Shown here: positions 1 to 64,000 of the stretch, piece by piece
How positions within the stretch are numbered: the first letter of the stretch is position 1
Layout: the number at the start of each line of letters is the position of its first letter
Source: Escherichia phage vB_EcoM_VR25
DNA length: 64,000 nucleotides
Sequence record: NC_028925.1
Direction: 5' to 3' (one strand)
Program-made: the position numbers and the translations under genes
Notes under the pieces: model-generated
Databases searched by the model: none
What the model was told of the DNA's origin: nothing
The model's input: the letters and a program-made list of their open reading frames with translations, nothing else

Positions 1-2235
1 TTATTCCTTATTGGCCGCTTCCACGGCCTTCATGATTTGAGCAACGTTCTGTACTTGTTCAGTTGACATGGCGTTACGGTTATATAAAAAGTGTGAAACA
101 ATCGGGTGATTCTTTTCAAATTCAAAAACCATTTTATCGCTTGTTACTGAAGCGTTTTTGGTCAGGTCGTCATAAATCTTATTACAAAGGACCAATGTTT
201 CCTGCATGGTCCTGTCAACCGTTCCACTGTTATATGCGTTATAAGAAAAGAACTTATTGAACTGCATTAGTTCAGCATAGTCAGTGGTCACATCTTTCTG
301 AATATCTTTCGCATAAAAATACTTGAACATAAAATTCAGTTCTGCATATTCAGACAGGATAGGAATATAATAACGCGAACGGCTTGAAGCGGCAATGTAC
401 TGGTCCGCATCAACCAAATCAATCAATTCCACATAACGATTGACTGCAGCTTCAATCAGACAATCACACTGCGCCAACTTGGTAACCTTTTTCTGAAGTT
501 GTGGACGAATAACACAGAATTCATTGATTTCCAACAGATTCGCCAGTTTACACAATGTCTGGGTCCCGAAGTTCGTAACGCCATATTCCTGATTCAACGG
601 GGAAATACTATTGCGGTTAATGAATACAGCATAACCATCGATTTCCTCTGCATCAGCAGCACATGTAAATTCTTCCACAGACTGCCATCTACCATTAGTT
701 TTAGTCCAACGAATCACGGATGGAGTCTTTGACTTAACACGCTTTTTCGGGTCAGCAACCGGAATCCAGTCTTTTACAAGAGCAGTCAGTTCAGATGTAC
801 GATAGATATTAACTGTATCGCCTTTAAAACGTTCCTGAAGTTGAACCATCAAGCGTGTCTGAATTTCGCTGGTCGGGTCAACAAACAGTAGACTACTACC
901 CTGCACTGTCGGAACTTTACCCGATGCTTTAAGCTTTTTGGCTTTCGCGCCGGTATCATACAACATTGAACTGATACCACGAATCATCGCAATTCGCCCT
1001 TTAGCATCGTCAATAACAATGTTCAAGGTATCATTCTGAATACCAAACATGCTCGTCAGACTTGCTGTATTCGAGTTCGAGCTTGAGTTACGCAGACGTT
1101 TCAGACGAGTATCACGATAGATATCGTAGACAACCCCGGCATTAATCAGGTCTTTGTCCATCTCAAACATTTCATACATCTGGTTAAAAGTCAATTGTGA
1201 TTTTGTAAATTTTGTATCAGCATTAGTGGCTTTCAAAAAATTACGAGCTTCATAACTCAGACTCTGCAATTCGCGATACGTATGACGGAGGCATTCTGAT
1301 TCCTGCCATTTCTTACAATCATCTTCCATGACTTTCTTATCAAGGGCTTCAATACGTTCAACGATATTTGCGACCGTACGTTTGTCCAGTGATAATGCTT
1401 CGCGAGAAGGTGCGATATCTAGCGAACCCATCGGGAACTTAATAAAGACGACATCATTTTTGGCAGTCATCCAGGTTTTCTTTGTATAACCACCATCAAT
1501 CGGATAAACAATCCCACCGTAAATTGCGTAAAGACCATACCGCTCTGGGCTGCTATAATCAATACGTTTTGGAGCATAATAATCATCGAATTCCGGGAAG
1601 TAATTAATTTCGTTCGCGCCTTGTACATCAGCCAGCCCAGCAAACGGACGCATGATATATGCAATCTCATGTCGGAACTTACCGAAATCATTACTATCGA
1701 CCGGGACAACAACTTCAACCCCTGTACGGTCACCAGGTTTCATTGGTTCGCTAAAGGTTGGCTTAATCTGTGGACCATCGCCATCCATATAAGCGACATA
1801 ACCATTAACTTGACCATCATGATATGAAATCAGGCTAAACGTCTCTGTATAACTAAACGGAGATTTAGAGCCCAGACCAAAGCCACCAATAAAATCGTTG
1901 GATTCAGCCTTGGATGATGCAAAGAAACTGTTATACAGACCTGGAGTATTTTCATCACCACGAATCTGGAAATCACTCATACCTGGGCCAAAGTCACGAC
2001 ATACAAAACGTGGGTCTAGTTCACCAGGAGCTTGCACAATGAATTTATCCTGACAGCCATTGAGCATATGAGCATCAATCATGTTAGTAATAAGCTCACG
2101 AACAACAGCACGCACTTTATTTGTGTAAAGGTCGCTGGTCAAAATCTTAAATACTTTTGGTGACGCCTGGATTGTAAATGCAGATGCCTTTGCGCCATTA
2201 CCAAGGATTGTTTCTTTTTCAGTTTCTAAAATCAT
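1..2235 (-). CDS. rIIA: rIIA protein (membrane-associated, GHKL-ATPase-like N-terminal region), 744 aa
   Basis: Complete 744-aa ORF with stop at window position 1-3; sequence recalled as T4 rIIA-like; first gene of the T-even early array. Confidence 0.9.
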   Translation of the reverse strand: MILETEKETILGNGAKASAFTIQASPKVFKILTSDLYTNKVRAVVRELITNMIDAHMLNGCQDKFIVQAPGELDPRFVCRDFGPGMSDFQIRGDENTPGLYNSFFASSKAESNDFIGGFGLGSKSPFSYTETFSLISYHDGQVNGYVAYMDGDGPQIKPTFSEPMKPGDRTGVEVVVPVDSNDFGKFRHEIAYIMRPFAGLADVQGANEINYFPEFDDYYAPKRIDYSSPERYGLYAIYGGIVYPIDGGYTKKTWMTAKNDVVFIKFPMGSLDIAPSREALSLDKRTVANIVERIEALDKKVMEDDCKKWQESECLRHTYRELQSLSYEARNFLKATNADTKFTKSQLTFNQMYEMFEMDKDLINAGVVYDIYRDTRLKRLRNSSSNSNTASLTSMFGIQNDTLNIVIDDAKGRIAMIRGISSMLYDTGAKAKKLKASGKVPTVQGSSLLFVDPTSEIQTRLMVQLQERFKGDTVNIYRTSELTALVKDWIPVADPKKRVKSKTPSVIRWTKTNGRWQSVEEFTCAADAEEIDGYAVFINRNSISPLNQEYGVTNFGTQTLCKLANLLEINEFCVIRPQLQKKVTKLAQCDCLIEAAVNRYVELIDLVDADQYIAASSRSRYYIPILSEYAELNFMFKYFYAKDIQKDVTTDYAELMQFNKFFSYNAYNSGTVDRTMQETLVLCNKIYDDLTKNASVTSDKMVFEFEKNHPIVSHFLYNRNAMSTEQVQNVAQIMKAVEAANKE

Positions 2236-2242
2236 GTTTTTC

Positions 2243-2452
2243 TCACTTTATATTACGTTTGAATAAGTCTGCAACTTCAAGAAGTTCATCCTTTGTTGCG
2301 GTGTCTGAAGCTATTTTAATACGGATTTCTTTGAAGCGTTCTTTAAACTCTTCAGCTTCTCTTATATCAAAAAATCGTTGGATAACACGGTATTCTTTAT
2401 GGACAACCTTGTCAAACAGTTCCAGATTCACTTTGAAGTTTGTCATTTCCAA
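2243..2452 (-). CDS. rIIA.1-like small protein, 69 aa
   Basis: Small ORF immediately adjacent to rIIA in the same orientation; positional equivalent of T4 rIIA.1. Confidence 0.55.
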   Translation of the reverse strand: MEMTNFKVNLELFDKVVHKEYRVIQRFFDIREAEEFKERFKEIRIKIASDTATKDELLEVADLFKRNIK

Positions 2453-2711
2453 TCTCCTGTAATATTTTTCTCATACTACGCATGGTAGCTTTATGTTCTT
2501 GGTCATGGTATATCAATGCAAGGAGTGCTTCAATTCGCTCCTCTGGGACCTTCTGACCATCCTTTATGCTCATGGCTGATGTTCTTACAGCCAACAAGTA
2601 ACTTCGCTTCCTGTCGCTATCTGGGAGCTCCTGTACCTTCCTCAGACCTGCTTCCATGATGCATCGCGCGACATTCTGCAGATTAACTAAACTTCCGTCA
2701 GACATAATCAT
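2412..2711 (-). CDS. hypothetical protein, 99 aa
   Basis: ORF in the minus-strand array; overlaps the neighbouring start by about 40 nt so the exact limits are uncertain. Confidence 0.4.
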   Translation of the reverse strand: MIMSDGSLVNLQNVARCIMEAGLRKVQELPDSDRKRSYLLAVRTSAMSIKDGQKVPEERIEALLALIYHDQEHKATMRSMRKILQEIGNDKLQSESGTV

Positions 2712-2766
2712 ATTTTCACCTCAAAGACATCTTAACACAATTTTTGTGGCTTGTACATAATAAAAA

Positions 2767-2784
2767 GGTCTCCCGAAGGAGACC
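2767..2784 (-). terminator. stem-loop ggtctcc-cgaa-ggagacc followed by a T-run on the minus strand
   Basis: Inverted repeat with a UUCG-type loop flanked by A/T runs, read directly from sequence. Confidence 0.5.
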
Positions 2785-2789
2785 AAATT

Positions 2790-2942
2790 TTATTCTACTT
2801 TATAGACTTGACCATACGCTATGAAAGTTTCACCTTCCCAGGTCTCACATGTGATTGTTACGAATTCTGCAAACAAAGGTTTTTTCTCTGCCCAGAGAAA
2901 ACCGTATTCACCTGTGGCGAGCGTAATCCAGTATTTAGTCAT
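2790..2942 (-). CDS. hypothetical small protein, about 50 aa
   Basis: AGGAGA Shine-Dalgarno 5 nt upstream of an internal ATG of the 62-aa track ORF; lies between the gene 39 stop and a terminator hairpin. Confidence 0.4.
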   Translation of the reverse strand: MTKYWITLATGEYGFLWAEKKPLFAEFVTITCETWEGETFIAYGQVYKVE

Positions 2943-2982
2943 ATTGTCTCCTAGTAGCGGGAGAATATTCTCCCACATCTAT

Positions 2983-4815
2983 TTATAGCGTCGCATTCAT
3001 CCAATCTTTGCGCAGCTTCGGTTCTTTACCGAAAAGCATTTCGAACAGTTCTTTCCAGTTTTCAGGTAATTGAACAACTTCGAATACTGGTTCGAGCAAT
3101 ACTCGCTTGTACTCGGAATCTTCCAGAGAACCCAGCCCCTTGATATATCTGATGGTATGCTTTGGAAGTTTATCCTTAGCTTCTTCATAATCAGGGAGAG
3201 AATAGAACCATTCTTGTTTATCTTTGAGCTGTGCAATAATAACAGGAGTTTTCACAAAGCGAATACGTCCTTCATGGAACAGCTCCGGCCAGTTACTGAA
3301 AAATGCCAATAACGATGGATAGATACTACCGACGCCATCCACATCCGCATCTGTCATGATAGCGATATTTCGGTAATTCATATTCTCGGCTGGTTGTCCA
3401 ATCGTTAATCCAGTAATCGCACACACATCAAAGGCTTCTGCGTTTTTCATAACTTCAACAGCTTTCAGACCCCATGTGTTTTTGAACTTACCGCGCAACG
3501 GATATGCACCTTGTAATTCGCGGTCACGAACCTTGATGAATGGACCCGTTGCAGAATCACCTTCGGTCAGGAACAAAGTCGTTTCCAGCTTGTCATTGCC
3601 CCATTCGTTGGCCTTGATATGCTTTTGTACCTTAGCCTTTGAAGCTTTCTTATTCGCCTTAGTCTCTGCTGCTTTCTCTGCAGCCAATTTACGAGCCAAT
3701 GCAGCTTCCACAATCGGCATAATCAGCGATTCATTTTTCAGAATAGCTTGTGCGATTTTCTTAGCATCAATTTGGATATGATTTCGAATCTCGCCAGCAG
3801 GAGAAGTCAATCGCTCCTTGGTCTGGGAATCAAATCGCATATTGCTCATATCGCGGATGAACATAAGCATGGTGAGGCATTCTTTGACTCGTGCTTTAGT
3901 AACTTCGATACCTTTGTATTTGCGCTTAATTGCTGGTTGGAGGTGTTCACAGATATCATCCATAACACATTCAACGTGGTGCCCACCATTCTTTGTATGA
4001 ATGTTGTTGACATAAGTCAGCTGACGGAAGCCGTCTGGGCTGGTCGTGAAAGCCATTGATACTGTATCAGTTTCCTGGATAACAACTTCGGTACCGAATT
4101 GCTTGGAGAACTTCTTGAAGTTGCCATCAACCTTTTTACCATTAAAGGTGAACTGAATATCCGGATAAACAACCGCAAGAGTCTGCAGACGGTCCAATGT
4201 AATATCCAGATAAATCTGGGACAAACTATTTTCTTCGAAGTGACTAAAGTCCGGAACAAAGATAACAGTTGTGCCTTTACCCTTAGATTTCTTGGTAGAC
4301 CAACCTTTGTTTTCCATACCGTTGGAGCAGTTAACAGTAATTTCATTTGCACCATCAGCGGTAATCCCTGTAAACAATACAGAGAAAATATTGGTCAGAG
4401 AAGACCCGACGCCATTCATCCCGCCAGTTTTACGTTCAGCATCATCACCGAAGTTACCACCTGCTTTTGGAATAGTCCATGCTGCAACAGGGCCAGGGAT
4501 TTGTTCACCGTTTTGGTCTGTAACCATTGCTTGTGGAATACCACGGCCATTATCAGAAACCGAAATCTGATTATCTTTAATTTGGACATCAATTTTATTG
4601 GCAAATTTAAAACTGGTGCGAATTGCTTCATCAACAGAGTTATCGATAATTTCATCAATCAGTTTTACAATACCAGGAACATAGCTTACGGACTTATATT
4701 CACCAAACAAGAATCGCTCATGCGCTTCATTTGAACTGGAACCAATATACATCCCAGAACGTTTTTTGATATGCTCGACGTCCGAGAGTACTTTAATTTC
4801 ATTATTAATCATCAT
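2983..4815 (-). CDS. 39: DNA topoisomerase II large subunit, uninterrupted 610 aa (GyrB-like)
   Basis: GyrB-type ATPase and TOPRIM-like sequence; one continuous ORF, so no separate gene 60 as in T4; T2-type organisation. Confidence 0.9.
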   Translation of the reverse strand: MMINNEIKVLSDVEHIKKRSGMYIGSSSNEAHERFLFGEYKSVSYVPGIVKLIDEIIDNSVDEAIRTSFKFANKIDVQIKDNQISVSDNGRGIPQAMVTDQNGEQIPGPVAAWTIPKAGGNFGDDAERKTGGMNGVGSSLTNIFSVLFTGITADGANEITVNCSNGMENKGWSTKKSKGKGTTVIFVPDFSHFEENSLSQIYLDITLDRLQTLAVVYPDIQFTFNGKKVDGNFKKFSKQFGTEVVIQETDTVSMAFTTSPDGFRQLTYVNNIHTKNGGHHVECVMDDICEHLQPAIKRKYKGIEVTKARVKECLTMLMFIRDMSNMRFDSQTKERLTSPAGEIRNHIQIDAKKIAQAILKNESLIMPIVEAALARKLAAEKAAETKANKKASKAKVQKHIKANEWGNDKLETTLFLTEGDSATGPFIKVRDRELQGAYPLRGKFKNTWGLKAVEVMKNAEAFDVCAITGLTIGQPAENMNYRNIAIMTDADVDGVGSIYPSLLAFFSNWPELFHEGRIRFVKTPVIIAQLKDKQEWFYSLPDYEEAKDKLPKHTIRYIKGLGSLEDSEYKRVLLEPVFEVVQLPENWKELFEMLFGKEPKLRKDWMNATL

Positions 4816-4865
4816 CTTTCCTCTTGTGTATGGAGGTATTATAAGTCACATATTTTAAAGCAAAA

Positions 4866-4879
4866 AGGCCCGAAGGCCT
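4866..4879 (-). terminator. stem-loop aggcc-cgaa-ggcct with flanking A/T runs
   Basis: Inverted repeat immediately upstream of gene 39 on the plus map, i.e. downstream of the lipoprotein gene on the minus strand. Confidence 0.5.
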
Positions 4880-5139
4880 TATTCAAATCGAATGGTTGAA
4901 TTCTTGAACAACAATCCAGAACAAACAGTTCCTTTGACCTGTTTACCGGTCGGACCCACTGCTGTAAAACCAGTACGTTGGAAGTCATCTTCAGAACACC
5001 CAAACAAACTATAACCAGTGATTTGGATTTGCTCAAAACCATTGGCATTCAAAACCTTAGTAGCATTATCGGCGTCAGTGCACCCGACCAGAGAAACGGC
5101 AAGAACCAGTGCAGTAATAGAACGATTTACGTATTTCAT
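4879..5139 (-). CDS. putative lipoprotein, 86 aa
   Basis: N-terminal signal peptide ending in lipobox LVGC, with two further Cys in the mature part. Confidence 0.6.
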   Translation of the reverse strand: MKYVNRSITALVLAVSLVGCTDADNATKVLNANGFEQIQITGYSLFGCSEDDFQRTGFTAVGPTGKQVKGTVCSGLLFKNSTIRFE

Positions 5140-5145
5140 AATTTC

Positions 5146-5319
5146 TCACTTAAGCAGGTCGTAGAACCCGCCATTAACATGTTTAGGAGCAGAGACTAAC
5201 CGAACAGCCAGCCGATGGCAATCAGGACAAACATCATTATCTCTTTCAGAGATTTTCTTGATTTTTTCGTATTCTTTTGCGCAGTCTTCAGATTGGCATT
5301 TGTAATCATAAAGTGGCAT
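5146..5319 (-). CDS. FmdB-family zinc-ribbon protein, about 57 aa (not in ORF track, under 60 aa)
   Basis: Hand translation MPLYDYKCQSEDCAKEYE...CPDCH matches the MPxYxYxC...CPxC FmdB zinc-ribbon signature; coordinates approximate. Confidence 0.5.
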   Translation of the reverse strand: MPLYDYKCQSEDCAKEYEKIKKISERDNDVCPDCHRLAVRLVSAPKHVNGGFYDLLK

Positions 5320-5326
5320 CTCTAAA

Positions 5327-5707
5327 TTATTCCTTAAAGTGTGCTTTCAACATCTGGAAAACTGACCAGGCTTCTTCATTATTACTAATGGTGATTTTAG
5401 TCAATGGGAATGCAGTGATTTCTGGAGCTTCAGTTTCTTCAGCGTCAGGTACACCATCTTCATCGCCGTCATCTTTTTCTTCTTCAAAGAAATGGAATTC
5501 CTCTTCTGTTATGAATAGACTCTCCATCCCGCCAGTTGACAATTCTATTTTATACACATCGCCACCTTCAATTTTGACTGGTCTAAACCCTTCGCCATTG
5601 ATTATAGCATCAGCTATATTATCATTATCCGTGCATAACAAACGGAATCTACTTTCAGAAACATTGTCTTTAAAATAATACCACTTATCAGTTTCAAATT
5701 TAGACAT
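5327..5707 (-). CDS. hypothetical acidic protein, about 126 aa
   Basis: Internal ATG forms an ATGTCTAA overlap with the stop of the upstream gene; the N-terminal extension in the track is probably spurious. Confidence 0.5.
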   Translation of the reverse strand: MSKFETDKWYYFKDNVSESRFRLLCTDNDNIADAIINGEGFRPVKIEGGDVYKIELSTGGMESLFITEEEFHFFEEEKDDGDEDGVPDAEETEAPEITAFPLTKITISNNEEAWSVFQMLKAHFKE

Positions 5708-5924
5708 TATAAATCTCCTTCCAAAAATCTGTACCATCTTCTGACTCTTCGCGGAACAAAGCATAGCTTGGTAGCTGTGCGTCTTTATTTTCATACACAT
5801 AAATGATATCAGTTGTGCAAAGAAACTCATTGATGTTTTTCTTAACAATCACTTTATCACTTTCAGCAGTGTCCCAAAACTCTTCAGCGGTCAGGGAAGT
5901 GGTCACACAATCTTCATTGAACAT
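5700..5924 (-). CDS. hypothetical protein, 74 aa
   Basis: ORF in the compact gene array, coupled to the downstream gene. Confidence 0.45.
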   Translation of the reverse strand: MFNEDCVTTSLTAEEFWDTAESDKVIVKKNINEFLCTTDIIYVYENKDAQLPSYALFREESEDGTDFWKEIYNV

Positions 5925-5974
5925 AATATTCTCCTCATTGATAGGGCAAAATTACCCTATCATTATTTTATAAT

Positions 5975-6478
5975 TTAAGCAAAATGAATATCAGCATACT
6001 CAACGATAAAGCTTTCAGGAATTACCTTAAAGGTACCAAGGAACACAATATTATACAGTTTAACCCCCTCTTCAACCCATTGGTCTGTGATATAACCAGA
6101 CATACTAGTGGTTTCATAAGTCGGACCATACTTGCAAATGTATTCAAATGGCTTAGGCGAAACAAAAAAGACACCTTTACCTAATTTCCATTTAAAATCA
6201 ACACCAACATGAGACTGGTCAATGGTTTCAACTTCTTCAACTACAGGGGCAATGTATCCAGTGAATTCAGTTGATTCCAGGAATTTAGCACGCACGTAGC
6301 CGAATTGTGTTTCTGTCTGACCATTTTTAGGAATAACACGTACTTTTACTTCAGCGTTTTCAAGTCTGACACCTTCTTTAAGTTGAATACTAACAACTTC
6401 AACTAAACGGCCTGCGGCTTTTGAACGAGATTGTTTGGATACGCGAACGATACCGCCGATATCGGAAATAGTAATCAT
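5975..6478 (-). CDS. hypothetical protein, 167 aa; C-terminal domain paralogous to 6556-7311 (position of T4 motB)
   Basis: Shares a C-terminal motif (TDQWVEEGVKLYNIVFLGTFKVIPES) with the next gene (TDQWIEDGVELLNVVHVGEFTVVPRS). Confidence 0.5.
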   Translation of the reverse strand: MITISDIGGIVRVSKQSRSKAAGRLVEVVSIQLKEGVRLENAEVKVRVIPKNGQTETQFGYVRAKFLESTEFTGYIAPVVEEVETIDQSHVGVDFKWKLGKGVFFVSPKPFEYICKYGPTYETTSMSGYITDQWVEEGVKLYNIVFLGTFKVIPESFIVEYADIHFA

Positions 6479-6555
6479 AATTTTCTCTCTTGGTTAATAA
6501 GTTTATTCTCCAGTGGGACCATTATACTCTGGCCCCAAGAGTTTGTACACTAAAC

Positions 6556-7311
6556 TTAATTAAAAATTTGAACAACCATGGAACGCGGGACAACAGTAAA
6601 TTCACCAACATGGACGACGTTCAGGAGTTCAACACCATCTTCAATCCACTGGTCTGTTACCCAACCACAAATGGAACTATTAAATGGACGTTTGATTTGA
6701 ACTGGTTTGCACAGCAAGTCAACAGGGTCACCCAGTTCGCTAACTTCTTTCAACAGTACAGATTCACGCGGGTAAAGGATAGCTTCAAGATGCTCGTCTG
6801 ATTCATTGACTGCAGTAAATTCAAAGATGTTTAAGTGAGTGCTGTACTTAACTGTTTTTACAGTAAATGGAGCAAAGCCAAAAATACCTTTCAGCACACG
6901 CCAACCTGCATGCAGTGCGACAGTCTTTCCAAACTGACTATCATCTTCAATAAGCTGATAGGTTTTACCAACTTTGATAGGAGTTTCTTCAACTTCTTTG
7001 AAAAGTTGAATCTCAGCTTCATAAACCATAATTTTTTCCACTTCATTAGTATCCAGACGACGGGCATGCAAAATATATGCTTTATCAAACCAGTTACTTT
7101 TTACAAAAGTTTCAACAACAAATTCACCTTCACCTAAAGCATCAGTCAAAGTATTATACCCAGAAATCATAGCTGCGTTTTGAATAATAGGTTCAATCAG
7201 ATGATAAGTTTTGTTAATTTCAATAGTCATATTTTGTTTCTCAAGTTTTAATGGTTTAATTGGGCGAACATACATGCTTGTGATATCAAAGTCAATAAAT
7301 TCTGGTTTCAT
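6556..7311 (-). CDS. hypothetical protein, 251 aa, paralogous C-terminal domain
   Basis: See 5975-6478; long ORF in the array. Confidence 0.5.
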   Translation of the reverse strand: MKPEFIDFDITSMYVRPIKPLKLEKQNMTIEINKTYHLIEPIIQNAAMISGYNTLTDALGEGEFVVETFVKSNWFDKAYILHARRLDTNEVEKIMVYEAEIQLFKEVEETPIKVGKTYQLIEDDSQFGKTVALHAGWRVLKGIFGFAPFTVKTVKYSTHLNIFEFTAVNESDEHLEAILYPRESVLLKEVSELGDPVDLLCKPVQIKRPFNSSICGWVTDQWIEDGVELLNVVHVGEFTVVPRSMVVQIFN

Positions 7312-7568
7312 TATGCCACCTCGTTGAACATCGCTAGTTGATTAGGTTGCACAACCATAATTTCACGACGACCTTTTGCGTTTGACACGTTCAGGTAGAT
7401 GCCTTTGTTCATGTCTGTTTCTTTATCATATACTGCAACTTTATTGACAGTAAAGATTTTACCACGAATATTTGTAAATGCACATTCAAACGCTTTGGTC
7501 AGACCTGCTTCAGCAGCTTGAATAGCAGACATTTCATATTGTTGGCCAATTTTAAAAGAAGTAATCAT
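7311..7568 (-). CDS. hypothetical protein, about 85 aa
   Basis: Start moved to an internal ATG preceded by GAGGA; the upstream ATG lies inside the promoter -10 region. Confidence 0.5.
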   Translation of the reverse strand: MITSFKIGQQYEMSAIQAAEAGLTKAFECAFTNIRGKIFTVNKVAVYDKETDMNKGIYLNVSNAKGRREIMVVQPNQLAMFNEVA

Positions 7569-7597
7569 TTTGTTTTCCTCATCAGTAGTTGATGAGA

Positions 7598-7631
7598 TGA
7601 TTATGTCTCTTTCCATTGGCCTTGTACACTA
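7598..7631 (-). promoter_or_regulatory. early-type promoter (-35 GTGTACA, about 17 nt spacer, -10 CATAAT) with conserved leader
   Basis: Hexamers read on the minus strand; followed by the repeated ATCTCATCAACTACTGATGAGGA leader and an ATG. Confidence 0.5.
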
Positions 7632-7635
7632 CTTT

Positions 7636-8319
7636 TTATCGTTTTTTCGGTAAAGATAACGGGTCTGCATCTTCTTCGGCAGGAACTTCATCTAAACCAA
7701 GAGCATAGCGCTGTGCGTACTTCAGCATAAGAATATCTTTCGCACAATCATGCACACTATCATGCGCTACAAATCCATCCAAAGTCCCCTTCGGTAACGG
7801 AGTTTCACACATCTTACGGACGAGTGACAGTGCTTCGATTGCTGTCCGGATATCTCGCTGGTTCCAGAATACAACCGGTTCCAGGTCATAGGTATTCAAT
7901 TCACGCTCAGGGATACCCTCATTGCGTTGCAGGTCGCGAATAAGGTCAACAAACAACGGGAAGTCAAAAGACATTCCACGACACCACATAAGGCTTTCGT
8001 ATTTGTTAATTCCGTTGCCCTTCAGATAGTCAATCGCTTGTTGGATGCCAGTCAGAGTATCGACATCATTTGCAGTTGGCGCCAGGTTAACACGTGCTTC
8101 TGGAGATTGTTTTTTCCACCAACCCATGGTTGTTGTGTCAAACAGACGTTTACCTTTCTGGTATTCTAGGCTGAACTTAATGCGTTTACCGCGATTAACC
8201 AGAGTTTCGAATGATTCCACCACTGCAGGGTCAGATTCGAATGTAATCAGAGCCAGGTCAATAACGGCTCCCTTCGAGCCGTTTCCCAGAGTTTCAAAGT
8301 CAATAATAGCATCAATCAT
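7636..8319 (-). CDS. dexA: exonuclease A (DnaQ-like 3'-5' exonuclease), 227 aa
   Basis: N-terminal IIDFETLG exonuclease motif; same length and position as T4 DexA. Confidence 0.8.
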   Translation of the reverse strand: MIDAIIDFETLGNGSKGAVIDLALITFESDPAVVESFETLVNRGKRIKFSLEYQKGKRLFDTTTMGWWKKQSPEARVNLAPTANDVDTLTGIQQAIDYLKGNGINKYESLMWCRGMSFDFPLFVDLIRDLQRNEGIPERELNTYDLEPVVFWNQRDIRTAIEALSLVRKMCETPLPKGTLDGFVAHDSVHDCAKDILMLKYAQRYALGLDEVPAEEDADPLSLPKKR

Positions 8320-8551
8320 CGCACATCTCTTTTAATTTCTGAATTTCACCAGCAACATAGTCGGAGATAAAAATCCCGGGCTCTTCATTGTTAAAATATT
8401 CAATCGCAGCCATACGTTTCTGGATAAGGCTCAGTTCCAGTAAAACGTAATTGCCCTGTTGGACGATAGTCGGATTATCTTCGTAAAATTCAACGGCATC
8501 ATGAATACCGTAGATAAGATTATCTAAATCTTCTTTATATACCTTATACAT
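8312..8551 (-). CDS. hypothetical protein, 79 aa
   Basis: ORF between dexA and dda, overlapping both ends by a few nt. Confidence 0.45.
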   Translation of the reverse strand: MYKVYKEDLDNLIYGIHDAVEFYEDNPTIVQQGNYVLLELSLIQKRMAAIEYFNNEEPGIFISDYVAGEIQKLKEMCDD

Positions 8552-9872
8552 AATATGCGTCGTACCTCGCTCGTGTGATTCCTACATAAGCCAACTGGCT
8601 CGCTAATGAAGCTTCAGCCATATGGATGCATGGAGTATAGATGAATGCTTTGTTTACTGAAACACCCTGCGCCTTGTGGATTGTACTGACTGGAAGAGCA
8701 CGAACTTTCAAGAAGGTCCGGCGTGCTTTCCAGAAGTCTTTCCACTCTGGACGTTTACCAGCAGCTTTCATCTGTTTGTATGTATCAGCAACTTTCGCCA
8801 GATATGCCTGGAATTTTGGTTGCTGGTCTTCTGGTAAAACTTTGATACGGTCAACCTGATACTCTTCATCTTCATCAATTGACTCAACTTCCAGGTCCCA
8901 GTAATTAATTACCAACTGGTGCGATTCCCCTTTACAACGGAGAATGGTGGAAGTGTATTTGCAATCCTTGATACGAACCAACTGACCATTATTAAAAATG
9001 GTTTCGCTGAATTTCTTACCTTCAAATTCCAGCTCTTTCATGTGTGGCTCTTGCATAACCAGGACTTCATACGGTAAAAATGCTTTATCCGTTTCATAGA
9101 GCTTGCGACGAATAATATTGTTCAGTTTTTCAACTGATTTATTCGTGTACGCATACATCCTATTTTCCATCAACATATCAGCATCTTTTACATGACTGAA
9201 ATAGTTTACCATGAAATCCTTTAAAGCGGTTTGTGAGGTGAAACCTTGTACACCATGACCTTCATACATGCAATCACGGAACCAACCACCGTTACGAATT
9301 TCTGTCGCCACTTCAATGATAGGAGCATTGCTTCGCATGACCTCAGTCAGATGAATCTGTTTGAACTTAGGATGCGTAAAGAATGGACTTATCTTTTGCT
9401 GTGTGCTTCCCGGGTCAACTGGCTGCAGCTGGTGCATATCACCAATCCCAAGAATGGTACACCACTCTGGAACAGAGTTGCAAATAATCTTAAACAGAGG
9501 CCCGTCATACATACTTGCTTCATCACAAATCAGAACATTACATTTTGACATATCAGGCATTTCGCGCTGTTCAAAAATGTTTTGGTCTTCATATGTGGTC
9601 GGGTTAATCTTCAGGATGCTATGGATTGTATTCGCTGTTTGACCAGACAATTTGGATAAAACCTTTTTTGCCTGGTGAGTTGGTGCAGCGAGCACAATTC
9701 CCAAAACTCCATTACGCACCAGGTGGTCAATGACAAATTTTGTCAGAGTAGTCTTACCTGTACCAGCTGGACCATTCAGAGTGATACATTCCCCTGAACG
9801 TCGCTGAATAGCTTCAGTGATATAATCAAAAGCTTCTTTTTGTCCTTTGTTCAAGTCTTCAAATTTAATCAT
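8544..9872 (-). CDS. dda: Dda SF1 DNA helicase, 442 aa
   Basis: Walker A GPAGTGKTT and SF1 helicase motifs; size and position match T4 Dda. Confidence 0.9.
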   Translation of the reverse strand: MIKFEDLNKGQKEAFDYITEAIQRRSGECITLNGPAGTGKTTLTKFVIDHLVRNGVLGIVLAAPTHQAKKVLSKLSGQTANTIHSILKINPTTYEDQNIFEQREMPDMSKCNVLICDEASMYDGPLFKIICNSVPEWCTILGIGDMHQLQPVDPGSTQQKISPFFTHPKFKQIHLTEVMRSNAPIIEVATEIRNGGWFRDCMYEGHGVQGFTSQTALKDFMVNYFSHVKDADMLMENRMYAYTNKSVEKLNNIIRRKLYETDKAFLPYEVLVMQEPHMKELEFEGKKFSETIFNNGQLVRIKDCKYTSTILRCKGESHQLVINYWDLEVESIDEDEEYQVDRIKVLPEDQQPKFQAYLAKVADTYKQMKAAGKRPEWKDFWKARRTFLKVRALPVSTIHKAQGVSVNKAFIYTPCIHMAEASLASQLAYVGITRARYDAYYV

Positions 9873-10168
9873 GCCAATTTTACTCGCTTAACATATAAAG
9901 TATCTAAAACTAATTTCAATTCTCGTGCGTGTTCTTCAGTAGGAAAAACAGTTTTTGTTTCACGCTTATCAAACCACCATTTCCTGGGAATATACCGTGT
10001 TTCAATACGTCCCATGCGTAAATAGCGGTTTGTAGTATATGAATAGTTGGCAAGTTCATAATCTGCGCCAGCTTTTGTGGTGTATAAGGTCACCTTTCCA
10101 TCATACTCCAATGGGTGTTCAAAACCATCTTTATCTTTGTGGACCAGCACATATGCGTAGTACATCAC
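9869..10168 (-). CDS. hypothetical protein, 99 aa (position of T4 dda.1)
   Basis: ATGA-coupled ORF upstream of dda. Confidence 0.5.
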   Translation of the reverse strand: MMYYAYVLVHKDKDGFEHPLEYDGKVTLYTTKAGADYELANYSYTTNRYLRMGRIETRYIPRKWWFDKRETKTVFPTEEHARELKLVLDTLYVKRVKLA

Positions 10169-10169
10169 A

Positions 10170-10916
10170 TTAACCTCTAATCAGTTTAAAAATTGACGCG
10201 TTCAAAGGTAGACCACGTTTCAGTTTTAATTTACCAATAAAACCAATCTTCTCAAAACGCTCAAGACCTTGAATGATTTTATCATAGCAATCAAAAAGCG
10301 TTTCAGCATTAGTTAATTTCTTGGTAACTTTCCAGTCATTACCCTTGAGCAGGACGTTCAATTTAGTAAGCTCATGACCTTCTGCAATACGGGAACCATC
10401 AATGCGGGCCTTCAGAGCAACCATTTTTAATTGGTTTTCTTTTGACTGCTCTGATTTACTCATTTGGGCATAATGCTTAACGCGATTCCCACGTTTGTGC
10501 TGGATGTTCTTTATATGATTGTATGACTTTTTAATCTGTTCCCATTTTTCTGAAGTCAGATTTAACTTTTCAATCTTCTTAGCAGATGGGCGAGCAATTT
10601 TTACAGCAACATCATCACGACGTTGTTTAAGCTCATCCAGGGACCAATCAGAACGCATGGTATTGTATTTCTTTTTAACAGGAATAACATTACCCTTGAT
10701 ATAACCAATATCATTGTTAAAACGTTCTAATGATAACTTCTCGTCTTCAATAGAGTTATTAAATGCTTCACCGGAATAAGCACAAACTTTTTGGTCAAGA
10801 ATGTTAACCAAGTAATTGAAATCCAGGTTAAAGTCCTTACCACGGCGTTTAGCAGAAGCTTGAGTGTGTTCCAGACGACGTTTAACTTTCAGCGTTTTGG
10901 TTTTTGATAAAGTCAT
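10170..10916 (-). CDS. basic 248-aa protein, positional equivalent of T4 srd
   Basis: Lies between dda.1-like and the ADP-ribosyltransferase genes as srd does in T4; Lys/Arg-rich; contains a degenerate HNH-like segment without the catalytic His. Confidence 0.4.
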   Translation of the reverse strand: MTLSKTKTLKVKRRLEHTQASAKRRGKDFNLDFNYLVNILDQKVCAYSGEAFNNSIEDEKLSLERFNNDIGYIKGNVIPVKKKYNTMRSDWSLDELKQRRDDVAVKIARPSAKKIEKLNLTSEKWEQIKKSYNHIKNIQHKRGNRVKHYAQMSKSEQSKENQLKMVALKARIDGSRIAEGHELTKLNVLLKGNDWKVTKKLTNAETLFDCYDKIIQGLERFEKIGFIGKLKLKRGLPLNASIFKLIRG

Positions 10917-10963
10917 GATATTTTTCTCATCTTACGGACGATTAAATAACTCAGTATGGAATC

Positions 10964-10992
10964 ATTATACACTATTCATCTTTTATGTACAC
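10964..10992 (-). promoter_or_regulatory. early-type promoter (-35 GTGTACA, -10 TGTATAATG) with conserved CCATACTGAGTTA leader
   Basis: Read from sequence; nearly identical cassettes recur at about 20226, 47122 and 47720. Confidence 0.5.
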
Positions 10993-11051
10993 TACTTTTT
11001 CGCCTTTAACGCTTTTATTTTTACCGTGTATAATGGTTCTAAGGTCTTTGG

Positions 11052-11666
11052 TTAATTCAAAACAGTTAAATGCCAAACAGTATACAGGTTATTCAATGGG
11101 TGTGTCTCAATTAAATCTACGCGAAGCGTAGTCCCAGCGGGAAACATAAACTCATCCTCATCATTAACCAGGTGTAAGTTTGACTTCCTGGTTGCTTCTG
11201 GATATGCACCATTGAACTCTTCAGGAGGAGCACCGCAAATCATTTTAAAGATTGCTTCCTGATAGTTATACGCATAAGGTGCATTGTTTATGCAGAAAAT
11301 ATTCCTTGTACCATAGAAGCTATATGATGCGAAATTTCTTGCAACCTGCCAGTCCCTGGAAAAACTCATCACACGATTAAACTCAATTGTTGCACCAACA
11401 TATCTTAAATCTTCCAGGTGTTCCATGGTTTTCTTTGATATACCACGGAACAATGCTGCAGGCGGTGCATTGTTCAGATTGTTGCGGATAATCCTGGTTA
11501 AGTCTTCTTGAATCAGGTCGGGTTTATTTTCCATACACTGCCAGAGTACTGATTGCTCATTATCTGTATAAAGAGCATCAATCTCTGCTTGACATTGGTC
11601 ACGAAAAGACTCACTAGAAGCGGCCGTATCAATAATTCCATTCAAAACGTCATCAGTGTACAGCAT
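11052..11666 (-). CDS. modA: ADP-ribosyltransferase (ModA/ModB family), about 204 aa
   Basis: R-S-E signature read in ALFRG ... SFSRDW ... EDEFMFP; start set at an internal ATG after the conserved leader; modA versus modB assignment is positional only. Confidence 0.6.
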   Translation of the reverse strand: MLYTDDVLNGIIDTAASSESFRDQCQAEIDALYTDNEQSVLWQCMENKPDLIQEDLTRIIRNNLNNAPPAALFRGISKKTMEHLEDLRYVGATIEFNRVMSFSRDWQVARNFASYSFYGTRNIFCINNAPYAYNYQEAIFKMICGAPPEEFNGAYPEATRKSNLHLVNDEDEFMFPAGTTLRVDLIETHPLNNLYTVWHLTVLN

Positions 11667-11694
11667 TTTATTATCCTCATCAGTAGTTGATAAA

Positions 11695-11728
11695 AACATC
11701 TTAACGTGTCTTATTGTTCTTGTACACA
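11695..11728 (-). promoter_or_regulatory. early-type promoter (-35 GTGTACA) with CAACTACTGATGAGGA leader
   Basis: Read from the minus strand upstream of the 11052-11666 start. Confidence 0.45.
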
Positions 11729-12271
11729 GTCAAGAACATAATAATCACCAACAAATCCAGCATCAACTATCACGAATTTCTGGTCAACTGGAACAAACCA
11801 TTCAAGCTCAGAATCAATCATGTCCATGTATTCTTCGCGCCTTAACGTTGCTTCCTGTTTGGAACCAGAGGCAGTATTGAAGAATTTCAGTGGAACATCA
11901 AGCGCGAGCTTACGCATCGCATCATGATAACAAAAAGCCTCGGTCTGATTTAATCTGACAATAGTCCTTGTCACATATTCCATTGCAGCAAAATCCCTGG
12001 CAATGCCATAGTCTTCTGTAAAGGAAGTTATTCTTCCAAATTCAAAAGGTTGCATTGATTCTTTTGCTTCATCTAACAAATCAATCTCTTGCTGGGTAAC
12101 CCCACGATACAAGACTGTATCAGGTACAGATAGCCTTGACTTGATGATTGAGTTGACGTTTGAATGCAAGGTTTTGTCAACCTTTGATGTGCGACATTCA
12201 AACAATGAAGCTATCTCCATTTCGCTAAATTTTAACTGGTTGGGTTCTGTATCAGATTTGATGATGTTCAT
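11711..12271 (-). CDS. modB: ADP-ribosyltransferase (ModA/ModB family), 186 aa
   Basis: LYRGV ... TSFTED ... acidic E-x-E region; paralog of the adjacent gene; assignment positional. Confidence 0.55.
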   Translation of the reverse strand: MNIIKSDTEPNQLKFSEMEIASLFECRTSKVDKTLHSNVNSIIKSRLSVPDTVLYRGVTQQEIDLLDEAKESMQPFEFGRITSFTEDYGIARDFAAMEYVTRTIVRLNQTEAFCYHDAMRKLALDVPLKFFNTASGSKQEATLRREEYMDMIDSELEWFVPVDQKFVIVDAGFVGDYYVLDCVQEQ

Positions 12272-12327
12272 AATGGCCTCTCTGTTGTAAGAAAGGCCAT
12301 TATGTCATTAGGAGGGGAGTAAGTAAA

Positions 12328-12564
12328 CTACTTAAATACTCCAAGTGGGACGCCGAAGATAGCGATGTCTGCGGCCATGCCAATTGGGGATTGGCATGAT
12401 GAGTAAGAACTTTTCGATTCTGTCGGGCGTTTGGCTTTAATTGTCTCGGATTCAATCTTAAGCCTTTGCACACGATTAATTTTTTGTTGCTCGATTTCCT
12501 TATGAGCGTGTTTACGGTCGATATCCTGCGCCGATGTGGGGATATTTGTTAACCAGTTCATCAT
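12328..12564 (-). CDS. hypothetical protein, about 78 aa, hydrophobic C-terminus
   Basis: Start placed at the ATGA overlap with an upstream small ORF. Confidence 0.45.
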   Translation of the reverse strand: MMNWLTNIPTSAQDIDRKHAHKEIEQQKINRVQRLKIESETIKAKRPTESKSSYSSCQSPIGMAADIAIFGVPLGVFK

Positions 12565-12737
12565 TTCCCCCATGGAGCCCACGGCGGTGGGTCGTCGTAA
12601 TATGAGGCCAGGTCGCGTAGAACTTCCATTGGGAGACTAAAACCGTGCTTCTGTATAATCGCATCAAGTTCGTCAACTAGGTCCACACGGGCTTCTGTGT
12701 GAGCTTTAGGCTCTTCAAAAAGTTCAAATAAATCCAT
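12561..12737 (-). CDS. hypothetical acidic protein, about 58 aa (hand-called)
   Basis: Hand translation [20 protein letters not shown]...; TAATG overlap upstream and ATGA overlap downstream; coordinates approximate. Confidence 0.35.
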   Translation of the reverse strand: MDLFELFEEPKAHTEARVDLVDELDAIIQKHGFSLPMEVLRDLASYYDDPPPWAPWGK

Positions 12738-13225
12738 TAGTAGCCACCGATAGGACCGTAACTATACATACGAGCACGTACCTTAGTATCATGCAGGACT
12801 TCTTCTGTTAAAGTAAAGCGCAGCCCGATATCAAAGTGTTTCCAAATCTGACGTTCGACTTCAGTAAGGTCTTCGGTAGTGGAAATCAGATAAGTGCGAC
12901 CTCGAAGACGCTCATTGGAATTCCTGTCAGTATCTTTATAGAAAATATCTGCGGTTCCTTCAGCATAAGGGTCCGGGTGACGATAACCTTTGATATGCAG
13001 GGCTTCAGACACGCTAAAAGGACAACCTTCGGCAACATCAACGTTTTTTCTATGAAATACCTTCATCATGATGTTTTCGGGCAACTTAATATCTTTTAAT
13101 CTTGTTTCCAACTCAGTAACCGAATTCATACCATTGTAAACCATGATAAGACAAGCCGTTGCATCGTAAGGTCGTGTTTGTCCGGCAGAATCACGGACAT
13201 AGAATTCTAATTCATATACTTTCAT
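12737..13225 (-). CDS. hypothetical protein, 162 aa (region of T4 mrh)
   Basis: ORF in the array; identity not recognised from sequence. Confidence 0.45.
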
Positions 13226-13367
13226 AATGTTTTCCTCTTACCGACTAATGGACCATCAGGAACTTTATTTTCCTTGATGTACTTTTCATTTTCTTCCATC
13301 ATTTTACTACCAATTTTCAAAAGCAAATCCAGTGCTTCTTTTGCCCGGCGTTCAGCCTCTTCTTGAG

Positions 13368-13562
13368 TCATGATTTATCCCCGTAGATATCACGCATCAG
13401 TTTAAGCGATGCACGTTCGGTCTTCTTTTCCTGCATGTCTTTAAGCCCGTTAGCAGCCCATTCTTCGGCTTCGCGCTGCATTTCTTCTTCGGCCCGGGCT
13501 ACCCAGGAATCATCAATTCCTGGAGTAACTAACCAATCTTTAAGCCAACTTGTAATTCTCAT
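13368..13562 (-). CDS. hypothetical protein, 64 aa
   Basis: N-terminus [15 protein letters not shown] resembles the N-terminus of the next gene. Confidence 0.45.
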
Positions 13563-13901
13563 TTAATCACACGAGCTGGAAGACGAATCGCAGCTTCCTG
13601 AATCATAGGATGAATAAGATGAATCACCAGTCCACGAACTAACCGCGGCCGCAGTCACCACAATCGAAGTAGTATCGATATGACTTGTACGGCGAGCATC
13701 CAGATGTTCTTTTAACTTTTTAGAATTCAACGGCAATGCACCTACGCCAACATTACCAGCTTTTTCTGGTTGACGAATAACTTCTTCCATCATACCATCA
13801 CCCATGTAAACATATTCTCTTAGTTTTACATCCGATGGCGCGATAGGAACTACACCTTCACCTGGTTTAGTCTTGAATAAATTCTTGAGCCAACTAATCA
13901 T
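13563..13901 (-). CDS. hypothetical protein, 112 aa, Ser-rich C-terminal tail
   Basis: N-terminus MISWLKNLFKTKPG paralogous to 13368-13562; ends SSYSSYDSGSCDSSSSSCD. Confidence 0.45.
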   Translation of the reverse strand: MISWLKNLFKTKPGEGVVPIAPSDVKLREYVYMGDGMMEEVIRQPEKAGNVGVGALPLNSKKLKEHLDARRTSHIDTTSIVVTAAAVSSWTGDSSYSSYDSGSCDSSSSSCD

Positions 13902-14115
13902 AGGAAACCTCGTTTAAATTCAACTTTACCATCATCACAACGGATTTCAATATTGAACAACGGATTTCAATATTGAATTCTAAAGAATCATCATCGTGCA
14001 TCATGAATGAATGTACGATAACCTCATCAAACACACCCAGGCCATACTTAAAATGGACATCATGAGCAATAATTTCATCTAAAGCTTTGTTTGGTTTAAT
14101 CCAACGGTTTAACAT
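13894..14115 (-). CDS. hypothetical protein, 73 aa, C-terminus altered by a 20-bp tandem duplication
   Basis: Direct repeat at 13938-13977 shifts the frame; the single-copy frame would end in a TGA overlapping the next ATG. Confidence 0.4.
   Translation of the reverse strand: MLNRWIKPNKALDEIIAHDVHFKYGLGVFDEVIVHSFMMHDDDSLEFNIEIRCSILKSVVMMVKLNLNEVSYD
13938..13977. repeat. perfect 20-bp direct tandem duplication (caacggatttcaatattgaa x2)
   Basis: Two adjacent identical 20-mers read directly from sequence, inside ORF 13894-14115. Confidence 0.9.
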
Positions 14116-14169
14116 AGTATTCTCCTCTGTAATTGAAATAATTATACCATCTCTATTAAAAGCAAAAAA

Positions 14170-14187
14170 GGGAACCCGAAGGTTCCC
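14170..14187 (-). terminator. stem-loop gggaacc-cgaa-ggttccc with T-run on the minus strand
   Basis: Inverted repeat with UUCG-type loop and flanking A/T runs, downstream of soc. Confidence 0.55.
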
Positions 14188-14192
14188 TTTAA

Positions 14193-14426
14193 TTAAACAA
14201 TATCAGTCGGCGTAAACATTGCCTCGTTTTTGGTCTTCCAGTCAGCAGCATCAGTGACTACAGTTGAGTAGGCCGCTACCGCCGAAGGGAAAGTCTGATA
14301 ATGAGCATTAGCAATACGATGCGCATTAGAATAGATTTCAAACGGAACTGAAACCTCGGTACCTTTAACTTCTTTACCTTCACCAGCTGCATGCGTAAAG
14401 GTTTTGATATTAACGAAACCACCCAT
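14193..14426 (-). CDS. soc: small outer capsid protein Soc, 77 aa
   Basis: Motifs VNIKTF ... AHYQTFPS ... AAYSTV match T4 Soc by recall. Confidence 0.85.
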   Translation of the reverse strand: MGGFVNIKTFTHAAGEGKEVKGTEVSVPFEIYSNAHRIANAHYQTFPSAVAAYSTVVTDAADWKTKNEAMFTPTDIV

Positions 14427-14462
14427 AATAACTCCTTTGTTGTTTAATTACAGGTGTATTTA

Positions 14463-14678
14463 TTACGCATATTTCTTATCAATATAAAAATGACCGCCAC
14501 CTTTGATAAAGACCCAGAATAGATTTCTATCGTCTGTATCCCGACAGTAAAAATCATCTAACTGGAAATAGTTTTCTTCAGGGAATTCAAGATGTCGGCC
14601 GAGTTCTATTGCATCAGAACCGAACGCTTTAGTAGCGGGACGACCGTCATCGTCCCATTTCTTGAAATTGAATTTCAT
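14463..14678 (-). CDS. hypothetical protein, 71 aa (position of soc.1)
   Basis: ORF in the array. Confidence 0.45.
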   Translation of the reverse strand: MKFNFKKWDDDGRPATKAFGSDAIELGRHLEFPEENYFQLDDFYCRDTDDRNLFWVFIKGGGHFYIDKKYA

Positions 14679-14887
14679 TTTGAGTGCTCAGCAATCAGTT
14701 TTAAAGTCTCTTCATTAACCCAATCGAACATGTGCATATGGTCGGATTTAACCGTAATCAATTGAGTAATATGACGGAGCTGATTAGCTAAGAGCTCTTC
14801 AACGAGCTCGTGGTCAGCATTTTTAATTAACCATTCTGCTCTCTTCTTACGAGCTTTCTTAAGCTGACGTTTATTTAAACGAGACAT
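14675..14887 (-). CDS. hypothetical basic protein, 70 aa (position of soc.2)
   Basis: ATGA/TAATG-coupled ORF. Confidence 0.45.
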   Translation of the reverse strand: MSRLNKRQLKKARKKRAEWLIKNADHELVEELLANQLRHITQLITVKSDHMHMFDWVNEETLKLIAEHSK

Positions 14888-15408
14888 TAATAACCTCGGT
14901 CCTGACGAGCAAAGTTCTCAGCATTTTTCAGGTAATACAATTTAAAGATTTCTTCAGCCGTAAGACCAAGGCCCTGGAACATATTCAGAACAAAGTGCAG
15001 AATATCAATCATTTCAAATTTAATTTCGAGCTGGTCTTCAGGAGACAAATCGTTAATCAGGGTTTGTTGCATTTCGCCATGCTGCGCTTTCCATGGTTTC
15101 CATACTGCAGATGCAGCTTTCTCACCATTAGACATGCCACCTAATGCAGTAATCAGTTCACGGAATTCATCATCGATATAATCTTTCTGGTTGCGGAGCC
15201 AGGTAACAACTTCGCCAGCAGTCGCCAGATTATCAGGGTGTTCGTTATATTCTGGTTTTTCTTTTGCTAAACGAACCTGCAATGATTTCTGCATATCAAG
15301 CATTACTTGCAGTGGGTCTTTATCTTCGTGAATCAGAGCATTAAAATATGCTTCTTCGGCTTTGTCAACACCAGCAATCAGTTGTGAACATTCATTAAAA
15401 TGTGCCAT
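14887..15408 (-). CDS. 56: dCTPase/dUTPase-type nucleotide pyrophosphohydrolase (gp56-like), 173 aa
   Basis: Size and position match T4 gp56; all-alpha MazG-like composition. Confidence 0.7.
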   Translation of the reverse strand: MAHFNECSQLIAGVDKAEEAYFNALIHEDKDPLQVMLDMQKSLQVRLAKEKPEYNEHPDNLATAGEVVTWLRNQKDYIDDEFRELITALGGMSNGEKAASAVWKPWKAQHGEMQQTLINDLSPEDQLEIKFEMIDILHFVLNMFQGLGLTAEEIFKLYYLKNAENFARQDRGY

Positions 15409-15490
15409 TATTTTTCCTTATCAATTCATGTTGTTTGTATGTTAATTATATCATATTGAGTTGAAGCATAAATAAAAGAAAGGAGGATGT

Positions 15491-15688
15491 ATGCTAAAAC
15501 TATCTAGTCTAATTCAAGCCATTAAAGGCAGTCGTAAGCGAACGATTTTGGCCCTTTCGATACTCTGTTCAGTTCTTTTATGGAACTTCATTGTTGCCCC
15601 TATTGCATTGGCACATGGTCTTGTGCTTCCAGTCGTTGCCTTCGAATCAGTTGTAGATGTTTCACTGGCATTAATCGGCCTTATATAG
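15491..15688 (+). CDS. small hydrophobic membrane protein, 65 aa
   Basis: AAGGAGG Shine-Dalgarno 4 nt upstream of the ATG; plus strand in a minus-strand region; paralog of the next ORF. Confidence 0.5.
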   Translation: MLKLSSLIQAIKGSRKRTILALSILCSVLLWNFIVAPIALAHGLVLPVVAFESVVDVSLALIGLI

Positions 15689-15696
15689 GTGGAACT

Positions 15697-15897
15697 ATGG
15701 GAACATTATTCTATCAGATATGGAAATTAACCAGTAAGAAAGACAAGAAGCTTATCATGGGATTTTTAGCTCTTGATATTTTCCTGTGGAACTTACTGGT
15801 TGTACCTATCGCCGCAACACAAGGGGTACACTTACCCCAGGTCACAATGGGGCATATCCATTCCATCATCGGTTACTTTACCGGAATCCCTTCCTAA
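15697..15897 (+). CDS. small hydrophobic membrane protein, 66 aa, paralog of 15491-15688
   Basis: AGGTGG Shine-Dalgarno; shared motif FLWN(F/L)(I/L)V(A/V)PIA ... G(L/V)xLP. Confidence 0.5.
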   Translation: MGTLFYQIWKLTSKKDKKLIMGFLALDIFLWNLLVVPIAATQGVHLPQVTMGHIHSIIGYFTGIPS

Positions 15898-16922
15898 ACT
15901 TTTGCGTACTTCGAAAGTCGCATTCTTGCCATCAACCCTTGGGCAACGTTATCAGCCATATATGATTCGATTTGTTCAGGGGTTGCCCCTTCTGATTTAA
16001 CCATCTCATTTATGTCTTTTGTGTGCCACGGCGCATTATCCCAGAACATAACGGCTTCACCAGCCTCAACGAGTTTCTTCATACGTTTAATCGTATCAGG
16101 ATGTCTTGGCTCGTTGTCCATTACCCATACTCTGGTTTCAGCATAAGGAACCGCTTCCAATGACAATGTGCCGCCAGTTATCGCAATGCTGTTAGGGATA
16201 AACAAACTATCAATCGGACCTTCCATTACCCACACGCGCTTACGCTCATCAATCTTGTCTACCCCGTAGACTTTGGAAGCTTCTGGGTGGGCTTTGATGG
16301 TGATATATTTTTGTGGTGCATCTTTGCGAAGAGCTCGTCCTTGGAAAGATTCGATTTCTTTTTTGCCGTTGAAGATAGGAATAACCAAGCGTGGTTCATT
16401 CGTTTCATTCTTATACGTCCCAGGATTAACGGAGTTAACTAATGCAGGCCATTTGTTTGTAAACCATAGCCGGTCCCAAACACCAGCCGGAATACACCGA
16501 CTTTTTACATACTTAACTATCGGATGCGCTTCTGGTAAAGTATCGAGTCTTTCACAAAAAGCAAGCTGCTCGATAACCGGAGTTTTTTCTGGTTCTTTCG
16601 GAGTTTCTGCAACTTCAGTACGTTGTCGACCAAAGGCATTCTCCTTGTACTTCTCGACCATATATTCCCGGTGTAAATCTGGCTCAAACTCTTTTATGTA
16701 TTTGCTTATATGAGTGGAGTAGTCACAGTTAAAACATTTCACATAAACTGCACCATCAGCCGGATTGGTATACGCCCAGAATCGGGCCTTATGTGAATCC
16801 TTCTGGGAGTCGCCACAAACTTTACATCTGCAGTTTGCCTTAAATGTGCTCCCGGTGACTTCTCTATAACGTGGTTGATACGATAAAGCTCTGACCGCAA
16901 ATTCTTTATCAATATATGACAT
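15894..16922 (-). CDS. 61: DNA primase gp61, 342 aa
   Basis: Zinc-ribbon CxxC...CxxC and primase core; same length as T4 gp61. Confidence 0.9.
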   Translation of the reverse strand: MSYIDKEFAVRALSYQPRYREVTGSTFKANCRCKVCGDSQKDSHKARFWAYTNPADGAVYVKCFNCDYSTHISKYIKEFEPDLHREYMVEKYKENAFGRQRTEVAETPKEPEKTPVIEQLAFCERLDTLPEAHPIVKYVKSRCIPAGVWDRLWFTNKWPALVNSVNPGTYKNETNEPRLVIPIFNGKKEIESFQGRALRKDAPQKYITIKAHPEASKVYGVDKIDERKRVWVMEGPIDSLFIPNSIAITGGTLSLEAVPYAETRVWVMDNEPRHPDTIKRMKKLVEAGEAVMFWDNAPWHTKDINEMVKSEGATPEQIESYMADNVAQGLMARMRLSKYAKV

Positions 16923-17141
16923 AGTTTCCTCATTTCAATGGCCCCGGAGGACCATTATACTGTAGGTTTATCGTCTTTGTTCTTACGCTTTTTTGATGGG
17001 ATTTGTTCAGGGCCTTTATTGACAACTGCCCCGGAAGTGGTACCTGTTGCGATATTAGTTGGGTTTCCGCCAGCGTCACCGGCAACCATATCTTCGTTGA
17101 TAAAATCTTTGAATGTTTTCATAACACCCCCTTTCCGCTAT

Positions 17142-17333
17142 TTATACAACGAAGATGGCTTTATCACCATTTGCATCAGTCACTTCATAAGTGTCTTCAT
17201 GATACAACGGAATAATCCAGGTAACACCATCATCAGCAATAACATGGATTGCTTCTTGGTCTTGCGACACGATTTCATATTCTTCAAAAATCTCGAATAC
17301 GGAAATCTTAGAGCCCGTACACATTGCACTCAT
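17142..17333 (-). CDS. hypothetical acidic protein, 63 aa
   Basis: ORF in the array. Confidence 0.4.
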   Translation of the reverse strand: MSAMCTGSKISVFEIFEEYEIVSQDQEAIHVIADDGVTWIIPLYHEDTYEVTDANGDKAIFVV

Positions 17334-17529
17334 ATTGTTCCCTTCTTTTAATCAGTTGGCGATGTGCCTTTTTAAGCTTACGAATCTGACGTTTGGTTGG
17401 TCGTGCAACGTAAGCTTGTGTAGTTACTCGTCCGAAAACTCCATACTTGGGAGACGGAGTATCAATGAAGACTTCCCATTGGCAAGAGTAGCTATATGTT
17501 GCTTTAGAAAATTGAGTTAAAACAAACAT
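17308..17529 (-). CDS. small basic protein with RPTKRQIRKLKKAHR motif, 73 aa
   Basis: Motif shared with 18685-18981 and 41096-41272. Confidence 0.5.
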   Translation of the reverse strand: MFVLTQFSKATYSYSCQWEVFIDTPSPKYGVFGRVTTQAYVARPTKRQIRKLKKAHRQLIKRREQYECNVYGL

Positions 17530-17530
17530 A

Positions 17531-17890
17531 TTAACCTCGTTTCATGAAGGCATTAAAAATCTGGTCGTCAATAGCAATAGACGATTCTTGAGCTTTGGCC
17601 CAAACCCCTTCCAGAATGTCATTCGCTTCAGTAGATATCATGACCCCAATTTCAGGATTTCCAGTTATCCAGATTGCGCAATCGCGCACATTCTTTTTAT
17701 CAAATGGATATCCACGAGTATCTTCATAAGGTCCATCCATTACCATAAATGAACGAGCCTTTATGATAAAATCATCTTTAACGATAATATAACCAATCGC
17801 CTGATTAAACCGAGGCTCACGAAATTCATAACGAGCATTACCATCATTATTGCTGACCAGTTCAAAATCCAGAAAATTATAATAACTCAT
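17531..17890 (-). CDS. hypothetical protein, 119 aa, C-terminal DDQIFNAFMKRG
   Basis: C-terminus and its 3' nucleotide sequence repeated in the next gene. Confidence 0.5.
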   Translation of the reverse strand: MSYYNFLDFELVSNNDGNARYEFREPRFNQAIGYIIVKDDFIIKARSFMVMDGPYEDTRGYPFDKKNVRDCAIWITGNPEIGVMISTEANDILEGVWAKAQESSIAIDDQIFNAFMKRG

Positions 17891-17891
17891 A

Positions 17892-18329
17892 TTAATCTCG
17901 CTTCATAAAGGCATTAAAAATTTGGTCGTCAACTGAATAAACAGGATTTTCCAGAATTTTCAAAAGACTGTTTTTGATGTACTTGCTAGGGATACTTGCA
18001 TTAATAACATCATCAACTAATTCGCTGTTGTGATTAATATTGTTGAATTCAAACCCTTCAAATGTTACTTTATGAGGAACACCCCCAGAAAACAGATGTG
18101 TCAATTCAATCATTGTATTACGCGTAAGCGGTTTGGTTACCATTTTAGGGAAATCTTTCCACTGATTTAATTCTTTGTTAAGAAGTTTATGAGCAAATAC
18201 AATTCTATCATCACTATCAACAAGAAAATAACCCAGATATTGAATCTCGTCGCTCCAAAACACCCTGTAGGCCTGTGCATTTGGATTTTTACAACGAAGT
18301 TTTTTGATAACCAAATTTCTGTTAATCAT
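17892..18329 (-). CDS. hypothetical protein, about 145 aa, C-terminal DDQIFNAFMKRD
   Basis: Start set at an internal ATG just after the sp stop; the longer track ORF overlaps sp. Confidence 0.5.
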   Translation of the reverse strand: MINRNLVIKKLRCKNPNAQAYRVFWSDEIQYLGYFLVDSDDRIVFAHKLLNKELNQWKDFPKMVTKPLTRNTMIELTHLFSGGVPHKVTFEGFEFNNINHNSELVDDVINASIPSKYIKNSLLKILENPVYSVDDQIFNAFMKRD

Positions 18330-18330
18330 T

Positions 18331-18624
18331 TTATTCACCTGTAACTTCTTTGACGATGTTTTCATTTTCAAAGTTAGGGTCACAATACAACACGTAATTA
18401 TACTGCATAACCCCACCAGATGCCAACTGGTCAGATACTTCTTTGACCTTGTTTGGTTGGTCACGTTTAGTGATGTTCATGATGTCCGCATAAATCTGGT
18501 GCTCAACTGCTTCCTGGTCAGCGGTCATTGACCACTCGCATAAGTCTTTATCATAACCAGCGGTAACTGGAGCTGCATGACATGAAGCGAGGACTAAGAT
18601 TGCTGCGATAGATAACTTTTTCAT
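18331..18624 (-). CDS. sp: Spackle periplasmic protein (Sp), 97 aa
   Basis: Signal peptide plus GYDKDLCEWSMTADQ ... GGVMQYNYVLYCD, matching T4 Sp by recall. Confidence 0.9.
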   Translation of the reverse strand: MKKLSIAAILVLASCHAAPVTAGYDKDLCEWSMTADQEAVEHQIYADIMNITKRDQPNKVKEVSDQLASGGVMQYNYVLYCDPNFENENIVKEVTGE

Positions 18625-18645
18625 TTGAATCTCCTTAGTAGTTGA

Positions 18646-18682
18646 TGGGATAATATTAAATCATTATTATCCCGTTGTACAC
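18646..18682 (-). promoter_or_regulatory. early-type promoter (-35 GTGTACA) with ATCCCATCAACTACT leader upstream of sp
   Basis: Read from the minus strand; conserved leader and AGGAG before the ATG. Confidence 0.45.
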
Positions 18683-18684
18683 AC

Positions 18685-18981
18685 TTATTTTACTTTAGCG
18701 TAATCTAAAGTCACTAACTGCGGTTCCATTGCCAATTGACGTTGACGACGGAGGACTGATGCACGGACATACACGCGAAATGCCTTTTTGCATTGGCGAA
18801 TCTGACGCTTAGTTGGGCGAACATCAAATTCATAGAATTCCACAAAGTCCATTTGTCCCTTGGTTTGTTGAGAAATAATAAGTTCCCAACGACTATTTAC
18901 GCGGTCTGCATAAAACTTGTGCTTACCAAAAGACTTGTCCCAAAAACCACTTTTTACGGGTTTCATAATTTGAATAATCAT
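18685..18981 (-). CDS. small basic protein with RPTKRQIRQCKKAFR motif, 98 aa
   Basis: Paralog of 17308-17529. Confidence 0.5.
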   Translation of the reverse strand: MIIQIMKPVKSGFWDKSFGKHKFYADRVNSRWELIISQQTKGQMDFVEFYEFDVRPTKRQIRQCKKAFRVYVRASVLRRQRQLAMEPQLVTLDYAKVK

Positions 18982-19310
18982 TTTTCACCTTCCACAGATT
19001 GACCAGTCATTTTGTAATATTCTTCGCGAGCATTATATAACGCAAATTCAATATCGCTGATGCAAATTTCTTCATTTTCCAGTTGAGATTCAACTGCCAG
19101 GATTAAACTACGTAGGGCTGCACCTTTACGTAAATCAATTTTATGATGACATTTTCCATTAACAAATGCTTCTACCTTGGCGTTGTGTGTATCCGCAGTT
19201 TTGTGTGCATACCAATGAATCCCAGCAGGATGTAATGACACTACACGATTATAAGCTGGAAAACCCAACGGGGTGATAACCAGAGTCACTTCAACTTTAT
19301 CAGTAATCAT
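18978..19310 (-). CDS. hypothetical protein, 110 aa
   Basis: ATGA-coupled ORF. Confidence 0.5.
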   Translation of the reverse strand: MITDKVEVTLVITPLGFPAYNRVVSLHPAGIHWYAHKTADTHNAKVEAFVNGKCHHKIDLRKGAALRSLILAVESQLENEEICISDIEFALYNAREEYYKMTGQSVEGEK

Positions 19311-19513
19311 TTTGTTTCCTCACTACGCCAATCTGATTCAAAAACTAGATTATCACCAACAAATGCTTTAACTAACGCATTATTAACTTCAGCAAATTGT
19401 GAAGTGACCCACTGGATTTGGTCTTTATCGGATACGTCCAGAGTCACTTCTTTAGTAAACATATTACCATTTTCAAACCAACCAATAAACATAACTTTGG
19501 CTAAATTTCCCAT
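19307..19513 (-). CDS. dmd: Dmd, discriminator of mRNA degradation (antitoxin against RnlA/LsoA), 68 aa
   Basis: KVMFIGWFENGNMFTKEVT ... EVNNALVKAF matches T4 Dmd by recall. Confidence 0.85.
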   Translation of the reverse strand: MGNLAKVMFIGWFENGNMFTKEVTLDVSDKDQIQWVTSQFAEVNNALVKAFVGDNLVFESDWRSEETK

Positions 19514-19804
19514 TTAGATTTCCTCACAAAAGGCCCATTCAGCGTGATAAACTGTTGCGCCAGGGGTTGCATTCATTTGAACCAAGTCTACAGGTGAAAT
19601 CACACGATATAGCTTAGGTTCTCCTCCAATTGAACGTGCTGCACGTCCAGCATAAATCTTCGCCAAACCAATGTCTTCAGTAAAGAAAACACGATTTAGA
19701 TTTTTCTTACGACCAGTTTCTGACAGGACTCCAGTTTCTTCTGGAGGACAAAGCATGTTATTGATATTTGCCAGACTGCATGACCCATGATAGAAAGTTT
19801 TCAT
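19514..19804 (-). CDS. hypothetical protein, 96 aa, N-terminal FYHGS motif
   Basis: Not present between dmd and 41 in T4 as recalled; own promoter and leader cassette upstream. Confidence 0.5.
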   Translation of the reverse strand: MKTFYHGSCSLANINNMLCPPEETGVLSETGRKKNLNRVFFTEDIGLAKIYAGRAARSIGGEPKLYRVISPVDLVQMNATPGATVYHAEWAFCEEI

Positions 19805-19828
19805 TTTATTCTCCAGTAGTTGATAGGG

Positions 19829-19860
19829 TCATTATACTATAAAGAAAAAGGGGTGTACAC
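19829..19860 (-). promoter_or_regulatory. early-type promoter whose -35 GTGTACA sits in the loop of hairpin ggggtgtacacccc (PeSL-like)
   Basis: -10 TATAAT and -35 read on the minus strand; palindrome 19850-19864 overlaps the -35. Confidence 0.5.
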
Positions 19861-19872
19861 CCCTTTTATCAC

Positions 19873-20175
19873 TTATGCCAACTCATAATTGTGCATTGTC
19901 AGACAACGAATTTTTCCAGTAGTTGGGTGCATAACAGTCACACTAATTGTGTAATCATCACACACGTTAACAAAAGGTTCCGCGATAACAAATACTTCAC
20001 CGCCTGCCAACAGATACTCACGAAGGCTTGAGCGAACCGCTGAAGGGTGAACATCGCTTTTGAGCTTTATTAATTTACCGGTTTGAATGCCAGATGCGAT
20101 AAGAGCAGCACAGGTTTCATCACGGCGAGCGAATTGTCCAAAGTAGTAACGATTCATGTCGGTTTGATTAAACAT
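19873..20175 (-). CDS. hypothetical protein, 100 aa
   Basis: ORF bounded by a promoter/terminator cassette upstream and a hairpin downstream. Confidence 0.5.
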   Translation of the reverse strand: MFNQTDMNRYYFGQFARRDETCAALIASGIQTGKLIKLKSDVHPSAVRSSLREYLLAGGEVFVIAEPFVNVCDDYTISVTVMHPTTGKIRCLTMHNYELA

Positions 20176-20225
20176 ATGGTTTTCCTTTTTAGTGGGTTGG
20201 TTTATTGTGTAACTCAGTATGGAAT

Positions 20226-20257
20226 CATTATGCCCTAGTAGAATTCAGTTGTACACC
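20226..20257 (-). promoter_or_regulatory. early-type promoter (-35 GTGTACA, -10 CATAAT) with CCATACTGAGTTA leader
   Basis: Read from sequence; same cassette as at about 10964, 47122 and 47720. Confidence 0.5.
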
Positions 20258-20276
20258 CTTTTTAAAATAAAAAAAA

Positions 20277-20290
20277 GGACCCGAAGGTCC
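20277..20290 (-). terminator. stem-loop ggacc-cgaa-ggtcc followed by T8 on the minus strand
   Basis: Perfect inverted repeat with UUCG loop and an 8-nt T-run; downstream of gene 41. Confidence 0.65.
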
Positions 20291-20293
20291 TTG

Positions 20294-21733
20294 TTAGAAT
20301 TTCATCTGCGCCGCAAGGTCGTCCAGGTCGCTCCTGTTGACCCTGGTTTGTCTATTCATTTCAGCCTGACGATTCATCTCACCAGTGGCTTCTTTCACCG
20401 TAGGGCCTTGTTTAGGAGTTGAATCATCATCAACCTCATACCAGCGCTGATTACCTTTCTTAACACCCATTTTGAATTTATTATAGTAGTTCTTATCACC
20501 ATAACGAGACTTAAGCTGTTTGATTAACTGCAGTCCCATTTGAGCGAATTCTTCGGTCTCAACAACACCCAACATAAAGTCGGCCGTGTGAGCAATACCA
20601 AAGGATTCTGCGATGTCAGCCATGTCAATCTCGGCTGCAACGTTCGCGCCCCTTGTTGTCTGTGCTGCAGTCCACAGGACCACATTTTTCTCGACCGCCA
20701 GACCACGAAGTTCTTCTGCAACCATCTTAATCAGACCGTAACTATTCTCGGTAAACGTTTTCAGTCTTGAGCTTGCACAAATTGCCAGGTAGTCAACAAT
20801 AATCACATCCGGCACAAATCCTTGCTTCAGTTTGTACTCGTTCAGTAATGCACGGAAGGTATCCGCATGCGCGCCCCCAGTTGGATATTGTTTTATCTTC
20901 AGAGTCCCGAGAGTCCCGGAAGCACGCCATTTTTCCATCTTACTTTTGTATTCTGCCCATGATATATGTCCTTCATCAATATCATCCAGAGATACATCAA
21001 GCAAGTTGGCATCAATACGTTTGGCACATACTTCTTCAGCCATTTCCATGCTTATATAAAGAACATTATGACCAGTCTGAAGATAGTCAGCGGCTAACGA
21101 ACAAAGTCCCAGAGATTTGCCGACGTTTGTTCCGGCCAGTAAAACGTTCTCTGTACCATACTCAACTCCACCCTTCGTGATTTTATTCAGGATGTTAATA
21201 CGGAACGGAACTTTCTTCGATTTGTTTAGATAAGTCTGGAATCGAGCTTCGTAATCGTTTAACCAGTCATGACCCAGAGCAGAGTCAAAACAGATAGACA
21301 ATGCATCGCGCATGATGTCAGGGATAGCACCAATATCCGGGATTCGTTTATCACGTTTATCTTTCGGAAGTTCGGCATTACTCTGAATTTCGATAATCCT
21401 GGATGTTGCATTGAACATCGCAGACTTCTGTACATACTTCTCGGTTTCTTTAACCAGCCATTCCTGGTCTTCTGGGGTATCAGCCAGGACTCCTAAGAGT
21501 TTCTTTGTGCCTTCATATTCAACTTCAGAAAGGTCAGAACCGTCGAGCGCGATATCAAGTGCAGTCTTAGTTGGAACTGCTTGATATTCTTTTACATGTT
21601 CGTTAATCGTATTGAAAAGGGTCTTCGCAGGACCCTTTTCAAAATATGTATTATTCAGATATGGCCAGACTTTAACAAAATATTCCTTGTTAAAGAGTAG
21701 CTGGGATAAAATAGTTTCTACCACTTCCACCAC
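20294..21733 (-). CDS. 41: replicative DNA helicase gp41 (DnaB family), 479 aa
   Basis: Walker A GTNVGKS and DnaB-like motifs; position between dmd side and gene 40. Confidence 0.9.
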   Translation of the reverse strand: MVEVVETILSQLLFNKEYFVKVWPYLNNTYFEKGPAKTLFNTINEHVKEYQAVPTKTALDIALDGSDLSEVEYEGTKKLLGVLADTPEDQEWLVKETEKYVQKSAMFNATSRIIEIQSNAELPKDKRDKRIPDIGAIPDIMRDALSICFDSALGHDWLNDYEARFQTYLNKSKKVPFRINILNKITKGGVEYGTENVLLAGTNVGKSLGLCSLAADYLQTGHNVLYISMEMAEEVCAKRIDANLLDVSLDDIDEGHISWAEYKSKMEKWRASGTLGTLKIKQYPTGGAHADTFRALLNEYKLKQGFVPDVIIVDYLAICASSRLKTFTENSYGLIKMVAEELRGLAVEKNVVLWTAAQTTRGANVAAEIDMADIAESFGIAHTADFMLGVVETEEFAQMGLQLIKQLKSRYGDKNYYNKFKMGVKKGNQRWYEVDDDSTPKQGPTVKEATGEMNRQAEMNRQTRVNRSDLDDLAAQMKF

Positions 21734-22062
21734 CTCTTTTTCATTTTAATCTTATCAATTTCATCTTGTATTTGCATTGTAACACACTTTTCTACATGCA
21801 CTGCAAGCTCCGCTTTGCGGTCTTCAGAAGGGGTGCCGAAATCAACTGAAACTTTTCCAGATGGTTCAATTTTAATTCCGGTTACGTACACAATGTGACT
21901 GGACCCATCGGGAAGTGATAACAGAATTTCCTGTCGTACAGTTCCCATGGATTGCCGGATAATCTCCAAACTTTTTTCGTAGTAAGGTACAGAAGGAGCC
22001 TTAGCTCCCTCCGCATCTTTCTCGAAATTATCTAAATCAGATAAATCGATATCATTCATCAA
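21718..22062 (-). CDS. 40: gp40 head vertex assembly protein, 114 aa
   Basis: Size and position between 41 and uvsX as in T4. Confidence 0.6.
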   Translation of the reverse strand: MMNDIDLSDLDNFEKDAEGAKAPSVPYYEKSLEIIRQSMGTVRQEILLSLPDGSSHIVYVTGIKIEPSGKVSVDFGTPSEDRKAELAVHVEKCVTMQIQDEIDKIKMKKRWWKW

Positions 22063-23230
22063 GGTCTTCCATCATATCTAAATCGTTTTCGATATCTGCC
22101 GCAGATGGTTTTGTCTTACCCACCGGAGCAGAGTATTTTTCAACCTTGGAGGCAATAAGCTCATCAACTTCGGCATCAACAACAGCATTGCTATCGATTG
22201 CACCCAGTTGGTAATGACGTTTGATTGCATCACGGAAAGGTTCGTGCTTGAACAGTGGGCCCCAGAATTCGGTGCAGTTAGTATCTTTGGCTCGCCATGA
22301 TTTTTCTTCGCGGACCATTTCACCGGTCTCAACATCAAGATATTCACGGTTATACCAACCAACTTTCGGCTTCACCACAAATCCGATTTCCATTGCCATA
22401 TCGAGCAGGCCAGAATACGGGTCAATACCACCATCGAATTTTACATCAATGAAGAATTTACTTTTCTCTTTGACCATGCGAGATTTTTCGGCGTTCAGAA
22501 CAAATTGGAAGCCTTCAAGTTCTTTACCAGTTTCTTTAATCTGGCGTTTGCCGATAATGAATACGGTATCCGCAGAATACATAACACCAGTACCACCGGT
22601 CATAACTGTTTTGCTATACATCTCAATCGTCTCGATTGTATGGTTAACCGCGACACAAGGGATATCCTTGATACTAAAGAACGGTGTTACAATACGGAAC
22701 AGAGATTTCAGGGATTTAGCACGAGTCATATCGCCGACGACTTTTTCGTTCAATGCATCTTCTGTTTCTTTTTTCGATGCCATGTTACCGATTGAGTCAA
22801 TAAAGATAATGACTTTTTCGCCACGCTCAATTGCTTCAAGCTGGTTAACCATATCAACTTTCAATTGTTCGACCGACTGGATTGGTGTGTGGATAACACG
22901 TTCCGGGTCTACTTTCATTGCACGAAGATATGCTTCTGTGATACCAAATTCTGAATCATAGAACAAACAGATTGCTTCGGGGTATTTGTTCATATATGCA
23001 GAGACCATCGTTAAACCCATATTGGATTTAAAGTGTTTTGACGGACCAGCAAAAATAGTCAAACCTGACTGCATACCACCATCTAGTGCACCGCTGATTG
23101 CAATGTTCAGCATAGGGATTTTTGTACGAACTACATCTTTATCATTAAAGAACTTGGACTTGGTAAGAGTCGCGGTCATTTTGGATGTAGAAGCTTTAAT
23201 CAAACGGGATTTCAAATCTGCAATAGACAT
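22052..23230 (-). CDS. uvsX: UvsX recombinase (RecA-like), 392 aa
   Basis: RecA-type fold sequence; size and position match T4 UvsX. Confidence 0.9.
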   Translation of the reverse strand: MSIADLKSRLIKASTSKMTATLTKSKFFNDKDVVRTKIPMLNIAISGALDGGMQSGLTIFAGPSKHFKSNMGLTMVSAYMNKYPEAICLFYDSEFGITEAYLRAMKVDPERVIHTPIQSVEQLKVDMVNQLEAIERGEKVIIFIDSIGNMASKKETEDALNEKVVGDMTRAKSLKSLFRIVTPFFSIKDIPCVAVNHTIETIEMYSKTVMTGGTGVMYSADTVFIIGKRQIKETGKELEGFQFVLNAEKSRMVKEKSKFFIDVKFDGGIDPYSGLLDMAMEIGFVVKPKVGWYNREYLDVETGEMVREEKSWRAKDTNCTEFWGPLFKHEPFRDAIKRHYQLGAIDSNAVVDAEVDELIASKVEKYSAPVGKTKPSAADIENDLDMMEDLDE

Positions 23231-23421
23231 TCATTTTTTCCATAGGCATCATCATATTTTTCTCACAGGTTTAAGATAGGATAATTATATCACTGTATTT
23301 TTAGAGCAATTAACTTAGTAAACGTTTCCACGTTTCCAGTTTTCTTCAGCCAAATACTTATTATGCTTTTCTAATAACAACAAACCAATTACTGTTACAA
23401 CAATCAGAAGTAATAATAACA

Positions 23422-23925
23422 TCAGTTAATACCTTGACGAGCTTTTTCTTTGGCAATACATTTGTTGATATAAGTCAGACGAGCTTTAGCAGAACGCTGA
23501 TACAATGCATTATACTCTTTTGCTTCTGGAGCGCCTGTCTCCATTGCACGATAAGCTTCTGCACGCATTACATTAATTTGCATACCAATATAAGCTGCGC
23601 ATGTTTCAGCGATGCGAGCAACCATATCCAGGTCATTCTGGCGCTTGGTTTCTGCTTCCAGTTTAGCGATTACTTCATCATGCTTCGCGGCTTGTTCGCG
23701 CTGATATTCAACTTCACGTTGAGCATAATTTGCACAGTTATTTCCACACTGACTATTGGCACGTTTGTAAATCAGACCAGTCCCGCCTTTAAAATCAAAG
23801 GAACCATTATAGCGGGCTTTATCCGCAGCAACACGAGCTTGTCCAACTTCATCAGCACGCACAACATCGCCTTGGTAAGCACAACCAGACAATAACAGAA
23901 CTGCAGCAATCGCTAACTTTTTCAT
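23422..23925 (-). CDS. putative lipoprotein, about 167 aa
   Basis: Start at an internal ATG with GAGGA Shine-Dalgarno; signal peptide with lipobox LSGC; occupies the slot where T4 has beta-gt and 42. Confidence 0.6.
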   Translation of the reverse strand: MKKLAIAAVLLLSGCAYQGDVVRADEVGQARVAADKARYNGSFDFKGGTGLIYKRANSQCGNNCANYAQREVEYQREQAAKHDEVIAKLEAETKRQNDLDMVARIAETCAAYIGMQINVMRAEAYRAMETGAPEAKEYNALYQRSAKARLTYINKCIAKEKARQGIN

Positions 23926-24072
23926 TGTATTTTCCTCAATTAAAACATTCAAACTTGATTTGTAAAATTAACATTATCCAAGCCAAAATAAGAGTTGGAA
24001 TCATTGGTGGAACTGTCACTGCAAAGTAAACAGTCATACCAACAAATATCAGTAAAAGTAAACTAGTTATAA

Positions 24073-24315
24073 TCATTGTTTCACCACAATAATTTGTGCG
24101 TTTGTTTTACGTTCAGCAACGATTGCCCAAATCAATGCAATTACCCAACCAATCATCGTCCAACCAAACAGAAGGTTGATGAAAAAGATTCCGACATTGC
24201 TTCGGGTGCCACGCAGTAATGCGATAATCCATGGTAAGAAATATCCGATGAACATAACGACAAGAGAACCAAAACCAAACACACCAGCACCTACGATTAA
24301 AGCTTCCATTTTCAT
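24073..24315 (-). CDS. imm: superinfection immunity protein Imm (membrane), about 80 aa
   Basis: Two hydrophobic helices with LLFGWTMIGWVIALIWAI signature; immediately upstream of gene 43 as in T4; start ambiguous between two nearby ATGs. Confidence 0.7.
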   Translation of the reverse strand: MKMEALIVGAGVFGFGSLVVMFIGYFLPWIIALLRGTRSNVGIFFINLLFGWTMIGWVIALIWAIVAERKTNAQIIVVKQ

Positions 24316-24370
24316 ATCCTCATTTAGTTGATGAAAGAATAATACGGCAATCCATTGCCGTTGTAAACAC

Positions 24371-27085
24371 TTAAAAGTCAAACATATCAAAAAGAGTTGC
24401 TTTCTTTTCGTAATCAACCTTTGCAGCTTCAGAGAAACCTGTCAATGGCTTAACAAAAGTCTTCTGGAACAGTGTGTTGTAGTCCATCCATTGCAGGACC
24501 TGGTCGCGGATTTCAATCGGGAGTTCAATCCCCGATGGCCATGCAATCACAGTTTCACCAAACGGGTTGCCGACTTTAAGAGGAAGCACATACACTTTTT
24601 CCCCTTCCATGATTTGCGGAACAGTCTTCAGACCTTTAGTTGCACGCATATAAGCGAGCACACCTTTGATATGAGCCGGGCACTTAAATCCAGGGAAACC
24701 ACCTTCGTTATATTTCTGGATGTTGTTAACCGATGATACACCCGCGATGGTCATATAGTTAAGCTCATTAAATTCCTTGTTGAATTCCTTGAAGTATGTC
24801 TGCAGAGATTCTTCACCTTCTTGCAACATACGACGGATACATTCTTTCAGAGCTTTCTGGCATGCCTTTGGAGTACTCGACTTTTGAGTTTCCAGTCCCA
24901 TGATTTTCAGTTTCGGAACAGCATATCGTGTGCCTTCCATATCATATACGTTCAGTGCATAACGCTTCTTCGCTGTCCAGAATCCACCAACACCTTTAGA
25001 ACCCAGCGGAGGACATGCAATTGCTTCACGGTCCATAAACATAAGGTGCTGTTTGTTGTTCATGTATTCAGCCAGTTCACGGAAAGCTTTATCGATTGCC
25101 GGTTCCAGACGGTCTTTTGCAAACTTGTCCATGAAGTCAACCAGGTGGTTTGTATCACGGAATTTAGATTCGCCACCAACCTTTTTAATCAGGTTATCGC
25201 ACTGGATATAAATGGAGTCAGTATCACCATAGAATACGTAAGTCTGACCTTGTGTACCACAAACACCATCAAAGTATTCGTTAACTTTACGTTCAATCCA
25301 CTGCAATGCCAACTGCCCGAAAGATGTAATCGCAGTTGCATTTCGCAGGTCAAAGTAACGGAACCAGATATTGCCCAGGGCACCATAACAGCTATTGATA
25401 AGCAGTTTACGGTTAATCTGTGCGGTCATACCAGCAACTTCTTCCATCTGTGCTTTATACAGCATACCATTCAGGACGGTTTGATTCAGACCATGTAAGG
25501 TTGTTTTCATATTGTCATCAAAGTCATGACGATAATCAACTTCTGGTTCGGTTGTGCCGGTTCCTGGATTACTCAGAGCTTCCTTAATCAGTTCACCATT
25601 ACGTTGAGCAGCAAGCATATAACCTTTGTGTTCTTTACGCTGATTAAACACCTTGGTGACTTCTGTCGGAATAATACCCGCAACATCTTTAAAATACATC
25701 ATACCATTTGGCGCACAACTAAATGCATCAGATGGACGGTCAGCAGTTCCTGCGATGTATTCGTGCATATGGGCTGGTGCAAATGACCCGGCAATCGTTT
25801 CTGGACTGATGTTAATCTGTCGGATGATGCTCGGATAAAGAGATGTTAAGTCGCAGCTCATTACATATTTGTATGCGTTCGGAATCGGTTCCTTAACAAA
25901 TGCACCAGGGAACGATTGACGAACATGTGATTTGGTTTCCGGGATAACCTTGTTTTGAGTCTTCAGACTGTTAAAGATAATCGCATCCCAAGTTTTGATT
26001 GGGCTGAATACAGACTGAATCTGCATCTTTGCATAATAACCCATCGATTGGCTCAGGTTAATGAACTGTCGCTTACGGTCAATCTGTACAACACGATAAA
26101 CGTCAATGATGTTATAGCTAATGTATCGCTGATGATTTGATTCGCGCAGTTTAGAAATCGGGCCATCATACGGGAGTTTACCAACGCCCAGCTCAGATTC
26201 CGCAACATAGTCCAACGAGTAAGATGGTTGGTTTGTGAAGCTGAACTTTTTGTACAGGTCCAGATAATCCAGAACAGAGACACCCAGAATCTGAATGATT
26301 TCTTGTTCTTCACCAAAGCCGTTGTTAATGACTTTAACTTTTGTACGACGATGTGGACTTAGACGTTTTGCCGTAGCTTCACCAAATACATTTTTTAGGC
26401 GGTTGTAGATATATGGAATATCAAATTTCTCGATGTTCCAACCAGTTAACATAACCGGAGTTTTCTCGTTCCAGAATACCAAATACTGCTGGAGCATTTC
26501 TTCTTCTGAATCGAAAGCCATATAAACAATTTTTTCAAGGATTTCACTCGGGACTTCATCACCACCATCTTCCTGCAGCTTAGCAGCAATATCAATAGAC
26601 CATTGCTCCACAGTAGCGTATGGTGAGCCCAAAAGGTCAAAGACATAGAATTTATCGTCTACCGAATCATAGTGCGTCAGGGCATCAATAGGGTGACGTG
26701 CTTCAGACGGCTCAGGGAACCCATCAGGAGATGTCACCTCGATATCGAAGTTAGCCACACGGATTTTACTTGAATCATATTTGATTTCATGTGGGTAACG
26801 GTCGCTCAGGTATGCGAGTTTGAAATCGTCCATACCCATAGCTTCGAGGCCCATATCGTTCATGCGCTTCATCCATTGCGAAGCATCACGCATGGAATCA
26901 AACTCTTTTTTCACACAACCTTTATTATAGATGTCTGAATATTTTGTTGCTTGGCCTTCACGAGCGTGCATAAAGAGACAAGGAGTATATGGAATTTCAC
27001 GGGTTCGCTCATTACCATTCTTGTCAATATAACGTTCGTGAAGATTATCGCCGATTTGTTCGATAGTTAAATAAAATTCTTGCAT
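24371..27085 (-). CDS. 43: DNA polymerase gp43 (family B), 904 aa
   Basis: Exonuclease FDIE and polymerase YGDTDS motifs; size matches T4 gp43. Confidence 0.95.
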   Translation of the reverse strand: MQEFYLTIEQIGDNLHERYIDKNGNERTREIPYTPCLFMHAREGQATKYSDIYNKGCVKKEFDSMRDASQWMKRMNDMGLEAMGMDDFKLAYLSDRYPHEIKYDSSKIRVANFDIEVTSPDGFPEPSEARHPIDALTHYDSVDDKFYVFDLLGSPYATVEQWSIDIAAKLQEDGGDEVPSEILEKIVYMAFDSEEEMLQQYLVFWNEKTPVMLTGWNIEKFDIPYIYNRLKNVFGEATAKRLSPHRRTKVKVINNGFGEEQEIIQILGVSVLDYLDLYKKFSFTNQPSYSLDYVAESELGVGKLPYDGPISKLRESNHQRYISYNIIDVYRVVQIDRKRQFINLSQSMGYYAKMQIQSVFSPIKTWDAIIFNSLKTQNKVIPETKSHVRQSFPGAFVKEPIPNAYKYVMSCDLTSLYPSIIRQINISPETIAGSFAPAHMHEYIAGTADRPSDAFSCAPNGMMYFKDVAGIIPTEVTKVFNQRKEHKGYMLAAQRNGELIKEALSNPGTGTTEPEVDYRHDFDDNMKTTLHGLNQTVLNGMLYKAQMEEVAGMTAQINRKLLINSCYGALGNIWFRYFDLRNATAITSFGQLALQWIERKVNEYFDGVCGTQGQTYVFYGDTDSIYIQCDNLIKKVGGESKFRDTNHLVDFMDKFAKDRLEPAIDKAFRELAEYMNNKQHLMFMDREAIACPPLGSKGVGGFWTAKKRYALNVYDMEGTRYAVPKLKIMGLETQKSSTPKACQKALKECIRRMLQEGEESLQTYFKEFNKEFNELNYMTIAGVSSVNNIQKYNEGGFPGFKCPAHIKGVLAYMRATKGLKTVPQIMEGEKVYVLPLKVGNPFGETVIAWPSGIELPIEIRDQVLQWMDYNTLFQKTFVKPLTGFSEAAKVDYEKKATLFDMFDF

Positions 27086-27150
27086 TTGGTTTCCTTTATA
27101 GTCGAGTGATTGACTTTTGTTTTATGACTTGACGCTATTATACTACAAAA

Positions 27151-27164
27151 GGGACCGAAGTCCC
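27151..27164 (-). terminator. stem-loop gggac-cgaa-gtccc upstream of gene 43
   Basis: Inverted repeat with UUCG loop; may also act as a regulatory hairpin. Confidence 0.45.
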
Positions 27165-27170
27165 TTTGCT

Positions 27171-27377
27171 TTAAATTTCTACTACTTGTTTTTGCATTTG
27201 TGGATGGCGATTTTCATCATAAGTAAAACACATTATAACTTTACGCTCAGGGTGCTTTTCTAAAGTTTCTTTTACCTGATATTGGATTTGTTCATCTATA
27301 GGAAGATTTATCCAGGCTGGTGCAGGGATAATAATATTACCCATATCTGAAACGGTTAGTTGAGCAATAGAATTCAT
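27171..27377 (-). CDS. hypothetical protein, about 68 aa
   Basis: ATG one nt after the regA stop; no counterpart between regA and 43 in T4 as recalled. Confidence 0.45.
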   Translation of the reverse strand: MNSIAQLTVSDMGNIIIPAPAWINLPIDEQIQYQVKETLEKHPERKVIMCFTYDENRHPQMQKQVVEI

Positions 27378-27378
27378 A

Positions 27379-27747
27379 TTAATTACCAATTGTGTATTTG
27401 GCCACAAGTTTCCAGTCGTCTTTTTGTTTGAAGGAGATAACACGGAAGTTGTTTGTTACTGCGAACAATTCATTATGCTCTTCTTCTTTGATAGCGATTA
27501 AGCCCCAGTCTTCGAGCAGTTGAGCGATGGAATCACGGCGCTGATAGTCTTCACCATCAATATCCACCTGGCGACCATCCATGCGCAGCATTTCTTTGAA
27601 GTGGACAATATAGTAACGGCCTTGCTTTTGGAGGATGTGGCAGCTCTGGTACAGCACACGGTCTTTATTATTCGCGATGCCCATACGGGTCAGAGTTTCT
27701 TTAACTTTCAGGAAGTCTTCAGGTTGCTTTAATGTAATTTCAATCAT
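27379..27747 (-). CDS. regA: translational repressor RegA, 122 aa
   Basis: Near-identical length and sequence to T4 RegA by recall (MIEITLKQPEDFLKVKETLTRMGIANN...). Confidence 0.9.
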   Translation of the reverse strand: MIEITLKQPEDFLKVKETLTRMGIANNKDRVLYQSCHILQKQGRYYIVHFKEMLRMDGRQVDIDGEDYQRRDSIAQLLEDWGLIAIKEEEHNELFAVTNNFRVISFKQKDDWKLVAKYTIGN

Positions 27748-27748
27748 T

Positions 27749-28327
27749 TTACCATTCCAATATTTGTTTTTTAATTTCTTTTTGTTCTTTCACATTACTG
27801 GTAACGGTCTTTAAGAATTCATCCGTTACCAGACCTTTTGTCTTTTTCAAAACATCTTTAAGACTGCCTTTAACTTTTAACGTCTCAAGATACATCAAAG
27901 CATCATCTGCATTAATTGTATAATATTTCATTAGAAGCTTAATCACTAGCTGGACGTTGACCGCATCGGGTTCAGCCTTCGCCCATTTACCATATCGCTT
28001 ACCTTGCGGGACCGCGTGCAACAGATAATTATAATGCTGCTGGTCTGTTAACCCGGCACCGATTAAGTTCATCACATTGACCTGCATAATACAATCAACA
28101 TGTTGGCTCAGGGCATTGTCCAACCAAAATTTATTATAGTTTTCCGATTGAATCAGGCACCGAGGCTTTTTACTCACGGTGACATCATTAAGAATCGCAA
28201 ACAATTCATTTTCGGCTTTCTCTTTGTATGAATCAGACAATTCCTGAATTTTGTTAAAGTCGCGTGATTTCCACGCAACCTCATGTTCGTTTAATTGAAC
28301 GTCATCATCAAAGAGACTTACAGCCAT
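27749..28327 (-). CDS. 62: clamp loader small subunit gp62, 192 aa
   Basis: Position between regA and 44; size close to T4 gp62. Confidence 0.8.
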   Translation of the reverse strand: MAVSLFDDDVQLNEHEVAWKSRDFNKIQELSDSYKEKAENELFAILNDVTVSKKPRCLIQSENYNKFWLDNALSQHVDCIMQVNVMNLIGAGLTDQQHYNYLLHAVPQGKRYGKWAKAEPDAVNVQLVIKLLMKYYTINADDALMYLETLKVKGSLKDVLKKTKGLVTDEFLKTVTSNVKEQKEIKKQILEW

Positions 28328-29295
28328 TTCATTTCCCCAGCCAGTTGAGCAAACAAGTAGGTCAGGTGAACTTCGGTGTTCGCTGCCAGCCCGTGATACT
28401 GATTGTTCTCACCCACAATTTCATACATACGGATGATGCTTGCGCCGGTCAGTTTGCCGTACATTTCATCAGCGAGCTTGGCAATGAAGTTTGAATAATC
28501 ATTTGCAAATTTCGGCGCCAGACCACGAAGAACTTTAAAGTTACGGTCTTTAAGGGCATCAATCACATCATCGATTGGAGTGCGATTATTTGTCACGATA
28601 CTTAAGATACCAGAATCGATAACACCCTTCGCAGAGTAACGGTCAAGCTCGTTAATTGTCTTACGCAAGTCCGGGAAGTTATGCTTAACCAGGGCAGCAA
28701 CAACTTTCAGGTCTTCGATTTCAACACCTTCGTTCTTACAGATAGCCACTGAACGATGAATCATCTGCTTGAGCATGGAGGTACGGTCTTCATCGGTTGA
28801 CTCACCGAATTTAATCACACGGCAACGGGACTGCAATGGAGTGATGATACCATCGATGTTGTTCGCGGTCATAATGATAGAACAGTTACTTGAATAAGCT
28901 TCCATGAAACTACGAAGATGTCGCTGGGATTCTGCCAGACCCGCACGGTCAAACTCATCGATAACGATTACCTTACGGCGTCCTTCGATTGATTTGGATG
29001 ATGCAAAGCGAGTCAATTCATTACGCACAAAGTCAATTCGGCAATCGGAGCCGTTAACAAACAGCATATCAGAATTCGTATCCGCGCACATAGCTTTCGC
29101 AACTGTTGTCTTACCAGTGCCAGGGGAACTACTGACCAGAATCAAGTTAGGAATCAAACCTTTTTTAACAATCGCCTCTAATGTTTCTTTATCATGAGCC
29201 GGCAGAATACACTCTGATAATGTACCCGGGCGGTATTTTTGTTCCCACATGAAGTCGGATTCGTTGACTGTTAGACCGTTAATTACTGTTGCCAT
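28318..29295 (-). CDS. 44: clamp loader AAA+ subunit gp44, about 325 aa
   Basis: Walker A SSSPGTGKTT; start set at an internal ATG with GAGGA Shine-Dalgarno. Confidence 0.9.
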   Translation of the reverse strand: MATVINGLTVNESDFMWEQKYRPGTLSECILPAHDKETLEAIVKKGLIPNLILVSSSPGTGKTTVAKAMCADTNSDMLFVNGSDCRIDFVRNELTRFASSKSIEGRRKVIVIDEFDRAGLAESQRHLRSFMEAYSSNCSIIMTANNIDGIITPLQSRCRVIKFGESTDEDRTSMLKQMIHRSVAICKNEGVEIEDLKVVAALVKHNFPDLRKTINELDRYSAKGVIDSGILSIVTNNRTPIDDVIDALKDRNFKVLRGLAPKFANDYSNFIAKLADEMYGKLTGASIIRMYEIVGENNQYHGLAANTEVHLTYLFAQLAGEMKWL

Positions 29296-29352
29296 TATTA
29301 TTTTCCTCATATTAGTTTTACTTTGTACTCCATGGGGCCGAAGCCCCATTTA

Positions 29353-30048
29353 TTAATCTTGGAATTCGTGGCTAGAGCCTTGTTCCATTGCAATCACATA
29401 ACTTGCTTGTGTGCCTTCAAACTTCGTAGCAAATTTATCATCTTTCGCCCAAAGCATAACACGGTAATCAGCCGGAATCATTTTCATGTTCAGTTTGTTA
29501 ATGATAAATTTAAACGCTGCATCACCTTCGTAATCACCACACACCAGGGAATAAAGCGGGCGCGCTAACTCTTTATCTTCAAGCTGGTTATAACCATGGA
29601 TAACAATCTTACCATCTTTGTTGGTGATAGCAAAAGTATCCAGAGACAAACCACCGGCCACACGCAGAAGCTGCTGCAGGTCACTACCTTTCAGGTCGAA
29701 GATAACCTTAGCTACCGGGAAAGGAATCTTCTTAGCAGGGAACACGATAGTGCTCGGGTCAGCTGCAGGCCAGTGAATCGTTGAACGTTGGTCTTTGATA
29801 ATGATGTTTGATGCATCTTCAGCCAGAGATACTTCAGCTTGGTCAGTTACCAGGCCCAGGATACTTAAGAAGCCGTTCAGGTCATAAATTGCAGCTTCAA
29901 AGTCAATTGTATCATTGATTTCAGATTCACCATATGACGCTCCAGTTACGGAACGAGTCAGGATAGTATTACCTGGTTTAAGCATAATGCCAGAGTAGAT
30001 GGAGGTGAAGTTTTTCAGAACTGCGATAGTGTCTTTAGAGAATTTCAT
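29353..30048 (-). CDS. 45: sliding clamp gp45, 231 aa
   Basis: Sequence matches T4 gp45 by recall (MKFSKDT..., PAADPSTIVFP, LLWAK). Confidence 0.9.
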   Translation of the reverse strand: MKFSKDTIAVLKNFTSIYSGIMLKPGNTILTRSVTGASYGESEINDTIDFEAAIYDLNGFLSILGLVTDQAEVSLAEDASNIIIKDQRSTIHWPAADPSTIVFPAKKIPFPVAKVIFDLKGSDLQQLLRVAGGLSLDTFAITNKDGKIVIHGYNQLEDKELARPLYSLVCGDYEGDAAFKFIINKLNMKMIPADYRVMLWAKDDKFATKFEGTQASYVIAMEQGSSHEFQD

Positions 30049-30078
30049 TTAATTACCTTTTATTCAAATCAAAATTAA

Positions 30079-30504
30079 TTAAGCAACAACTGCCATTTGT
30101 TTGCGGATAGCTTCCGGAAGAGATTCAATATACTCTGGAAGTTGCGCAGCAATAATAGAACCAGCTTGGACCAGGTGGTCATCGAAGTCAACACAGTAAT
30201 CATCTTCTAGACGTTCGGAGCCGTCACGGTCGATAACCAGTTTAGCACCAGCTGCCAGAGATTCGGTGTAATGACGTTGCATCAGTTCAATCCACTTATC
30301 AGATACATCAGTATCGATAACACCATACAGCATAAATTTAACTTCTTGAGGAAGTGATTTCAGACGGGTAGCAGATACTTCATCACATGCCAGGACCCAG
30401 GATTTACGGATGCGGTTTTGGTTATGTGGGTTAGCGTCAGTGCGGATGGTTTTAACTTGGATATCTTTAGCAGTTACGTTGTTCATAATATTCTCTCTAT
30501 TCAA
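30079..30504 (-). CDS. rpbA: RNA polymerase binding protein RpbA-like, 141 aa
   Basis: Positional equivalent of T4 rpbA downstream of gene 45; start may be an internal ATG. Confidence 0.5.
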   Translation of the reverse strand: MNRENIMNNVTAKDIQVKTIRTDANPHNQNRIRKSWVLACDEVSATRLKSLPQEVKFMLYGVIDTDVSDKWIELMQRHYTESLAAGAKLVIDRDGSERLEDDYCVDFDDHLVQAGSIIAAQLPEYIESLPEAIRKQMAVVA

Positions 30505-30509
30505 TTCAA

Positions 30510-30761
30510 TTAATCAAAGTATTCATATGCGAACCAGGCTTTGTGTCTGTTCGCGATTATTTTAACATATTCTTCACCGAAAGCGTTTTGCAAGTCACGT
30601 TCAGTAACTAGGTGTTCATCTTTCGAAAAGGTATTTACTAACACATATCGTTTAATTTCGGGGACAGCCAGTAAATGCTGCCCGGTTAAGAAGTCAGCCA
30701 TAACAGCCTCTATTATAACATCCTTGTTTAAAGCATTATTCCATAACAGTGAATCGACCAA
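30510..30761 (-). CDS. hypothetical protein, 83 aa
   Basis: ORF between rpbA and 46. Confidence 0.45.
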   Translation of the reverse strand: MVDSLLWNNALNKDVIIEAVMADFLTGQHLLAVPEIKRYVLVNTFSKDEHLVTERDLQNAFGEEYVKIIANRHKAWFAYEYFD

Positions 30762-32430
30762 CTTTTTTCATCTGGAGATGTTGCCCGTATGCTTCCGGGT
30801 CATGGTCTCGGTGACTGATAATAAAGATGTTGGTGTCTTCCAATTTGTTCAGGATGGTAGCAATTGCTTTAACACCCTCTACATCAGTAGCTGAATCGAA
30901 AACTTCGTCCAGAATCAATGTGTTGATATTGACACCAGATACTTTTGCAGCAATATCACGCCATGTAAACAGCAATGCAATATCGATACGAGCTTTTTCA
31001 CCCTGGCTAAATGATGCATAGCTAAAGTCTTCACGCCCACGAGATTTAATCGTTTCGTTGAATTCTTCATCAAGCGTAAAACTATAATCAGCTTCCATAA
31101 CTTTCAGATAAGCATTAATTTGCTTATTAAAGATAGGAATATATTTCTTAATAATCGCGCCTTTGATTCCAGAATCTTTCAACATATCCGTTAAGATACC
31201 ACGTTGATATTTTTCCATAACAAGGTTTGATTTCTGTTTGACTATTTTATCAAGCTGGTCTTGAAGCGTTTTAATATCATCGGCATGGTCAATGAATTCA
31301 GACTTAGCTTGCTCAATTAACGTCTTAACCTTTTTAGCTTTATCCACAGTCTGGATTAATGTTTGTTTCTTAGTTTGAATCTCTTGAGCTATTGTACGTT
31401 GGTTTTGTCTTGCTTCAGCGTACGCATCAAATCGCTCCTGAATGGAGGCCTGGAGAGCTTTATGGCTATCAGACTCACGATTATACTCTTCAATCTTTGT
31501 CTCAATTCTGGGGACTATGGAGTCTCCTGGCGACAATTGACTCAAACACGTTTGGCAACAACCGCCTTTCTCGTACAAACCGATTACCTTACGGAAGCTA
31601 TCGATTTTCGATTTAATCAGGAACGATTCTTGCTTGACTTTCGTCAGTTCCTGTTCAGGGTCTTCGCCCAAAATAATCTCGGTCAATCTTGTCGTTGCTT
31701 CATCAATCGTTGATTTGATATCACGTGCTTCTGAAGCCAAATCATCATACATCGTTTGCAACCGCAGCAGATTATCACCTGATAATTTTTTCTGCTTTTC
31801 AACGTTGTCCTGGTAGATTTTAATCTGTTGCACAACACCATCATGCTGAACATCAATCACCTGGATTTGGCTATTGACTTCGCGGATAAGAGATTTGTTC
31901 AGCTTATCCATATCGGCCAGTACAGAAACCTCTAACAGGTCTTCGACAAGTTTTCTTCTTGCAGGAGTGGATAGGCCCATGAAAGGGGTATATCCAGCTG
32001 TGCCGAGTACGACAATCTGTTTGAAACTGGCGTATGACATTCCGATAAGCTGTTCAAATTCTGCTTGGAAGTCTTTACTGCTGGCAGATTCATCAAGACG
32101 TTCACCGCCACAAGAGATTTCAAAAACATTGGGTTTTTGCCCACGTTTGATATAGTATTCTTTTCCATCATATTCCATCCACAATTCAACGAGCATATCT
32201 TTTTTGTTGCTCGAGTTAATCAACTGCCCTTTCTTAACATCACGAAAAGGCTTACCAAACAATGCAAATGTAACGGCTTCAAGGAAGGTTGATTTACCTG
32301 CACCGTTCTTACCGGTCACCAGAGTTTTCTGGACCTTATCGAGTTGAACCGTAATTGCTTGCGCTCCAACTGACATGATATTTTTATAGATAACTTTCTT
32401 TAGCTTAAAAGTCTTCATCGTAATAAGCAT
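30736..32430 (-). CDS. 46: recombination nuclease subunit gp46 (Rad50/SbcC-like ATPase), 564 aa
   Basis: Walker A GKNGAGKST, long coiled coil and C-terminal ABC signature. Confidence 0.9.
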   Translation of the reverse strand: MLITMKTFKLKKVIYKNIMSVGAQAITVQLDKVQKTLVTGKNGAGKSTFLEAVTFALFGKPFRDVKKGQLINSSNKKDMLVELWMEYDGKEYYIKRGQKPNVFEISCGGERLDESASSKDFQAEFEQLIGMSYASFKQIVVLGTAGYTPFMGLSTPARRKLVEDLLEVSVLADMDKLNKSLIREVNSQIQVIDVQHDGVVQQIKIYQDNVEKQKKLSGDNLLRLQTMYDDLASEARDIKSTIDEATTRLTEIILGEDPEQELTKVKQESFLIKSKIDSFRKVIGLYEKGGCCQTCLSQLSPGDSIVPRIETKIEEYNRESDSHKALQASIQERFDAYAEARQNQRTIAQEIQTKKQTLIQTVDKAKKVKTLIEQAKSEFIDHADDIKTLQDQLDKIVKQKSNLVMEKYQRGILTDMLKDSGIKGAIIKKYIPIFNKQINAYLKVMEADYSFTLDEEFNETIKSRGREDFSYASFSQGEKARIDIALLFTWRDIAAKVSGVNINTLILDEVFDSATDVEGVKAIATILNKLEDTNIFIISHRDHDPEAYGQHLQMKKVGRFTVME

Positions 32431-32668
32431 CCTTGATGCAAGATTCTGCCATATGAATTAATGTCTCTGGTGTATCATCTTCCATTACATTAAAGCTAAA
32501 TTCTACAGCCCAATCAGTGACTACATAGACTTTGATAAGTTGACCGGTTTCCCGGTCAGTAATGGCTTCAAACCAATACTTAATAGTATTCGGTTGGTTA
32601 TCATCGTCAACCACATCACATTCGCGGATATGTTCAAGACCCGCTTCATTAAAATCATAAAGTCTCAC
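32405..32668 (-). CDS. hypothetical acidic protein, 87 aa (position of 46.1)
   Basis: ORF between 46 and 47. Confidence 0.45.
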   Translation of the reverse strand: MRLYDFNEAGLEHIRECDVVDDDNQPNTIKYWFEAITDRETGQLIKVYVVTDWAVEFSFNVMEDDTPETLIHMAESCIKDAYYDEDF

Positions 32669-33684
32669 GGTTGCACCTCAAGGTATAATTTGTTGGCCAA
32701 TGCTTTAAGAGCTTTTGATTCTTTTTCATTGGCATCAGGTAATGCATCGATATATTCTGCCATCATATCCGTTAAGCGTTTTATGTCTAGCTCTTCATCT
32801 GCATCTGTTGTGTCTACACTATTGTCAACCTTATTGACAATACGCAAGTCATGCACGCGCTTTTCTAATTCAGATTCAAACTTGGTCAGTTCTTTATCGA
32901 CTTTTTCTACAATAACACGGACTGATAAGTCTTTGAAGTCGTCGTAGTTAATAGTTTCGTTTGGATAGAAAATCTTCCGATGCCAGGTGGTTTCATTCGG
33001 AATAAATTTCATCTCTTCGGTTTCGGTATTAAATTCCCAGAACCCGCGAGGGTCGTTCTCATCGCCTGCTGTTAATGTCCATGGTGTACCGATGTACTTA
33101 ACGTTTGCAGCTTCTGAAATGGTATGGAAGTGTCCAGACCAAACTTGCTTGTACTTCTTAAGGAAATCAGGCTCAAGCCCGTGTGATTTCAATCCTTTAT
33201 AGAAATAAAACCCGGTTAATTCCCAGTGACCGATGCAATATTCAGCGCCAGAGGTTTTGATGTGGTCATGAATAGCTGTCGCGTTCTCATCACACATCCA
33301 TGGAATCATATCAATCTGACAGCCGTCAAAATCAACAGTTGTTGGCTTATCGTAGATTTTAACATGGTCATACTTATTCAGGAGTTCGGTGATAGCGTTA
33401 GGATGAATCTTATTCTTCAGATTCATGTCATGGTTCCCGATTATCGTGTGCAGAGTAATTCCTGCTTCACGAAGGAGTTCCATAATCTCGCGGCTGAATT
33501 CCATTGTCTTATGCGTTACGGCCTTACGGACATCAAAGATATCACCATATTGAATCCAGACTTTAATTCCATTCGCCTTAGAATATGCAATCGCCTGTAA
33601 AATACCATCGCGTTGAATGTTTTGAGCCCATGGGTCGTCAGCTTTGACACCCAAGTGCCAATCACCTAAATTTAAAATTTTCAT
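32665..33684 (-). CDS. 47: recombination nuclease subunit gp47 (Mre11/SbcD-like phosphoesterase), 339 aa
   Basis: N-terminal LGDWHLG and GNHD phosphoesterase motifs. Confidence 0.9.
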   Translation of the reverse strand: MKILNLGDWHLGVKADDPWAQNIQRDGILQAIAYSKANGIKVWIQYGDIFDVRKAVTHKTMEFSREIMELLREAGITLHTIIGNHDMNLKNKIHPNAITELLNKYDHVKIYDKPTTVDFDGCQIDMIPWMCDENATAIHDHIKTSGAEYCIGHWELTGFYFYKGLKSHGLEPDFLKKYKQVWSGHFHTISEAANVKYIGTPWTLTAGDENDPRGFWEFNTETEEMKFIPNETTWHRKIFYPNETINYDDFKDLSVRVIVEKVDKELTKFESELEKRVHDLRIVNKVDNSVDTTDADEELDIKRLTDMMAEYIDALPDANEKESKALKALANKLYLEVQP

Positions 33685-33734
33685 ATACTCTCCTCAGTTG
33701 GTTCATTTTATCATCCCGATTATAAAGCAAAAAA

Positions 33735-33751
33735 GGAAGCACTAGGCTTCC
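33735..33751 (-). terminator. stem-loop ggaagc-acta-ggcttcc with flanking A/T runs
   Basis: Inverted repeat read from sequence; overlaps the 3' end of a hand-called small ORF (about 33738-33912) that is not listed as a separate feature. Confidence 0.4.
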
Positions 33752-34001
33752 TTTCCAATTAATACACCATACAGAGGTTCATGAGAAGACTTGAACTTGA
33801 TGGTTTTATAGGTAATAGTACCTTCATTTTCTGCTTTAATACGAGCGGCTTCAAATTGAAGCATCATCTCATTTTTGTCAGATTTAATCTTATCAAAATC
33901 CGTCGAACTCGTCATTCATACGCCCTCTTAAACCTTTTCGTATTCGTCGTTCAAGCTATTAAAAATCCGGATGTTCGTCATTCATTAACCTTCTCCAAAT
34001 C

Positions 34002-34205
34002 CTACCAGCGTTTCCACCATTTTTTAAGCTGGTGTGAATCAACCCACACCTTCGCTACTGGCTCAATCTGAAAAATACCGTCAGAATACTGGCCAATCAT
34101 TTTGTATTCGGTTTCGGTCTGCTTAATACAGATATTACCATATGAGCGAAGTCTGAAAGCGGCTCCAACAAGAAGCCGTTTAAAAGGTTTATTTACTAAT
34201 GCCAT
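34002..34205 (-). CDS. hypothetical basic protein, 67 aa
   Basis: ORF in the array. Confidence 0.35.
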   Translation of the reverse strand: MALVNKPFKRLLVGAAFRLRSYGNICIKQTETEYKMIGQYSDGIFQIEPVAKVWVDSHQLKKWWKRW

Positions 34206-34500
34206 TTACGATTTCCCAAATTTGCTTGCGAGTAGTTTCCCACATCAACTTAATCAGGTCTTCCGTAACTGGTTGGCGGTAAATTCCACGCAGTTTAACT
34301 AAAGCATATTTGTATGCTTCAAAATTGTTTTCCAGCACTGCCCCTTGAGCATGCTTATTCAGTCGTTCAATTTCACGAGCATTCTTTTTCAGAATCTTCG
34401 TGGCTTGGCTGGTAGCTTCGAGTGCGTTCGCTTCTTCGAGACGTTCCTGTGCTTCTTCAATCTGCTTATCGGTCAGTTGAGAAATATCTGGAGCTTGCAT
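34189..34500 (-). CDS. hypothetical protein, 103 aa
   Basis: ORF in the array. Confidence 0.45.
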   Translation of the reverse strand: MQAPDISQLTDKQIEEAQERLEEANALEATSQATKILKKNAREIERLNKHAQGAVLENNFEAYKYALVKLRGIYRQPVTEDLIKLMWETTRKQIWEIVNGISK

Positions 34501-34501
34501 A

Positions 34502-34753
34502 TTAATCCTTGGGAGTTAACTCAATTGTAAAATATAGATTAGCATTATCCACATGATAACGGTAATCAACGTTATTATCCGGTGAAGTAAATTCCAGATT
34601 CCGGACGTTTAAAGGGTCGATATCAATTGGAAGACCTTTTATGTCTCGCAGATAAAGTTTAATGAAATATGGGAGCGCTGTAAAGTCTTCCTCGATTTTA
34701 TCTAAAAAATCGGTAATATCAAATTGATGTTCCATATAAAAAATCCAAATCAC
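34502..34753 (-). CDS. hypothetical protein, 83 aa
   Basis: ORF in the array. Confidence 0.45.
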
Positions 34754-35276
34754 CTTCTTTATCTTTGGCGCTCTTATCAGACCCTGGCGCTTTAACTAAG
34801 GAGGATTCGTACTGTGTCATTTTGTCATAGATGTCCTGGATAAATGTTTCGTCAGCCAGAGCCACCATATCGTCGTCACGTGAATCATACACGTTATGGA
34901 CGAAGTAGCTATATTTCTTTGCCATTTCTTTACGTTCTTTTTTGATACGCTGAACGAAAGCATTGAAGCAAGCCATTGTTATGTAAGCATGTGGATTATC
35001 GTATTTTGTTTCGTCGAAGTTATGAAGACCTTTTATTGCGGCCTCAATTCCGTCCGCTATCATTTCCTGCTTCCAAGATTGGGTATATCCTGAAAAGTTG
35101 AAACGTTTAGACAGACCTTCGGCTATAAGCATAATTGCCAGACCAATAACATCGTTCTGGCGAATAATTTTATTTGGGTCGGTGTTCGCATTCAGCTTCT
35201 GTTTCCACTCCGAAATAGCTTTCAGAAGCTCTTTATTATTTACATAGTTATTCTTGGTTAATTTAATTTCGTTCAT
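34719..35276 (-). CDS. 55: late transcription sigma factor gp55, 185 aa
   Basis: Sequence matches T4 gp55 by recall ([10 protein letters not shown]..., [36 protein letters not shown]). Confidence 0.9.
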
Positions 35277-35324
35277 ATCGCCTCACTTAGTATATGAATA
35301 TTATATCATCCTTGATACAAAGCG

Positions 35325-35591
35325 TTAGCGAAGTAAACAGTAAGCCTGGAAGACCTTCTCCATAATTGCCTTAAATTCGTGGATGTCAATATAAGGGATA
35401 ACCTCAGCATCACTAATGAATTCCATCAGCCGGTCATGCTCGTTGCGGTATTGACCTTCATTCAACATGCTGATATGAGATTCCCAGGAGCCATACCCTT
35501 CTGCGTGTGGGAAGAATGTTATTTTCATGAATTCATCCACCCAAAACGTTCCCAGGTCCTGGACGGATATCATTGTATGATTGATGTGCAT
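35325..35591 (-). CDS. hypothetical protein, 88 aa
   Basis: ORF in the 55-nrdH small-gene block. Confidence 0.45.
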   Translation of the reverse strand: MHINHTMISVQDLGTFWVDEFMKITFFPHAEGYGSWESHISMLNEGQYRNEHDRLMEFISDAEVIPYIDIHEFKAIMEKVFQAYCLLR

Positions 35592-35857
35592 CAGTGCACC
35601 AATTGGGCAGCTTCTAAAACATCATCAAGCTTATCAAACTGGTCAACATAATCAATCCCACCAACTTCATCTTTGGCATACAACCAATACTGCTTGAATT
35701 CATATTCAATAATAAAGTGGTCGCCTTCAATCTGGAGGACACCAACATCATTAAATTGAACTGCATAACCCGTAAAGCGGATATCATTCAGGAGTTCTTC
35801 TTTCATAGTAATCATTTCCAGGTTTTTCTCATAATGAGAGAGTTTAATTTTAATCAT
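35591..35857 (-). CDS. hypothetical protein, 88 aa
   Basis: TAATG-coupled ORF. Confidence 0.45.
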   Translation of the reverse strand: MIKIKLSHYEKNLEMITMKEELLNDIRFTGYAVQFNDVGVLQIEGDHFIIEYEFKQYWLYAKDEVGGIDYVDQFDKLDDVLEAAQLVH

Positions 35858-36198
35858 TTCGCGCCCTTAACAATTTTCAGGTCAACAAAACCTTTCTTGC
35901 GTTGGGAATTCATGCGCTTGATGGCTTTGTCAGAAACTTCTTTGTTTTCACGTGGGAGCGGCAGACCAAACGCTACTACATCAAATTCATTCAGGATATA
36001 CTGGACAAGGCTTTCACGAATACGTGCTTTACCCATTGTCTGACCTTCTGCAATAATCAGTTTCTGTACATCGCCTTCCCATTGGTCCAGAATCTCAGGA
36101 GTAACGAAACCAGATTTCATCAGAGTGTTGACTTTAGCAAATGCGAAATTAGCGATGGTGTTAGTGATAGATGCAGTCATGATATATTCCTCAGTCAA
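35854..36198 (-). CDS. hypothetical protein, 114 aa
   Basis: ATGA-coupled ORF. Confidence 0.45.
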   Translation of the reverse strand: MTEEYIMTASITNTIANFAFAKVNTLMKSGFVTPEILDQWEGDVQKLIIAEGQTMGKARIRESLVQYILNEFDVVAFGLPLPRENKEVSDKAIKRMNSQRKKGFVDLKIVKGAK

Positions 36199-36247
36199 TT
36201 AAAATTTTATTATCCTTGGGGTCATTATACCATGACCCCGTTGGTTT

Positions 36248-36445
36248 TTATTGCGCTTTAGCCGCTTTCCAGCCTTCATACATCATTGCGGCTGATATTA
36301 ATATTGCTCCTGAGCAACTTGAATACTTGTGATTCCAAAACCATTTTAGAAAAACTTCGTCATCAATACCTTGAGCTATCATATTTTCAAAGAACTGACG
36401 ACGAGATTCGGCAACTCGCTGCGATAATTTAGATTCAGGATTCAT
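36248..36445 (-). CDS. hypothetical protein, 65 aa
   Basis: ORF in the array. Confidence 0.4.
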   Translation of the reverse strand: MNPESKLSQRVAESRRQFFENMIAQGIDDEVFLKWFWNHKYSSCSGAILISAAMMYEGWKAAKAQ

Positions 36446-36584
36446 TTAAATTTTCCAATTGCCATTTTCATCAATGAATTTAATCCAGTCATTTACTGAC
36501 CACTTAGTTGTATCACCTTTTGGAGTAACATTTAAAGTGTATAACCCCTGCTTAAAAAACATTCGTTTGATATTCATATTTTCC

Positions 36585-36878
36585 TCAGCTATAACGGTAA
36601 CATTCATTTGATTTACGCTTTGCAACACGATGAGAAGTATTATAATCAAAATCATCCTCAACGTACACATCTTTTTTCAACTGGCGAACTTCTTTACGAA
36701 GTTGGCGGTTCATTTCATTCTTAACTTCAGAATCAACACCACGCATACGCTTCCATTTGTCTGAACGGAAGATATTTTCTTCAACTTGTTCCTGACTTAC
36801 ACCATCAGGTGCCTGACGACGCCCTGAATAACAAAAATCTTTTACAGACAATTCTTTACGACGAATAGTTTTACCCAT
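36585..36878 (-). CDS. hypothetical basic protein, 97 aa
   Basis: ORF in the array. Confidence 0.4.
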   Translation of the reverse strand: MGKTIRRKELSVKDFCYSGRRQAPDGVSQEQVEENIFRSDKWKRMRGVDSEVKNEMNRQLRKEVRQLKKDVYVEDDFDYNTSHRVAKRKSNECYRYS

Positions 36879-36880
36879 AG

Positions 36881-37135
36881 TTACCTCAGCAGTTTGTATC
36901 CAATAAGATTTTTGATATACTGAATATCTTTGATACCCAAATCCAACTTAAGGTCTTTCAGACGTTCACTCAGGGTCAAAAAGGTTACGTGCTTCCAATT
37001 CTTCACTGGGCAACAATAAGTCTTAGGACCATTTGCAATTTCAATATTCTTATCAGTGACGGTGAGAAAAATTAAGCGTTCATCATCAAGGTTCAGGGTG
37101 ATGACATTTTTCATTGCGTGCAATTTAAGGCTCAT
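36881..37135 (-). CDS. hypothetical protein, 84 aa
   Basis: ORF in the array. Confidence 0.4.
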   Translation of the reverse strand: MSLKLHAMKNVITLNLDDERLIFLTVTDKNIEIANGPKTYCCPVKNWKHVTFLTLSERLKDLKLDLGIKDIQYIKNLIGYKLLR

Positions 37136-37314
37136 AATTTAGGTCCTTTTGCAACTGTATTGAACAAGCTACGGTCACACACCATCAACGGAGCATCAGG
37201 CCATTTCAAAGGACGATACCATACATCTTGGTCAGTCACTTTGGTTACCTGTACAGGATAGCCATTTACCGAATAATACCGGTCAACTTTAATTTCTTTA
37301 TCTTGAACAACCAT
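37132..37314 (-). CDS. hypothetical protein, 60 aa
   Basis: Preceded by a promoter and the conserved leader. Confidence 0.45.
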   Translation of the reverse strand: MVVQDKEIKVDRYYSVNGYPVQVTKVTDQDVWYRPLKWPDAPLMVCDRSLFNTVAKGPKL

Positions 37315-37344
37315 TTTGTTTTCCTCATCAGTAGTTGATGGGAT

Positions 37345-37377
37345 AATGATACATCATTCAAAGGGGCTTGTACACCC
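37345..37377 (-). promoter_or_regulatory. early-type promoter with -35 GTGTACA inside hairpin gggg-cttgtaca-cccc, plus conserved leader
   Basis: Read on the minus strand; leader CCCATCAACTACTGATGAGGA precedes the ATG at 37314. Confidence 0.45.
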
Positions 37378-37381
37378 CTTT

Positions 37382-37699
37382 TTAATCTTCAATTAAGTCC
37401 TGGTCATACCCCAGGGATATCAGTTTTGTTTTAAAGGCAGGAATATTGGTCATTTTTTCATCATTGACAAAAATCACCGGGTAACGAATGTTAAGGGTAG
37501 GATATCCAGCACGCTTAGCCAGAGACACGATTAAAGGCCTGTCATAAGCGATTTCAGAGCCTTGTTTGTTAAGGACTGAATAGAATGTATAAGGAAGGTT
37601 TAAGGAGCCCAGAAGGCTCCTGATGTGCATACAACCAGGGCATCGACCGACTTCTTCGGGGATACCATAGATTTCAATCTTAGTCGAGTTTTGGCCCAC
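37382..37699 (-). CDS. nrdH: glutaredoxin-like protein NrdH, 105 aa
   Basis: Redox motif CPGC near the N-terminus; position upstream of nrdG/nrdD. Confidence 0.65.
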   Translation of the reverse strand: MGQNSTKIEIYGIPEEVGRCPGCMHIRSLLGSLNLPYTFYSVLNKQGSEIAYDRPLIVSLAKRAGYPTLNIRYPVIFVNDEKMTNIPAFKTKLISLGYDQDLIED

Positions 37700-37979
37700 A
37701 GGAAATCACTCCTTGGTAGTTCCAGGTTTTAATAACTTCTTCATCGCTGGCGGTTGCATACGGGACATAAACCTGAATAAGGAAACCTGTGTCATCGAAA
37801 GAGAAATAAACCGTCGGTTTGATTCCATGAATCTCAGATAGAGCATAGATATCTTTAAGGTCTTCTTCTTTATCAGCAAAGAATTTCGGGTCCAAGTCAC
37901 AGTCATGGAAGTACCATTCATCACCGAACTTGTCCCACGCGGTCCAATTAGTAGCTACATATTCTTCAAAACGTTTCAT
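37680..37979 (-). CDS. hypothetical protein, 99 aa
   Basis: ORF in the array. Confidence 0.4.
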   Translation of the reverse strand: MKRFEEYVATNWTAWDKFGDEWYFHDCDLDPKFFADKEEDLKDIYALSEIHGIKPTVYFSFDDTGFLIQVYVPYATASDEEVIKTWNYQGVISCGPKLD

Positions 37980-38215
37980 TCTTTCACCTTCAGCATTTTT
38001 GCAATGGTATTATGAATAGCCTGGATTCTTTTGTTGAATTCAGAGCTTTCGAGGCCAGGATTAGTGCTTAACCAACCGATGATAACAAACAGCAAACCAA
38101 ACGGGATAGCCAGAATAAGCAGACAAACGATGAACAACACAAGCGTTATGTTTGCCAGAATATCTGCTGTAGCATTACGAAATTTATTCATATTTACCCT
38201 TAATTGATTAACCAA
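37976..38215 (-). CDS. small membrane protein, 79 aa
   Basis: Central hydrophobic segment LVLFIVCLLILAIPFGLLFVIIGWL. Confidence 0.45.
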   Translation of the reverse strand: MVNQLRVNMNKFRNATADILANITLVLFIVCLLILAIPFGLLFVIIGWLSTNPGLESSEFNKRIQAIHNTIAKMLKVKE

Positions 38216-38305
38216 GCATTGATAAACACTAAACTATACTGCGAATAAAATTCTGGACCAAAATGAAAAATCATATCATTTATAGTATCCATAATATAAT
38301 TCAAT

Positions 38306-38776
38306 TTAATCATGTTTCCACACCCCATCGGTATTTGACCAAAGTCGCTGATTATCCGACCCTCGCCATAGCTTTTTAGTCGGAAGATTTTTCTCATACT
38401 TCCCATCAATAATAACATCAACATATTTAATCATTTCTAGTTGTTTAATATCTTCAAACTTATATCCTGTCCACAGCCAAATGCTTTTATTGGGATAAAG
38501 ATTTTTAATAGTTTGAACCACAGAGTGAATAACATCTCGGTTATCGGGATAGAGAGGGTCTCCTCCAGTTATAGTTAATCCTTCTATATAATCATTATTC
38601 AAACATTCAATTAATTGTTCTAGTGTTTCACCAGTGAATGGAACGCCATTTCTAGCATTCCATGTTGATTTATTATAACACCCTTCGCATTTATGCAAAC
38701 AACCTGTAACGAAAAGAACGGTCCTGCACCCAGGACCATTAATAAAATCGCAAGGATAAATTCTATCATAATTCAT
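38306..38776 (-). CDS. nrdG: anaerobic ribonucleotide reductase activating protein NrdG (radical SAM), 156 aa
   Basis: CxxxCxxC cluster motif (CLHKCEGC); ATGA-coupled to nrdD. Confidence 0.9.
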   Translation of the reverse strand: MNYDRIYPCDFINGPGCRTVLFVTGCLHKCEGCYNKSTWNARNGVPFTGETLEQLIECLNNDYIEGLTITGGDPLYPDNRDVIHSVVQTIKNLYPNKSIWLWTGYKFEDIKQLEMIKYVDVIIDGKYEKNLPTKKLWRGSDNQRLWSNTDGVWKHD

Positions 38777-40590
38777 TGGTGTTTAACCCTATGCATGATT
38801 TCTTTATTTTTGCCGAGATTAAATCCGCGTTCGTTCGGGTTTCCAAGATAGCCGCATGTTCTTCTTATGGTGTTCATCTTTTTGGGGTCAGTTTCTCCAC
38901 AAATAGAACAAACAAATCCGTTTTCAGTAGGAGTCATTTCATGAGTACTTCCACATGTAAAACATTTATCCACTGGCATATTAACACCAAAATAATCTAA
39001 ATGCTGTGCAGCATAATCCCATACGGTCTCAAGACCTTTTAAATTGTTTTTCATGTCAGGTAATTCAACATAAGAAATGTGACCACCTGTCGCAATGAAA
39101 TGATATGGCGCTTCATGAGAAATCTTTTCAAACGGAGTAATATTTTTTTCTACTGAAACATGGAAACTGTTAGTGTACCATCCTTTATCGGTAACATCTT
39201 TTACACTTCCATATTTTTCTGTATCGAGTTTACAGAATCGATAACACAGGTTTTCAGCAGGAGTGGAGTACAGGCTAAAAGCGAATCCGGTTCTTTCAGT
39301 CCATTGTTTAAGACAAGCATTCATTTTAGTCAAAATTTCTTGTCCAATATCACGACCGACAAGAATATTCAATTCGTGAATACCAATGTATCCTAGGGAC
39401 ACTGAACTTCTACCGTTTTTAAATAACTCAATTATATCATCGTCGGGTTTAAGACGAACCCCGAATGCACCTTCTTGGTAAAGAATAGGGGCAACAGTCG
39501 CTTTAACTCCTTTTAAGGAATTAATTCTACACATCAAAGCTTCAAAACACAAATTCATTCGTTCATTGAATAATTCAACAAATTTCTGTTCATTGAATTG
39601 CGTTCCAATATAAGAATCTAATGCAATACGAGGAAGATTCAGTGTTACAACACCAAGATTATTACGTCCATCAAGAATTTCATTACCAGTCGAATCTTTC
39701 CATACGCTCAAGAAACTACGGCAACCCATTGGAGAAACAGGAACAGATGAGCCGGTGATAGCTTTATTGTTCTTAGCTGAAATAATATCAGGATACATCC
39801 TTTTGCTTGCACACTCTAGAGCAAGCTGCTTGATATCATAGTTCGGGTCGTCTTTATAAAGATTAACACCTTCTTCAACAAACATAACAAGCTTAGGGAA
39901 AATAGGAGTTATTCCATCACGACCAAGACCTTTAATACGATTTTTCAGAATTGCTTTCTGAATCATTCGTTCAGTCCAGTCAGTTCCCGTACCAAATGTA
40001 ATTGTCACAAAAGGGGTCTGTCCGTTTGAACTAAAGAGAGTGTTTACTTCATATTCATAAGCTTGGAATGCATCATATACATCTTTTTCTGTTTTAGATT
40101 GGGCATAATTCAACGCATCAGTGATTTGCCATTTTTCTGCATCCTCAATATGTTTTGCATAGGTGCGTTTAACATAAGGAGAAAATACTTTGTCTACATT
40201 AGCAAAAGTCGTTCCGCCATATTGGTGAGAAGCAACTTGTGCAGTAATTTGTGCCATAATTGCAGTAGCAACACCAATTGATTTAGGAGTTTCAATCTGT
40301 GCATTACCGAGCTTAAATCCGTTTTCAAGCATTCCTTTTAAATCTACTAAACAACAATTAGTAAATGGAAGAGCAGGGGAATAATCAATATCATGGAAAT
40401 GAATAATTCCGCTTTCATGTGCTTTCATAATAAAAGACGCGACCATATTTTTGGCAATGTGTTTAGATACAATACCAGCCATAAGGTCCCGTTGAGTTGG
40501 AAAAACACGAGAATCTTTATTAGCATTCTCGTTTAAAAGGTCTTTATTAGTTTTATGAATCAATCCTTCAATTTCTTTTTCAATTGTCAT
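38773..40590 (-). CDS. nrdD: anaerobic ribonucleoside-triphosphate reductase NrdD, 605 aa, uninterrupted
   Basis: Glycyl-radical C-terminal motif RTCGYLG and Zn-ribbon cysteines; one continuous ORF, no intron. Confidence 0.95.
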   Translation of the reverse strand: MTIEKEIEGLIHKTNKDLLNENANKDSRVFPTQRDLMAGIVSKHIAKNMVASFIMKAHESGIIHFHDIDYSPALPFTNCCLVDLKGMLENGFKLGNAQIETPKSIGVATAIMAQITAQVASHQYGGTTFANVDKVFSPYVKRTYAKHIEDAEKWQITDALNYAQSKTEKDVYDAFQAYEYEVNTLFSSNGQTPFVTITFGTGTDWTERMIQKAILKNRIKGLGRDGITPIFPKLVMFVEEGVNLYKDDPNYDIKQLALECASKRMYPDIISAKNNKAITGSSVPVSPMGCRSFLSVWKDSTGNEILDGRNNLGVVTLNLPRIALDSYIGTQFNEQKFVELFNERMNLCFEALMCRINSLKGVKATVAPILYQEGAFGVRLKPDDDIIELFKNGRSSVSLGYIGIHELNILVGRDIGQEILTKMNACLKQWTERTGFAFSLYSTPAENLCYRFCKLDTEKYGSVKDVTDKGWYTNSFHVSVEKNITPFEKISHEAPYHFIATGGHISYVELPDMKNNLKGLETVWDYAAQHLDYFGVNMPVDKCFTCGSTHEMTPTENGFVCSICGETDPKKMNTIRRTCGYLGNPNERGFNLGKNKEIMHRVKHQ

Positions 40591-41060
40591 TTTAAACTCT
40601 TTCTAAGCTGCTTCTTAAATGAAGCCATTAATTGTGTTTTGGTGTCCGATTCATTATAAGTCATACCGTTCAAAAGCATTTCCTGAATCATTTCTTCTTT
40701 CCCCCGGCGACCAAACTCTTTGGCTTTGTCTGTCACAAAATTGGGGTGAATATTGTTTTCGGTATAATCAGATTTCAGATAGACAAGCAAACTCTCTAAC
40801 CATTCCAGGTAGTCAACATCGCGACCTTTCAGACCCGAGCGGCTGAACTTATGCTTCATTTGTCCTTCTGTTCCATTGCACAGATTGCATAGTAACCCAC
40901 GAACCTTACCGGCTTTTGGCCCATTCAATTCGTGGTCATGGTCAAGATGGTTGGCCTGAACATCGGAGTCCAAATCACGGTGGCAAATTGGACACTTACC
41001 ATTTTGTGCATCATAAAGTTTTTGTTTTTCTTCTTTGTATAATTTTCCAGTCAACAACAT
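40587..41060 (-). CDS. 49: recombination endonuclease VII gp49, 157 aa
   Basis: Sequence matches T4 endo VII by recall (MLLTGKLYKEEKQK..., CPICHRDL ... HDHELNGPKAGKVRGLLCNLCN). Confidence 0.9.
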   Translation of the reverse strand: MLLTGKLYKEEKQKLYDAQNGKCPICHRDLDSDVQANHLDHDHELNGPKAGKVRGLLCNLCNGTEGQMKHKFSRSGLKGRDVDYLEWLESLLVYLKSDYTENNIHPNFVTDKAKEFGRRGKEEMIQEMLLNGMTYNESDTKTQLMASFKKQLRKSLK

Positions 41061-41098
41061 AATATACCCTTACCTGTGTTAGATAAGGGTATTTATTA
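41061..41098 (-). promoter_or_regulatory. hairpin (tacccttA...Taagggta) that includes the gene 49 Shine-Dalgarno, with late-promoter-like AATAAATA
   Basis: Inverted repeat immediately 5' of the gene 49 ATG; the same architecture recurs upstream of e. Confidence 0.5.
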
Positions 41099-41272
41099 AA
41101 TATTATAGAACGAGCGATGTAACCGTTTAAATTGACGAATCATCTTTTTGGTAGGACGAGTATACAATCCCACACAGGTGGCCATAAACCGGTCAGTAGG
41201 ACTTCCTTTGATAAGAAGTTTCCAGACCTTACCACCATTTAACTTTTCGGTATAGACTAATACAGTTTTCAT
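41096..41272 (-). CDS. small basic protein with RPTKKMIRQFKRLHR motif, about 58 aa (hand-called)
   Basis: Third member of the RPTK(R/K)QIR family; TAATG overlap with the upstream gene; coordinates approximate. Confidence 0.4.
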   Translation of the reverse strand: MKTVLVYTEKLNGGKVWKLLIKGSPTDRFMATCVGLYTRPTKKMIRQFKRLHRSFYNI

Positions 41273-41544
41273 TAAACAATCCTAAAACAAGGATAATGAC
41301 ATTCAACGTTACCATTATCAATTATCATATACTCTGTGATACAAGTCCATGACCCTTCAATTTCTATGGTATCAAAAAGGTATTCATCTGTTTCAACAAC
41401 GTCCCAAACATTACATTTAACATCAGGGTCAAAACGTTGTCTTAACGCCTGGATAACATCGCCATTTTTAAATCCTGCGTCTTGAAGCTCTTTCATAAAA
41501 CCTGATTGAGCAGCAGCATGAATATTAACAATTTCTAAAAACAT
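41272..41544 (-). CDS. hypothetical protein, 90 aa
   Basis: ORF in the array. Confidence 0.45.
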   Translation of the reverse strand: MFLEIVNIHAAAQSGFMKELQDAGFKNGDVIQALRQRFDPDVKCNVWDVVETDEYLFDTIEIEGSWTCITEYMIIDNGNVECHYPCFRIV

Positions 41545-41834
41545 TAAAAGACCTCATCAGAAAAGCGAAGTTGAGCTTCAAGCCAATGAATATAATCTGC
41601 TGCGGCAAAAATTAAAGCAGATTCTTCATCGGGTAACTTACGAGAATCCGACAATTCGTAAAGTGAATGTTCAATTAAACGACCTTTATGTCGACCTACT
41701 TCAATTTTGGTACTCATATCCAAACTCCATATCGATTAATTCATTGTTTGAAGGTTCATTATACTCTGTTTCGGAACCATTATAAACAGGTTCCTCTGGC
41801 TCGACAGTTTCCCATCGAGCGGTATACCATGGTT

Positions 41835-42155
41835 TTATAACGTAATCCATTCTCTGATAGTTTGGGTTACGACACGTTCTTGGAGCTCAACCAGTTCAAC
41901 AGTCGGGACCATATGGTCCCAGTCAGTATGATAAGAGCCGGTACGAGTTTCGTTTACAGCCACATGCACATTATGTTTTTTGCTGAAATAAATTGCCTGG
42001 CGATATTGGTATTTGCCATTTTGTGTCCATTCGCCTAATTCAACCGGAACCAAGTAGTCCGAAAATTCAAACTCGTATGATTCGGTAAATGCATCATGGT
42101 CTTCAATGATTTCGCTTAAAACAGCATCAACATCTAATTCATTTTCAATAGTCAT
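41835..42155 (-). CDS. hypothetical acidic protein, 106 aa
   Basis: ORF in the array. Confidence 0.45.
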   Translation of the reverse strand: MTIENELDVDAVLSEIIEDHDAFTESYEFEFSDYLVPVELGEWTQNGKYQYRQAIYFSKKHNVHVAVNETRTGSYHTDWDHMVPTVELVELQERVVTQTIREWITL

Positions 42156-42460
42156 TGGTCACTCCAATAGCTTGATACTTCAAAATCAGGCTCGCCGTCG
42201 TCCCAATACCAAGGACCAACCGGATGCCAATCGCCATGCTTATCTTCTTCGTATTCTTCAGATTCAAGTCCAACGTATTGCCATTGGACTTCATAAGCAG
42301 TGCCACCAATTACGACAGTGTTTTCACCATACGGATTAGCCACAGCAAAGTCAATGCCTTCTTCTTTCGCCAGGGCTACCATGTATTCATAGAGTTTATA
42401 TTCCAGGTCGTCTTCGTTACCATCACCCAGATAAATTGTTTGTCCGCTTAATTCACTCAT
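42152..42460 (-). CDS. hypothetical acidic protein, 102 aa
   Basis: ATGA-coupled ORF. Confidence 0.45.
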   Translation of the reverse strand: MSELSGQTIYLGDGNEDDLEYKLYEYMVALAKEEGIDFAVANPYGENTVVIGGTAYEVQWQYVGLESEEYEEDKHGDWHPVGPWYWDDGEPDFEVSSYWSDQ

Positions 42461-42646
42461 AATTCCACCATAAATTCGTCAATCATTTAAAGTTCCAGAA
42501 TGAAGCACCAACCAGAAATAAAGGCCAACAAATCATTGACGTCAGCCACCAACAAAAATCACCTGCGCCGAAATCATCCAATTTAGCTAGGGTCTTAGCA
42601 TACCCAATACCAATGATAATATACAAAACACCCAACATTAATTCAA

Positions 42647-42910
42647 TCATTTGAAATATTCTCGCAGTTCAGTGAATCCGCCAATATGACTTCCGTCAGG
42701 AGCAAACACTTGTGGCATAGTCAAACCAATTTGAGATTCGCGACCAAGTGCAGCCAGGAGTTGAGCAATCTTCTCATCATCAAACACACCTTTTTCTGGC
42801 ATGACGTTGATGAATTCGTAAGGTTGTTTTTTAACATCCAAAAAACGTTTTGCATTATCGCAGAATACACAGCGATGGATAGATGAATCATAACCATATA
42901 CTTTAAACAT
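42647..42910 (-). CDS. nrdC: thioredoxin/glutaredoxin NrdC, 87 aa
   Basis: Sequence matches T4 NrdC by recall (MFKVYGYDSSIHRCVFCDNAKR ... GLTMPQVFAPDGSHIGGF). Confidence 0.9.
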   Translation of the reverse strand: MFKVYGYDSSIHRCVFCDNAKRFLDVKKQPYEFINVMPEKGVFDDEKIAQLLAALGRESQIGLTMPQVFAPDGSHIGGFTELREYFK

Positions 42911-42911
42911 A

Positions 42912-43169
42912 TTATTCCTTAATTCCTAATACTTGTTTGAAGGTCTCAGTATAATCGGAGTATTGACCGGTTTGTTCTTTATGTTTGTCCATAATATCAT
43001 AAACTTCTGAACGCATATTATTATACGAACGGGTTAAAGCGGATTTCAATACTGAATAACTATCCGGAAATTTACCGTGTTCTTTATAATAGGCCAGAGT
43101 TAATTCACGGACCGCCTTATCAGCAGTCTCAAGATATTCTTTACGCTTTGCCATTTTCTTCTCGCTCAA
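42912..43169 (-). CDS. hypothetical protein, 85 aa
   Basis: ORF in the array. Confidence 0.45.
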
Positions 43170-43443
43170 ATCGGTGTTTACAATGTCTGCATTTATATTG
43201 AAGCGGAGAGCTACGCCAATAAGTCAATTGGACCTGTTCAGTTCCACATTCAGGGCAGTTCGGAACGTTTTTAGAAGCTTGTTCACGTCGTTCGACAATT
43301 TTAATAATTTGGTTCCAATCAGGAATATCTTGACTATAATCATCACAACCGTGAATCTTACCAATCAATTCGGCTCCTTTAATAAAGTTCAATAAACCTG
43401 TATTAGATGCTGAAGCAATGTCTTCTCTTAAACGTTGTTTCAT
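43141..43443 (-). CDS. zinc-ribbon protein, 100 aa
   Basis: CPECG ... CRHC four-cysteine motif at the C-terminus. Confidence 0.5.
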
Positions 43444-44432
43444 TTCAGCAGCTCCAGAGCCTGTTCCAGTTTATCCAGACGATTGGTTGATTCTTCCCAA
43501 AGTCGCTTGGCTTTTGTATAATCTTCAGTTGCCTTTTTATTAACAGCAAGAGCTTCATTATACGCTGTTTCCAGGGCAACAATTTCAGGCGCTTTTTGTT
43601 TCACTGGTTCATTATTCAGATTATCAATCAGGTCTTCAAGGGTAGTAACTTCTTGCGGTGCATTCATAATTTCCTCACTTTTCTTTTTATAGATTTCTGC
43701 ATCAGTTGGTTGCTTTGCGCATTTAACTTCGCGTAATGTCACCACAATTTTCCAACCTTTCCAACCATGAGAACTGGTGATAGGGTCAACTTTAATTTTT
43801 TCAACAGTGTGCATATAATTAAGTGCACACTGCAGCTGATGAGTGAGCGTGCATGCAACATCAAGATACTTTTTGATATTTTCAGGTGTAGCCTCTGGAG
43901 TATAGAACTCATGCTTAACTGTAATAATTACCTGATTTTCACCAGAATCTTTAACCTTTACCATGTTCTCAGCCAGATGGTAGATAGTGCGAAAATCACC
44001 GCCCATCAATTTTGTTGCTGATTTTATGATAGACATTTTGTTATTTCTGAATTCACGCGCCCAACTGTTTGCAAATTCAGAAACAGTATAGCCTTGTTTA
44101 TCAAGATAGTATTTTTCAACATCACCAAACCAATGATACCCAATTGTACCTTTACCACGTCTGGATTCAACACCAAACTTATTAAGAAGGTCTTTATTAA
44201 CCAGGTATGCCAGGACTCGGGAACCTTTAAAAGTTTTCTTGATATCAGCATTACCAGCACGACTCGCAATAGTCGCGATGTCTTTCTTAAAACGACCGGA
44301 TGCAACAATCGATGCGTCAATCTGATTTAACCAGAAATTGATAATCGAAAGGATAGCCGATTCACCTATTAATGGTTTTACTTTTGCATCGATAGTGGTG
44401 TTAAAGGCCTGGATATATTCGTTACGTGTCAT
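43440..44432 (-). CDS. hypothetical protein, 330 aa, C-terminal coiled coil ending ALELLK
   Basis: Long ORF; heptad-like C-terminal region. Confidence 0.55.
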   Translation of the reverse strand: MTRNEYIQAFNTTIDAKVKPLIGESAILSIINFWLNQIDASIVASGRFKKDIATIASRAGNADIKKTFKGSRVLAYLVNKDLLNKFGVESRRGKGTIGYHWFGDVEKYYLDKQGYTVSEFANSWAREFRNNKMSIIKSATKLMGGDFRTIYHLAENMVKVKDSGENQVIITVKHEFYTPEATPENIKKYLDVACTLTHQLQCALNYMHTVEKIKVDPITSSHGWKGWKIVVTLREVKCAKQPTDAEIYKKKSEEIMNAPQEVTTLEDLIDNLNNEPVKQKAPEIVALETAYNEALAVNKKATEDYTKAKRLWEESTNRLDKLEQALELLK

Positions 44433-44490
44433 AGTGTTCTCCTCATAAAGTAGGAATTCATTATACTCCCTCCATCCTTGGAAGTAAACA

Positions 44491-45408
44491 TTATTTTAAT
44501 GCTTTGATTGCAGCTTGCAATTTATTGCGTTGCGTTTCCATGTTCTTGATGCGATTCAGGACATCCTGGATACCCTTCTTCTCATCTTCAATCAGACCAT
44601 TTAAGCGGTTGACTGATTCCTTGATAGCATCCGCATGATAGCTCTCAATAGGCTTCATTGTTGGGTTAAAGATTTCAAGAGAGCTGGATGGCTGGACATT
44701 CCATTTGTACATATTTTTAACGTCCAGTGGTGAAATTTTGGTCTGGTCATAAGATTTAAATTGACCTGCAAATGCTGGGCCATATGCCGCAGTAGGGGTA
44801 CGTTCCATTTCTGGTTCCTTTTTCTCTTGATAAGGGGCATAAGACAAAAGATATTCTTTAGTCAATTTAATATCAATTGCTATAGTTTTAAGGAATTTTT
44901 CCGTTTGGTGGATATAATTTGTATCTTCATCAAACGTGTACGATTCAACAGCATGGCGCATATAAAACAGCGCAATACCCATAACCTCTTTAAAGTTATG
45001 ACAAAGAGCAACATCGCCCTTGGTGGTTGGTTTGAACTTAATCTGTACACCATCATTCTTGATATTGATAATCAAGTTATTGGAGTTAAAATTATAGTTC
45101 TTGATGTTAACCGGAGCTTTGCGAATACGAAATCCGCCGGCCAGAATTTCCTTGATACTCTTACGAACCGTGGCACCAAACAAAAACGCTGGGCGGCGGC
45201 AGTAATCATTCAGAGAGTTAATTCTTACAATACGTTGACCATACCCCTGGGTAGCAGAACCTGATTTGATTTTGCCAAAGTTAACCAAAGAATTCATTGC
45301 GATAAGACGAGTCACACGACCGTCATGTGGTTCATAACTACTAGCATATTCAGCGCGAGTTTTAATTTTCATATCATAGTCCAAATAATTTTTCATAAAA
45401 TTTAGCAA
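44491..45408 (-). CDS. hypothetical protein, 305 aa, C-terminal coiled coil ending AIKALK
   Basis: Long ORF; C-terminal end resembles the neighbouring genes. Confidence 0.55.
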   Translation of the reverse strand: MLNFMKNYLDYDMKIKTRAEYASSYEPHDGRVTRLIAMNSLVNFGKIKSGSATQGYGQRIVRINSLNDYCRRPAFLFGATVRKSIKEILAGGFRIRKAPVNIKNYNFNSNNLIINIKNDGVQIKFKPTTKGDVALCHNFKEVMGIALFYMRHAVESYTFDEDTNYIHQTEKFLKTIAIDIKLTKEYLLSYAPYQEKKEPEMERTPTAAYGPAFAGQFKSYDQTKISPLDVKNMYKWNVQPSSSLEIFNPTMKPIESYHADAIKESVNRLNGLIEDEKKGIQDVLNRIKNMETQRNKLQAAIKALK

Positions 45409-45589
45409 TAGGCCAAAACACCATCATAATTGCCCAAACAAACCAAAGCAGAGGCCATACTAGTGTAATGAATACTGCATCATAACTTGACTCAATTTCG
45501 ACTGGATTCCAATCACCAGATTTATGAATGATAATGGTCGTCATGAATCCTAGCATAAAGTAAAGGAGAATAAAACCTACAATTTCCAT
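45374..45589 (-). CDS. small membrane protein, 71 aa
   Basis: Two hydrophobic segments. Confidence 0.45.
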   Translation of the reverse strand: MEIVGFILLYFMLGFMTTIIIHKSGDWNPVEIESSYDAVFITLVWPLLWFVWAIMMVFWPIAKFYEKLFGL

Positions 45590-45657
45590 ATTAACCTACA
45601 ATATTTGAGAATATCAGCCACAGAATACATAACCAAGAACGGCGAGCCATTCCATAA

Positions 45658-46506
45658 TTAATCCTTAAGCAATTTAATAACGTTCATCAGTTTATGACGT
45701 TCAGCTTTTGCTGCATTGTTCAGTCCTGACAGACGGAAAATTTCATCATCTTGTTGCTGGATGGTGATGTTAAGTTCTTCAATCTGTTTAGTGAAAAGCT
45801 CAATTTGCTCTGAATATTTTTCATTGCTTCGCACTGGAACAGGTTCCATTTTAGGAGCTTGCTCTGAAGGACTCTCAACTACAACTCGGTCTTTAATTTG
45901 ACATAGTTTAATACGCTGGACGCCTCCAGTTTTAACATCATAGAAGGTAAGAACCCCATGATGTTCGAGTTCAGACAAAGCCAAACGGAGATGGAATTTC
46001 CAGTTTTCGTATTGACATCCGCTAAAAGAAGAAATACTGTATTCGCCTTCATTTTGACCTTTAATAACATTAAATAGTTTGTAATCTAAAGAATTATTGG
46101 TTTTAAAGGTCATTTGTTTATCTTGACCGCTTGCTAAACGAGCACCTAATGCCAATAAACGGCGTTGGTTAGTATGAAGGTCTTTGACCACTTCATCAAA
46201 TGTCATGGTGCTAATCGCACGACCATAAAGGTCATAACCTTTATTATAATTTTTAAGTAAAATTTTGGCATTAGCACGAGACAACATACCCGAACGTTGA
46301 AGAGATTTCATGACTCGGTCTTCTAATGTAAGCAAGCCCGTTGTTTTATTAAAGATTTTAGTGAATTCAGCAGAATTAGTACAAACATTGAACTTATTCC
46401 ACATCATATATAAAACATTTAAAACCACATCTTTAGTGCTCGGAATACTGTTAAATTTAACAACTTTTTTAACTTCAGAACGAATTTCATTAATTGCTTG
46501 TGACAT
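45658..46506 (-). CDS. hypothetical protein, 282 aa, C-terminal coiled coil ending VIKLLKD
   Basis: Long ORF; C-terminal end resembles the neighbouring genes. Confidence 0.55.
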   Translation of the reverse strand: MSQAINEIRSEVKKVVKFNSIPSTKDVVLNVLYMMWNKFNVCTNSAEFTKIFNKTTGLLTLEDRVMKSLQRSGMLSRANAKILLKNYNKGYDLYGRAISTMTFDEVVKDLHTNQRRLLALGARLASGQDKQMTFKTNNSLDYKLFNVIKGQNEGEYSISSFSGCQYENWKFHLRLALSELEHHGVLTFYDVKTGGVQRIKLCQIKDRVVVESPSEQAPKMEPVPVRSNEKYSEQIELFTKQIEELNITIQQQDDEIFRLSGLNNAAKAERHKLMNVIKLLKD

Positions 46507-46569
46507 ATTATTTTCCTCAATAGATTAATCAAAGGTCAGAACCATTATACCATCCTTGGTATAAAGCGT

Positions 46570-47094
46570 TTATGCGAGAACCGTCTTTAAACGCTTTTCA
46601 AACTTCTGAAGGAGTACCTGGCGCTCTGCTCTTTGTTTGGTATAGGTTTCAATACGCTCTGAAGTGAGATTGTATTGTTCATTAACTGATTCCCGCATGA
46701 ATTCAGGAATCTCTTTACATGCTTTGATTTCATTGAACTTATCAAGCACTGCTTGTTGTTCAGCAATCAGACCATCATAATATTGGATATCTGATTTGAT
46801 GTTCTGTACATCAGATTCAGTAGGCATATTTTTCTTTGCTCTTGCCGCCTGGTACTCAGCATTAGTCTCTCTTGACCAGAACAAAGAGCGGTTTTTGTTA
46901 GTGTTTTTATACACATCAATAATACCAACTGAATCAACATTCACAATCCAGTTCCAGGCGTTTTTATAAGTTTGACCACCTGATACTGTAATCTCACCTG
47001 CACAAGCAACATCATTAAAGAACTTGCTTTGTGCTTCTGATTTAAAATTACCATTATTGTAATTAATCAGATTAAAGATTGATTTGGCTTCCAT
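46570..47094 (-). CDS. hypothetical protein, 174 aa
   Basis: Preceded by the promoter/leader cassette at about 47122-47153. Confidence 0.5.
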   Translation of the reverse strand: MEAKSIFNLINYNNGNFKSEAQSKFFNDVACAGEITVSGGQTYKNAWNWIVNVDSVGIIDVYKNTNKNRSLFWSRETNAEYQAARAKKNMPTESDVQNIKSDIQYYDGLIAEQQAVLDKFNEIKACKEIPEFMRESVNEQYNLTSERIETYTKQRAERQVLLQKFEKRLKTVLA

Positions 47095-47121
47095 TTTATT
47101 CTCCCGTTTGTTTGGTAACTC

Positions 47122-47153
47122 AGTATGGGAACATTATACGTCTATCCCATACT
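47122..47153 (-). promoter_or_regulatory. early-type promoter (-35 GTGTACA, -10 GTATAATG) with CCCATACTGAGTTACC leader
   Basis: Read from sequence; cassette copy. Confidence 0.5.
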
Positions 47154-47164
47154 GATGTACACAT

Positions 47165-47467
47165 TTAATTAAAAGTTCTTTCAGTATTTTCACCACTGAA
47201 CCAGGCGCTCTTAACGGCTTGTTGCGCGCGATGAATCTGTTCAGCCATATAAACACCAAGGGCCTCTGCTTTTCTTGTCCTGTGGGCTTCTGCGGCGACC
47301 ATTTGCAGCTTATCCATCATGATAAGAGCTTTACATTTCTCCTTCAGAGCATAACGTTTCTTCTCTTCTGGAGTTTTGACCATTCCTCTTAACTTGTGCA
47401 TTTTCAACTTAAAATGGTCAGCAGATTTAAGACATGCATCAATCATGTCAATTTCATACTTTTTCAT
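47165..47467 (-). CDS. hypothetical basic protein, 100 aa
   Basis: ORF between two promoter cassettes. Confidence 0.45.
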   Translation of the reverse strand: MKKYEIDMIDACLKSADHFKLKMHKLRGMVKTPEEKKRYALKEKCKALIMMDKLQMVAAEAHRTRKAEALGVYMAEQIHRAQQAVKSAWFSGENTERTFN

Positions 47468-47473
47468 AATTCC

Positions 47474-47680
47474 TCACTTGCGACGACGTTTTGGTAATGG
47501 TTTAGGGAAGAACATTGCTTTACCTGCAGGGGTCAAAGTCACACGCAAAGCATTACCAATACCAAGGGATGCTTTAACCAGACCTTTGGCTTTTAACTCG
47601 CCAAATGCTTGACGTTGTTCAGGGTCGCGAGTGTTAACCATCAGACCTTTTTCACCAGCAGCTTTGATTAATTCTAACAT
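47474..47680 (-). CDS. hypothetical basic protein, 68 aa
   Basis: GGAG Shine-Dalgarno after the conserved leader. Confidence 0.45.
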   Translation of the reverse strand: MLELIKAAGEKGLMVNTRDPEQRQAFGELKAKGLVKASLGIGNALRVTLTPAGKAMFFPKPLPKRRRK

Positions 47681-47719
47681 TTTATTCTCCAGTTTTTATT
47701 TGGTAACTCAGTATGGAAT

Positions 47720-47751
47720 CATTATGTCTCATGACCATCTGGTTGTACACT
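47720..47751 (-). promoter_or_regulatory. early-type promoter (-35 GTGTACA, -10 CATAAT) with CCATACTGAGTTACC leader
   Basis: Read from sequence; cassette copy. Confidence 0.5.
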
Positions 47752-47769
47752 ACTTTTTAAAATAAAAAA

Positions 47770-47785
47770 GGACCCCGAAGGGTCC
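47770..47785 (-). terminator. stem-loop ggaccc-cgaa-gggtcc followed by a T-run on the minus strand
   Basis: Perfect inverted repeat with UUCG loop; same module as at 20277. Confidence 0.65.
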
Positions 47786-47791
47786 TTTGTA

Positions 47792-48076
47792 TTATTTCTT
47801 ACAACCAACATATTTTGGCATATGACAGAAAACAGAATCGGTAACTACTCGACCCTTTGCCCATGCTTCCTGTGCTTTACCGTGAGTAGTATTCACATAG
47901 CTGGATTTAATATTCTCGATACCTTGAGAATGTGATGCGTGTGCAGAACCATTAGAAGGACCTGCTGACTGACTTGAACCTTGACCGCCTGGGCCTGATG
48001 TGCCTTCAGTAGCCAGTACACCAAAAGACATAACAGCGGCCAACAGGCCTATAGCCACTTTTAATTTTAATTTCAT
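47792..48076 (-). CDS. secreted Gly/Ser-rich protein, 94 aa
   Basis: Signal peptide MKLKLKVAIGLLAAVMSFGVLA; C-terminal Cys pair. Confidence 0.5.
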   Translation of the reverse strand: MKLKLKVAIGLLAAVMSFGVLATEGTSGPGGQGSSQSAGPSNGSAHASHSQGIENIKSSYVNTTHGKAQEAWAKGRVVTDSVFCHMPKYVGCKK

Positions 48077-48139
48077 ATTTTCACCTTTTATTAACTCAAC
48101 ATTGAGTATGTTTACTATACTACAAAATCATTGAAGCAC

Positions 48140-48328
48140 TTAAATTGCACTCCAAAAATTATGGAATCTGATATCATCGATAGCCCAGTTAGCAAACTCG
48201 CGGGTTTGCTTGGGAGTTGGTTTACATATGTACTTATTGTTGATTCGTCTGCCAGTTTCCCGACAGACTGCTTCGAGATACCACCGCCGACCTTTATTGG
48301 GTCTTCCATATGATAAGAAGACCTTCAT
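48140..48328 (-). CDS. small basic protein, about 62 aa, downstream of the NTase gene
   Basis: Internal ATG 7 nt after the NTase stop; sequence GRPNKGRRWY... Confidence 0.4.
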   Translation of the reverse strand: MKVFLSYGRPNKGRRWYLEAVCRETGRRINNKYICKPTPKQTREFANWAIDDIRFHNFWSAI

Positions 48329-48335
48329 TTCTTCA

Positions 48336-49346
48336 TTAACGATAATAGGAATTGTGGTTGTCAAGATATACCTCTTCAACAAACTTGTCCCAGAACTTCA
48401 TGTCTACCTTATCGGGCATACCGTTCTTCGCAGCCCAGACGGCATTGGTTTCGACTTCATCGACGATTGCTTCAAGTTCAGCTTGTACATCTTTAAAAGC
48501 GTGTAGGCCTTGTTTGATTTCAAGGATAAATGGAGCCGTACGTAAAGGATATTGGAGATCGCCTGCTTGATAGATTTCCTTTAACTGGTATCCAGCACGA
48601 TAAGCATGGCTCAGAGCTTTCCAGTCAATACCTTCGTTAGCTTCGGCCTTACGGGCGCGTTCGCCATATTCAGCATCAAGTTTATTCAGAGATTGCTTAA
48701 GCTCGATTAATGACAAAGTAGTTTGGTATTTGCGACCGAGAACAGTATAAAACGTTTGAGGTCCAGTTTTCTCATGGTTATGGAATACCCATTCGCAGAA
48801 TTCGTTCTCTGGGAGACGATGCTTAATATCTTCAACTTTAGTGCGACGTTGTTTAGTCGAACCATCTTCTTGGTAGTCAACCCACTGTTCAGGAATCTGG
48901 TTAACAATTGCCAGTACACCACGTAAAGCCGCCAGTCTAGAACCTTTAACACCATATTTTGAAGCTTGCTTACGGACGTACCCCAAATATGCTTTCATGT
49001 TGGTCGTATAGAACCGTGAACGGTTGTCTTGGATAAATTTCCATACATCTGGTAAATCGGATTTGACTACCAGGTTAGCCGGAGTGTGAATCATGTCCAG
49101 AGCAACAGTTTCGCCTTCAGCCGCCAGTTTAAAGAAATATTTCAGGCTATAAAGCTCGTGGTCAACATCGTCTTTTGTGTTTTTGGTAGCCGTGTTATTC
49201 GTGTTCAAGTTGGTATGGTTCATAGCCGTACCTAACAGAATGTCACGTGGGTGTGGAACAAAGATTTCCTTAAAATCGACATCAGATTCTGGAGTACTTG
49301 TTCCGTAAAGATGGCTACCGAAGTAGCCTTTCATAACTGTTCTCAT
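48336..49346 (-). CDS. Pol-beta-fold nucleotidyltransferase-like protein, 336 aa
   Basis: N-terminal FGSHLYGTSTPESDVDF fits the hG[GS]x(9-13)DhD NTase signature; ATGA-coupled to the upstream membrane protein gene. Confidence 0.55.
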   Translation of the reverse strand: MRTVMKGYFGSHLYGTSTPESDVDFKEIFVPHPRDILLGTAMNHTNLNTNNTATKNTKDDVDHELYSLKYFFKLAAEGETVALDMIHTPANLVVKSDLPDVWKFIQDNRSRFYTTNMKAYLGYVRKQASKYGVKGSRLAALRGVLAIVNQIPEQWVDYQEDGSTKQRRTKVEDIKHRLPENEFCEWVFHNHEKTGPQTFYTVLGRKYQTTLSLIELKQSLNKLDAEYGERARKAEANEGIDWKALSHAYRAGYQLKEIYQAGDLQYPLRTAPFILEIKQGLHAFKDVQAELEAIVDEVETNAVWAAKNGMPDKVDMKFWDKFVEEVYLDNHNSYYR

Positions 49347-49795
49347 TTCTTCGCCTCAAAATGGATTACTGGACATACCTTAGATTTACGAGCTTTAATG
49401 TATTGGACGACAAGGTTTTCTTTAATTTCCTTTCCTTCGCGTTTGGCTTTAATACGTTCCCATTCTTTTTCTTCTTTACGTAAATCATACCAGGCCCAGA
49501 AACTCATTGTACAATACACAACGCCAATGGCTACCGCCAGAATAAGAGCCAGTGTAGCCAGTCCTAAAATAAACCCTAACCCTAAACCAACAGGAGTACT
49601 TAATACAAAGAACTGTTCCAATACACCAGCCCCTGCAACAGTTAAGGCAAAGATTGTACTGCCTGCAAGCACAGAACAAATAAAGCAGACCCATACAATT
49701 TTCCAGAAGTAAGCACACAAAGAGTGTGGTCGAGAATAATGGCCATAAAAACGGTCGTGTAATTTAGTGTGCCAGGCATTTTCATTAATAATCAT
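49343..49795 (-). CDS. membrane protein, 150 aa (2-3 predicted TM helices, basic C-terminal tail)
   Basis: Long hydrophobic stretches IVWVCFICSVLAGSTIFALTVAG and LGFILGLATLALILAVAIGVV. Confidence 0.55.
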   Translation of the reverse strand: MIINENAWHTKLHDRFYGHYSRPHSLCAYFWKIVWVCFICSVLAGSTIFALTVAGAGVLEQFFVLSTPVGLGLGFILGLATLALILAVAIGVVYCTMSFWAWYDLRKEEKEWERIKAKREGKEIKENLVVQYIKARKSKVCPVIHFEAKK

Positions 49796-49804
49796 TGTAA
49801 TTCC

Positions 49805-50359
49805 TTATGCGTTCATAGTTGGGATAACAGTGTTCAGGTATTTTACCAGAACTTTTAATTCGTCTTTAGTGAATACTACTTCAGCTTCACCATCGTGGGT
49901 CTGGATGATAGATAACATATCACGACCTTGATATTGGTAGACACTGAATTCAGTATTATAATCGCCTTCTTCATCACCTTCAAAGGTTTCGCTTGAATGC
50001 ATAATCGCATCACACCCAGGGATTTTCCACTCGAGCTCAGGTACACACTCTTCTTGGAAGAGTTTAAAAATTTTCTCTAAAAATTCTGAACGGTTTTTAA
50101 TGGATAAACAAGCCCATTCAGTTTCCAGATTAAAGCCATTTTCACCTCGATACAACCAAGCCGCAACTTCATCGTTAATTTTAAAGACACGATTATGAGT
50201 TCGAATATACTGCTCTGCATCAATAACAGACAACTTGTACAGGTTCTGAATATCTTGAATGGTTAAAACGACTGTATCATCTTCTTGTTTAAGCACGATT
50301 GCATTATCAATTACATCGGCAGTCAGGTCACCAAACAACCCAGATTTTTCAATAATCAT
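49805..50359 (-). CDS. hypothetical acidic protein, 184 aa
   Basis: ORF in the array. Confidence 0.5.
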   Translation of the reverse strand: MIIEKSGLFGDLTADVIDNAIVLKQEDDTVVLTIQDIQNLYKLSVIDAEQYIRTHNRVFKINDEVAAWLYRGENGFNLETEWACLSIKNRSEFLEKIFKLFQEECVPELEWKIPGCDAIMHSSETFEGDEEGDYNTEFSVYQYQGRDMLSIIQTHDGEAEVVFTKDELKVLVKYLNTVIPTMNA

Positions 50360-50371
50360 TTTAATTTCCTC

Positions 50372-50662
50372 TTAACGGTTATGTTTTAAAATACTATAAA
50401 GAGCTTCTACTTGGCTTGCATCCAGGTAAATAACATCATCATCTTGCTCAATGGAAATCCCACCGGTATTTCCTTCAACGAAATTACATTCACACACTTC
50501 AACGGTACGGTATACATCACCAGTCGGATGCTCAGGCTCCAGAACAATAATACCATTTTCAGAATTACCACTAGGGTCATATAACATTACAGTTTCCTCG
50601 CTAACCATGAAAAGAATAAACCAATTAAAACAGGCCCTACAGCCATTATTAACCAAGCCCAA
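50372..50662 (-). CDS. hypothetical protein, 96 aa
   Basis: ORF in the array. Confidence 0.45.
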   Translation of the reverse strand: MGLVNNGCRACFNWFILFMVSEETVMLYDPSGNSENGIIVLEPEHPTGDVYRTVEVCECNFVEGNTGGISIEQDDDVIYLDASQVEALYSILKHNR

Positions 50663-50678
50663 GGTTCAAGATAGTAAA

Positions 50679-50936
50679 TCATCTCATGCTCCTATGCCAA
50701 CAGTTGCGTGGCTCACGTTTAAAAACTTTATCATGCATTGATTGACAACCAACACAATATATCACACCTTTAATCGCTTGTCTCCGCGCTTCAGGAATTT
50801 TTTCATCGCAGTCAAAACAGAATTCAGCAGACTCCCTTTCAACTGCAACCTGTGCTCTCGCATGGGTGATAGCGGCTTGTACAACCGCTTCCATCTCTAA
50901 CTGTTCAGCACCATCTTTTGCAAATCCAACAGCCAT
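50679..50936 (-). CDS. DksA/TraR-family C4 zinc-finger protein, 85 aa
   Basis: CFDCDEKIPEARRQAIKGVIYCVGCQ four-Cys motif typical of the TraR/DksA C-terminus. Confidence 0.6.
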   Translation of the reverse strand: MAVGFAKDGAEQLEMEAVVQAAITHARAQVAVERESAEFCFDCDEKIPEARRQAIKGVIYCVGCQSMHDKVFKREPRNCWHRSMR

Positions 50937-51118
50937 TATGCTTTCAACCCATTCAGATATTCAACCAAATTAGCTTTAGAGCTATTCAAATCACGTTTGC
51001 ACTGCTCTATCCCAGAATATGAATATCCTTCGCAATGTTCAACAGCTAGTTCATATGAGTCAATTTCAATATCGCGAGCGAGTTTAATAATTTTTTCAAT
51101 TTGTTCTAAAGTAATCAT
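50936..51118 (-). CDS. hypothetical protein, 60 aa
   Basis: TAATG-coupled ORF. Confidence 0.4.
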   Translation of the reverse strand: MITLEQIEKIIKLARDIEIDSYELAVEHCEGYSYSGIEQCKRDLNSSKANLVEYLNGLKA

Positions 51119-51121
51119 ATG

Positions 51122-51358
51122 TCACCAGTATTTGTTAATGGTAGAAATTAATTCTTGGACTTGAGTATTTTTCAGTTTACACCCGCAACTTTTTAATGTT
51201 TCTTTAAAAAGCTCAACCTCTTTAAGCTGTTCCTTTTCCAGGCGGATTCTGTACCCCCTGTAATCAGCAAATATACTTCTGTCATCAAATATCTTAATTT
51301 CAAGAATATGATTATTGGTTTCATATTCCAATGAAACCATTGTATTTGTAAGTTTCAT
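51122..51358 (-). CDS. hypothetical protein, 78 aa
   Basis: ORF in the array. Confidence 0.4.
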   Translation of the reverse strand: MKLTNTMVSLEYETNNHILEIKIFDDRSIFADYRGYRIRLEKEQLKEVELFKETLKSCGCKLKNTQVQELISTINKYW

Positions 51359-51561
51359 TATTCCACCACATATGATAATGAGAAAATTGCTGATGAAAGA
51401 TGAGTAGCATCTTCTTCACACAGTTCAAATGGAGCTTTCTGCAAGAGCTCAACCACTTCTTCATCAGTGGCACGGTCCATAAAGATTGCATAATCGTTAA
51501 GATAGATAACAACCTCATCACCAGTATTAACTGCATCAATCTTGATGTTCTTAATTCTCAT
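51358..51561 (-). CDS. hypothetical protein, about 67 aa
   Basis: Start at an internal ATG directly after the conserved leader and GAGGAG. Confidence 0.45.
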   Translation of the reverse strand: MRIKNIKIDAVNTGDEVVIYLNDYAIFMDRATDEEVVELLQKAPFELCEEDATHLSSAIFSLSYVVE

Positions 51562-51586
51562 TGTATTCTCCTCAGTAGTTGATGGG

Positions 51587-51620
51587 ATAATAGTACACCC
51601 TTTTGATGAGGATGTAAACC
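51587..51620 (-). promoter_or_regulatory. early-type promoter (-35 GTTTACA, -10 TACTAT) with CCCATCAACTACTGAGGAG leader
   Basis: Read on the minus strand; probably heads the operon running to about 47790. Confidence 0.5.
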
Positions 51621-51635
51621 CCCTAAATGAAAAAA

Positions 51636-51657
51636 GGTCCACCCGAAGGCAGACCTT
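51636..51657 (-). terminator. imperfect stem-loop ggtc...cgaa...gacc with flanking A/T runs
   Basis: Read from sequence; weaker stem than the other terminators. Confidence 0.4.
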
Positions 51658-51662
51658 TTGAA

Positions 51663-52046
51663 TTACTCTAATGTTAACAGGTACTTGGTTTGAAAGAAAA
51701 CGCCAACGATATCGTCCAGAGTCGATTGAATAGCCTTTGGTACAACTTTATAGACTCTTTCAGAGCTTTTAATCATTTCATCTAAAAACAAAATTGTATC
51801 TTTCGGCAAGTCCGAGGCGGACGGTAATGCAGCTTTGTATTGTTTCCCACTGTAACCTAACCATTGTTCACTGAACTGGTCGAGTGGACCTTGGATTTCT
51901 GTGAAGTAGAAATCATAAGCTTTATGGCGGGCATAACTTTTGGTTTCAAGATGGGCAGATTTAAAATAAGCCAAAGAGACTAATAGCCACCCAATGTATG
52001 AATCCACCTCAGACCCACGACCTGTTACGAAATCATCGAATTTCAT
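51663..52046 (-). CDS. hypothetical protein, 127 aa
   Basis: ORF in the array. Confidence 0.45.
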   Translation of the reverse strand: MKFDDFVTGRGSEVDSYIGWLLVSLAYFKSAHLETKSYARHKAYDFYFTEIQGPLDQFSEQWLGYSGKQYKAALPSASDLPKDTILFLDEMIKSSERVYKVVPKAIQSTLDDIVGVFFQTKYLLTLE

Positions 52047-52329
52047 CTTCCAATTTTACCTTCATTAATTTAGCGTATTCGACTGCAGCAGCCCGGCCAT
52101 CAATTTGACATGTGATTTCATTTACACATTGACTCTTATTGTTCCATTCAGTTTTAATAAAAGCCCAAAATTGTTCGGACTGCTCGACGCTGGGTTCTTT
52201 GAATTGCGAATAGATTTGCATCGCACTATCTGCGTACTGGGTAAATTTACCATCTGTAGCAGAGGACATATTTGGGCCTAAACAGCCCATTAGTAATAGA
52301 CTTAGAGAAAGTCCTCGAATAAGGTCCAT
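52033..52329 (-). CDS. putative lipoprotein, about 98 aa
   Basis: AAGGAG Shine-Dalgarno before an internal ATG; signal peptide with lipobox LMGC. Confidence 0.5.
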   Translation of the reverse strand: MDLIRGLSLSLLLMGCLGPNMSSATDGKFTQYADSAMQIYSQFKEPSVEQSEQFWAFIKTEWNNKSQCVNEITCQIDGRAAAVEYAKLMKVKLEDEIR

Positions 52330-52403
52330 AAAGGACTCCTTATTGTTGGTCATGATTACGCTTTGCAGCCTTAACATAGCGGAATACTAGTTAGTAACTG
52401 TAT

Positions 52404-52679
52404 TTATAATCTTTTAAACTTGAAACAATATATTGCAAATAAATCAGAAAAATGTCTATCAACCCATATTCTTTGCACTGGGCTAGTAACAGTCAGCATA
52501 TAATGTGCTTTTTGTAAATTTATTCCATTTTTATTCGGGCATTCTTTATTAACAGAATGGTACGTGCTTGCTACTATTTCAATTTCCCTTTCATATCTCT
52601 CGCTATCTGTTTGTGTGGGGATAAATGCAATTCCAGCAATAACAAAAATAGAGATATACGTCCAAATCTTATATATCAT
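52404..52679 (-). CDS. membrane-anchored periplasmic protein, 91 aa (position of T4 rI / rI.1)
   Basis: N-terminal signal-anchor helix; immediately next to tk; identity positional only. Confidence 0.4.
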   Translation of the reverse strand: MIYKIWTYISIFVIAGIAFIPTQTDSERYEREIEIVASTYHSVNKECPNKNGINLQKAHYMLTVTSPVQRIWVDRHFSDLFAIYCFKFKRL

Positions 52680-52686
52680 AAGGACC

Positions 52687-53259
52687 TCAGCTTGTCAATT
52701 CGAGCCAATGTTTCCTGCATAAAGATACGTACGATTCATTCCCACCGACTAACACTTGCTCGCCGTCCTTTACAGCAGCACCGTCGATTACTCGAGCGGT
52801 CATGGTTGCTTTCCGGCCGCAATGGCAGACGCCCTTTAATTCAACCAGTTTATCCGAAATAGCCAGAAGTCTGGCTGAACCGGGAAATAACTGACCCCGA
52901 AAATCTGTTCTTAGCCCGTAACACATAACGGGGATATTGTAATTATCAACCACTCGTGCTAACTGGTCAATTTGCTCTGGTAACAAAAATTGAGCTTCAT
53001 CAACCAGGACACAATGGATATCCTTTTGAGACTCGGCCCATTTATAGAATTCAAACAGGTTCATGTCGGCCGTTACCAGGTTTGCTTCCTGGCTAATACC
53101 AATACGTGATTTAATTTCAGATTCCGAGTCCCGATTATCAATAACAGGTTTTAGCAAAAGCACACTCATTCCACGCTCTTTATAGGAATAAGCTGCAGTC
53201 AGCAATGAAGCTGTTTTGCCTGCATTCATTGCTGCGTAATGATAAATTAAACTCGCCAT
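52687..53259 (-). CDS. tk: thymidine kinase, 190 aa
   Basis: P-loop NAGKT plus C-terminal Zn-ribbon CHCG ... C..H; matches T4 Tk. Confidence 0.9.
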   Translation of the reverse strand: MASLIYHYAAMNAGKTASLLTAAYSYKERGMSVLLLKPVIDNRDSESEIKSRIGISQEANLVTADMNLFEFYKWAESQKDIHCVLVDEAQFLLPEQIDQLARVVDNYNIPVMCYGLRTDFRGQLFPGSARLLAISDKLVELKGVCHCGRKATMTARVIDGAAVKDGEQVLVGGNESYVSLCRKHWLELTS

Positions 53260-53268
53260 ATCACCTTC

Positions 53269-53454
53269 TTATTCTGTAATACTTTCCAGATAATTTTCTA
53301 AATCGTCTGAAGCCTTATTAAGGGCTTCTAGCGCTTTATAATAGTCTTCACGGGAGTAATATTCTGTATGAAGTTCTTCGTCGTATTCGCTTTTAGCATC
53401 AACAACAGTTTCAATCATATCCAGAATTTTATTTTTCTGTTCTTTAGTAATCAT
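53269..53454 (-). CDS. hypothetical acidic protein, 61 aa
   Basis: ORF in the array. Confidence 0.4.
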   Translation of the reverse strand: MITKEQKNKILDMIETVVDAKSEYDEELHTEYYSREDYYKALEALNKASDDLENYLESITE

Positions 53455-53462
53455 AATATACC

Positions 53463-53666
53463 TTAAAGAGTATTCACATAAGCAATAAGCTCGTTTTCTT
53501 TCTTATCAAACTGTTCGGCGATTTTTTCGTAATCTTCAGCGCTCACAGGACCCCATTCATCGTATGATTGCATTCCAGAATTCTCTTCTAGAAGCTCATG
53601 GATAAGCTCAAACAATCTACTTTTCTGACTAATACTTAAACTCATAACCATTGCACCTTTAAACAA
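53463..53666 (-). CDS. hypothetical acidic protein, 67 aa
   Basis: ORF in the array. Confidence 0.4.
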   Translation of the reverse strand: MFKGAMVMSLSISQKSRLFELIHELLEENSGMQSYDEWGPVSAEDYEKIAEQFDKKENELIAYVNTL

Positions 53667-53860
53667 TATTCATCTACGTGTTGGACACGTTTGTTTTTGT
53701 CAATAAAAGTATATTCAACATACTCGCCGATATACCACTTATCTACGTTGTGAGGACTTTTTATAGGACACTTGGTTATCCGTGTTTCGGACCAGTGTCG
53801 AATAATTGTAGCTTTGTTTTTAGGGTCAAATGGGTGTGGATAATGTGCTTTCATAATCAA
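53642..53860 (-). CDS. hypothetical protein, 72 aa
   Basis: ORF overlapping both neighbours by 25-35 nt. Confidence 0.35.
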   Translation of the reverse strand: MIMKAHYPHPFDPKNKATIIRHWSETRITKCPIKSPHNVDKWYIGEYVEYTFIDKNKRVQHVDEYCLKVQWL

Positions 53861-54305
53861 CTACCACCAAATCAATATCAGGAGTAAACATATCAATTAA
53901 CCGGGAAACCTTATCCCAATCACCACCTGCAATACCACAGCCAATCCTGGGAATATAAATCACAGGCTTGAACAAAAGGGATTCTGCTTGTCGATTTAAT
54001 TCTATCATGCAATTTACTAAAGCGCCATAATCCAGATTTGGACCCGGTTCATACTGGGTATAAAGGTTATAGCACATACCAAATCCAGTTGGCTTATGTT
54101 TAAAAACGATAGACATATCACCGAGTTTTTCTCGGGAACCGTATTCAGTTGATGTTTTATCCATTTCTAAAATTTTTGGGTAAGCCTTTGCCAGTTGGCC
54201 AGCAACGCCTGACCCCATTGTATGGAAACAATTACAGCCATGAGCTATGATGTTTCCTTCAAGAAAGAGGGCGACAATATCGCCCTTAATATAGTTAACA
54301 ATCAT
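53826..54305 (-). CDS. macrodomain protein (ADP-ribose binding/hydrolase fold), 159 aa
   Basis: N-terminal GDIV ... HGCNCFHTMGSGVAGQ and C-terminal PRIGCGIAGGDWDKV resemble the two glycine-rich macrodomain loops. Confidence 0.55.
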   Translation of the reverse strand: MIVNYIKGDIVALFLEGNIIAHGCNCFHTMGSGVAGQLAKAYPKILEMDKTSTEYGSREKLGDMSIVFKHKPTGFGMCYNLYTQYEPGPNLDYGALVNCMIELNRQAESLLFKPVIYIPRIGCGIAGGDWDKVSRLIDMFTPDIDLVVVDYESTLSTPI

Positions 54306-54661
54306 TTAGAGTTCAATCCTCTGTTATAGGAATCGACTAACCTGTCAACCATACTGGTGCAGGCCGCTTTATATTTGGCACTCGACAGAATACAATCCAT
54401 TTCAAATAGTTTCTTTTCATATTTGTTGGATAAAATACTCTTTTTCATAAGAGTGTGTTCAACATCATTTTGACCGTCTTTATATGCAGCAGTGAGTTTG
54501 GCACTGAACTGGATTACACAATCCACATTGCTTGATGCGCAATAATCTTTGGCCGTCCTCGTTGCATATTCTATGATGCTATTATTATCATCGCTCTGTA
54601 CTGAAGCTATTCCTCCCGTGCTGAATACTAACCCTATGGCTAAAGTTATGACTCTTACCAT
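54302..54661 (-). CDS. secreted protein, 119 aa
   Basis: N-terminal signal peptide; several Cys in the mature region. Confidence 0.45.
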   Translation of the reverse strand: MVRVITLAIGLVFSTGGIASVQSDDNNSIIEYATRTAKDYCASSNVDCVIQFSAKLTAAYKDGQNDVEHTLMKKSILSNKYEKKLFEMDCILSSAKYKAACTSMVDRLVDSYNRGLNSK

Positions 54662-55204
54662 TTAATCCACCGTTTTTAATAGGCCTCGTGATTTTAAGTA
54701 GTTAGCTTTTTCTAGGACTTGCGAAGCATACGTGTTTCCAGCTTTCACATTCCACCCTGCGTTATATGATGATAGTGTTTTTCTTATGTCCCCCTTGTGA
54801 ATGTTTAACCAGTATGAAAACTCAATATAAGCCCAGCGTGCACTGTTCTCTCTCTTGCTTATCATCTTGATTATTTCTTTATCTGTCATTGTCCACCCAA
54901 CCTGTTTTACGCGCTCGCGCACGGTTGGAAGATAATTTTGGAATATACCATATGCATGATGCTTATCTTTATTTAATCCTGTATTAACACCAGCAGATGA
55001 TTCCTGCCAGGTTAAACCAGCCATGATATATCCCAAACCATTATGTTGGTGCGGATTTTCTTTGTACTTACCATTTTTCTGGAACTGTTCTCCAAACGCA
55101 TAAGCATATTGGAGGTTCTCCATTTGTTCATTACTGAAAGTAGGCTCTACGCTATGGGCAGACATACTAACTGTCAATAGTAAAGTGGCTATTACTTTTT
55201 TCAT
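54662..55204 (-). CDS. secreted lytic transglycosylase (SLT-domain), 180 aa
   Basis: Signal peptide plus SLT motifs WQESS, AYGIFQ and SYNAGWN. Confidence 0.6.
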   Translation of the reverse strand: MKKVIATLLLTVSMSAHSVEPTFSNEQMENLQYAYAFGEQFQKNGKYKENPHQHNGLGYIMAGLTWQESSAGVNTGLNKDKHHAYGIFQNYLPTVRERVKQVGWTMTDKEIIKMISKRENSARWAYIEFSYWLNIHKGDIRKTLSSYNAGWNVKAGNTYASQVLEKANYLKSRGLLKTVD

Positions 55205-55214
55205 GAATTCCCCA

Positions 55215-55673
55215 TTAGATATAAATCACTTTTGTGCTAATTTTTCCTTCCAGACGATTAGAGTTAACAAACGCCATACGACAACACATGGTTGGAGACT
55301 TCCCAGGAAGAGCTGGGTTAACTGTCATTCCTAACCATAAGTTCTTGTCTGTGATTTCCAGACGAAGTGGACGGTAGTTCACATTCGGGTCAATTTGTGC
55401 TTCAACTTCCGGGAGTGGTTTCATCTCCAGGAATTCAACAATTTCTTTTACATGTGGTGTGATTTTTCCAAACAAGTCAAAAACATATTGTTCGTCAATT
55501 TCACGTTGGATTGCACGGTCCAACAGGTGTGGACTGTACTTAATGAAGAATGCTTCAAGGCCTGCTTCTTTACAAGCCTTGTTGATAGCATTATTAATTT
55601 TGAGGAACTCCGTTTCAAAAATACGACGAAGTTTATTGCGGCGAATGTAAACACTTGAATCGATAGTAGTCAT
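55215..55673 (-). CDS. regB: RegB site-specific endoribonuclease, about 152 aa
   Basis: Sequence matches T4 RegB by recall (IRRNKLRR.FE.EF ... YSPHLLDRAIQREIDE ... RPLRLEITD.NLWLG); start at the internal ATG after the promoter and leader. Confidence 0.9.
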   Translation of the reverse strand: MTTIDSSVYIRRNKLRRIFETEFLKINNAINKACKEAGLEAFFIKYSPHLLDRAIQREIDEQYVFDLFGKITPHVKEIVEFLEMKPLPEVEAQIDPNVNYRPLRLEITDKNLWLGMTVNPALPGKSPTMCCRMAFVNSNRLEGKISTKVIYI

Positions 55674-55698
55674 GATTATCTCCTTTTGTTTGATGGGA

Positions 55699-55730
55699 TA
55701 ATCATAACTCATTTCAACCTGCTTGTACAC
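55699..55730 (-). promoter_or_regulatory. early-type promoter (-35 GTGTACA, -10 TATGAT) with ATCCCATCAAAC leader upstream of regB
   Basis: Read on the minus strand. Confidence 0.45.
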
Positions 55731-56035
55731 TATTCTTTAAAACGAATTAGCTTATTTAATGACTGTGAGACTTCAGCACGAACAGCGTGTAAATTCTTAA
55801 GCTGTTCAAGGCGTTGCTCGTAGTAAGCAATTTCATCTTCTTCAAGACAGTCGTTTGAATCTTCTTTAAGATAGTTCCCGTAGTCCTGAAAGGCCTTACG
55901 AATAACTTCCTGGAAATCATCTAGACTTTGAATTTTTGGCTGTTTCGATGTGAATCCAAACGGATTGGAATCATTTATGCGGCGTTGAGAAGCGGTTGAT
56001 AACTCATAACCAAAACCAGAATTAATCTGCGCCAT
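55730..56035 (-). CDS. hypothetical protein, about 101 aa
   Basis: Start at a TAATG overlap with the upstream gene. Confidence 0.45.
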
Positions 56036-56298
56036 TAGTATTTTTCCTCGGGTCGAAATACTGCACGACATGCCCACATGCTGGCTTCTTTTAGATGTTG
56101 CTTAGCATACTTAAGAGCCTGCACTGCATCCATATCTTCTTTGGTTTGTTGCTCTGTTTCATTTTCTTTCAAGATATATGCTTCTTCAATCAGAGCATCA
56201 AACATCAATCCAAGACGAACTTCTGCATCTTTAATAGCGTTCACTTTACCGATTTTATCGTCGGTATGTGGCTTGTAACCTTTGATATCTTCAATCAT
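56035..56298 (-). CDS. hypothetical protein, 87 aa
   Basis: ORF in the array. Confidence 0.45.
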
Positions 56299-56528
56299 TT
56301 CACTTCCTCGCCAGTTGCGATATCATATTCCACCAAACGAAGGCCGTCGGTCCAACCCTGAACGGAGATATAGGTAGTTGGGTAAACCAGTTCTTTACCG
56401 TTCCATTGACCGCCGTCCCAGACTTCCAGAAAGTCTTGTTCACCTGGACCATTAAACCATTCAACGAATCTTTTCAAGGCTGCATCAGAGCCTTCAATCG
56501 TCAGTTTAGACATATTTTTTCCAGTCAC
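56295..56528 (-). CDS. hypothetical protein, 77 aa
   Basis: ATGA-coupled ORF. Confidence 0.45.
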   Translation of the reverse strand: MTGKNMSKLTIEGSDAALKRFVEWFNGPGEQDFLEVWDGGQWNGKELVYPTTYISVQGWTDGLRLVEYDIATGEEVK

Positions 56529-56802
56529 TAATTAATCGCACATCCTGGTCATACGTCAGGAGGCTACGAGTTATAATACCCTTACATGGTCCAGAAATAA
56601 ATTCCAGAGTAAAGTAAGGAACCAACTTCATCAAGCGAATACTCGGAGCAGTGCAACGAAATCTGGACCCAATAAAAGGTCCAGACAAAAACACATACTC
56701 AAAGAAATTTGCTTTATTAAAGATTTCAAAATTCTTTACGAAATCTTCAGACCTAACCTTTGGAATAAAATAGATTTGGTCAAAAAGCTCTTCATGAGTC
56801 AT
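56506..56802 (-). CDS. hypothetical protein, 98 aa
   Basis: ORF in the array. Confidence 0.45.
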   Translation of the reverse strand: MTHEELFDQIYFIPKVRSEDFVKNFEIFNKANFFEYVFLSGPFIGSRFRCTAPSIRLMKLVPYFTLEFISGPCKGIITRSLLTYDQDVRLISDWKKYV

Positions 56803-57329
56803 TATTGCATTCCTATCACAAAGAATAACGGCAAAGGCTTATCACCTTGACACATAAATTTATTCATCATTACCTGATAAGCTTCATAGAACTTATCCAT
56901 TGCAGGGAGGCGAATAGGTTCTTCAATAATGATTAAAAGACGCGTAAAACGCAATCCACGGTACTTATGGAAATTATCTTCATCAAGGAAACTGCGTACA
57001 GTATCATAGACAACGAATCCAGGTCGTTCAACTTGAAGATGTGGTTGTGCCTTAGAAACCCGCTTTATTATATCACAGATTTCTCGGGAGCGATGTGAAG
57101 AACTCGACATAACAATCACATCATTACCCTTGGAAACCCAATCCGCAGCGAACTGTGCAAGGGCACTTGTTTTACCTGTTTGACGACCACCATCAAGTCG
57201 AAGAGTACCAAACTCTTGCATTCTTGAAGCAGGTTCATACCAGGTGTATTGGTCTGAATCTAAGCGTTCAATGGCGCGTTCAGCGAAGGCGTGCATTAAG
57301 GTTAGATAAATTGGAGTTAAAAATTTCAT
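56802..57329 (-). CDS. small P-loop NTPase-like protein, 175 aa
   Basis: Walker A-like GGRQTGKTS and Walker B-like LLIIIEEP. Confidence 0.5.
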   Translation of the reverse strand: MKFLTPIYLTLMHAFAERAIERLDSDQYTWYEPASRMQEFGTLRLDGGRQTGKTSALAQFAADWVSKGNDVIVMSSSSHRSREICDIIKRVSKAQPHLQVERPGFVVYDTVRSFLDEDNFHKYRGLRFTRLLIIIEEPIRLPAMDKFYEAYQVMMNKFMCQGDKPLPLFFVIGMQ

Positions 57330-57490
57330 AGTTGTCTCTTAGTTGTAGGGCCATTCCTTGGCACATTAATTCGTCCATGTATCCGAATGTAAACCCCTTA
57401 CCGCACTCGGGCTCGACCTTATTACAGGTAGGGAAGGGTCCATCACTCAGAGGACACGACGTTCATGAGGAGAGGGTCGGTTTGCCTTTA

Positions 57491-57790
57491 TTAAAAAGAA
57501 CCAGAGCCTTTAATTGTGTTCTGGCGACCTTTATTTTCGAATTCAGAATGGTCGATTTCGTATGCTTGTGCTACGCCAAAGGCCTTTTTAACTTTAGATA
57601 AAGAACCTTTAGATGTAACAATATTAAAAGTATTGCCTTTGGTAAAATCAACCAAATCCACTTGCACACCCTGTTTACCGAGGCTTGCTACAATAGCATC
57701 AACATATTGTTGGTCTAAATTGCCTTGAACCCCAATTTGAAATGCTTTAGGAACTTTGGCTTCTGTGATAAATTCTTGATAAGTTAACAT
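57491..57790 (-). CDS. internal protein with capsid-targeting leader (MLTYQEFITE), 99 aa
   Basis: N-terminal 10 residues match the T4 IP targeting sequence MKTYQEFIAE; divergent body. Confidence 0.6.
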   Translation of the reverse strand: MLTYQEFITEAKVPKAFQIGVQGNLDQQYVDAIVASLGKQGVQVDLVDFTKGNTFNIVTSKGSLSKVKKAFGVAQAYEIDHSEFENKGRQNTIKGSGSF

Positions 57791-57819
57791 TATACACTAT
57801 CCCATCATAAAGTAAACAG

Positions 57820-58083
57820 TTACGCTTTACCGCCAGAAACAATACCAAAGGTCTCAAAGTCCCATTCAATATCGTCAACATCAACTTTCTTACCAGCAAC
57901 CACAAATGCGATTTCGCGACGTTTTGCATAGGTAACAATTTCTTTGCCATCGCCGCCAAAGAAAGAATAACCATTGCGCTTCATGGTGCCAAAGTCTTCA
58001 GCATCACCAGCGAAGGCACGGACTTTAAAAGCACCAGTAGGAGCTTTAGCAGATTCAGTAATAAATTCTTGATAAGTTTTCAT
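57820..58083 (-). CDS. internal protein with capsid-targeting leader (MKTYQEFITE), 87 aa
   Basis: As above. Confidence 0.65.
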   Translation of the reverse strand: MKTYQEFITESAKAPTGAFKVRAFAGDAEDFGTMKRNGYSFFGGDGKEIVTYAKRREIAFVVAGKKVDVDDIEWDFETFGIVSGGKA

Positions 58084-58096
58084 AATGTCTCTTTAG

Positions 58097-58411
58097 TTAA
58101 GCTTTAGGGAAATCGCGCAAAAACGCATCATAAAGTTTATTACCAATGCGACGGAATGCTTTTGCAGCATGAACGTTATCTGGGTTTGCAATTTTAATCT
58201 GCATTACATGACTACCAGCCCATGATTTAGCTTCGTCATAATAACCTTTAATTTCTTTAATAGTCTTGCGTTTTCCACCAGGACCATCAACAGTAATTTT
58301 CCACGAACCAGTGCTTGTTTCACTTGGTGGGGTTAACTGTTCAATCCAGACATAACCACCTTCAACACGTTGTTGAGTAGATTCAGTAATAAATTCTTGA
58401 TAAGTTTTCAT
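58097..58411 (-). CDS. internal protein with capsid-targeting leader (MKTYQEFITE), about 104 aa
   Basis: Start at the internal ATG that begins MKTYQEFITE. Confidence 0.65.
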   Translation of the reverse strand: MKTYQEFITESTQQRVEGGYVWIEQLTPPSETSTGSWKITVDGPGGKRKTIKEIKGYYDEAKSWAGSHVMQIKIANPDNVHAAKAFRRIGNKLYDAFLRDFPKA

Positions 58412-58439
58412 TTTATATTCCATGTTTGGTTGATAAAAT

Positions 58440-58471
58440 CATTATACAACCTTTTTAGTTAAGCGTACACA
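58440..58471 (-). promoter_or_regulatory. early-type promoter (-35 GTGTACG, -10 TATAAT) upstream of an internal-protein gene
   Basis: Read on the minus strand. Confidence 0.4.
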
Positions 58472-58875
58472 GCTTTCCCATAGTATTTGTACCAGGTAGG
58501 CTTTTGAGAAATTTTCTCATTCAGTCTGGATTGACTGATTTCAATTGACCAGATTGATGGTTGATAATCATTCTTCCATTCATCAGGAATATCATTTAAA
58601 TCTTGGGTAGAAATATCTTTTATATTAAACCCTCGCTTTAAACATTCAGCAATAAGTTCTTGATGGCGGTTTTTAAGGAACAAAAGCTTATCATAAAAGA
58701 AGGTGACATGACCAGTTCCTAAAAGAAAAGATGATGGGATTTTAAAGTCAGACACCTTTTTACCATTTTGTACATGCTTACGAACAGCCCCAAACACGCG
58801 AGGAAGCTCACGGTATTCAGCCATAAGGTGTTGGTCAGCAAGTTCAGATACCAGGGTTAAATTAATGCGAGTCAT
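58459..58875 (-). CDS. denV: endonuclease V (pyrimidine-dimer DNA glycosylase) DenV, 138 aa
   Basis: Sequence matches T4 DenV by recall ([35 protein letters not shown] ... [13 protein letters not shown]). Confidence 0.95.
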
Positions 58876-58902
58876 GTTTGTTCCTCCAAGTAGTTGATGG
58901 GA

Positions 58903-58935
58903 TAATAATACATCAATACGAGGAGGTTGTAAACT
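58903..58935 (-). promoter_or_regulatory. early-type promoter (-35 GTTTACA, -10 TATTAT) with CCCATCAACTACTTGGAGGA leader upstream of denV
   Basis: Read on the minus strand. Confidence 0.45.
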
Positions 58936-59216
58936 TATTTTGTGGAAGCAGCCGAGATATATTTTTCAAGACGCTGTTTCATCAGCGAGCCGTTCTTAGC
59001 GATTTCTTCCGGTTTATCGCACATACGCAATAGAGCTTCAAGCTTAGTGATATCAGATGTCCGCTCAAATTTGCGAGTATCTACCTTACTAGCAAGTTCG
59101 GAAATACGCGCTAACAGACTTTCGGCTTCTACCAAAGCTGTGCCCAGCTTAGTTGCAAATGCGTCAGTAGCTTCATTAAGAGTGGTCACGGTCAAAAATT
59201 CATTATAGGTTTTCAT
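58935..59216 (-). CDS. internal protein with capsid-targeting leader ([10 protein letters not shown]), 93 aa
   Basis: Degenerate form of the IP leader; lies between e and denV. Confidence 0.55.
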
Positions 59217-59697
59217 ATACTTTCCAAGTTCCTGTTTTAAATGTTGAGATTACACGTTTCGCTCGATTAGGTGTTTGTTTGTACCATTTGGATTGAGCCA
59301 GGTTAACAGCAGCTTCGTCCCAACGTTTCTGTTGAAGCAACCGAAGGGAGTTAGTAAACCCAGCAACGCCGGCTTCACCCATTTGGAAGACCATATTAAT
59401 CAGGGCACAGCGACGAACTTCGTCAAGACTATCATACACTGGTTTTAATTTAGCATTACGCATAACACTCGCACGTGCTTTTTCCACTGAACGGTTAAAC
59501 AAGGTTTCAGCTTCAACCTGGGTAATCCTACCGTTGCAGACGCGACCCATGAGCTTGTCGAGCTCGGCACGAGCAACATCTTTCGATGGGTTCTTAGTTA
59601 TCAGTTGCCCGATACCGATGGTCCAATATCCTTCGGTATCTTTATACAAATCCAACTTACAACCTTCATCTATGCGTAACATTTCGAATATATTCAT
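59203..59697 (-). CDS. e: lysozyme (endolysin, T4 e type), 164 aa
   Basis: Sequence matches T4 lysozyme by recall ([12 protein letters not shown] ... [13 protein letters not shown] ... [18 protein letters not shown]). Confidence 0.95.
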
Positions 59698-59722
59698 AAT
59701 ACCCCCTTATATAGGGGTATTT
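59698..59722 (-). promoter_or_regulatory. hairpin (tacccccTTATATAgggggta) that includes the e-gene Shine-Dalgarno, with late-promoter-like AATAAATA
   Basis: Inverted repeat immediately 5' of the e ATG; T4 e is known to be translationally silenced in early transcripts by such a hairpin. Confidence 0.55.
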
Positions 59723-59723
59723 A

Positions 59724-60185
59724 TTATCCGAAAATTTGAGTCAAAACCTTGTACATCGATTTACCCATTACGTATTGCCATTGACTCGGTTTAATCAGAG
59801 CGAAAGCATCAAACTCTGGGACCGAACTACCATCCGGGAAGGTATGATATGCGGAGCATTTACTATGTCTGAATTGCTCATGCTCGACCGGGACCGTGTA
59901 CAAAAACAGGTGAAGGTTTTTGTTATCTGAATAACGGAACTCGCCTAGGTCTTTTAAGAATGCCGGGTCATACCGGGTAAAGCCTGTTTCTTCTTCACAT
60001 TCACGCATAGCTGCTTCAATCGGGGATTCACCGGCTTCAACATGACCCTTAGGGATATCCCATTTATGCGCAGGCATACCCGGTTTGCGAGAACCAGTCA
60101 CACGACCCATGAATAACTCTTTATCTTCAGTCATGAAAATAATGCCAGCAGATAATTCTTTCACCACGTTTTTCTTACTCATCAT
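59724..60185 (-). CDS. nudE: Nudix hydrolase NudE, about 153 aa
   Basis: Nudix box GHVEAGESPIEAAMRECEEETG; start at an internal ATG; the long N-terminal extension in the track is probably spurious. Confidence 0.8.
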   Translation of the reverse strand: MMSKKNVVKELSAGIIFMTEDKELFMGRVTGSRKPGMPAHKWDIPKGHVEAGESPIEAAMRECEEETGFTRYDPAFLKDLGEFRYSDNKNLHLFLYTVPVEHEQFRHSKCSAYHTFPDGSSVPEFDAFALIKPSQWQYVMGKSMYKVLTQIFG

Positions 60186-60411
60186 CACGTTCCCAAGATT
60201 TTTTAAAGATTTCAGCCATAATAATTTCAATACGTGTTTCTGTTGATGGTGATTCACTATCAGAAGTTTGAACTCTGTAATCGGAAATTGGTCGGAACAT
60301 ATCCAAGTCACTTTCCAAATCTTCTTTTATTTTCTCTTCTGATGTTCCAGTATCATAGGAATACAGATAAGAATCACATGACTCAGATTTAATATAAATT
60401 GCAATACTCAT
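60175..60411 (-). CDS. hypothetical acidic protein, 78 aa
   Basis: ORF in the array. Confidence 0.45.
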   Translation of the reverse strand: MSIAIYIKSESCDSYLYSYDTGTSEEKIKEDLESDLDMFRPISDYRVQTSDSESPSTETRIEIIMAEIFKKSWERDDE

Positions 60412-60995
60412 TTACGGCATTCCTCAATAAAAGAATTTAATGTATTTTTCTTAGCGATATCGTCGTATACCTTTTTAACTTTAGAAATACGAAAAGGTAC
60501 TTCAATAGTCATAGTCCATAAAAATGATGCAATAAGTCCAACAGCAGCAGAAGAAATGCACGCGCCCATTACAGCCACGGGGGCTTCATTTTTACCTGTC
60601 AAGAAAAACAACAGGATTGGTAAAAATAAGATTCCAGACCACGCATAAAACCTGGAACAAATTAACTTATCAAATTCATCTTTCCAGGTACGAAATCCAT
60701 ATTTCTTGCTATAAGAAATTAATGGGTCGGGTGTCTGTTCTTTGAGTGGTTCTGGTTGCCAGCCATTTACGATATAGCCCATTCTGAACTCCTTAATTAA
60801 AAGCTCTTTCATATTATAGTTGCAACCGGACCAATCTACCGTACTAGCTGCAATTCCTTCATCACCATCATCAAGATTCCGCCAGGACTTTTTAATAATC
60901 ATATTCTCACCACTTGGGATAATAATTCCAGCATTTTCTGACCTACGGATGAAGTTTGCATCAATGCCCATACACCCGGGTTCATAAAGGGCCAT
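60408..60995 (-). CDS. hypothetical protein with C-terminal membrane segments, 195 aa
   Basis: Hydrophobic stretches in the C-terminal half (ILFLPILLFFL, AVMGACISSAAVGLIASFLW). Confidence 0.5.
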   Translation of the reverse strand: MALYEPGCMGIDANFIRRSENAGIIIPSGENMIIKKSWRNLDDGDEGIAASTVDWSGCNYNMKELLIKEFRMGYIVNGWQPEPLKEQTPDPLISYSKKYGFRTWKDEFDKLICSRFYAWSGILFLPILLFFLTGKNEAPVAVMGACISSAAVGLIASFLWTMTIEVPFRISKVKKVYDDIAKKNTLNSFIEECRK

Positions 60996-61684
60996 TACCA
61001 GCCCTCCATAGGGAATTCCAGATATACTTGAGCGTTAACGCGGATTTCATTTGTAATCTTTTTAACACGGTCGGTATTACGAGACACACGACCAAACCAG
61101 CGCCAACCGTTACCAACTGTTTTCGTTCCAGTGTGCCAGGTCTGCCAGTTGAATTCACACAACGTGCGGTCAGGAGCTTCTTGAACTAAAAGTTCACCTG
61201 CCTTGATTTTTTCCAGAACTTCCTGGTGCCACCGGCGATAGATAAGTTCGCCATCAGGAATCTGACTGAATTCTGAAGTTCCCAGAGCAAAATTAGTAGG
61301 GCAAACAGAAGCGTTAACCAGACCCAGGATGTGTTCAGAATGGTAACGAGGGTTATCATAATCAGGTTGTCCTGCTGTAATAAAATGTTGTCCTGCTGGA
61401 ATATCTGGACGTGGTACATCATCATGGTGGAACCCTGGAATAGCAGGATACCAGCCAGGCATTAACATGTGGACACGGGAATCAAATACAATATCAGGGC
61501 CACATTGCCAATCTTCAGGCAGGTTTTCAATAAAGCTACGAGTAATAGGACCACCGTGTTTATGAGCAAAATAAGCATCGCAATTAAAGAACATAGGCTC
61601 ATTTTTGATTTGGTCATTACTGATATCTTGAGCAAATTGGCCAACTTCACGCATTTTACTATTAAAAGTTTTTGAGCTATTCAT
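60995..61684 (-). CDS. hypothetical protein, 229 aa
   Basis: Long ORF in the array. Confidence 0.5.
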   Translation of the reverse strand: MNSSKTFNSKMREVGQFAQDISNDQIKNEPMFFNCDAYFAHKHGGPITRSFIENLPEDWQCGPDIVFDSRVHMLMPGWYPAIPGFHHDDVPRPDIPAGQHFITAGQPDYDNPRYHSEHILGLVNASVCPTNFALGTSEFSQIPDGELIYRRWHQEVLEKIKAGELLVQEAPDRTLCEFNWQTWHTGTKTVGNGWRWFGRVSRNTDRVKKITNEIRVNAQVYLEFPMEGW

Positions 61685-61743
61685 AATATTTTCCTCATTG
61701 ATTGTGGGACCATTGTGTCATAGTCCCACTTGGATGTACACAC

Positions 61744-62703
61744 TTATTTTGAAAAAGGTTTAATCAAATGTTGGTTAGCCTTGAAACGTTTAACATAGTC
61801 TTCGCGACCCAGGGTGTTGTACATATTAACCACTTCCTGGTAATGTTCCCAGGCATACTCACGGAACCATCCAGAAGTAATGGAGGTACAGACTTTTTCT
61901 AGTGCAATATGGAAGCTCACGGATGGAGATATATTGAACTCATTAGGAACCTGCGAACGCTCCAGAGCAAGTACACATGCTTCTTCATAAACCCCTGCCA
62001 GTTTAATAACATCAGGAAGTGCTTCAAATTTTTCACGTGAGGTCATGACTTCTGAATCATCCTTCATATAGAACTTATATGCAGGCTTATCAGCAAGCGC
62101 CACGGCCTCGTGGATGGAGTCATGGTCAAGGGTATAGATTGTATCATTAAAGAAAGTTTTCTTGCCCACGTCTAGTTTAGGGTGACTATATGACAGTGTT
62201 TCTGTCTGACGTTGTAACATAATTTTCTGCAGTTCATCATTAAGAACAACACCCTTATTACGAAGGTAATTAATATGGCTCATGGTCTTCAGGAAGAATG
62301 GATTGTTCTTCAGGTAACGATGAGACAATTTAATTGCCAGACAAATATCAGGGGTCGCCCAATAAAAACCAGATAGACGGTCTTTCTGAATATTTGCCTT
62401 CGCATATTTGAGCAGACGATAACTGGAGGTAAAATCTTCCTCTTGTAGCTCATCAGTCAACTCACGAACACTTGTCAGGGCGCGGACGATATATGCTTCA
62501 AAATAGGTTTCTTTACCGTTGTGCATACACTTAAAAGCTTGCACATCTGGGTTATCCACATGAACATGCTGCCCCATCATCTGGGTTTTAAAGCTGTTCC
62601 AGGAACCCTGGTCAGCGATAAAATCCCAATCAGAGTTTTCAATTTTCTTACTTTCAATCAGACCGGCGTTATGTAACGCGCGAGAACCAATAACTAACAT
62701 CAT
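61744..62703 (-). CDS. hypothetical protein, 319 aa, possible nucleotidyltransferase-like N-terminus
   Basis: N-terminal VIGSRALHNAG...SDWDF loosely fits a GS...DxD pattern, with longer than usual spacing. Confidence 0.45.
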   Translation of the reverse strand: MMLVIGSRALHNAGLIESKKIENSDWDFIADQGSWNSFKTQMMGQHVHVDNPDVQAFKCMHNGKETYFEAYIVRALTSVRELTDELQEEDFTSSYRLLKYAKANIQKDRLSGFYWATPDICLAIKLSHRYLKNNPFFLKTMSHINYLRNKGVVLNDELQKIMLQRQTETLSYSHPKLDVGKKTFFNDTIYTLDHDSIHEAVALADKPAYKFYMKDDSEVMTSREKFEALPDVIKLAGVYEEACVLALERSQVPNEFNISPSVSFHIALEKVCTSITSGWFREYAWEHYQEVVNMYNTLGREDYVKRFKANQHLIKPFSK

Positions 62704-62724
62704 AATATTTTCCTCAGAATTAAA

Positions 62725-62961
62725 TTAAATGTCCCAGCGGGCGCTATCATATTCATCCCATAGAGCTTCATGGGAGTTACAAACGATAGGAGCAATGACT
62801 CCGTTAATATCTTCGTTGTAAGGGCAGATAGTACAAAATGCATCTTCGAAACGAACATTGTAATCAGACTTCTTATACGCGATGTCAAAAATCTTTTTAA
62901 ACTTTTCACGAGTAATGGTTTTAGCAACCACTTCAGTACCAATACTTTCGTAATAAATCAT
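62725..62961 (-). CDS. hypothetical protein, 78 aa
   Basis: ORF in the array. Confidence 0.4.
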   Translation of the reverse strand: MIYYESIGTEVVAKTITREKFKKIFDIAYKKSDYNVRFEDAFCTICPYNEDINGVIAPIVCNSHEALWDEYDSARWDI

Positions 62962-62971
62962 GGTTATCTCC

Positions 62972-63172
62972 TCAGATAGGACCGTAAAGGTATGTCCAAC
63001 GTTTAACGAAAGAAACTACTTCTTCCAAGGTATCGCAAACCTCTGTAGTGCCCGGAACGCCATCGCCACTGATGGTTACTTTAATGCCATCTGAAACTTC
63101 CTGGAGATTAACCTCCAGTTGGTTGGCTTTGGCTTCGTTCAGAACTTTGATTAATTCGTTTGCGATAGACAT
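62972..63172 (-). CDS. hypothetical protein, 66 aa
   Basis: ORF in the array. Confidence 0.4.
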   Translation of the reverse strand: MSIANELIKVLNEAKANQLEVNLQEVSDGIKVTISGDGVPGTTEVCDTLEEVVSFVKRWTYLYGPI

Positions 63173-63236
63173 TTTTATTCTCCTGTTCTGATAACGTGAT
63201 TGTCATCAGTTGATAAGAGAATAGTAACATGGTTTT

Positions 63237-63581
63237 CTAGAGTTGTATACCACTTCTGCAATATTCTAAAAATAATTTATTGTTGTCTACTGTATCCCAC
63301 CGGCGCCAAGATGAATTCCAGACCAAAGCATTATCACCACAATCGTTAAGCTTGAAATGGTCGTAATACATAGCTATACGCTTGGTCTCGTCAGCGGAGA
63401 ATCCTAATATAGACTCGCCATGAGTATGGTACATATGGTGATGCATGGAGAGGTCGCATTTATAAAACGTTTCACGCTTACCGCGGACGAACAAGAATGC
63501 TTGTCCATCCATATAAAATTCTTTATCTGTTTTTAAAAGATATTTGAATACTGAATCTCTGTGCATAGGTCCTCCTATCAC
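63237..63581 (-). CDS. hypothetical His-rich protein, 114 aa
   Basis: MHHHMYHTHGES cluster. Confidence 0.4.
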   Translation of the reverse strand: MIGGPMHRDSVFKYLLKTDKEFYMDGQAFLFVRGKRETFYKCDLSMHHHMYHTHGESILGFSADETKRIAMYYDHFKLNDCGDNALVWNSSWRRWDTVDNNKLFLEYCRSGIQL

Positions 63582-63596
63582 ATCCTTGTGATAATT

Positions 63597-63821
63597 TTAG
63601 CAGCTGCTCGGGTACCAGATTTTACCATCCGGGTGAGCAACAAAGGTGCGTCCAGCTTCTTCGCCATAACAAGAGCTATTCAACCAGTCTTCAAGACGAA
63701 CTTCACCATCATAATCGTCGAGCTCAATACCGAAATCTTGAGCAGAAGCCATATCTTTAACTTTCTTATACAACGCAGCCAGTTCAAGAGCTGCTTTTTC
63801 TAATTCATTAATATCAGACAT
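63597..63821 (-). CDS. hypothetical acidic protein, 74 aa
   Basis: ORF in the array. Confidence 0.4.
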   Translation of the reverse strand: MSDINELEKAALELAALYKKVKDMASAQDFGIELDDYDGEVRLEDWLNSSCYGEEAGRTFVAHPDGKIWYPSSC

Positions 63822-64000
63822 TTTTATTCCTTAGCAAGACATAGAGGAGTTAAACCAGAAACCTTTACCTTCTGGGATACCATAATCACCGTGAATCCAG
63901 TCATATTTTTTATATTCTGGGCTGCCCGCAGGAATATATCGCTGAAGACTGTCAGCATATACATGAAAGTATTCACCAGTTTTATCGGCCAGCTGTTCAC

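Follow-up and report, generated by a model that had tools for sequence, protein, structure and literature searches.

A stand-alone ADP-ribosyltransferase-fold protein and a lineage-specific orphan gene in separate early-gene cassettes between dmd and gene 41 of Escherichia phage vB_EcoM_VR25

Phage T4 is known to use three ADP-ribosyltransferases (ARTs), Alt, ModA and ModB. Elsewhere in this superfamily, Arr and Tpt1 are active without the canonical strand-5 glutamate, and the product of Tpt1 is processed in the tRNA-splicing pathway by the 2H class of phosphoesterases. Phages also use sponge proteins against signalling nucleotides, which is an established strategy. Arr (Pfam Arr-ms, PF12120; PDB 2hw2 and 9iaf) is a small single-domain ART of about 140 residues, the Tpt1/KptA RNA 2′-phosphotransferases (PDB 9ld3 and 7kw9) have a two-lobe architecture, and AcrF11 (PDB 6kyf) is a small phage or prophage ART with anti-CRISPR function. 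An ART gene paired with dmd has been proposed to form a toxin-antitoxin system in Escherichia, Shigella and Salmonella phages (Iyer et al. 2022, PMC9503650). The target demonstrated for Dmd is RnlA/LsoA, and TifA is an inhibitor of ToxN (PMC9391042). In T4-type genomes, promoter-early stem-loop (PeSL) cassettes have been described in hyperplastic regions (Arbiol 2010, PMC2839356; Comeau 2014, PMC4122927), for which the published early-promoter consensus is TTTACW-N17-TAYWAT (PMC4122927).

The window analysed here is the whole 64,000-nucleotide stretch of Escherichia phage vB_EcoM_VR25 (NC_028925.1), and it shares about 99% identity with another Escherichia phage, vB_EcoM_VR7. The interval from dmd to gene 41 contains two genes, hereafter called ORF A and ORF B (Table 1); both are annotated as hypothetical in VR7. 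A preliminary description made from the sequence alone had placed them in exactly this interval (19514–20175), with MKTFYHGS as the start of ORF A. It had also stated that dmd lies directly beside gene 41 in T4, and the T4 record (NC_000866) bears this out: dmd (20371..20553) and gene 41 (20612..22039) are separated by a gap of 58 nucleotides, and the present locus contains two extra genes relative to T4. The neighbourhood is one of anti-defence genes, comprising dmd, one Dmd-like ORF and two TifA homologues. The Dmd-like ORF, VR7ORF042c, matches the Dmd HMM with an E value of 0.018, and the VR20 homologue of this ORF matches the same HMM with 3e-5; in addition, PHROG cross-matches are found, and BLASTP against Dmd gives 35% identity over 31 residues.

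Table 1. Features of the dmd–gene 41 interval and its surroundings (positions in the window)
Feature	Coordinates	Strand	Remarks
Gene 41	20294..21733	-	Flanking gene
Intrinsic-terminator hairpin after gene 41	20275..20292	-	7-bp stem, UUCG loop, then U8
Early-type promoter of ORF B	20227..20255	-	TGTACA-17-CATAAT; member of the motif GGTGTACA-N18-ATAAT
ORF B (VR7ORF045c, phrog_17014)	19873..20175	-	100 aa; orphan restricted to Gaprivervirus-type phages
Stem-loop after ORF B	19846..19867	-	9-bp stem, AAAAGGGGU-GUAC-ACCCCUUUU; overlaps the -35 element of the ORF A promoter, PeSL-like composite
Early-type promoter of ORF A, dmd and the genes downstream	19831..19859	-	TGTACA-17-TATAAT
ORF A (VR7ORF044c, phrog_2110)	19514..19804	-	96 aa; minimal Arr/Tpt1-like protein, ADP-ribosyltransferase fold
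dmd	19307..19513	-	68 aa; Pfam Dmd E 2.8e-22; 58% identical to T4 Dmd
VR7ORF042c	18978..19310	-	110 aa; weakly Dmd-like, possible diverged paralogue
VR7ORF041c	18685..18981	-	98 aa; homologue of T4 gp61.4/TifA, 42% identity, E 5e-14

How are the two genes expressed? Each of them has an early-promoter cassette of its own, as had been noted from the sequence alone. In the window as a whole, 2.15 copies of the motif GGTGTACA-N18-ATAAT would be expected; 15 are present, most of them on the minus strand. The 5′ leader CCTATCAACTACTGGAGAA-AAAATG is conserved: in JS98-like and Mosigvirus-type phages, ORF A is preceded by it as well. Both ORFs had been thought to be bounded by hairpins. This holds for the sites after gene 41 and after ORF B, but there is no hairpin at the 3′ end of ORF A, where the TAA stop codon abuts the ATG of dmd. 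Therefore, ORF A and dmd must be co-transcribed. Relatives carry the same hairpin design downstream of gene 41 in the alignments. No Rfam family reached its threshold in the region; the sole match, STnc50 on the terminator hairpin, fell short of its gathering score of 55, at 27.7 bits, and was taken as a chance match.

This anatomy is of the PeSL type. As in the described cassettes, a stem-loop and an early promoter form a composite (GT[G/T]TACA-N17-TAYNAT) beside variable ORFs, and the same design is seen in relatives. Moreover, close relatives vary in whether they have the flanked ORF, having gained or lost cassettes at the same site. Of the sequences that might mediate recombination between such cassettes, the promoter motif is repeated in the window, and the stem-loop sequence after ORF B is unique in it.

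The preliminary description had regarded the two genes as a single insertion. The distributions of the two ORFs support an insertion for only one of them. Homologues of ORF A are found in 608 phage records from many host genera, with 60–90% identity. In phages of the Mosigvirus, Dhakavirus and Gaprivervirus types, and in a number of others, the gene directly follows gene 41. Within 10 kb around the T4 locus, no ORF A homologue was found. Since ORF A lies directly 3′ of gene 41 in many phage groups, its lack at the T4 locus is more likely due to a loss by that lineage than to a gain by the present one. In contrast, ORF B has homologues in 20 records only, all of the Gaprivervirus type and 95–99% identical, and it forms one protein cluster among 5.8 billion proteins. 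Of the two ORFs, only ORF B is a recent, lineage-specific insertion. Conservation of both genes at this site with housekeeping functions, which would have spoken against an insertion, is thus seen in part: the position is conserved for ORF A, without a known housekeeping role, and neither the position nor such a role is found for ORF B.

In three comparisons, ORF A is conserved more strongly than the gene 41 product: the identities of ORF A and gp41 are 90% and 67%, 75% and 59%, and 72% and 49%, respectively. The pN/pS values of ORF A against other genera are 0.12–0.24, and by this measure it behaves as a real gene.

Next, we consider what kind of protein ORF A is. By direct searches it is elusive: ORF A itself has no match in Pfam even at E ≤ 1 and does not reach the Arr-ms gathering score, and searches of NCBIfam, PADLOC and the PDB sequences returned nothing significant. 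Its structure is, however, predicted well (AF2 model, pLDDT 88.9, pTM 0.81). In a Foldseek search of the PDB with this model, Arr is the top match, with a probability of 0.99 and a TM-score normalised to the target of 0.45, and in BFVD the model matches a 94-aa phage protein named “Rifampin ADP-ribosyl transferase” (9e-8). Consistently, a profile of the broad ORF A family finds the Arr chains 2hw2 and 9iaf among the PDB sequences (E 9.2e-4), and 16 of 45 ORF A relatives match Pfam Arr-ms at E ≤ 0.01, with several long relatives above the gathering score. At the sequence level, the family link between ORF A and Arr is therefore transitive, running through the relatives and the family profile. 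The family-profile alignment pairs YHGT with LHGT of Arr, VFFT with IYIT, and H6 with H19. The HGS motif near the start of ORF A, which had been put forward as a mark of NAD-utilising enzymes, accordingly falls on the H19-containing LHGT of Arr, and the model has the ADP-ribosyltransferase fold. ORF A thus shows two features of the superfamily: the split β-sheet NAD-binding fold, and an NAD-contacting histidine on strand 1 combined with an aromatic residue on strand 2 or in the helix after it.

Across 45 diverse relatives, H6, G7, T42, A48, Y51 and A52 are invariant, and F40/F41 are conserved together with Y51. E29 is near-invariant and forms a conserved E29/R32 motif, in a loop (residues ~29–32) that is modelled at low confidence. 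E94 in strand 5 is invariant in the 39 T4-like sequences. As judged from these sequences, the catalytic competence of ORF A is not assured, because E94 is not conserved in the broad family and the canonical strand-2 Tyr is replaced by Phe (F40).

The comparison with the named enzymes places ORF A close to Arr and apart from it. Like Arr, it is a small single-domain ART with an N-terminal (Y/L)HGT bearing the NAD-binding His and a hydrophobic strand (VFFT/IYIT), and many of its relatives are placed in Arr-ms by Pfam. Unlike Arr, it has Phe (F40) where Arr has Tyr49, it has no counterpart to Arr residues ~83–143, and its setting is a lytic-phage early operon rather than antibiotic resistance. 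In the predicted structure, ORF A also matches the NAD-binding lobe of Tpt1/KptA, but it lacks the RNA-binding lobe of these two-lobe enzymes entirely. AcrF11 is not detectably related to ORF A in sequence; a further difference is the conservation of ORF A among phages whose hosts have very different defence repertoires. Domains homologous to ORF A are also embedded in polyvalent proteins of up to 3924 aa, where they adjoin ART-PolyVal, NUDIX, GNAT, CHAP, ddrB-ParB, LPD23, portal and 2H/Acb1 domains; one such relative is fused to a 2H phosphoesterase. In contrast to these effector domains, ORF A stands alone. Our literature searches found no experimental work on ORF A.

We therefore propose that the interval consists of two separate early-gene cassettes within a hyperplastic, defence-related stretch of a T4-like genome, one carrying an active early ART and the other a PeSL-type orphan gene; we assign this explanation as a whole a probability of roughly 0.6. 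ORF A would be a stand-alone minimal ART of the Arr/Tpt1-like branch of the H-Y-[EDQ] clade, consisting essentially of the NAD-binding core, and would be the first gene of an early-promoter operon that runs into dmd (the RnlA/LsoA inhibitor), the Dmd-like ORF and the TifA-like ORF. Because early genes of T4-like phages are usually closely packed, a place in the operon is by itself a poor guide to function. Soon after infection, ORF A would bind NAD+ and transfer ADP-ribose to some target that the Gammaproteobacteria have in common. A strain-specific immunity protein would be a less likely target than a small molecule, a core component of the host, or a nucleic-acid or phosphate end, a preference drawn from the conservation of ORF A and the identity of its structural neighbours. 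The modification may help host takeover or counter-defence, and ORF A made from the early transcript may do what the homologous domains do when they are injected within polyvalent proteins. More specifically, and only tentatively, ORF A could be among the smallest active ARTs and could modify a non-protein target (such as the phosphate end of an RNA or DNA, or an immune signal derived from a nucleotide), thereby disarming a widespread bacterial defence. Such a target would explain why ORF A is conserved at least as strongly as the replicative helicase in T4-like phages of Escherichia, Klebsiella, Acinetobacter, Aeromonas and Vibrio, and also why the same domain is injected within polyvalent proteins.

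Could ORF A instead be a toxin that is neutralised by Dmd, as a type II toxin-antitoxin pair borne by the phage? The gene pair and the host range match what Iyer, Burroughs, Anantharaman and Aravind (2022, PMC9503650) describe as a p0068-family ART with Dmd, although it is through this description that ORF A is matched to the p0068 family. The abutting stop and start codons imply translational coupling, and ten loci in all, of the Mosigvirus, Dhakavirus and Gaprivervirus types, have the two genes side by side. However, these ten are the only loci among 49 at which the Dmd HMM finds dmd within 3 kb of ORF A; the other 39 have no Dmd in that range. Elsewhere, the downstream gene is a spackle gene, a small hydrophobic protein or a zinc-ribbon-like ORF, and neither the periplasmic spackle nor the hydrophobic protein is possible as a cytoplasmic antitoxin. 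One of these small downstream ORFs, phrog_7619 of Klebsiella- and Enterobacter-type phages, was considered as a hidden Dmd and rejected: it is a hydrophobic protein, and hhalign gave a probability of 0.1%. VR26 has an ORF A that is 100% identical, yet Dmd is absent from its entire genome by an HMM that detects T4 Dmd at 1.6e-28; the similarity between VR7 and VR26 ends exactly at the ORF A stop codon, marking a recombination breakpoint between ORF A and dmd. CJ20 likewise lacks dmd at the locus, where T4 has dmd without ORF A. Conserved adjacency and co-inheritance, as seen in type II toxin-antitoxin pairs, are thus lacking, and in contrast to the published proposal ORF A and Dmd assort independently. 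Moreover, Dmd is 52–74% identical among coliphages while ORF A is far more conserved, unlike a co-evolving pair, and Dmd already has its target in RnlA/LsoA. We consider the published toxin-antitoxin reading unlikely for this locus, and ORF A would not be a dedicated toxin held in check by Dmd.

An ART fold that only binds and no longer catalyses—a sponge or decoy for NAD+, for immune signals derived from ADP-ribose or for a host protein that binds ARTs—would suit the variable strand-5 position, the strand-2 Phe, the lack of a substrate-recognition domain in 96 residues and the known use of sponges by phages. This possibility is doubtful, though somewhat less so than the toxin: the NAD-contacting H6 is invariant in the diverse relatives together with G7, T42 and Y51, all 39 T4-like sequences keep E94, the nearest relatives Arr and Tpt1 dispense with the canonical strand-5 Glu, and the NUDIX domains beside relatives in polyvalent proteins suggest an ADP-ribose product. 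Less probable still is that ORF A is an Arr orthologue in the strict sense, which would inactivate RNA polymerase inhibitors of the rifamycin type and so shield the host polymerase needed by the phage. Some homologues are named “rifampin ADP-ribosyl transferase” in GenBank, and Arr is both the best Foldseek match and the sole PDB match by sequence, but ORF A is 17% identical to Arr, it aligns with residues 14–82 of 143 and has no equivalent of about 40 residues at the C-terminus, it falls short of Pfam Arr-ms, and deep conservation in lytic phages of many hosts would ill fit a niche exposure to antibiotics. We give equally little credence to a functional module of ORF A and ORF B inserted together. 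The two genes are adjacent on the same strand, and both are present in the 20 Gaprivervirus-type records; against this, they have separate promoters with a hairpin between them, ORF A has some thirty times as many records as ORF B, the two have diverged from VR20 to different extents (nucleotide identity about 77% in ORF A, about 90% in ORF B), and in other phages the position of ORF B holds a different ORF or none.

An active early ART in ORF A would join an existing set. The close relative VR26 has Alt, ModA and ModB, with ORF A as a fourth, unrelated mini-enzyme, and VR25 probably carries the same four. ORF A is widespread and strongly conserved and heads an operon of proven anti-toxin genes, which makes the target of the predicted enzyme worth finding: it would reveal a new ADP-ribosylation event in phage–host conflict and the minimal protein size for such an enzyme. 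The low likelihood of the ART–Dmd toxin-antitoxin reading also redirects which experiments are worthwhile.

ORF B has no significant match in Pfam, NCBIfam, PADLOC or the PDB sequences; two weak matches, DUF7307 at E 0.18 and phrog_27384 at E 0.006, were treated as noise, and its single-sequence AF2 model (pLDDT 47.7) is unusable. Nevertheless, with pN/pS values of 0.19–0.20 against VR20 and CJ20, it is, on the evidence of codon-level variation, a real protein-coding gene under purifying selection. We propose that this genus-restricted orphan was acquired as a PeSL-type cassette that came to lie after the terminator of gene 41 and ahead of the ORF A promoter, and by its position it may be an accessory early protein, possibly with an anti-defence role. 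It is a further example of orphan genes moving on promoter/stem-loop cassettes. ORF B is absent from JS98-like phages, Mosigvirus has a different ORF of 124 aa at the site, and CJ20 has a further cassette of 82 aa there.

Finally, a profile search of genome contigs gave five ORF A loci, which revealed no conserved partner gene among them. Three probably lie on contigs of T4-like phages that ended up in bacterial assemblies, and one, in a CPR bacterium, adjoins a transposase.

The interval between dmd and the helicase gene 41 encodes two short proteins on the minus strand, of 96 aa (ORF A) and 100 aa (ORF B), in this phage; the window is ~99% identical to Escherichia phage vB_EcoM_VR7 (Gaprivervirus, Straboviridae). 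The preliminary description reported both ORFs and stated that dmd adjoins gene 41 in T4. Both statements hold; the T4 spacer is 58 nt long.

Features of the locus in the order of minus-strand transcription, from uvsX to sp, with nucleotide identity to VR20 of the same genus
Feature	Coordinates	Strand	Remarks	Identity to VR20
uvsX, 40		-	upstream of gene 41	
gene 41	20294..21733	-		96-100%
terminator after gene 41	20275..20292	-	7-bp stem, UUCG loop, then U8	
early-type promoter 5' of ORF B	20227..20255	-	TGTACA-17-CATAAT	
ORF B	19873..20175	-	100 aa	~90%
stem-loop after ORF B	19846..19867	-	9-bp; overlaps -35 of ORF A promoter	
second promoter, 5' of ORF A	19831..19859	-	TGTACA-17-TATAAT	
ORF A	19514..19804	-	96 aa	69-77%
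dmd	19307..19513	-	Pfam Dmd, E 2.8e-22	69-77%
110-aa ORF (VR7ORF042c)	18978..19310	-	just downstream of dmd	69-77%
98-aa ORF	18685..18981	-	T4 gp61.4/TifA homologue	
sp	18331..18624	-		
region below ~17800				90-96%

When searched by sequence, ORF A itself matches nothing in Pfam, NCBIfam, PADLOC, or the PDB. The AlphaFold2 model built from a 39-sequence alignment (pLDDT 88.9, pTM 0.81) has the rifampin ADP-ribosyltransferase Arr as its top Foldseek match (probability 0.99, TM 0.62), and a 94-aa phage protein in BFVD matching ORF A (9e-8) is named "Rifampin ADP-ribosyl transferase". A profile run against 1.84 billion cluster representatives recovered 216 relatives, the 45 most diverse of which form our broad-family alignment. 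This profile matches the Arr chains 2hw2 and 9iaf (E 9.2e-4), with YHGT placed on the Arr LHGT (His19) and VFFT on IYIT, and Pfam Arr-ms is matched by 16 of the 45 relatives; at the sequence level, the link between the family and Arr is transitive. The residues H6, G7, T42, A48, Y51, and A52 are invariant in the broad family and P20, P21, E29, R32, V39, F40, G60, and G61 are nearly so, while E94 on the last strand is invariant in the T4-like subfamily only. The fold model, the transitive link, and the conserved residues thereby identify ORF A as a predicted minimal Arr/Tpt1-like ADP-ribosyltransferase (ART), consisting essentially of the NAD-binding core, in agreement with the H-G-S/T motif that the preliminary description had noted as typical of NAD-using enzymes, although it considered the protein short for one. 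It belongs neither to Arr proper, as it falls below the Pfam threshold and lacks ~40 C-terminal residues, nor to the RNA 2'-phosphotransferase Tpt1, whose RNA-binding lobe is absent. A few GenBank annotations and a single comparative paper already recognise the ART identity of ORF A, and the cassette mechanism, too, has been described before.

At the N-terminus (19780..19804, minus strand), most homologues are longer (105 aa, e.g. MKTIDCKAEFKIFYHGS...), and the allele of VR7 and VR26 begins MKTFYHGS, which looks like an in-frame deletion of the nine codons following MKT. The close relative VR26 also encodes ModA, ModB, and Alt (VR26, L057 11713..12932 and L059 1..1288), which together with ORF A would bring these phages to four ADP-ribosyltransferases from two unrelated clades.

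The two ORFs differ in their distributions. ORF A occurs in 608 records, mostly at 60-90% identity, from phages of Escherichia, Klebsiella, Acinetobacter, Aeromonas, Enterobacter, Vibrio, and other hosts, and among 48 IMG/VR loci it directly follows gene 41 in phages of the Mosigvirus, Dhakavirus, and Gaprivervirus types and in several further lineages. ORF B is found by tblastn in just 20 phage records, all of the VR7/SP18 type (95-99% identity), and forms one cluster among 5.8 billion proteins. Its site is empty in JS98-like phages, is occupied by an unrelated 124-aa ORF in one Mosigvirus-type phage, and holds an additional 82-aa cassette beside ORF B in CJ20. These observations indicate that ORF B alone is a recent insertion, while the T4 arrangement more probably reflects the loss of ORF A, judging from its distribution. 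The two-gene insertion put forward in the preliminary description therefore stands as extra genes relative to T4, but not as a single module: the ORFs are two independent cassettes with differing histories. ORF A homologues (65-71% identity) are also present on 167-178-kb contigs of bacterial and MAG assemblies (L052, L054, and L053, the last a 178-kb contig of a Flagellimonas marina assembly), which probably represent genomes of T4-like phages that were co-assembled with the bacteria or mis-binned.

One design recurs in the cassettes found here, in those of CJ20 and of JS98-like, Mosigvirus-type, and other relatives, and in the spacer between 41 and dmd of T4: a stem-loop, GT(G/T)TACA, ~17 nt, TAYNAT, and a Shine-Dalgarno sequence. 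It corresponds to the promoter-early stem-loop (PeSL) architecture known from T4-type hyperplastic regions (PMC4122927; PMC2839356), for which the consensus TTTACW-N17-TAYWAT was published from the T4/PST pair (PMC4122927). Against an expectation of 2.15, the window holds 15 matches to the motif GGTGTACA-N18-ATAAT, nearly all on the minus strand, which makes this motif the early promoter type of the phage; it could serve to map the early transcription units. In the form (A/G/T)GTGTACA-N18-(T/C)ATAAT, example sites lie at 6521, 7600, 37346, 47133, and 47721 (minus strand). Each ORF has its own promoter cassette, as first described, whereas the bounding by hairpins applies to ORF B, on both sides, and not to ORF A, which has no 3' hairpin. 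In Rfam, the stretch spanning the ORF B terminator hairpin (19837..19911, minus strand) gives a hit below threshold to the Salmonella sRNA STnc50 (27.7 bits, gathering score 55, E 0.042), most likely a chance similarity of a terminator. For ORF B itself, searches of Pfam, NCBIfam, PADLOC, the PDB, and protein clusters and structure prediction assigned neither a family nor a fold and recovered no homologue beyond the genus. Its pN/pS of 0.19-0.20 (against VR20 and CJ20) indicates a real gene under purifying selection, and, judged by its position, the product is best viewed as an accessory early protein encoded by a PeSL-type cassette within a hyperplastic region related to defence.

Does ORF A form a toxin-antitoxin pair with Dmd? 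Iyer et al. (2022) predicted such a system, a "p0068-family" ART with Dmd, in Escherichia, Shigella, and Salmonella phages (PMC9503650), and their description fits the pair seen here. The TAA stop of ORF A directly abuts the dmd ATG and no promoter-like site was found within the 3' half of ORF A, so the two genes form a single transcription unit. However, only 10 of 49 loci have dmd within 3 kb of ORF A, as judged by a Dmd HMM that recognises T4 Dmd at 1.6e-28. Other lineages carry a different gene there, often overlapping the ORF A stop: periplasmic spackle, a hydrophobic protein of 55-60 aa that is not related to Dmd, or a small acidic ORF with CxxC pairs. VR26 matches the window at 100% identity across both ORFs. 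The similarity ends precisely with the stop codon of ORF A, from which point a 188-aa ORF without Pfam or PHROG matches (L002 3292..3858 = NC_028957 19225..19791) takes the place of dmd and the next two genes; the whole VR26 genome keeps ORF A with no Dmd. CJ20 likewise lacks dmd at the locus, while T4 carries dmd without ORF A in the 10 kb around the locus. This distribution argues against an obligate toxin-antitoxin pair.

In distant phages, ORF A is conserved at least as well as the helicase gp41 (90% vs 67%, 75% vs 59%, and 72% vs 49% identity), with a pN/pS of 0.12-0.24 between genera, which suggests that the target is itself conserved and is not an immunity protein peculiar to certain strains. 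Many relatives are domains of very large proteins (up to 3924 aa), adjoining ART-PolyVal, NUDIX, GNAT, CHAP, ddrB-ParB, LPD23, or DUF7178 domains, or a lambda-type portal together with a 2H/Acb1-like phosphoesterase; in two proteins, NUDIX lies directly C-terminal of the ORF A-like domain. These large relatives belong to the polyvalent proteins, which are believed to enter the cell along with the DNA of phages and conjugative elements (PMC5512222). Downstream of ORF A, which heads the operon, come dmd, an ORF with weak Dmd similarity, and a homologue of the ToxN inhibitor TifA (PMC9391042), with a second TifA homologue further on. We propose that ORF A acts as an early effector that modifies a conserved host component by means of NAD+. 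The locus is a reasonable candidate for experiments on the target of such a small and highly conserved phage ART.

The VR7/VR26 allele of ORF A shares 90% amino acid identity with Mosigvirus alleles, as compared to 78% with those of VR20 and CJ20. Together with the island of divergence from VR20, this sequence pattern suggests cassette exchange between genera at the locus. The island (17800..19800, against the VR20 locus L016) shows 64-90% identity per 200-nt bin, mostly 69-78%, with its minimum at 18001-18200 and flanks otherwise 90-100% identical. Within it, the 110-aa ORF has a weak but repeated similarity to Dmd, with PHROG cross-hits, a Dmd HMM E of 0.018 (3e-5 for the VR20 homologue), and 35% BLASTP identity over 31 aa, and may be a diverged, extended Dmd paralogue. 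The two T4 gp61.4/TifA homologues, the 98-aa ORF (42%, E 5e-14) and 17308..17529 (minus strand; 41%, E 5e-12), together with dmd, give the 41-61 interval the appearance of an anti-toxin gene island.

Follow-up and report, generated by a model that had tools for sequence, protein, structure and literature searches.

Do the repeated terminator-promoter-leader modules of this phage mark the ends of recently acquired cargo genes, or are they the ordinary early promoters of its genome? The question is posed by positions 20200-20293 of the 64,000-nucleotide stretch of Escherichia phage vB_EcoM_VR25 analysed here (NC_028925.1; hereafter, the window). These positions occupy exactly the space from the gene 41 stop (20294-20296) to the end of a leader sequence, leader A, and a sequence-only reading had compared them with the promoter-early stem-loops (PeSLs) of other T4-type phages. 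We find that the modules are the already described PeSL kind of cassette, that they sometimes mark the gain or loss of small genes, and that they are not an unusual element.

RESULTS

An extended early promoter motif on the minus strand

The window is the early region of a Gaprivervirus, a VR7-like T4-type coliphage: local identity to phage VR7 is 98.5%, the two are colinear across the rIIA...e.3 interval, and the minus strand carries all genes. A generic sigma-70 scan was uninformative in this AT-rich DNA (42 sites versus 41 in shuffles) and was dropped for a lineage-specific motif. A scan of the kind proposed by the sequence-only reading, run with GTGTACA-N17-YATAATG and at most one mismatch, gave eight matches where 0.07 were expected, every one of them on the minus strand. 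Candidates for the lineage motif numbered 22 on the minus strand and 5, all weak, on the plus strand; 18 of the 22 were retained as the promoter set for analysis. There are at least 18 modules of one extended type: an A-tract, a -35 box GTGTACA, a spacer of 17-18 nt, a -10 box TATAAT and TCCCAT. Across the 18 sites the information profile reaches 0.9-2.1 bits over A-tract, -35, -10 and 'TccCAT', and the AT-rich tract directly 5' of the -35 has the consensus AAaAa (0.5-0.8 bits). An ATG lies 26-51 nt past the -10 in 18 of 18 cassettes. With both boxes on the coding strand, spaced by about 17 nt and followed by an ORF, the modules look like the sigma-70-like promoters of PeSLs. Pairwise identity among orthologous cassettes is 0.97 for the -35, 0.98 for the -10 and 0.96 for the leader core, versus 0.89 for the spacer. 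Conserved T4-type early genes stand behind 13 of the 18 promoters; T4-like early promoters are known from published work to have a C at -3 to -1 and a GTTTAC-type -35 (PMC1524935).

Two leader families

Downstream of the modules we found two leader families, A and B. Leader A (TyCCATACTGAGTTAy) occurs in the four places originally proposed, all on the minus strand (10946-10961, 20209-20224, 47115-47130 and 47703-47718), against 0.41 copies by chance, a count reached in 0 of 100 shuffles. The reading of these places as four-part modules stood in part. All four copies lie 4 nt past a (C/T)ATAAT(G) -10, itself 17-18 nt past GTGTAC, but the UUCG-loop hairpin with T-run is present at only two (20277-20290 and 47767-47788); at 47100-47160 and 10950-10995 there is a promoter and leader, and no upstream terminator was found. 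A fifth copy, inverted and partial (47145-47155), sits between the -35 and -10 of the promoter at 47162 and pairs with the leader over 11 bp.

Leader B had been described as following at least eight promoters. Its core, ATCAACTACT, does follow those at 7593, 11691, 18646, 19824, 37339, 51583 and 58898, but the copy near 55690 (regB) is degenerate, as is one near 24330 (imm), and the full 23-nt leader occurs only three times at three or fewer mismatches; the part common to the copies spans about 10-16 nt. In every copy the leader core keeps its register of 4 nt past the -10, and its length is constant while that of the A-rich linker downstream varies. Leader A is present in 10-13 copies per genome in about 30 Gaprivervirus records; it is also found in Gualtarvirus MP1, and a variant of leader B, CCTATCAACTA, is found in Dhakavirus. 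The MP1 annotation labels such cassettes simply as MEME-derived 'promoters'.

RNAs starting at the presumed +1 are predicted to be unstructured (z > 0). We rejected the leader as a structured RNA: these folds were no better than shuffles, and Rfam 15 gave no match at the gathering threshold in the whole window. No complementary partner for the leaders was found within the window either. A hairpin CAUCA-ACUAC-UGAUG was likewise discarded as a conserved feature of leader B, since only three or four copies have it and the rest run straight into the Shine-Dalgarno sequence (SD).

Several leaders end in the site GGAGAAUAAAA (GGAGRAYARAA-type), which doubles as the SD and is the RegB/S1 consensus of T4 early mRNAs (Durand et al. 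2006, PMC1702504). Exact matches of the form GGAGAATAAAA lie at 19814, 47104, 47690 and 63183 on the minus strand. The regB gene itself maps to 55215-55673 on the minus strand by transfer of the VR7 annotation, and the endoribonuclease that it encodes would presumably cleave the GGAG-type SDs of the leaders. As GGAG plus an A-rich 7-mer in leaders predicted to be unstructured, with regB in the genome, these are candidate RegB/S1 targets. Many cassettes carry other SD variants (GAGGA, AAGGAG, AGGAAA).

Terminators and stem-loops

UUCG-loop hairpins number nine on the minus strand, seven with T-rich tails, versus one weak example on the plus strand. Two of them, at 20277-20290 (T8 tail) and 47767-47788 (T6 tail), directly follow the stops of gene 41 and of a 94-aa ORF and are putative Rho-independent terminators. 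Compared with control segments, the stem-loops of 6 of the 18 cassettes ranked in the 1st percentile or lower and those of 9 in the 9th or lower; the other half were no better than background. All positional classes of the PeSL stem-loop are represented in the window: as an upstream terminator (20292, 47788, 51659), over the -35 (19860, 37375), between the boxes (24368), over the -10 (6550, 12328, 18682, 47162, 55730, 61741) and after the -10 (7629).

Individual cassettes, all on the minus strand, illustrate this range. Among those with leader A, the cassette before nrdC.8 (47095-47162; -35 47157-47162, -10 47133-47138, leader A 47115-47130, GGAGAATAAAA 47094-47104) has an inverted repeat, 47145-47155/47120-47130, that encloses the -10 and gives a read-through fold of -20 kcal/mol (z -2.9), and the one before srd (10917-10992; -35 10987-10992, 17-nt spacer, -10 10964-10969, leader A variant 10946-10961) is without a hairpin. 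Leader B cassettes precede ORF013c (7569-7629), where the stem CAUCUCAUCA/UGAUGAGG is present only in read-through RNA (-15.4 kcal/mol, z -4.8); modA (11667-11727); sp (18625-18682), with an inverted repeat GGGATAAT/ATTATCCC across the -10 and a recurrent breakpoint at 18691; 55.6 (37315-37375), with a stem GGGGTGTACAAGCCCC overlapping the -35; mobD.5 (51562-51659), introduced by a UUCG terminator at 51632-51659; and denV (58876-58934), where relatives have a different promoter half joined inside leader B at 58908. The degenerate leader B cassettes are those before imm (24316-24368), with a stem ACGGCAAUGGAUUGCCGU between -35 and -10, and regB (55674-55730), whose hairpin takes its 5' arm from the -10 and its 3' arm from SD and AUG and folds at -17.3 kcal/mol (z -5.6), compared with 0.0 for the promoter-proximal RNA. 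Further early promoters precede modB (12272-12328), with a 15-bp hairpin from -10 to AUG (-23.5 kcal/mol, z -8.0) whose stem is kept with changed bases in the Dhakavirus orthologue; motB (6479-6550), with a hairpin across the -10; nrdC.4 (44433-44489); ip10 (58412-58470); and ORF134c (61685-61741), with a stem GTGGGAC/GTCCCAC across the -10 and, in VR7, a 651-bp insertion that begins at the -35 edge (61748).

Hairpins across the -10 are specific to their promoter. Across 49 non-redundant promoters from three genera, pairing of the spacer with the -10 plus leader averaged -7.85 kcal/mol within a promoter versus -5.33 kcal/mol between promoters, and reached -10 kcal/mol or lower in 35% versus 8%; none of 2,000 permutations matched the observed value. 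About one promoter in three uses the start of its leader as the 3' arm of such a hairpin. At modB, regB, motB and modA the 5' arm is encoded ahead of the presumed start, so that only read-through RNA can fold over SD and AUG. As predicted folds removed access to the ribosome-binding site in read-through RNA in only 4 of 18 cassettes, sequestration was rejected as a general role of the stem-loop and kept as the property of a subset.

The slot downstream of gene 41

Directly after the gene 41 stop lies a predicted intrinsic terminator (20269-20292, minus strand; AAGGACC-UUCG-GGUCCUU followed by T8, fold -10.7 kcal/mol). The promoter and leader that follow (20176-20268, minus strand) comprise an A/T tract, a -35 GTGTAC (20251-20256), a -10 CATAAT (20227-20232), leader A and an SD at about 20183-20186, and the 5'UTR, which is unstructured by folding from the presumed +1, leads to the ATG at 20173-20175. 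This ATG opens ORF045c (19873-20175, minus strand), a 100-aa product with a match to phrog_17014 (unknown function) and the accessory gene of a cassette-bounded unit at 19869-20293. Beyond it is the cassette before ORF044c (19802-19867, minus strand), in which the -35 lies inside a palindrome AAAAGGGGTGTACACCCCTTTT (19846-19867) with a T-run behind it (-12.3 kcal/mol, z -2.5); then come the -10 (19831-19836), the leader B core (19815-19824), the RegB-type SD GGAGAATAAAA (19804-19814) and the ATG.

Comparison of synteny bore out the expectation that ORF045c behaves as a unit: terminator, promoter, leader and ORF (19869-20293) are present or absent as one block, being present in the window, VR7, VR20 and TH41 and absent en bloc from TH40, TH55, TH22 and TH57. 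Phages of the TH40 type have a single cassette that resembles a join of both window cassettes at aaaaGGG/-35. TH41 carries one extra promoter-plus-ORF unit whose stop TAG overlaps the -35, and the promoter half in TH41 resembles the cassette of another locus (TH22 66788), joined to leader A and ORF045c. By tblastn ORF045c occurs in only 20 records, all Gaprivervirus and at one locus, and movement between loci was therefore rejected. Homologues of the extra TH41 ORF, 57% identical, lie at a comparable map position in Tequatroviruses. Given this single locus and the similar position of the Tequatrovirus homologues, loss from an old variable slot accounts for the ORF045c pattern as well as gain does. 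The slot is a clean example with three states, in which 0, 1 or 2 small ORFs are each headed by their own promoter.

The nrdC.8-nrdC.11 locus

The sequence-only reading had named three candidates for recently acquired cargo. ORF045c, present or absent as a unit, is compatible with that description; nrdC.8 (46570-47094) and ORF098c with nrdC.9 (47165-47680) are not, as they are present in every relative examined. We reject nrdC.8 and nrdC.9 as cargo for that reason and because both have T4 orthologues; ORF098c is annotated as RB69-like. The cassette before ORF098c and nrdC.9 (47681-47790, minus strand) consists of a terminator AAAGGACCC-UUCG-GGGUCCUUU (47767-47788) with a T-run, a -35 (47745-47750), a -10 (47721-47726), leader A (47703-47718) and GGAGAATAAAA (47680-47690). 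The variable DNA of the locus lies upstream of this cassette: a segment with ORFs of 94 and 64 aa (47792-48336, minus strand), between the nrdC.11 stop and the terminator, is absent, half present or replaced in relatives. Breakpoints fall at 47787-47793 in five relatives and at 47750 in TH40, where an insertion joins exactly at GTGTACA.

Breakpoints at cassettes and at other gene junctions

In comparisons with seven relatives, crossovers fell at the -35 edge, terminator or leader of 6 of the 18 cassettes: at the -35 edge at 18691, 19868, 47750 and 61748, in the terminator at 20289 and 47790, and in the leader at 58908 and 20237. Whether cassettes are enriched at breakpoints, on which their reading as insertion boundaries had been made to depend, is answered differently by two null models. 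There was enrichment over a uniform null (9 of 70 breakpoints versus 2.7 expected, p=0.0014) but not over other gene junctions (6/18 versus 43/118, odds ratio 0.87, p=0.69), and an excess at early-promoter junctions is therefore not supported. Junction zones, 18% of the window, hold 57 of the 70 breakpoints. Spacers longer than 30 nt carried breakpoints more often than tight junctions (20/41 versus 29/95, odds ratio 2.2, p=0.034); among junctions with such spacers, promoter junctions were affected less (6/18 versus 14/26). Many indels use overlaps of 3-34 nt at tight SD/ATG junctions, as at 4877-4892, 32407-32417, 33674-33685 and 35853-35859. A cassette of Morganella phage MP1 shares 15 of 18 spacer bases and heads an unrelated gene. 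A search for the function of the variable ORFs found only unknown-function PHROGs, DUFs and one internal head protein.

DISCUSSION

Our results make it very probable that the modules are sigma-70-dependent early promoters of Gaprivervirus packaged as PeSL-type regulatory cassettes. Such a module would consist, in order, of an optional terminator or promoter-overlapping stem-loop, an A-rich UP-like tract, the -35 GTGTACA, a spacer of 17-18 nt, the -10 TATAAT, a start region in which TCCC-A is conserved, a short 5'UTR that lacks structure and belongs to one of the two leader families, an SD, in many cases GGAGAAUAAAA, and the ATG. Host RNA polymerase would initiate at the modules immediately upon infection, and the terminator or stem-loop would restrict read-through out of the preceding unit; in some cassettes (about 4 of 18) the stem-loop may also mask the ribosome-binding site in read-through RNA. 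RegB would later inactivate the mRNAs. As the modules resemble each other over 50-90 bp at many loci, they may occasionally serve as crossover points, at which whole promoter-plus-ORF units would be gained, lost or re-headed. If exchange is mediated by cassettes in this way, crossovers between phages with ORF045c (VR7) and phages without it (TH40 type) would be expected to cluster in aaaaGGGGTGTACA.

It is possible, though we tentatively think otherwise, that the cassettes are purely regulatory and that indels strike any gene junction, since only events that respect junctions survive selection; the cases at cassettes would then be coincidental. The concentration of breakpoints in the junction zones, the lack of enrichment of promoter junctions over other junctions, the common short overlaps at tight junctions such as 4877-4892 and the conserved early genes behind most promoters all point this way. 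Against it, crossovers in the affected cassettes land on conserved blocks (-35 edge, terminator, leader), chimeric cassettes exist, as in the promoter half of TH41, and the longer spacers, which hold regulatory signals, are affected more than tight junctions. At the other extreme, the cassettes could be the ends of a self-mobilising element, like integron cassettes, moved by site-specific recombination or as mini-circles by a dedicated enzyme. PeSL mini-circles have been detected experimentally in RB49 and phi1 (PMC2839356), and the nested architectures of 0, 1 and 2 ORFs downstream of gene 41 resemble serial cassette insertion; however, neither an integrase nor a recombinase accompanies the cassettes, the crossover points vary (-35 edge, terminator, -10/leader) as for exchange that is driven by homology and not site-specific, and ORF045c occurs at a single locus. 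We consider this very improbable.

A further question is whether the leader families are functional RNA or DNA signals, such as a site bound by a phage or host factor or an initial transcribed sequence adapted to promoter escape, that define two regulatory classes of early genes, and do not merely reflect the shared ancestry of copied cassettes. The core is conserved among orthologues to nearly the same degree as the -10 and -35 and well above the spacer, keeps its register 4 nt past the -10, persists across genera (leader A in MP1, CCTATCAACTA in Dhakavirus) and stays constant where the linker varies. Yet there is no predicted structure, Rfam match or complementary partner in the window, the role of the leader start as hairpin arm in about a third of promoters is enough to constrain its sequence, and gene conversion among copies could also maintain the likeness; a signal function of this kind is on balance unlikely.

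Beyond the preferred reading of early promoters in PeSL-type cassettes, we can offer a more speculative idea, which is probably wrong: that the covarying hairpins enclosing the -10 and the fixed leaders together make up a general device for sensing the origin of a transcript, and, relatedly, that the inverted repeats extrude as cruciforms which a T4-type endonuclease VII cuts, seeding recombination at cassettes. With such a sensing device, an early gene would be fully readable only from its own promoter, with read-through RNA being folded, processed or silenced, and each promoter-plus-ORF unit would be autonomous and hence transplantable between genomes.

Annotation and phage engineering may benefit from two results, the covariation of hairpins across the -10 and the two leader families shared across genera; they indicate sites at which payload genes could be placed under native early expression, and they raise the question of what the leaders do.

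We found no earlier description of the cassettes of VR7-type phages in the literature searched. Their promoters resemble the T4-type early promoters examined by Nolan et al. (2006, PMC1524935) in the GT(T/G)TAC -35, 17-nt spacing, TATAAT, upstream A-tract and C-rich -3 to -1 positions, and they precede orthologues of motB, srd, modA, modB, sp, imm, regB, denV and ip as well as some novel ORFs; they differ in the G at the third -35 position and in conservation that extends 15-20 nt into the transcribed leader. Likeness to the RegB/S1 sites of T4 (PMC1702504) lies in the exact GGAGAAUAAAA that is the SD of several cassettes and would be presented in a single-stranded leader, in a genome with regB; the other SD variants of many cassettes set them apart. 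In T4, hairpins that sequester the translation initiation region and contain an internal promoter are known for genes e, soc, 49 and I-TevI (reviewed in PMC3014915). The predicted folds at modB, regB, motB and modA are of this kind, since only read-through RNA would cover SD and AUG, but the internal promoter is late in T4 and early here, and only about 4 of 18 cassettes are involved.

PeSLs have been described in RB49/phi1, T4/PST and KVP40/nt-1 (Arbiol et al. 2010, PMC2839356; Comeau et al. 2014, PMC4122927), and the resemblance first suggested from the letters alone holds: the published definition asks for an early promoter with an AT-rich tract, a stem-loop or terminator, and then SD and ATG, and the anatomy of the modules agrees with it. 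As in those phages, an AT-rich tract and sigma-70-type early promoter are combined with an SD, an ATG and, in about half of the copies, a stem-loop or terminator at variable position; stretches of about 100 bp that resemble each other recur in many intergenic spaces of the early region; and some copies adjoin differential ORFs, with crossovers in the AT-rich/-35 part. Unlike in those phages, the -35 is GTGTACA, compared with TTGACA in RB49 and TTTACW in T4, the stems are not polyG/polyC, and the repeat includes two discrete leader families and a RegB-type SD. The link to differential ORFs is also weaker, with roughly 4-5 of about 15 variable segments here versus 10 of 14 in phi1/RB49, and does not rise above the gene-junction background. 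Our results add a fourth T4-like lineage to the known range of PeSLs, namely Gaprivervirus (relatives occur in Dhakavirus and Gualtarvirus), and temper the published idea: here the cassettes are foremost ordinary early promoters of conserved genes, at which indels are no commoner than at other junctions.

RESULTS

A 3-kb probe around the finding matched Escherichia phage vB_EcoM_VR7 (Gaprivervirus, Tevenvirinae) at 98.5% identity; for VR20, SP18 and ~25 other Gaprivervirus members, identity was 90-92%. The window is colinear with the VR7 annotation from rIIA to the e.3 region, has all of its genes on the minus strand and is the classic T4 early/middle region of a mosaic relative of VR7, distinct from VR7 itself. 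One example of this mosaicism is nrdG/nrdD (38191-40591), present also in VR20 and the TH phages and absent from VR7, which is without ~2.4 kb at this position, 55.8 running almost directly into gene 49. An exact 20-nt tandem duplication (ACAACGGATTTCAATATTGA twice) lies at 13937-13976, within the mrh.2 coding region.

The whole-window scan for the GTGTACA/-10 motif proposed in the sequence-only reading bore it out: GTGTACA-N17-YATAATG has eight matches where 0.07 would be expected, every one of them on the minus strand. A looser motif scan and an unbiased repeat search gave 22 minus-strand candidates versus 5 poor plus-strand ones, and the 18 of the 22 with an SD and ATG behind them were retained. 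Their -10-aligned consensus is AAaAa..GTgTACA-N-TATaAT-gaTccCAT, with the six bases 3' of the -10 about as informative as the hexamers; T4-like early promoters are known for a -3..-1 rich in C and a -35 resembling GTTTAC (PMC1524935). Thirteen of the 18 promoters head genes that have an orthologue in T4 (motB, srd, modA, modB, sp, imm, 55.6, nrdC.4, nrdC.8, mobD.5, regB, ip10 and denV) and five head lineage-specific ORFs.

Given this common consensus, the two leader types, A and B, are sub-families within one promoter class, diverging only beyond the presumed start A (AUACUGAGUUAC versus AUCAACUACU). At <=2 mismatches, leader A occurs four times on the minus strand (0.41 expected; the count was reached in 0 of 100 shuffles), and every copy keeps one register relative to its -10 and GTGTAC -35. 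The terminator-promoter-leader module that had been read as repeated is present as promoter plus leader at all four sites, but its UUCG terminator is lacking at two. Leader B had been placed after at least eight other promoters; its core, ATCAACTACT, lies behind seven, with degenerate copies at the regB and imm promoters; the full 23-nt leader is rare (3 copies). Pairwise identity of orthologous cassettes in eight genomes was 0.98 for the -10, 0.97 for the -35, 0.96 for the leader core, 0.95 for the linker/SD, 0.89 for the spacer and 0.88 for the 20 nt upstream; the A-rich linker 3' of the leader core varies in length. Leader A recurs at 10-13 copies per genome in ~30 Gaprivervirus records; Morganella phage MP1 (Gualtarvirus) has five copies, annotated as MEME-derived promoters, and a leader B variant (agaCCTATCAACTAa) lies behind most early promoters of one Dhakavirus phage. 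Predicted folds of the leaders from the presumed +1 show no structure, and Rfam gave no match anywhere in the window. Several leaders terminate in GGAGAATAAAATG; GGAGAAUAAAA, the RegB/S1 target consensus of T4 early mRNAs (PMC1702504), has four exact minus-strand matches. The regB gene itself is inside the window, behind one of these early promoters.

At 57789-57817 (minus strand), an ip-like gene has its start codon directly at the -10 of a GTTTAC-N17-TATAAT promoter (TATAATGTTAAC). As the TH41 sequence is longer by 28 bases at this point (TATCCCATCAACTACTGAGGAGAATAAA, equal to leader B plus SD), the window copy has lost its leader by deletion between ATAAT and ATAAA repeats, leaving the gene leaderless or silenced. 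The surrounding ip cluster (57752-58411) is among the most rearranged segments across relatives; three neighbouring small genes share an initial 39-nt stretch (MKTYQEFI...), the N-terminal targeting sequence common to internal head proteins.

The minus strand has nine UUCG-loop hairpins and the plus strand a single weak one; seven end in a T-rich tail, and three lie immediately 5' of early promoters (20292, 47788 and 51659). In other cassettes the stem overlies the -35 (19860, with GGGGUGUACACCCC and a U-run, and 37375), sits between the two boxes (24368), or crosses the -10 and has the leader start as its 3' arm (6550, 12328, 18682, 47162, 55730 and 61741). Compared with control segments, the stem-loops of 6 of the 18 cassettes reach the 1st percentile and those of 9 the 9th; the remainder are indistinguishable from background. 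Among 49 non-redundant promoters from Gaprivervirus, Dhakavirus and MP1, spacers paired more strongly with the -10-plus-leader of the promoter they belong to than with that of others (mean -7.85 versus -5.33 kcal/mol), with pairing of <= -10 in 35% versus 8%, a result matched in 0 of 2000 permutations. Because of this excess, and because the stems differ greatly in sequence (GGGATA/TATCCC, GGCTAT/ATAGCC, AGGGTA/TACCCT and GTGGGAC/GTCCCAC among others), the hairpin across the -10 appears to be selected as a structure, one that can form only in read-through RNA or single-stranded DNA. In predicted folds it buries SD and AUG at motB, modA, modB and regB, as in the T4 e/soc/49/I-TevI design (PMC3014915); such burial is not a general rule of the cassettes. 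Very stable minus-strand hairpins, possible in read-through transcripts only, extend from -10 box to AUG at modB (12270-12328; -23.5 kcal/mol, z -8) and regB (55671-55730; -17.3 kcal/mol, z -5.6), and a Dhakavirus preserves the modB stem although its bases differ.

Read on the minus strand from 20293 to 20200, hairpin GGACC-UUCG-GGUCC (20290-20277) is followed by eight T, ATTTTAAAAAGG, the -35 GTGTAC of promoter P20256 (20256-20251), an 18-nt spacer, the -10 CATAAT (20232-20227), GATT and leader CCATACTGAGTTAC; the ATG of the 100-codon ORF045c is at 20175. The window was aligned to VR7, VR20 (first 50 kb), TH40, TH55, TH22, TH57 and TH41. The order gene 41, terminator, P20256, leader A, ORF045c, promoter P19860, ORF044c is shared by the window, VR7 and VR20. 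From TH40, TH55, TH22 and TH57, 19869-20293 is missing as one block, leaving a single cassette with the A/T part of the upstream window cassette and the stem, -10 and leader of the downstream one, joined at aaaaGGG/-35. TH41 carries an extra unit of terminator, leader B promoter and 82-aa ORF, the stop TAG of which overlaps the -35 as taGTGTACA. ORF045c occurs in 20 records, all Gaprivervirus, at an identical locus every time; the 82-aa ORF is in 13 of these, and 71 Tequatrovirus records contain homologues of it at 57% identity. As these homologues occupy a similar map position, the variable slot downstream of gene 41 is old, with loss as likely as gain.

The bounded genes had been proposed as recent cargo. 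Unit-wise presence and absence supports this for ORF045c, one of the three gene sets, but nrdC.8 and ORF098c/nrdC.9 are conserved in all relatives compared. The variable DNA at their locus is 47792-48336, between the nrdC.11 stop and the terminator of promoter P47750; it is missing in VR20, TH57 and TH41, half present in TH55 and TH22, and replaced in TH40 by a plus-strand collagen-like ORF, the junction between insertion and resident promoter falling precisely on the -35 GTGTACA. The TH40 insertion (~0.8 kb, ~48724-49536, equivalent to window 47750-48136) encodes Gly-Pro repeats on the opposite strand, with its own terminator in front. A variable 94-aa ORF (phrog_2243; 47792-48076, minus) has a signal-peptide-like start, MKLKLKVAIGLLAAVMSFGVLA, and its product is therefore probably a secreted or periplasmic accessory protein. 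Additional crossovers lie at the -35 edge of promoters P18682 and P61741 and within leader B of P58934, and an MP1 cassette has a spacer identical to that of P20256 at 15/18 positions but an unrelated gene behind it.

Breakpoints, taken as BLAST HSP ends in the seven relatives with approximate gene calls, fell at seventy distinct positions, 57 of them in gene-junction zones (18% of the window). The predicted enrichment at cassettes held against window coverage (9 of 70 within the 18 spans, 3.8% of the window; expected 2.7, p=0.0014) but not against other gene junctions (6/18 promoter junctions versus 43/118 others with a breakpoint; odds ratio 0.87, p=0.69). Junctions with spacers of >30 nt had breakpoints more often than tight ones (20/41 versus 29/95; odds ratio 2.2, p=0.034), and carry some regulatory signal, terminator plus MotA-box composites included; many other indels make use of 3-34 nt overlaps at SD/ATG junctions. 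In these composites (4815-4880, 14115-14190, 33690-33745 and 48077-48114, minus), the T-run of a terminator hairpin merges into a MotA-box-like TGCTTTA, with TATAAT/TATAGT 11-13 nt on; each combines a terminator with a middle promoter, as the 'PmSL' analogue of the early cassettes. Several sit where indel breakpoints recur (4863-4892, 14465 and 33679).

DISCUSSION

The modules are this phage lineage's early promoters and have the form of promoter-early stem-loop (PeSL) cassettes; the likeness to PeSLs noted from the sequence was right in kind and fits the definition of Arbiol et al. 2010 (PMC2839356) and Comeau et al. 2014 (PMC4122927). Judged from the sequence and by analogy with T4, their primary role would be to start early transcription units, insulate them and shut them off later. 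Their repeated 50-90 bp similarity may make them occasional crossover points, as the unit-wise presence and absence of ORF045c and the chimeric cassettes suggest. In this sample of seven relatives, they are no more recombinogenic than other gene junctions.

In the literature searchable here, we found no report of two leader families conserved across genera and no quantitative evidence for covarying -10-spanning hairpins; both are modest additions. Earlier descriptions of PeSLs come from three other T4-like lineages and call them probably general (Arbiol et al. 2010; Comeau et al. 2014); new here is their presence in VR7-type phages.

Follow-up and report, generated by a model that had tools for sequence, protein, structure and literature searches.

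The analysis of 64,000 nucleotides of the genome of Escherichia phage vB_EcoM_VR25 (NC_028925.1; the whole stretch is referred to as the window) points to the interval between uvsX and gene 43 as the emptied cytosine-modification locus of the Tevenvirinae. Data from its relatives together with established enzymology suggest, with a probability of roughly 0.6, that cytosine is replaced by 5-methylcytosine (5mC) through a thymidylate synthase (TS), Td, which carries Asp at position 177. The window belongs to the genus Gaprivervirus; Dhakavirus, with JS98, is the sister genus and RB69 belongs to Mosigvirus. The genes td, alc, denA, denB, cd and frd are located outside the 64-kb window, and we infer them for this phage from 31 of 31 relatives. 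The absence of an hmC gene has already been published; the purifying selection on the retained genes, the lack of restriction-site avoidance and the Td signature are new here.

Table 1. Position, strand and properties of the features discussed in the text
Feature	Position	Strand	Remarks
Gene 56 (dCTPase/dUTPase)	14887..15408	-	intact; RB69/JS98-type allele
Two tandem paralogous small membrane ORFs	15491..15897	+	T4 dam position; first ORF 15491-15688 (= VR7 ORF033w, RB69 ORF029w), second within 15580-15897; translations, hydropathy
Gene 61	15894-16922		
uvsX (RecA-like recombinase)	22052..23230	-	one slot border; 100% amino acid identity to VR7 UvsX, 79% to T4 UvsX
Junction interval	23295..23632	none	without DNA similarity to JS98 (blastn)
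35-aa ORF	23315..23422	-	one predicted TM segment (translation, hydropathy)
Lipoprotein gene	23422..23925	-	167 aa from ATG; signal peptide and lipobox, MKKLAIAAVLLLSG before C (LLSGC)
46-aa membrane ORF	23936..24076	-	= VR7 "42.1", RB69 ORF054c, JS98 orf44; hydropathy
imm	24073..24315	-	80-aa membrane protein of superinfection immunity; two TM segments
Gene 43 (DNA polymerase)	24371..27085	-	other slot border; amino acid identity 99.7% to VR7 gp43, 78% to JS98, 60% to T4
Gene 47, then a-gt.2	32665..33915	-	47 at 32665-33684, a-gt.2 at 33742-33915, 57 bp apart; alpha-gt, 47.1 and mobB absent; T4 a-gt.2 matches 33754-33912 with 64% (tblastn)
GATC site	48557..48560	none	sole one in the 64 kb, against an expectation of about 233 (k-mer analysis, site listing)

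The preliminary description of a lipoprotein gene, small membrane ORFs and imm between uvsX and gene 43 was confirmed; the interval holds a 35-aa ORF, the lipoprotein gene, a 46-aa ORF and imm. Its limits of 23231-24370 are exact: on the minus strand, uvsX starts at 23230 and gene 43 stops at 24371 (Table 1). The 35-aa ORF had no tblastn match in VR7, JS98 or the compared T4 regions; it is annotated as a gene on all three metagenomic contigs encoding an identical lipoprotein. The lipoprotein gene, 53% identical to JS98 orf43 (tblastn) and 78% to VR7, is the ortholog of JS98 orf43 and VR7 ORF049c. It falls into phrog_1754, a group of unknown function, a Pfam scan gave no family, and T4 Imm.1 weakly matches VR7 ORF049c (tblastn, E 4.7e-4). 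The 46-aa ORF (61% to RB69 p054 and 69% to JS98 orf44, tblastn) is, imm aside, the sole element of the RB69 uvsX-43 island with a homolog in the window; imm is located elsewhere in RB69. Imm of the window is 47, 88 and 75% identical to the proteins of T4, JS98 and VR7, respectively, and PF14373 was detected on the identical imm gene of three metagenomic contigs (L014-L016).

This compact layout is not an assembly artefact, because the gene order in VR7, the spans in the relatives and the metagenomic contigs agree. In VR7 the order of the region is identical, and its DNA is about 95% identical to positions 20000-30000 of the window. The same positions are covered to at least 80% in 31 records, with matched spans of 9.8-11.1 kb in the 25 listed of the 31, so that no space is left for a 4-kb cassette. 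Contig L015 carries the identical lipoprotein in the full order 43-imm-lipoprotein-35-aa ORF-uvsX, and contigs L014 and L016 carry the portion from 43 to the 35-aa ORF and then end. The only database entries with the identical lipoprotein are contigs of 6.5-8.7 kb, and no record matched the exact gp56 sequence of the window, so that neither protein led to the td of this phage.

The preliminary description had assumed that the T4-type pair of beta-gt and 42 is missing beside uvsX. Both genes are absent, but what was lost is an RB69/JS98-type cassette of arabinosyltransferase, 5-hydroxy-dCMP synthase, kinase, phosphatase and sugar nucleotidyltransferase-kinase. In JS98, orf38-orf42 lie between uvsX and orf43 and are missing from the window and VR7. 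Positions 22015-23294 of the window match JS98 20663-21929 and positions 23633-24499 match JS98 26509-27373 (blastn), with 4.6 kb in JS98 (21930-26508, with the five-gene cassette plus a 3' portion of orf43) compared to about 340 bp in the window. The five JS98 cassette proteins remained unmatched in the window and VR7 (best E 0.019). No matches were obtained there for RB69 p003, p046/47, p050-p053 and p055 or JS98 orf38 and orf40-42, and JS98 orf39 and RB69 p048 have no homolog in either save for a faint match to td (E 0.008). The 5-hydroxy-dCMP synthase and the arabinosylation cluster were described for Mosigvirus and Dhakavirus (PMC13326640). JS98 and the window share the flanking genes, namely uvsX, the orf43-type lipoprotein, the ORF054c-type ORF, imm and 43, whereas the window and VR7 are without all five JS98 cassette genes and without RB69 p003, p050 and p055.

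With the T4 proteins as tblastn queries, nothing better than E~2 was found for gene 42, beta-gt, alpha-gt and dam in the window, and the proposed search of a complete genome, run on the relative VR7, had the same outcome. T4 UvsX (79%), gp56 (68%), gp61 (60%) and a-gt.2 (64%) served as positive controls. A TS-family HMM gave no match in a translation of the window in all six frames. By tblastn and this HMM, neither the window nor VR7 encodes a dCMP hydroxymethylase, defined by the TS fold, Asp177 and an acidic residue at 143, and the window ORFs scanned contain no glycosyltransferase Pfam domain. Between genes 47 and 55, alpha-gt was correctly described as lacking: the gap between 47 and a-gt.2 is too short for it, and T4 alpha-gt is unmatched. 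VR7 shows the same order of 47 and a-gt.2, and in JS98, where 47.1 lies between the two, alpha-gt is likewise missing. Two plus-strand membrane ORFs indeed stand between 56 and 61, and a Dam homolog was not found by tblastn. The genes are missing from the positions called canonical slots; these slots, however, are specific for T4, as JS98 and the RB69 region examined are also without alpha-gt and dam, and the lack of both is normal outside Tequatrovirus. The missing dam is paired with a near-total purge of GATC. For JS98 and other T4-like phages, a literature search gave no specific earlier report that GATC is depleted.

Gapriverviruses lack the hmC gene, and PMC12115623 scores the whole genus in this way. 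This is paradoxical because dCTPase, alc, denA, denB and ndd are kept, the equipment with which T4 destroys and silences DNA containing cytosine, and the paradox has been published as unexplained (PMC8056088, PMC12115623). The window gp56 shares 93% of its amino acids with JS98, 89% with RB69, 70% with VR7, 68% with T4 and 54% with RB49. For gene 56, dN/dS is 0.077 between the window and JS98, with a range of 0.08-0.10 that includes VR7 against T4. Between VR7 and SP18, values of 0.09 (alc), 0.04 (denA), 0.08 (denB) and 0.07 (ndd) were obtained; the replication genes used for comparison range from 0.03 to 0.10. These values indicate that the retained exclusion genes are under purifying selection and functional. 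In the T4-related coliphage genera Krischvirus and Pseudotevenvirus, scored as without hmC gene and as probable high transducers, alc and denB are missing (PMC12115623); in VR7 and SP18 both genes are present and constrained.

PMC6326788 reports, based on restriction analysis, that the cytosines of VR7 DNA are modified and unglycosylated. The panel, which included a pre-treatment with T4 beta-glucosyltransferase, calls T4147 hydroxymethylated and describes VR7 apart from it. According to the same paper, BREX fully blocks VR7, as it does T4147, while T4 escapes, which agrees with the earlier expectation of a restriction sensitivity unlike that of T4. Unmodified cytosine, one of the two alternatives considered in the preliminary description, is contradicted by the modified VR7 DNA reported there and by the lack of RB49-like site avoidance. 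For palindromic hexamers containing C/G, the median log2 of observed to expected counts is -0.11 in the window, -0.12 in VR7, -0.10 in JS98, -0.17 in T4 and -1.25 in RB49, where 26 of 64 such hexamers are absent (p = 7e-18). EcoRI sites are found 49 times in the window (33 expected), compared to 0 in RB49 (12 expected). Restriction-site avoidance is thus not seen in the window, VR7 and SP18, unlike in the T4-like RB49 with unmodified cytosine. T4-like phages with unmodified cytosine (Krischvirus, RB49 type) are marked by strong avoidance of type II sites and the absence of alc and denB, and neither trait is seen in VR7 and SP18. In principle, the sites may also be kept because the DNA is protected in some other way or because the loss is too recent.

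The other alternative, a modification pathway encoded elsewhere, is supported by an Asn177-to-Asp td at about 142 kb in VR7, beyond the window and within a frd-td-nrdA operon. VR7 contains one TS-fold gene ("td"), JS98 two. At residues 143/147/165/169/177 (ThyA numbering), VR7, SP18 and two further clusters show L/H/Q/D/D, compared to L/H/Q/D/N in canonical TS, L/P/L/D/D in PaMx74 ThyA, D/T/M/D/D in gp42 and E/T/M/N/D in RB69 p048. The motif GLPFDIGSYG is present in 4 of 4 Gaprivervirus-type Td clusters (85-98% identity) and GLPFNIASYA in 115 of the 116 other listed Td homologs. Td aligns without gaps with T4 Td (1TIS) and E. coli ThyA at the decisive residues, and Gaprivervirus Td conserves the catalytic Cys146, Leu143, Glu58, Trp80, Tyr94, Asp169, Tyr209 and the C-terminal residues. 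With its Asp169, it deviates from the signature of 5-hydroxy-dCMP synthase (D169N, N177D, L143E). Exactly 31 phage records contain the Gaprivervirus-type Td, the next homolog falling to 69.9% identity; the compact uvsX-43 region also occurs in 31 records, and all 25 listed recur among the Td matches. All annotated entries among the 31 label the gene as thymidylate synthase or hypothetical protein, and the filing of an Asp177 gene as thymidylate synthase calls for caution in annotation. The td gene is under purifying selection (dN/dS 0.04). In relative-rate asymmetry, DenB ranks second and Td fifth among 86-87 genes, which supports the 5mC reading weakly, since mosaic recombination among T-even phages yields similar outliers, e.g., denV.

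The substitution N177D turns a canonical TS from dUMP to dCMP, yielding 5mdCMP (PMC8670742). Asp177 confers the preference for dCMP, and Leu143 shuts out water, which leads to the methyl product (PMC13326640). Among the assayed D177 homologs, that of Xp12 and 5 of 7 others produce 5mdCMP (bioRxiv 10.1101/2024.12.05.627091). In Gaprivervirus, the dCTPase encoded by gene 56 in the window would convert dCTP to dCMP. Td, the sole remaining TS-fold enzyme, would then form 5-methyl-dCMP, because it has Asp at ThyA position Asn177 and keeps Leu143 and the machinery for reductive methylation, and DHFR (frd) would recycle dihydrofolate. The gp1 dNMP kinase, described in T4 as promiscuous (bioRxiv 10.1101/2024.12.05.627091), and the host NDP kinase would produce 5-methyl-dCTP for incorporation by gp43. 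5mC phages obtain dTTP by deamination and do not need a second TS (bioRxiv 10.1101/2024.12.05.627091); here, Cd may provide dTMP by deaminating 5-methyl-dC nucleotides, or dTMP may be made by host ThyA or salvaged from degraded host DNA. The resulting DNA would be free of sugars, with 5mC for cytosine, and Alc, DenA and DenB of the phage itself would leave it unharmed. It would resist many type II enzymes, while BREX and possibly type IV enzymes would still act on it. On balance we lean towards the view that Gapriverviruses would be the first T4-like lineage (Straboviridae) shown to have cytosine wholly replaced by plain 5mC through an Asn177-to-Asp change in their own Td, which made the ancestral cassette dispensable, and with Alc and DenB re-tuned to distinguish C from 5mC.

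Similar enzymes are known from the 5mC phages Xp12 and PaMx74, in which, as in VR7, a TS-fold enzyme with Asp177 and Leu143 is encoded by the only TS-fold gene of the genome. The PaMx74 toolkit of pyrophosphohydrolase, thyA, cd and frd is matched by gp56 in the window and by cd, td and frd in VR7; the latter three are also present in the SP18 region of 125-170 kb. Unlike in Xp12 and PaMx74, td of Gaprivervirus is part of the frd-td-nrdA operon and has no module of its own. A further difference lies in the phage, a T4-like myovirus that excludes host DNA through Alc, DenA, DenB and Ndd. Td, whose methyl product is predicted, is moreover a near-canonical enzyme, 69% identical to T4-type Td, in which His147 and Gln165 are kept. 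This last point argues against 5mC, as natural homologs acting on dCMP usually alter both residues (P/L in PaMx74, T/M in gp42 and p048), and a Td retaining them could have mixed activity or specificity. Two laboratory mutants acting as dCMP methylases, N177D of E. coli ThyA and N229D of L. casei TS, carry the same substitution in an otherwise canonical TS site, for which the switch from dUMP to dCMP is reported (PMC8670742, PMC13326640); the natural Td differs from them by A179G, A182G, Gln at residue 82 and long purifying selection. The gp42/gt system of T4 shares with Gaprivervirus the slot beside uvsX, the gp56 dCTPase, the gp1 kinase and Alc, DenA and DenB. However, gp42 differs from Td by Asp143, Thr147, Met165 and the lack of the TS C-terminus, and PMC6326788 gives VR7 DNA as unglycosylated and sets it apart from hydroxymethylated T4147.

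Several other genes were considered. VR7 ORF147c, annotated as cytidine/deoxycytidylate deaminase-like and not present in JS98, was rejected as a 5mC-nucleotide deaminase because it has no Pfam match and no H/CxE...PCxxC zinc motifs. ORF135c of VR7 is an HNH homing endonuclease, ORF136c belongs to DUF7275/DUF7277 and is common to JS98, and ORF134c has no family match and a counterpart in JS98. The Gaprivervirus-specific window ORFs at 7311-7616, 18978-19310, 19873-20175, 41272-41544 and 47792-48076 gave no informative family match. McrBC, McrA and Mrr of E. coli K-12 are expected to attack DNA in which all cytosine is 5mC, yet one Gaprivervirus record lists MG1655 as host, which counts against plain 5mC. 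A homolog of T4 Arn was found neither in VR7 nor in the SP18 region (125-170 kb) nor in JS98; the VR7 gene named "arn.1 / anti-restriction nuclease" has its homolog in T4 arn.1 and not in Arn.

Growth on a McrBC+ K-12 host would be simpler to explain if the DNA contained a non-canonical cytosine other than 5mC, made by an as yet unrecognised enzyme or from the Td product in later steps, with Asp177 Td being the first step or irrelevant. An unknown base or protein was proposed for the genus (PMC8056088, PMC12115623), PMC6326788 calls the cytosines of VR7 DNA only "modified", and several small Gaprivervirus-specific ORFs are without known function. We consider such a base rather unlikely: searches for a TET, a glycosyltransferase, a methyltransferase or a second TS-fold gene gave no match. 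Throughout the VR7 genome, the genes missing in JS98 code for homing endonucleases, internal-head-type proteins, a collagen-like fibre or small proteins (60-184 aa) that lack an enzyme domain. In addition, VR7 DNA is given as unglycosylated in PMC6326788, and Leu143 and the intact C-terminus of Td point to a methyl product.

It is very unlikely that the DNA contains ordinary cytosine, with dCTPase, Alc, DenA and DenB shifted in specificity or timing and Td-Asp177 as a tolerated variant still making dTMP. In favour of this reading, VR7 and JS98 diverge unusually strongly in DenB, Alc and gp1 (49-54%), and homologs of dCTPase and DenA also occur in RB49 and RB43 with unmodified cytosine (PMC8056088). 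Against this stand, besides the modified VR7 DNA reported in PMC6326788 and the sharp contrast to RB49 in site usage, the absence of alc and denB from the two genera scored without hmC gene (PMC12115623) and the close similarity of the window gp56 to that of JS98, which has the full 5-hydroxy-dCMP synthase cassette. Moreover, Asn177-to-Asp ends the preference for dUMP in all cited cases (PMC13326640, PMC8670742). Even less probable is a gene 42 or glycosyltransferase elsewhere in this genome, although the window comprises 64 kb of about 170 kb and the phage is mosaic, with JS98-like gene 56 and imm and T4-type nrdD/nrdG. The complete VR7 genome and SP18 from 125 to 170 kb are without such a gene, in line with the genus-wide score in PMC12115623, and the TS homolog of T4, RB69 and JS98 is always found in the slot between uvsX and 43, which stands empty in the window.

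If replacement of cytosine by 5mC is confirmed, a Td-Asp177 making 5-methyl-dCMP would resolve the Gaprivervirus paradox. One of the two reports on it (PMC8056088/PMC12115623) gives no advice on the therapeutic use of Gaprivervirus phages, because the risk of transduction hinges on the cytosine status. The finding would also let one predict the defences from which these common coliphages escape (many type II enzymes) and those that still act on them (BREX, possibly McrBC-type enzymes). It would represent a natural one-residue functional switch in a textbook enzyme, followed by the loss of a whole modification island.

By its sequence, the window can be assigned to Gaprivervirus, a genus of T4-like phages. 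At positions 20000-30000, DNA identity is 95.5% with Escherichia phage vB_EcoM_VR7; for SP18, VR20 and about 25 further phages it is 92-93%. Most of the proteins are 97-100% identical to those of VR7, and the first gene is rIIA, the same start point as in the VR7 record. The interval 23231-24370 is the exact gap from the start of uvsX to the stop of gene 43. The preliminary description, according to which the glucosyltransferase genes, gene 42 and dam are absent from their T4 positions, is correct in every particular. Small membrane ORFs, a lipoprotein gene and imm occupy the uvsX-43 slot, a-gt.2 starts 57 bp after gene 47 with no alpha-gt in between, and the dam position between 56 and 61 is filled by two plus-strand membrane ORFs, which look like tandem paralogs. 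The annotations of VR7 (ORF033w, noted to resemble an RB32 ORF) and RB69 (ORF029w) include a homolog of the first of them, so it is a conserved small gene and no filler. Neither the window nor the complete VR7 genome contains a gene for gp42, a glycosyltransferase or Dam; tblastn with T4 gp42, beta-gt, alpha-gt and Dam gave a best E value of about 2, and control proteins match strongly. The window, translated in six frames, gave no match to a TS-family (thymidylate synthase) HMM.

Coordinates of the features discussed (in the window unless another genome is named)
Feature	Coordinates	Strand	Remarks
motB.1	6556-7311		251 aa in window and VR7, 182 aa in JS98, 119 aa in T4
Two small ORFs	14463-14887	minus	71 and 70 aa; homing endonuclease gene segF here in VR7 and T4
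Gene 56	14887-15408
Two paralogous membrane ORFs	15491-15897	plus	common motif L..LLWN..V.PIA...G..LP.V
uvsX	22052-23230	minus	slot border
35-aa ORF	23315-23422		single TM; within slot
Lipoprotein gene	23422-23925		lipobox LLSG/C
46-aa membrane ORF	23936-24076		within slot
imm	24073-24315		within slot
Gene 43	24371-27085	minus	slot border
Anaerobic ribonucleotide reductase module	38306-40590 and 41835-42155		nrdG (79% aa to T4); nrdD, uninterrupted (605 aa, 98% aa to T4 over 425 aa); 49.2-like ORF (76%)
Single GATC site	48557
Gene 43, metagenomic contigs	L014 4135-7511; L016 2022-5398		called as 507 + 232 + 391 aa
alcb	VR7 137010-137243; SP18 138588-138821; contig L017 7979-8212		77 aa
arn.1	VR7 160458-160655		named "anti-restriction nuclease" in RefSeq

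The slot reflects a genus-wide loss of a 5-hydroxycytosine (5hoC)-arabinose cassette. T4 is the wrong yardstick here. Alpha-gt and dam are likewise missing from JS98 of the sister genus Dhakavirus, where the gene orders are 47-47.1-a-gt.2 and 56-61. RB69 has no dam in the 56-61 interval. Between uvsX and the lipoprotein gene, JS98 carries five genes (orf38-orf42) for an RB69 ORF046/047-type arabinosyltransferase, a TS homolog, a thymidylate-kinase-like protein, a phosphatase and a nucleotidyltransferase-kinase, all of which are found in RB69 together with additional ones. RB69 gp48 is a 5-hydroxy-dCMP synthase whose cluster produces arabinosylated 5hoC, and the same base was predicted for Dhakaviruses (2026 NAR, PMC13326640). 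DNA homology runs through uvsX (window 22015-23294, JS98 20663-21929) and restarts within the lipoprotein gene (window 23633, JS98 26509), so that 4.6 kb of JS98 are replaced by about 340 bp. The JS98 and RB69 pathway proteins lack homologs both in the window and in the whole of VR7; what is shared is limited to the lipoprotein gene, imm and a tiny ORF of the ORF054c type. Since the slot holds a dCMP-modifying TS homolog in T4, RB69 and JS98 alike and Gaprivervirus is nested, its absence is best read as loss. This loss appears to span the whole genus. The spans matched by the 10-kb query (20000-30000) measure 9.8-11.1 kb in the 25 Gaprivervirus records listed. Three metagenomic contigs encode an identical lipoprotein; L015 has the compact arrangement in full, uvsX included, and in L014 and L016 the stretch from gene 43 to the 35-aa ORF is seen. 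In the latter two, an additional ORF of 232 aa seems to split gene 43; it may be a mobile element or intein-like insertion.

The lack of dam is accompanied by a near-complete purge of GATC. The window contains 1 site (233 expected), VR7 5 (579 expected) and JS98 22 (533 expected), all without dam; in the dam-carrying phages T4 (77 kb) and RB49 (50 kb), 86 (255 expected) and 297 (290 expected) were counted. No other 4-mer is nearly as depleted in the window, VR7 and JS98 as GATC, which is almost gone from SP18 as well. It is a classical observation that GATC is selected against in enterobacteriophages without dam; for JS98/Gaprivervirus-type phages, no report of it was found in our literature search.

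The core of the observation is an already published, unexplained paradox. Two papers reported that Gapriverviruses have no hydroxymethylcytosine (hmC)-type synthase and yet keep dCTPase, DenA, DenB, Ndd and Alc; the absence noticed in the window is therefore not new. The exclusion genes are under constraint. Between VR7 and SP18 (dS about 0.1-0.4), dN/dS is 0.09 for alc, 0.04 for denA, 0.08 for denB and 0.07 for ndd, in the range of nrdA, 32, 59, rnh and 52 (0.03-0.08), so they are no relics. Gene 56 of the window is of the RB69/JS98 allele (89-93% aa; 93% and dN/dS 0.077 to JS98) and shows 70% identity to VR7 gp56, whose allele is of another, T4-like kind (77% to T4). The two classes of allele come from phages with a dCMP-modifying TS homolog; RB49 gp56 has just 50-56% identity to any of them. 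The window thus shows allelic mosaicism, since imm, too, is nearer to JS98 (88%) than to VR7 (75%), and the neighbouring genes are 98-100% VR7-like. Gapriverviruses also carry alcb (dN/dS 0.22), which duplicates an N-terminal portion of Alc and adjoins full-length alc. JS98 has no such gene. The alcb product could modulate Alc.

Further differences concern other parts of the window. The anaerobic ribonucleotide reductase module is of T4 type and missing from both VR7 and JS98, which suggests a recent exchange with a Tequatrovirus. The two small ORFs in place of segF have no match in VR7, JS98 or the T4 regions compared. For the extra N-terminal part of motB.1, no family assignment besides phrog_2333 was obtained.

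Two explanations had been offered for the missing genes, unmodified cytosine or a different modification pathway encoded elsewhere. Restriction-site counts speak against the first. Observed counts of palindromic words were compared with those expected from a Markov model of order k-2. In RB49, a T4-like coliphage treated in the literature as having canonical DNA, 6-bp palindromes containing C/G are strongly avoided (median log2 O/E -1.25; p = 7e-18 vs non-palindromes); 26 of 64 palindromic hexamers are absent in 50 kb, EcoRI sites number 0 instead of 12, and CCWGG has an O/E of 0.36. No avoidance was found in the window, VR7 or SP18, whose counts are indistinguishable from those of JS98 and T4 (medians -0.11 window, -0.12 VR7, -0.10 JS98, -0.17 T4; window observed/expected EcoRI 49/33, PstI 22/20, CCWGG 141/131). 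By this measure, Gaprivervirus genomes behave as modified ones do. In addition, VR7 DNA was run on a restriction panel, including pre-treatment with T4 beta-glucosyltransferase, in an E. coli BREX study (PMC6326788, Supplementary Figures S4-S5). That study terms T4 and VR5 glycosylated and T4147 hydroxymethylated; of VR7 it says that it "has modified cytosines", describes the DNA as unglycosylated and leaves the base unnamed. BREX blocked VR7 and T4147 completely, while T4 escaped. VR7 DNA which is modified, sugar-free and described apart from hydroxymethylated T4147 is as 5-methylcytosine (5mC) would give.

A pathway encoded elsewhere is thus favoured, and the thymidylate synthase Td of the relatives offers a candidate. 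Window ORFs shared with VR7 but absent from JS98 and from the T4 regions compared are all at most 120 aa long. Genome-wide, the VR7 genes absent from JS98 comprise homing endonucleases, internal-head-type proteins, a collagen-like fibre and small unknowns, with no enzyme domain among them; the "deaminase-like" annotation of VR7 ORF147c did not hold on inspection. VR7 has td as its only TS-fold gene, JS98 has two. In the TS-family alignment, the VR7 and SP18 products have Asp where E. coli ThyA has Asn177 (GLPFDIGSY vs GLPFNIASY, the latter found in ThyA, T4-type Td and JS98 Td) and keep Leu143, His147, Gln165, Asp169, Tyr209, Glu58, Trp80 and the C-terminus; the alignment with T4 Td (PDB 1TIS) is free of gaps over the motif. 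Asp177 occurs in each of the four clusters of Gaprivervirus type, which are 85-98% identical to VR7 Td, and the Asn motif in 115 of 116 other homologs among the matches listed (≤69% identity). The phage collection holds exactly 31 records with this Td type, after which identity drops from 85.7% to 69.9%; records with the compact uvsX-43 region also number 31, and all 25 listed recur among the Td matches.

Asp177 confers dCMP preference in TS homologs, and a bulky hydrophobic Leu143 keeps water out and prevents hydroxymethylation, hmC synthases having Asp/Glu at this position (PMC13326640). Among TS homologs picked by Asp177 and assayed, the Xp12 enzyme and 5 of 7 metagenomic ones yield 5-methyl-dCMP, and T4 gp1 is a promiscuous kinase for non-canonical pyrimidines (bioRxiv 10.1101/2024.12.05.627091). 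ThyA of the 5mC phage PaMx74 shares Leu143, Asp169 and Asp177 with VR7/SP18 Td, and its toolkit likewise consists of pyrophosphohydrolase, ThyA, deaminase and DHFR. We infer that Td with Asp177 probably makes 5-methyl-dCMP, and virion DNA would then contain 5mC in place of C. VR25 probably shares the Gaprivervirus td allele, which lies outside the window. The Td branch of Gapriverviruses is unusually long (68-69% vs 85% for JS98-T4), as is that of DenB (45-49% vs 71%). Of about 87 genes, Td takes rank 5 and DenB rank 2, which in view of mosaicism is at most supportive. Two points count as weak. Most natural dCMP-acting homologs lack His147 and Gln165, whereas Gaprivervirus Td retains both. McrBC is expected to attack fully 5mC DNA, one Gaprivervirus record gives MG1655 as host, and no homolog of the McrBC inhibitor Arn of T4 is present in VR7, the SP18 region or JS98, which poses a problem for such DNA. 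VR7 arn.1 was ruled out as Arn; it is homologous to T4 arn.1 (70% over 37 aa).

The Td Asn177-to-Asp route to 5mC was not found in the literature searched. The earlier papers left the question of what replaces the cytosine-modification pathway in Gapriverviruses, and to this the analysis adds a specific, testable mechanism, an Asn177-to-Asp change in Td that would give 5mC.
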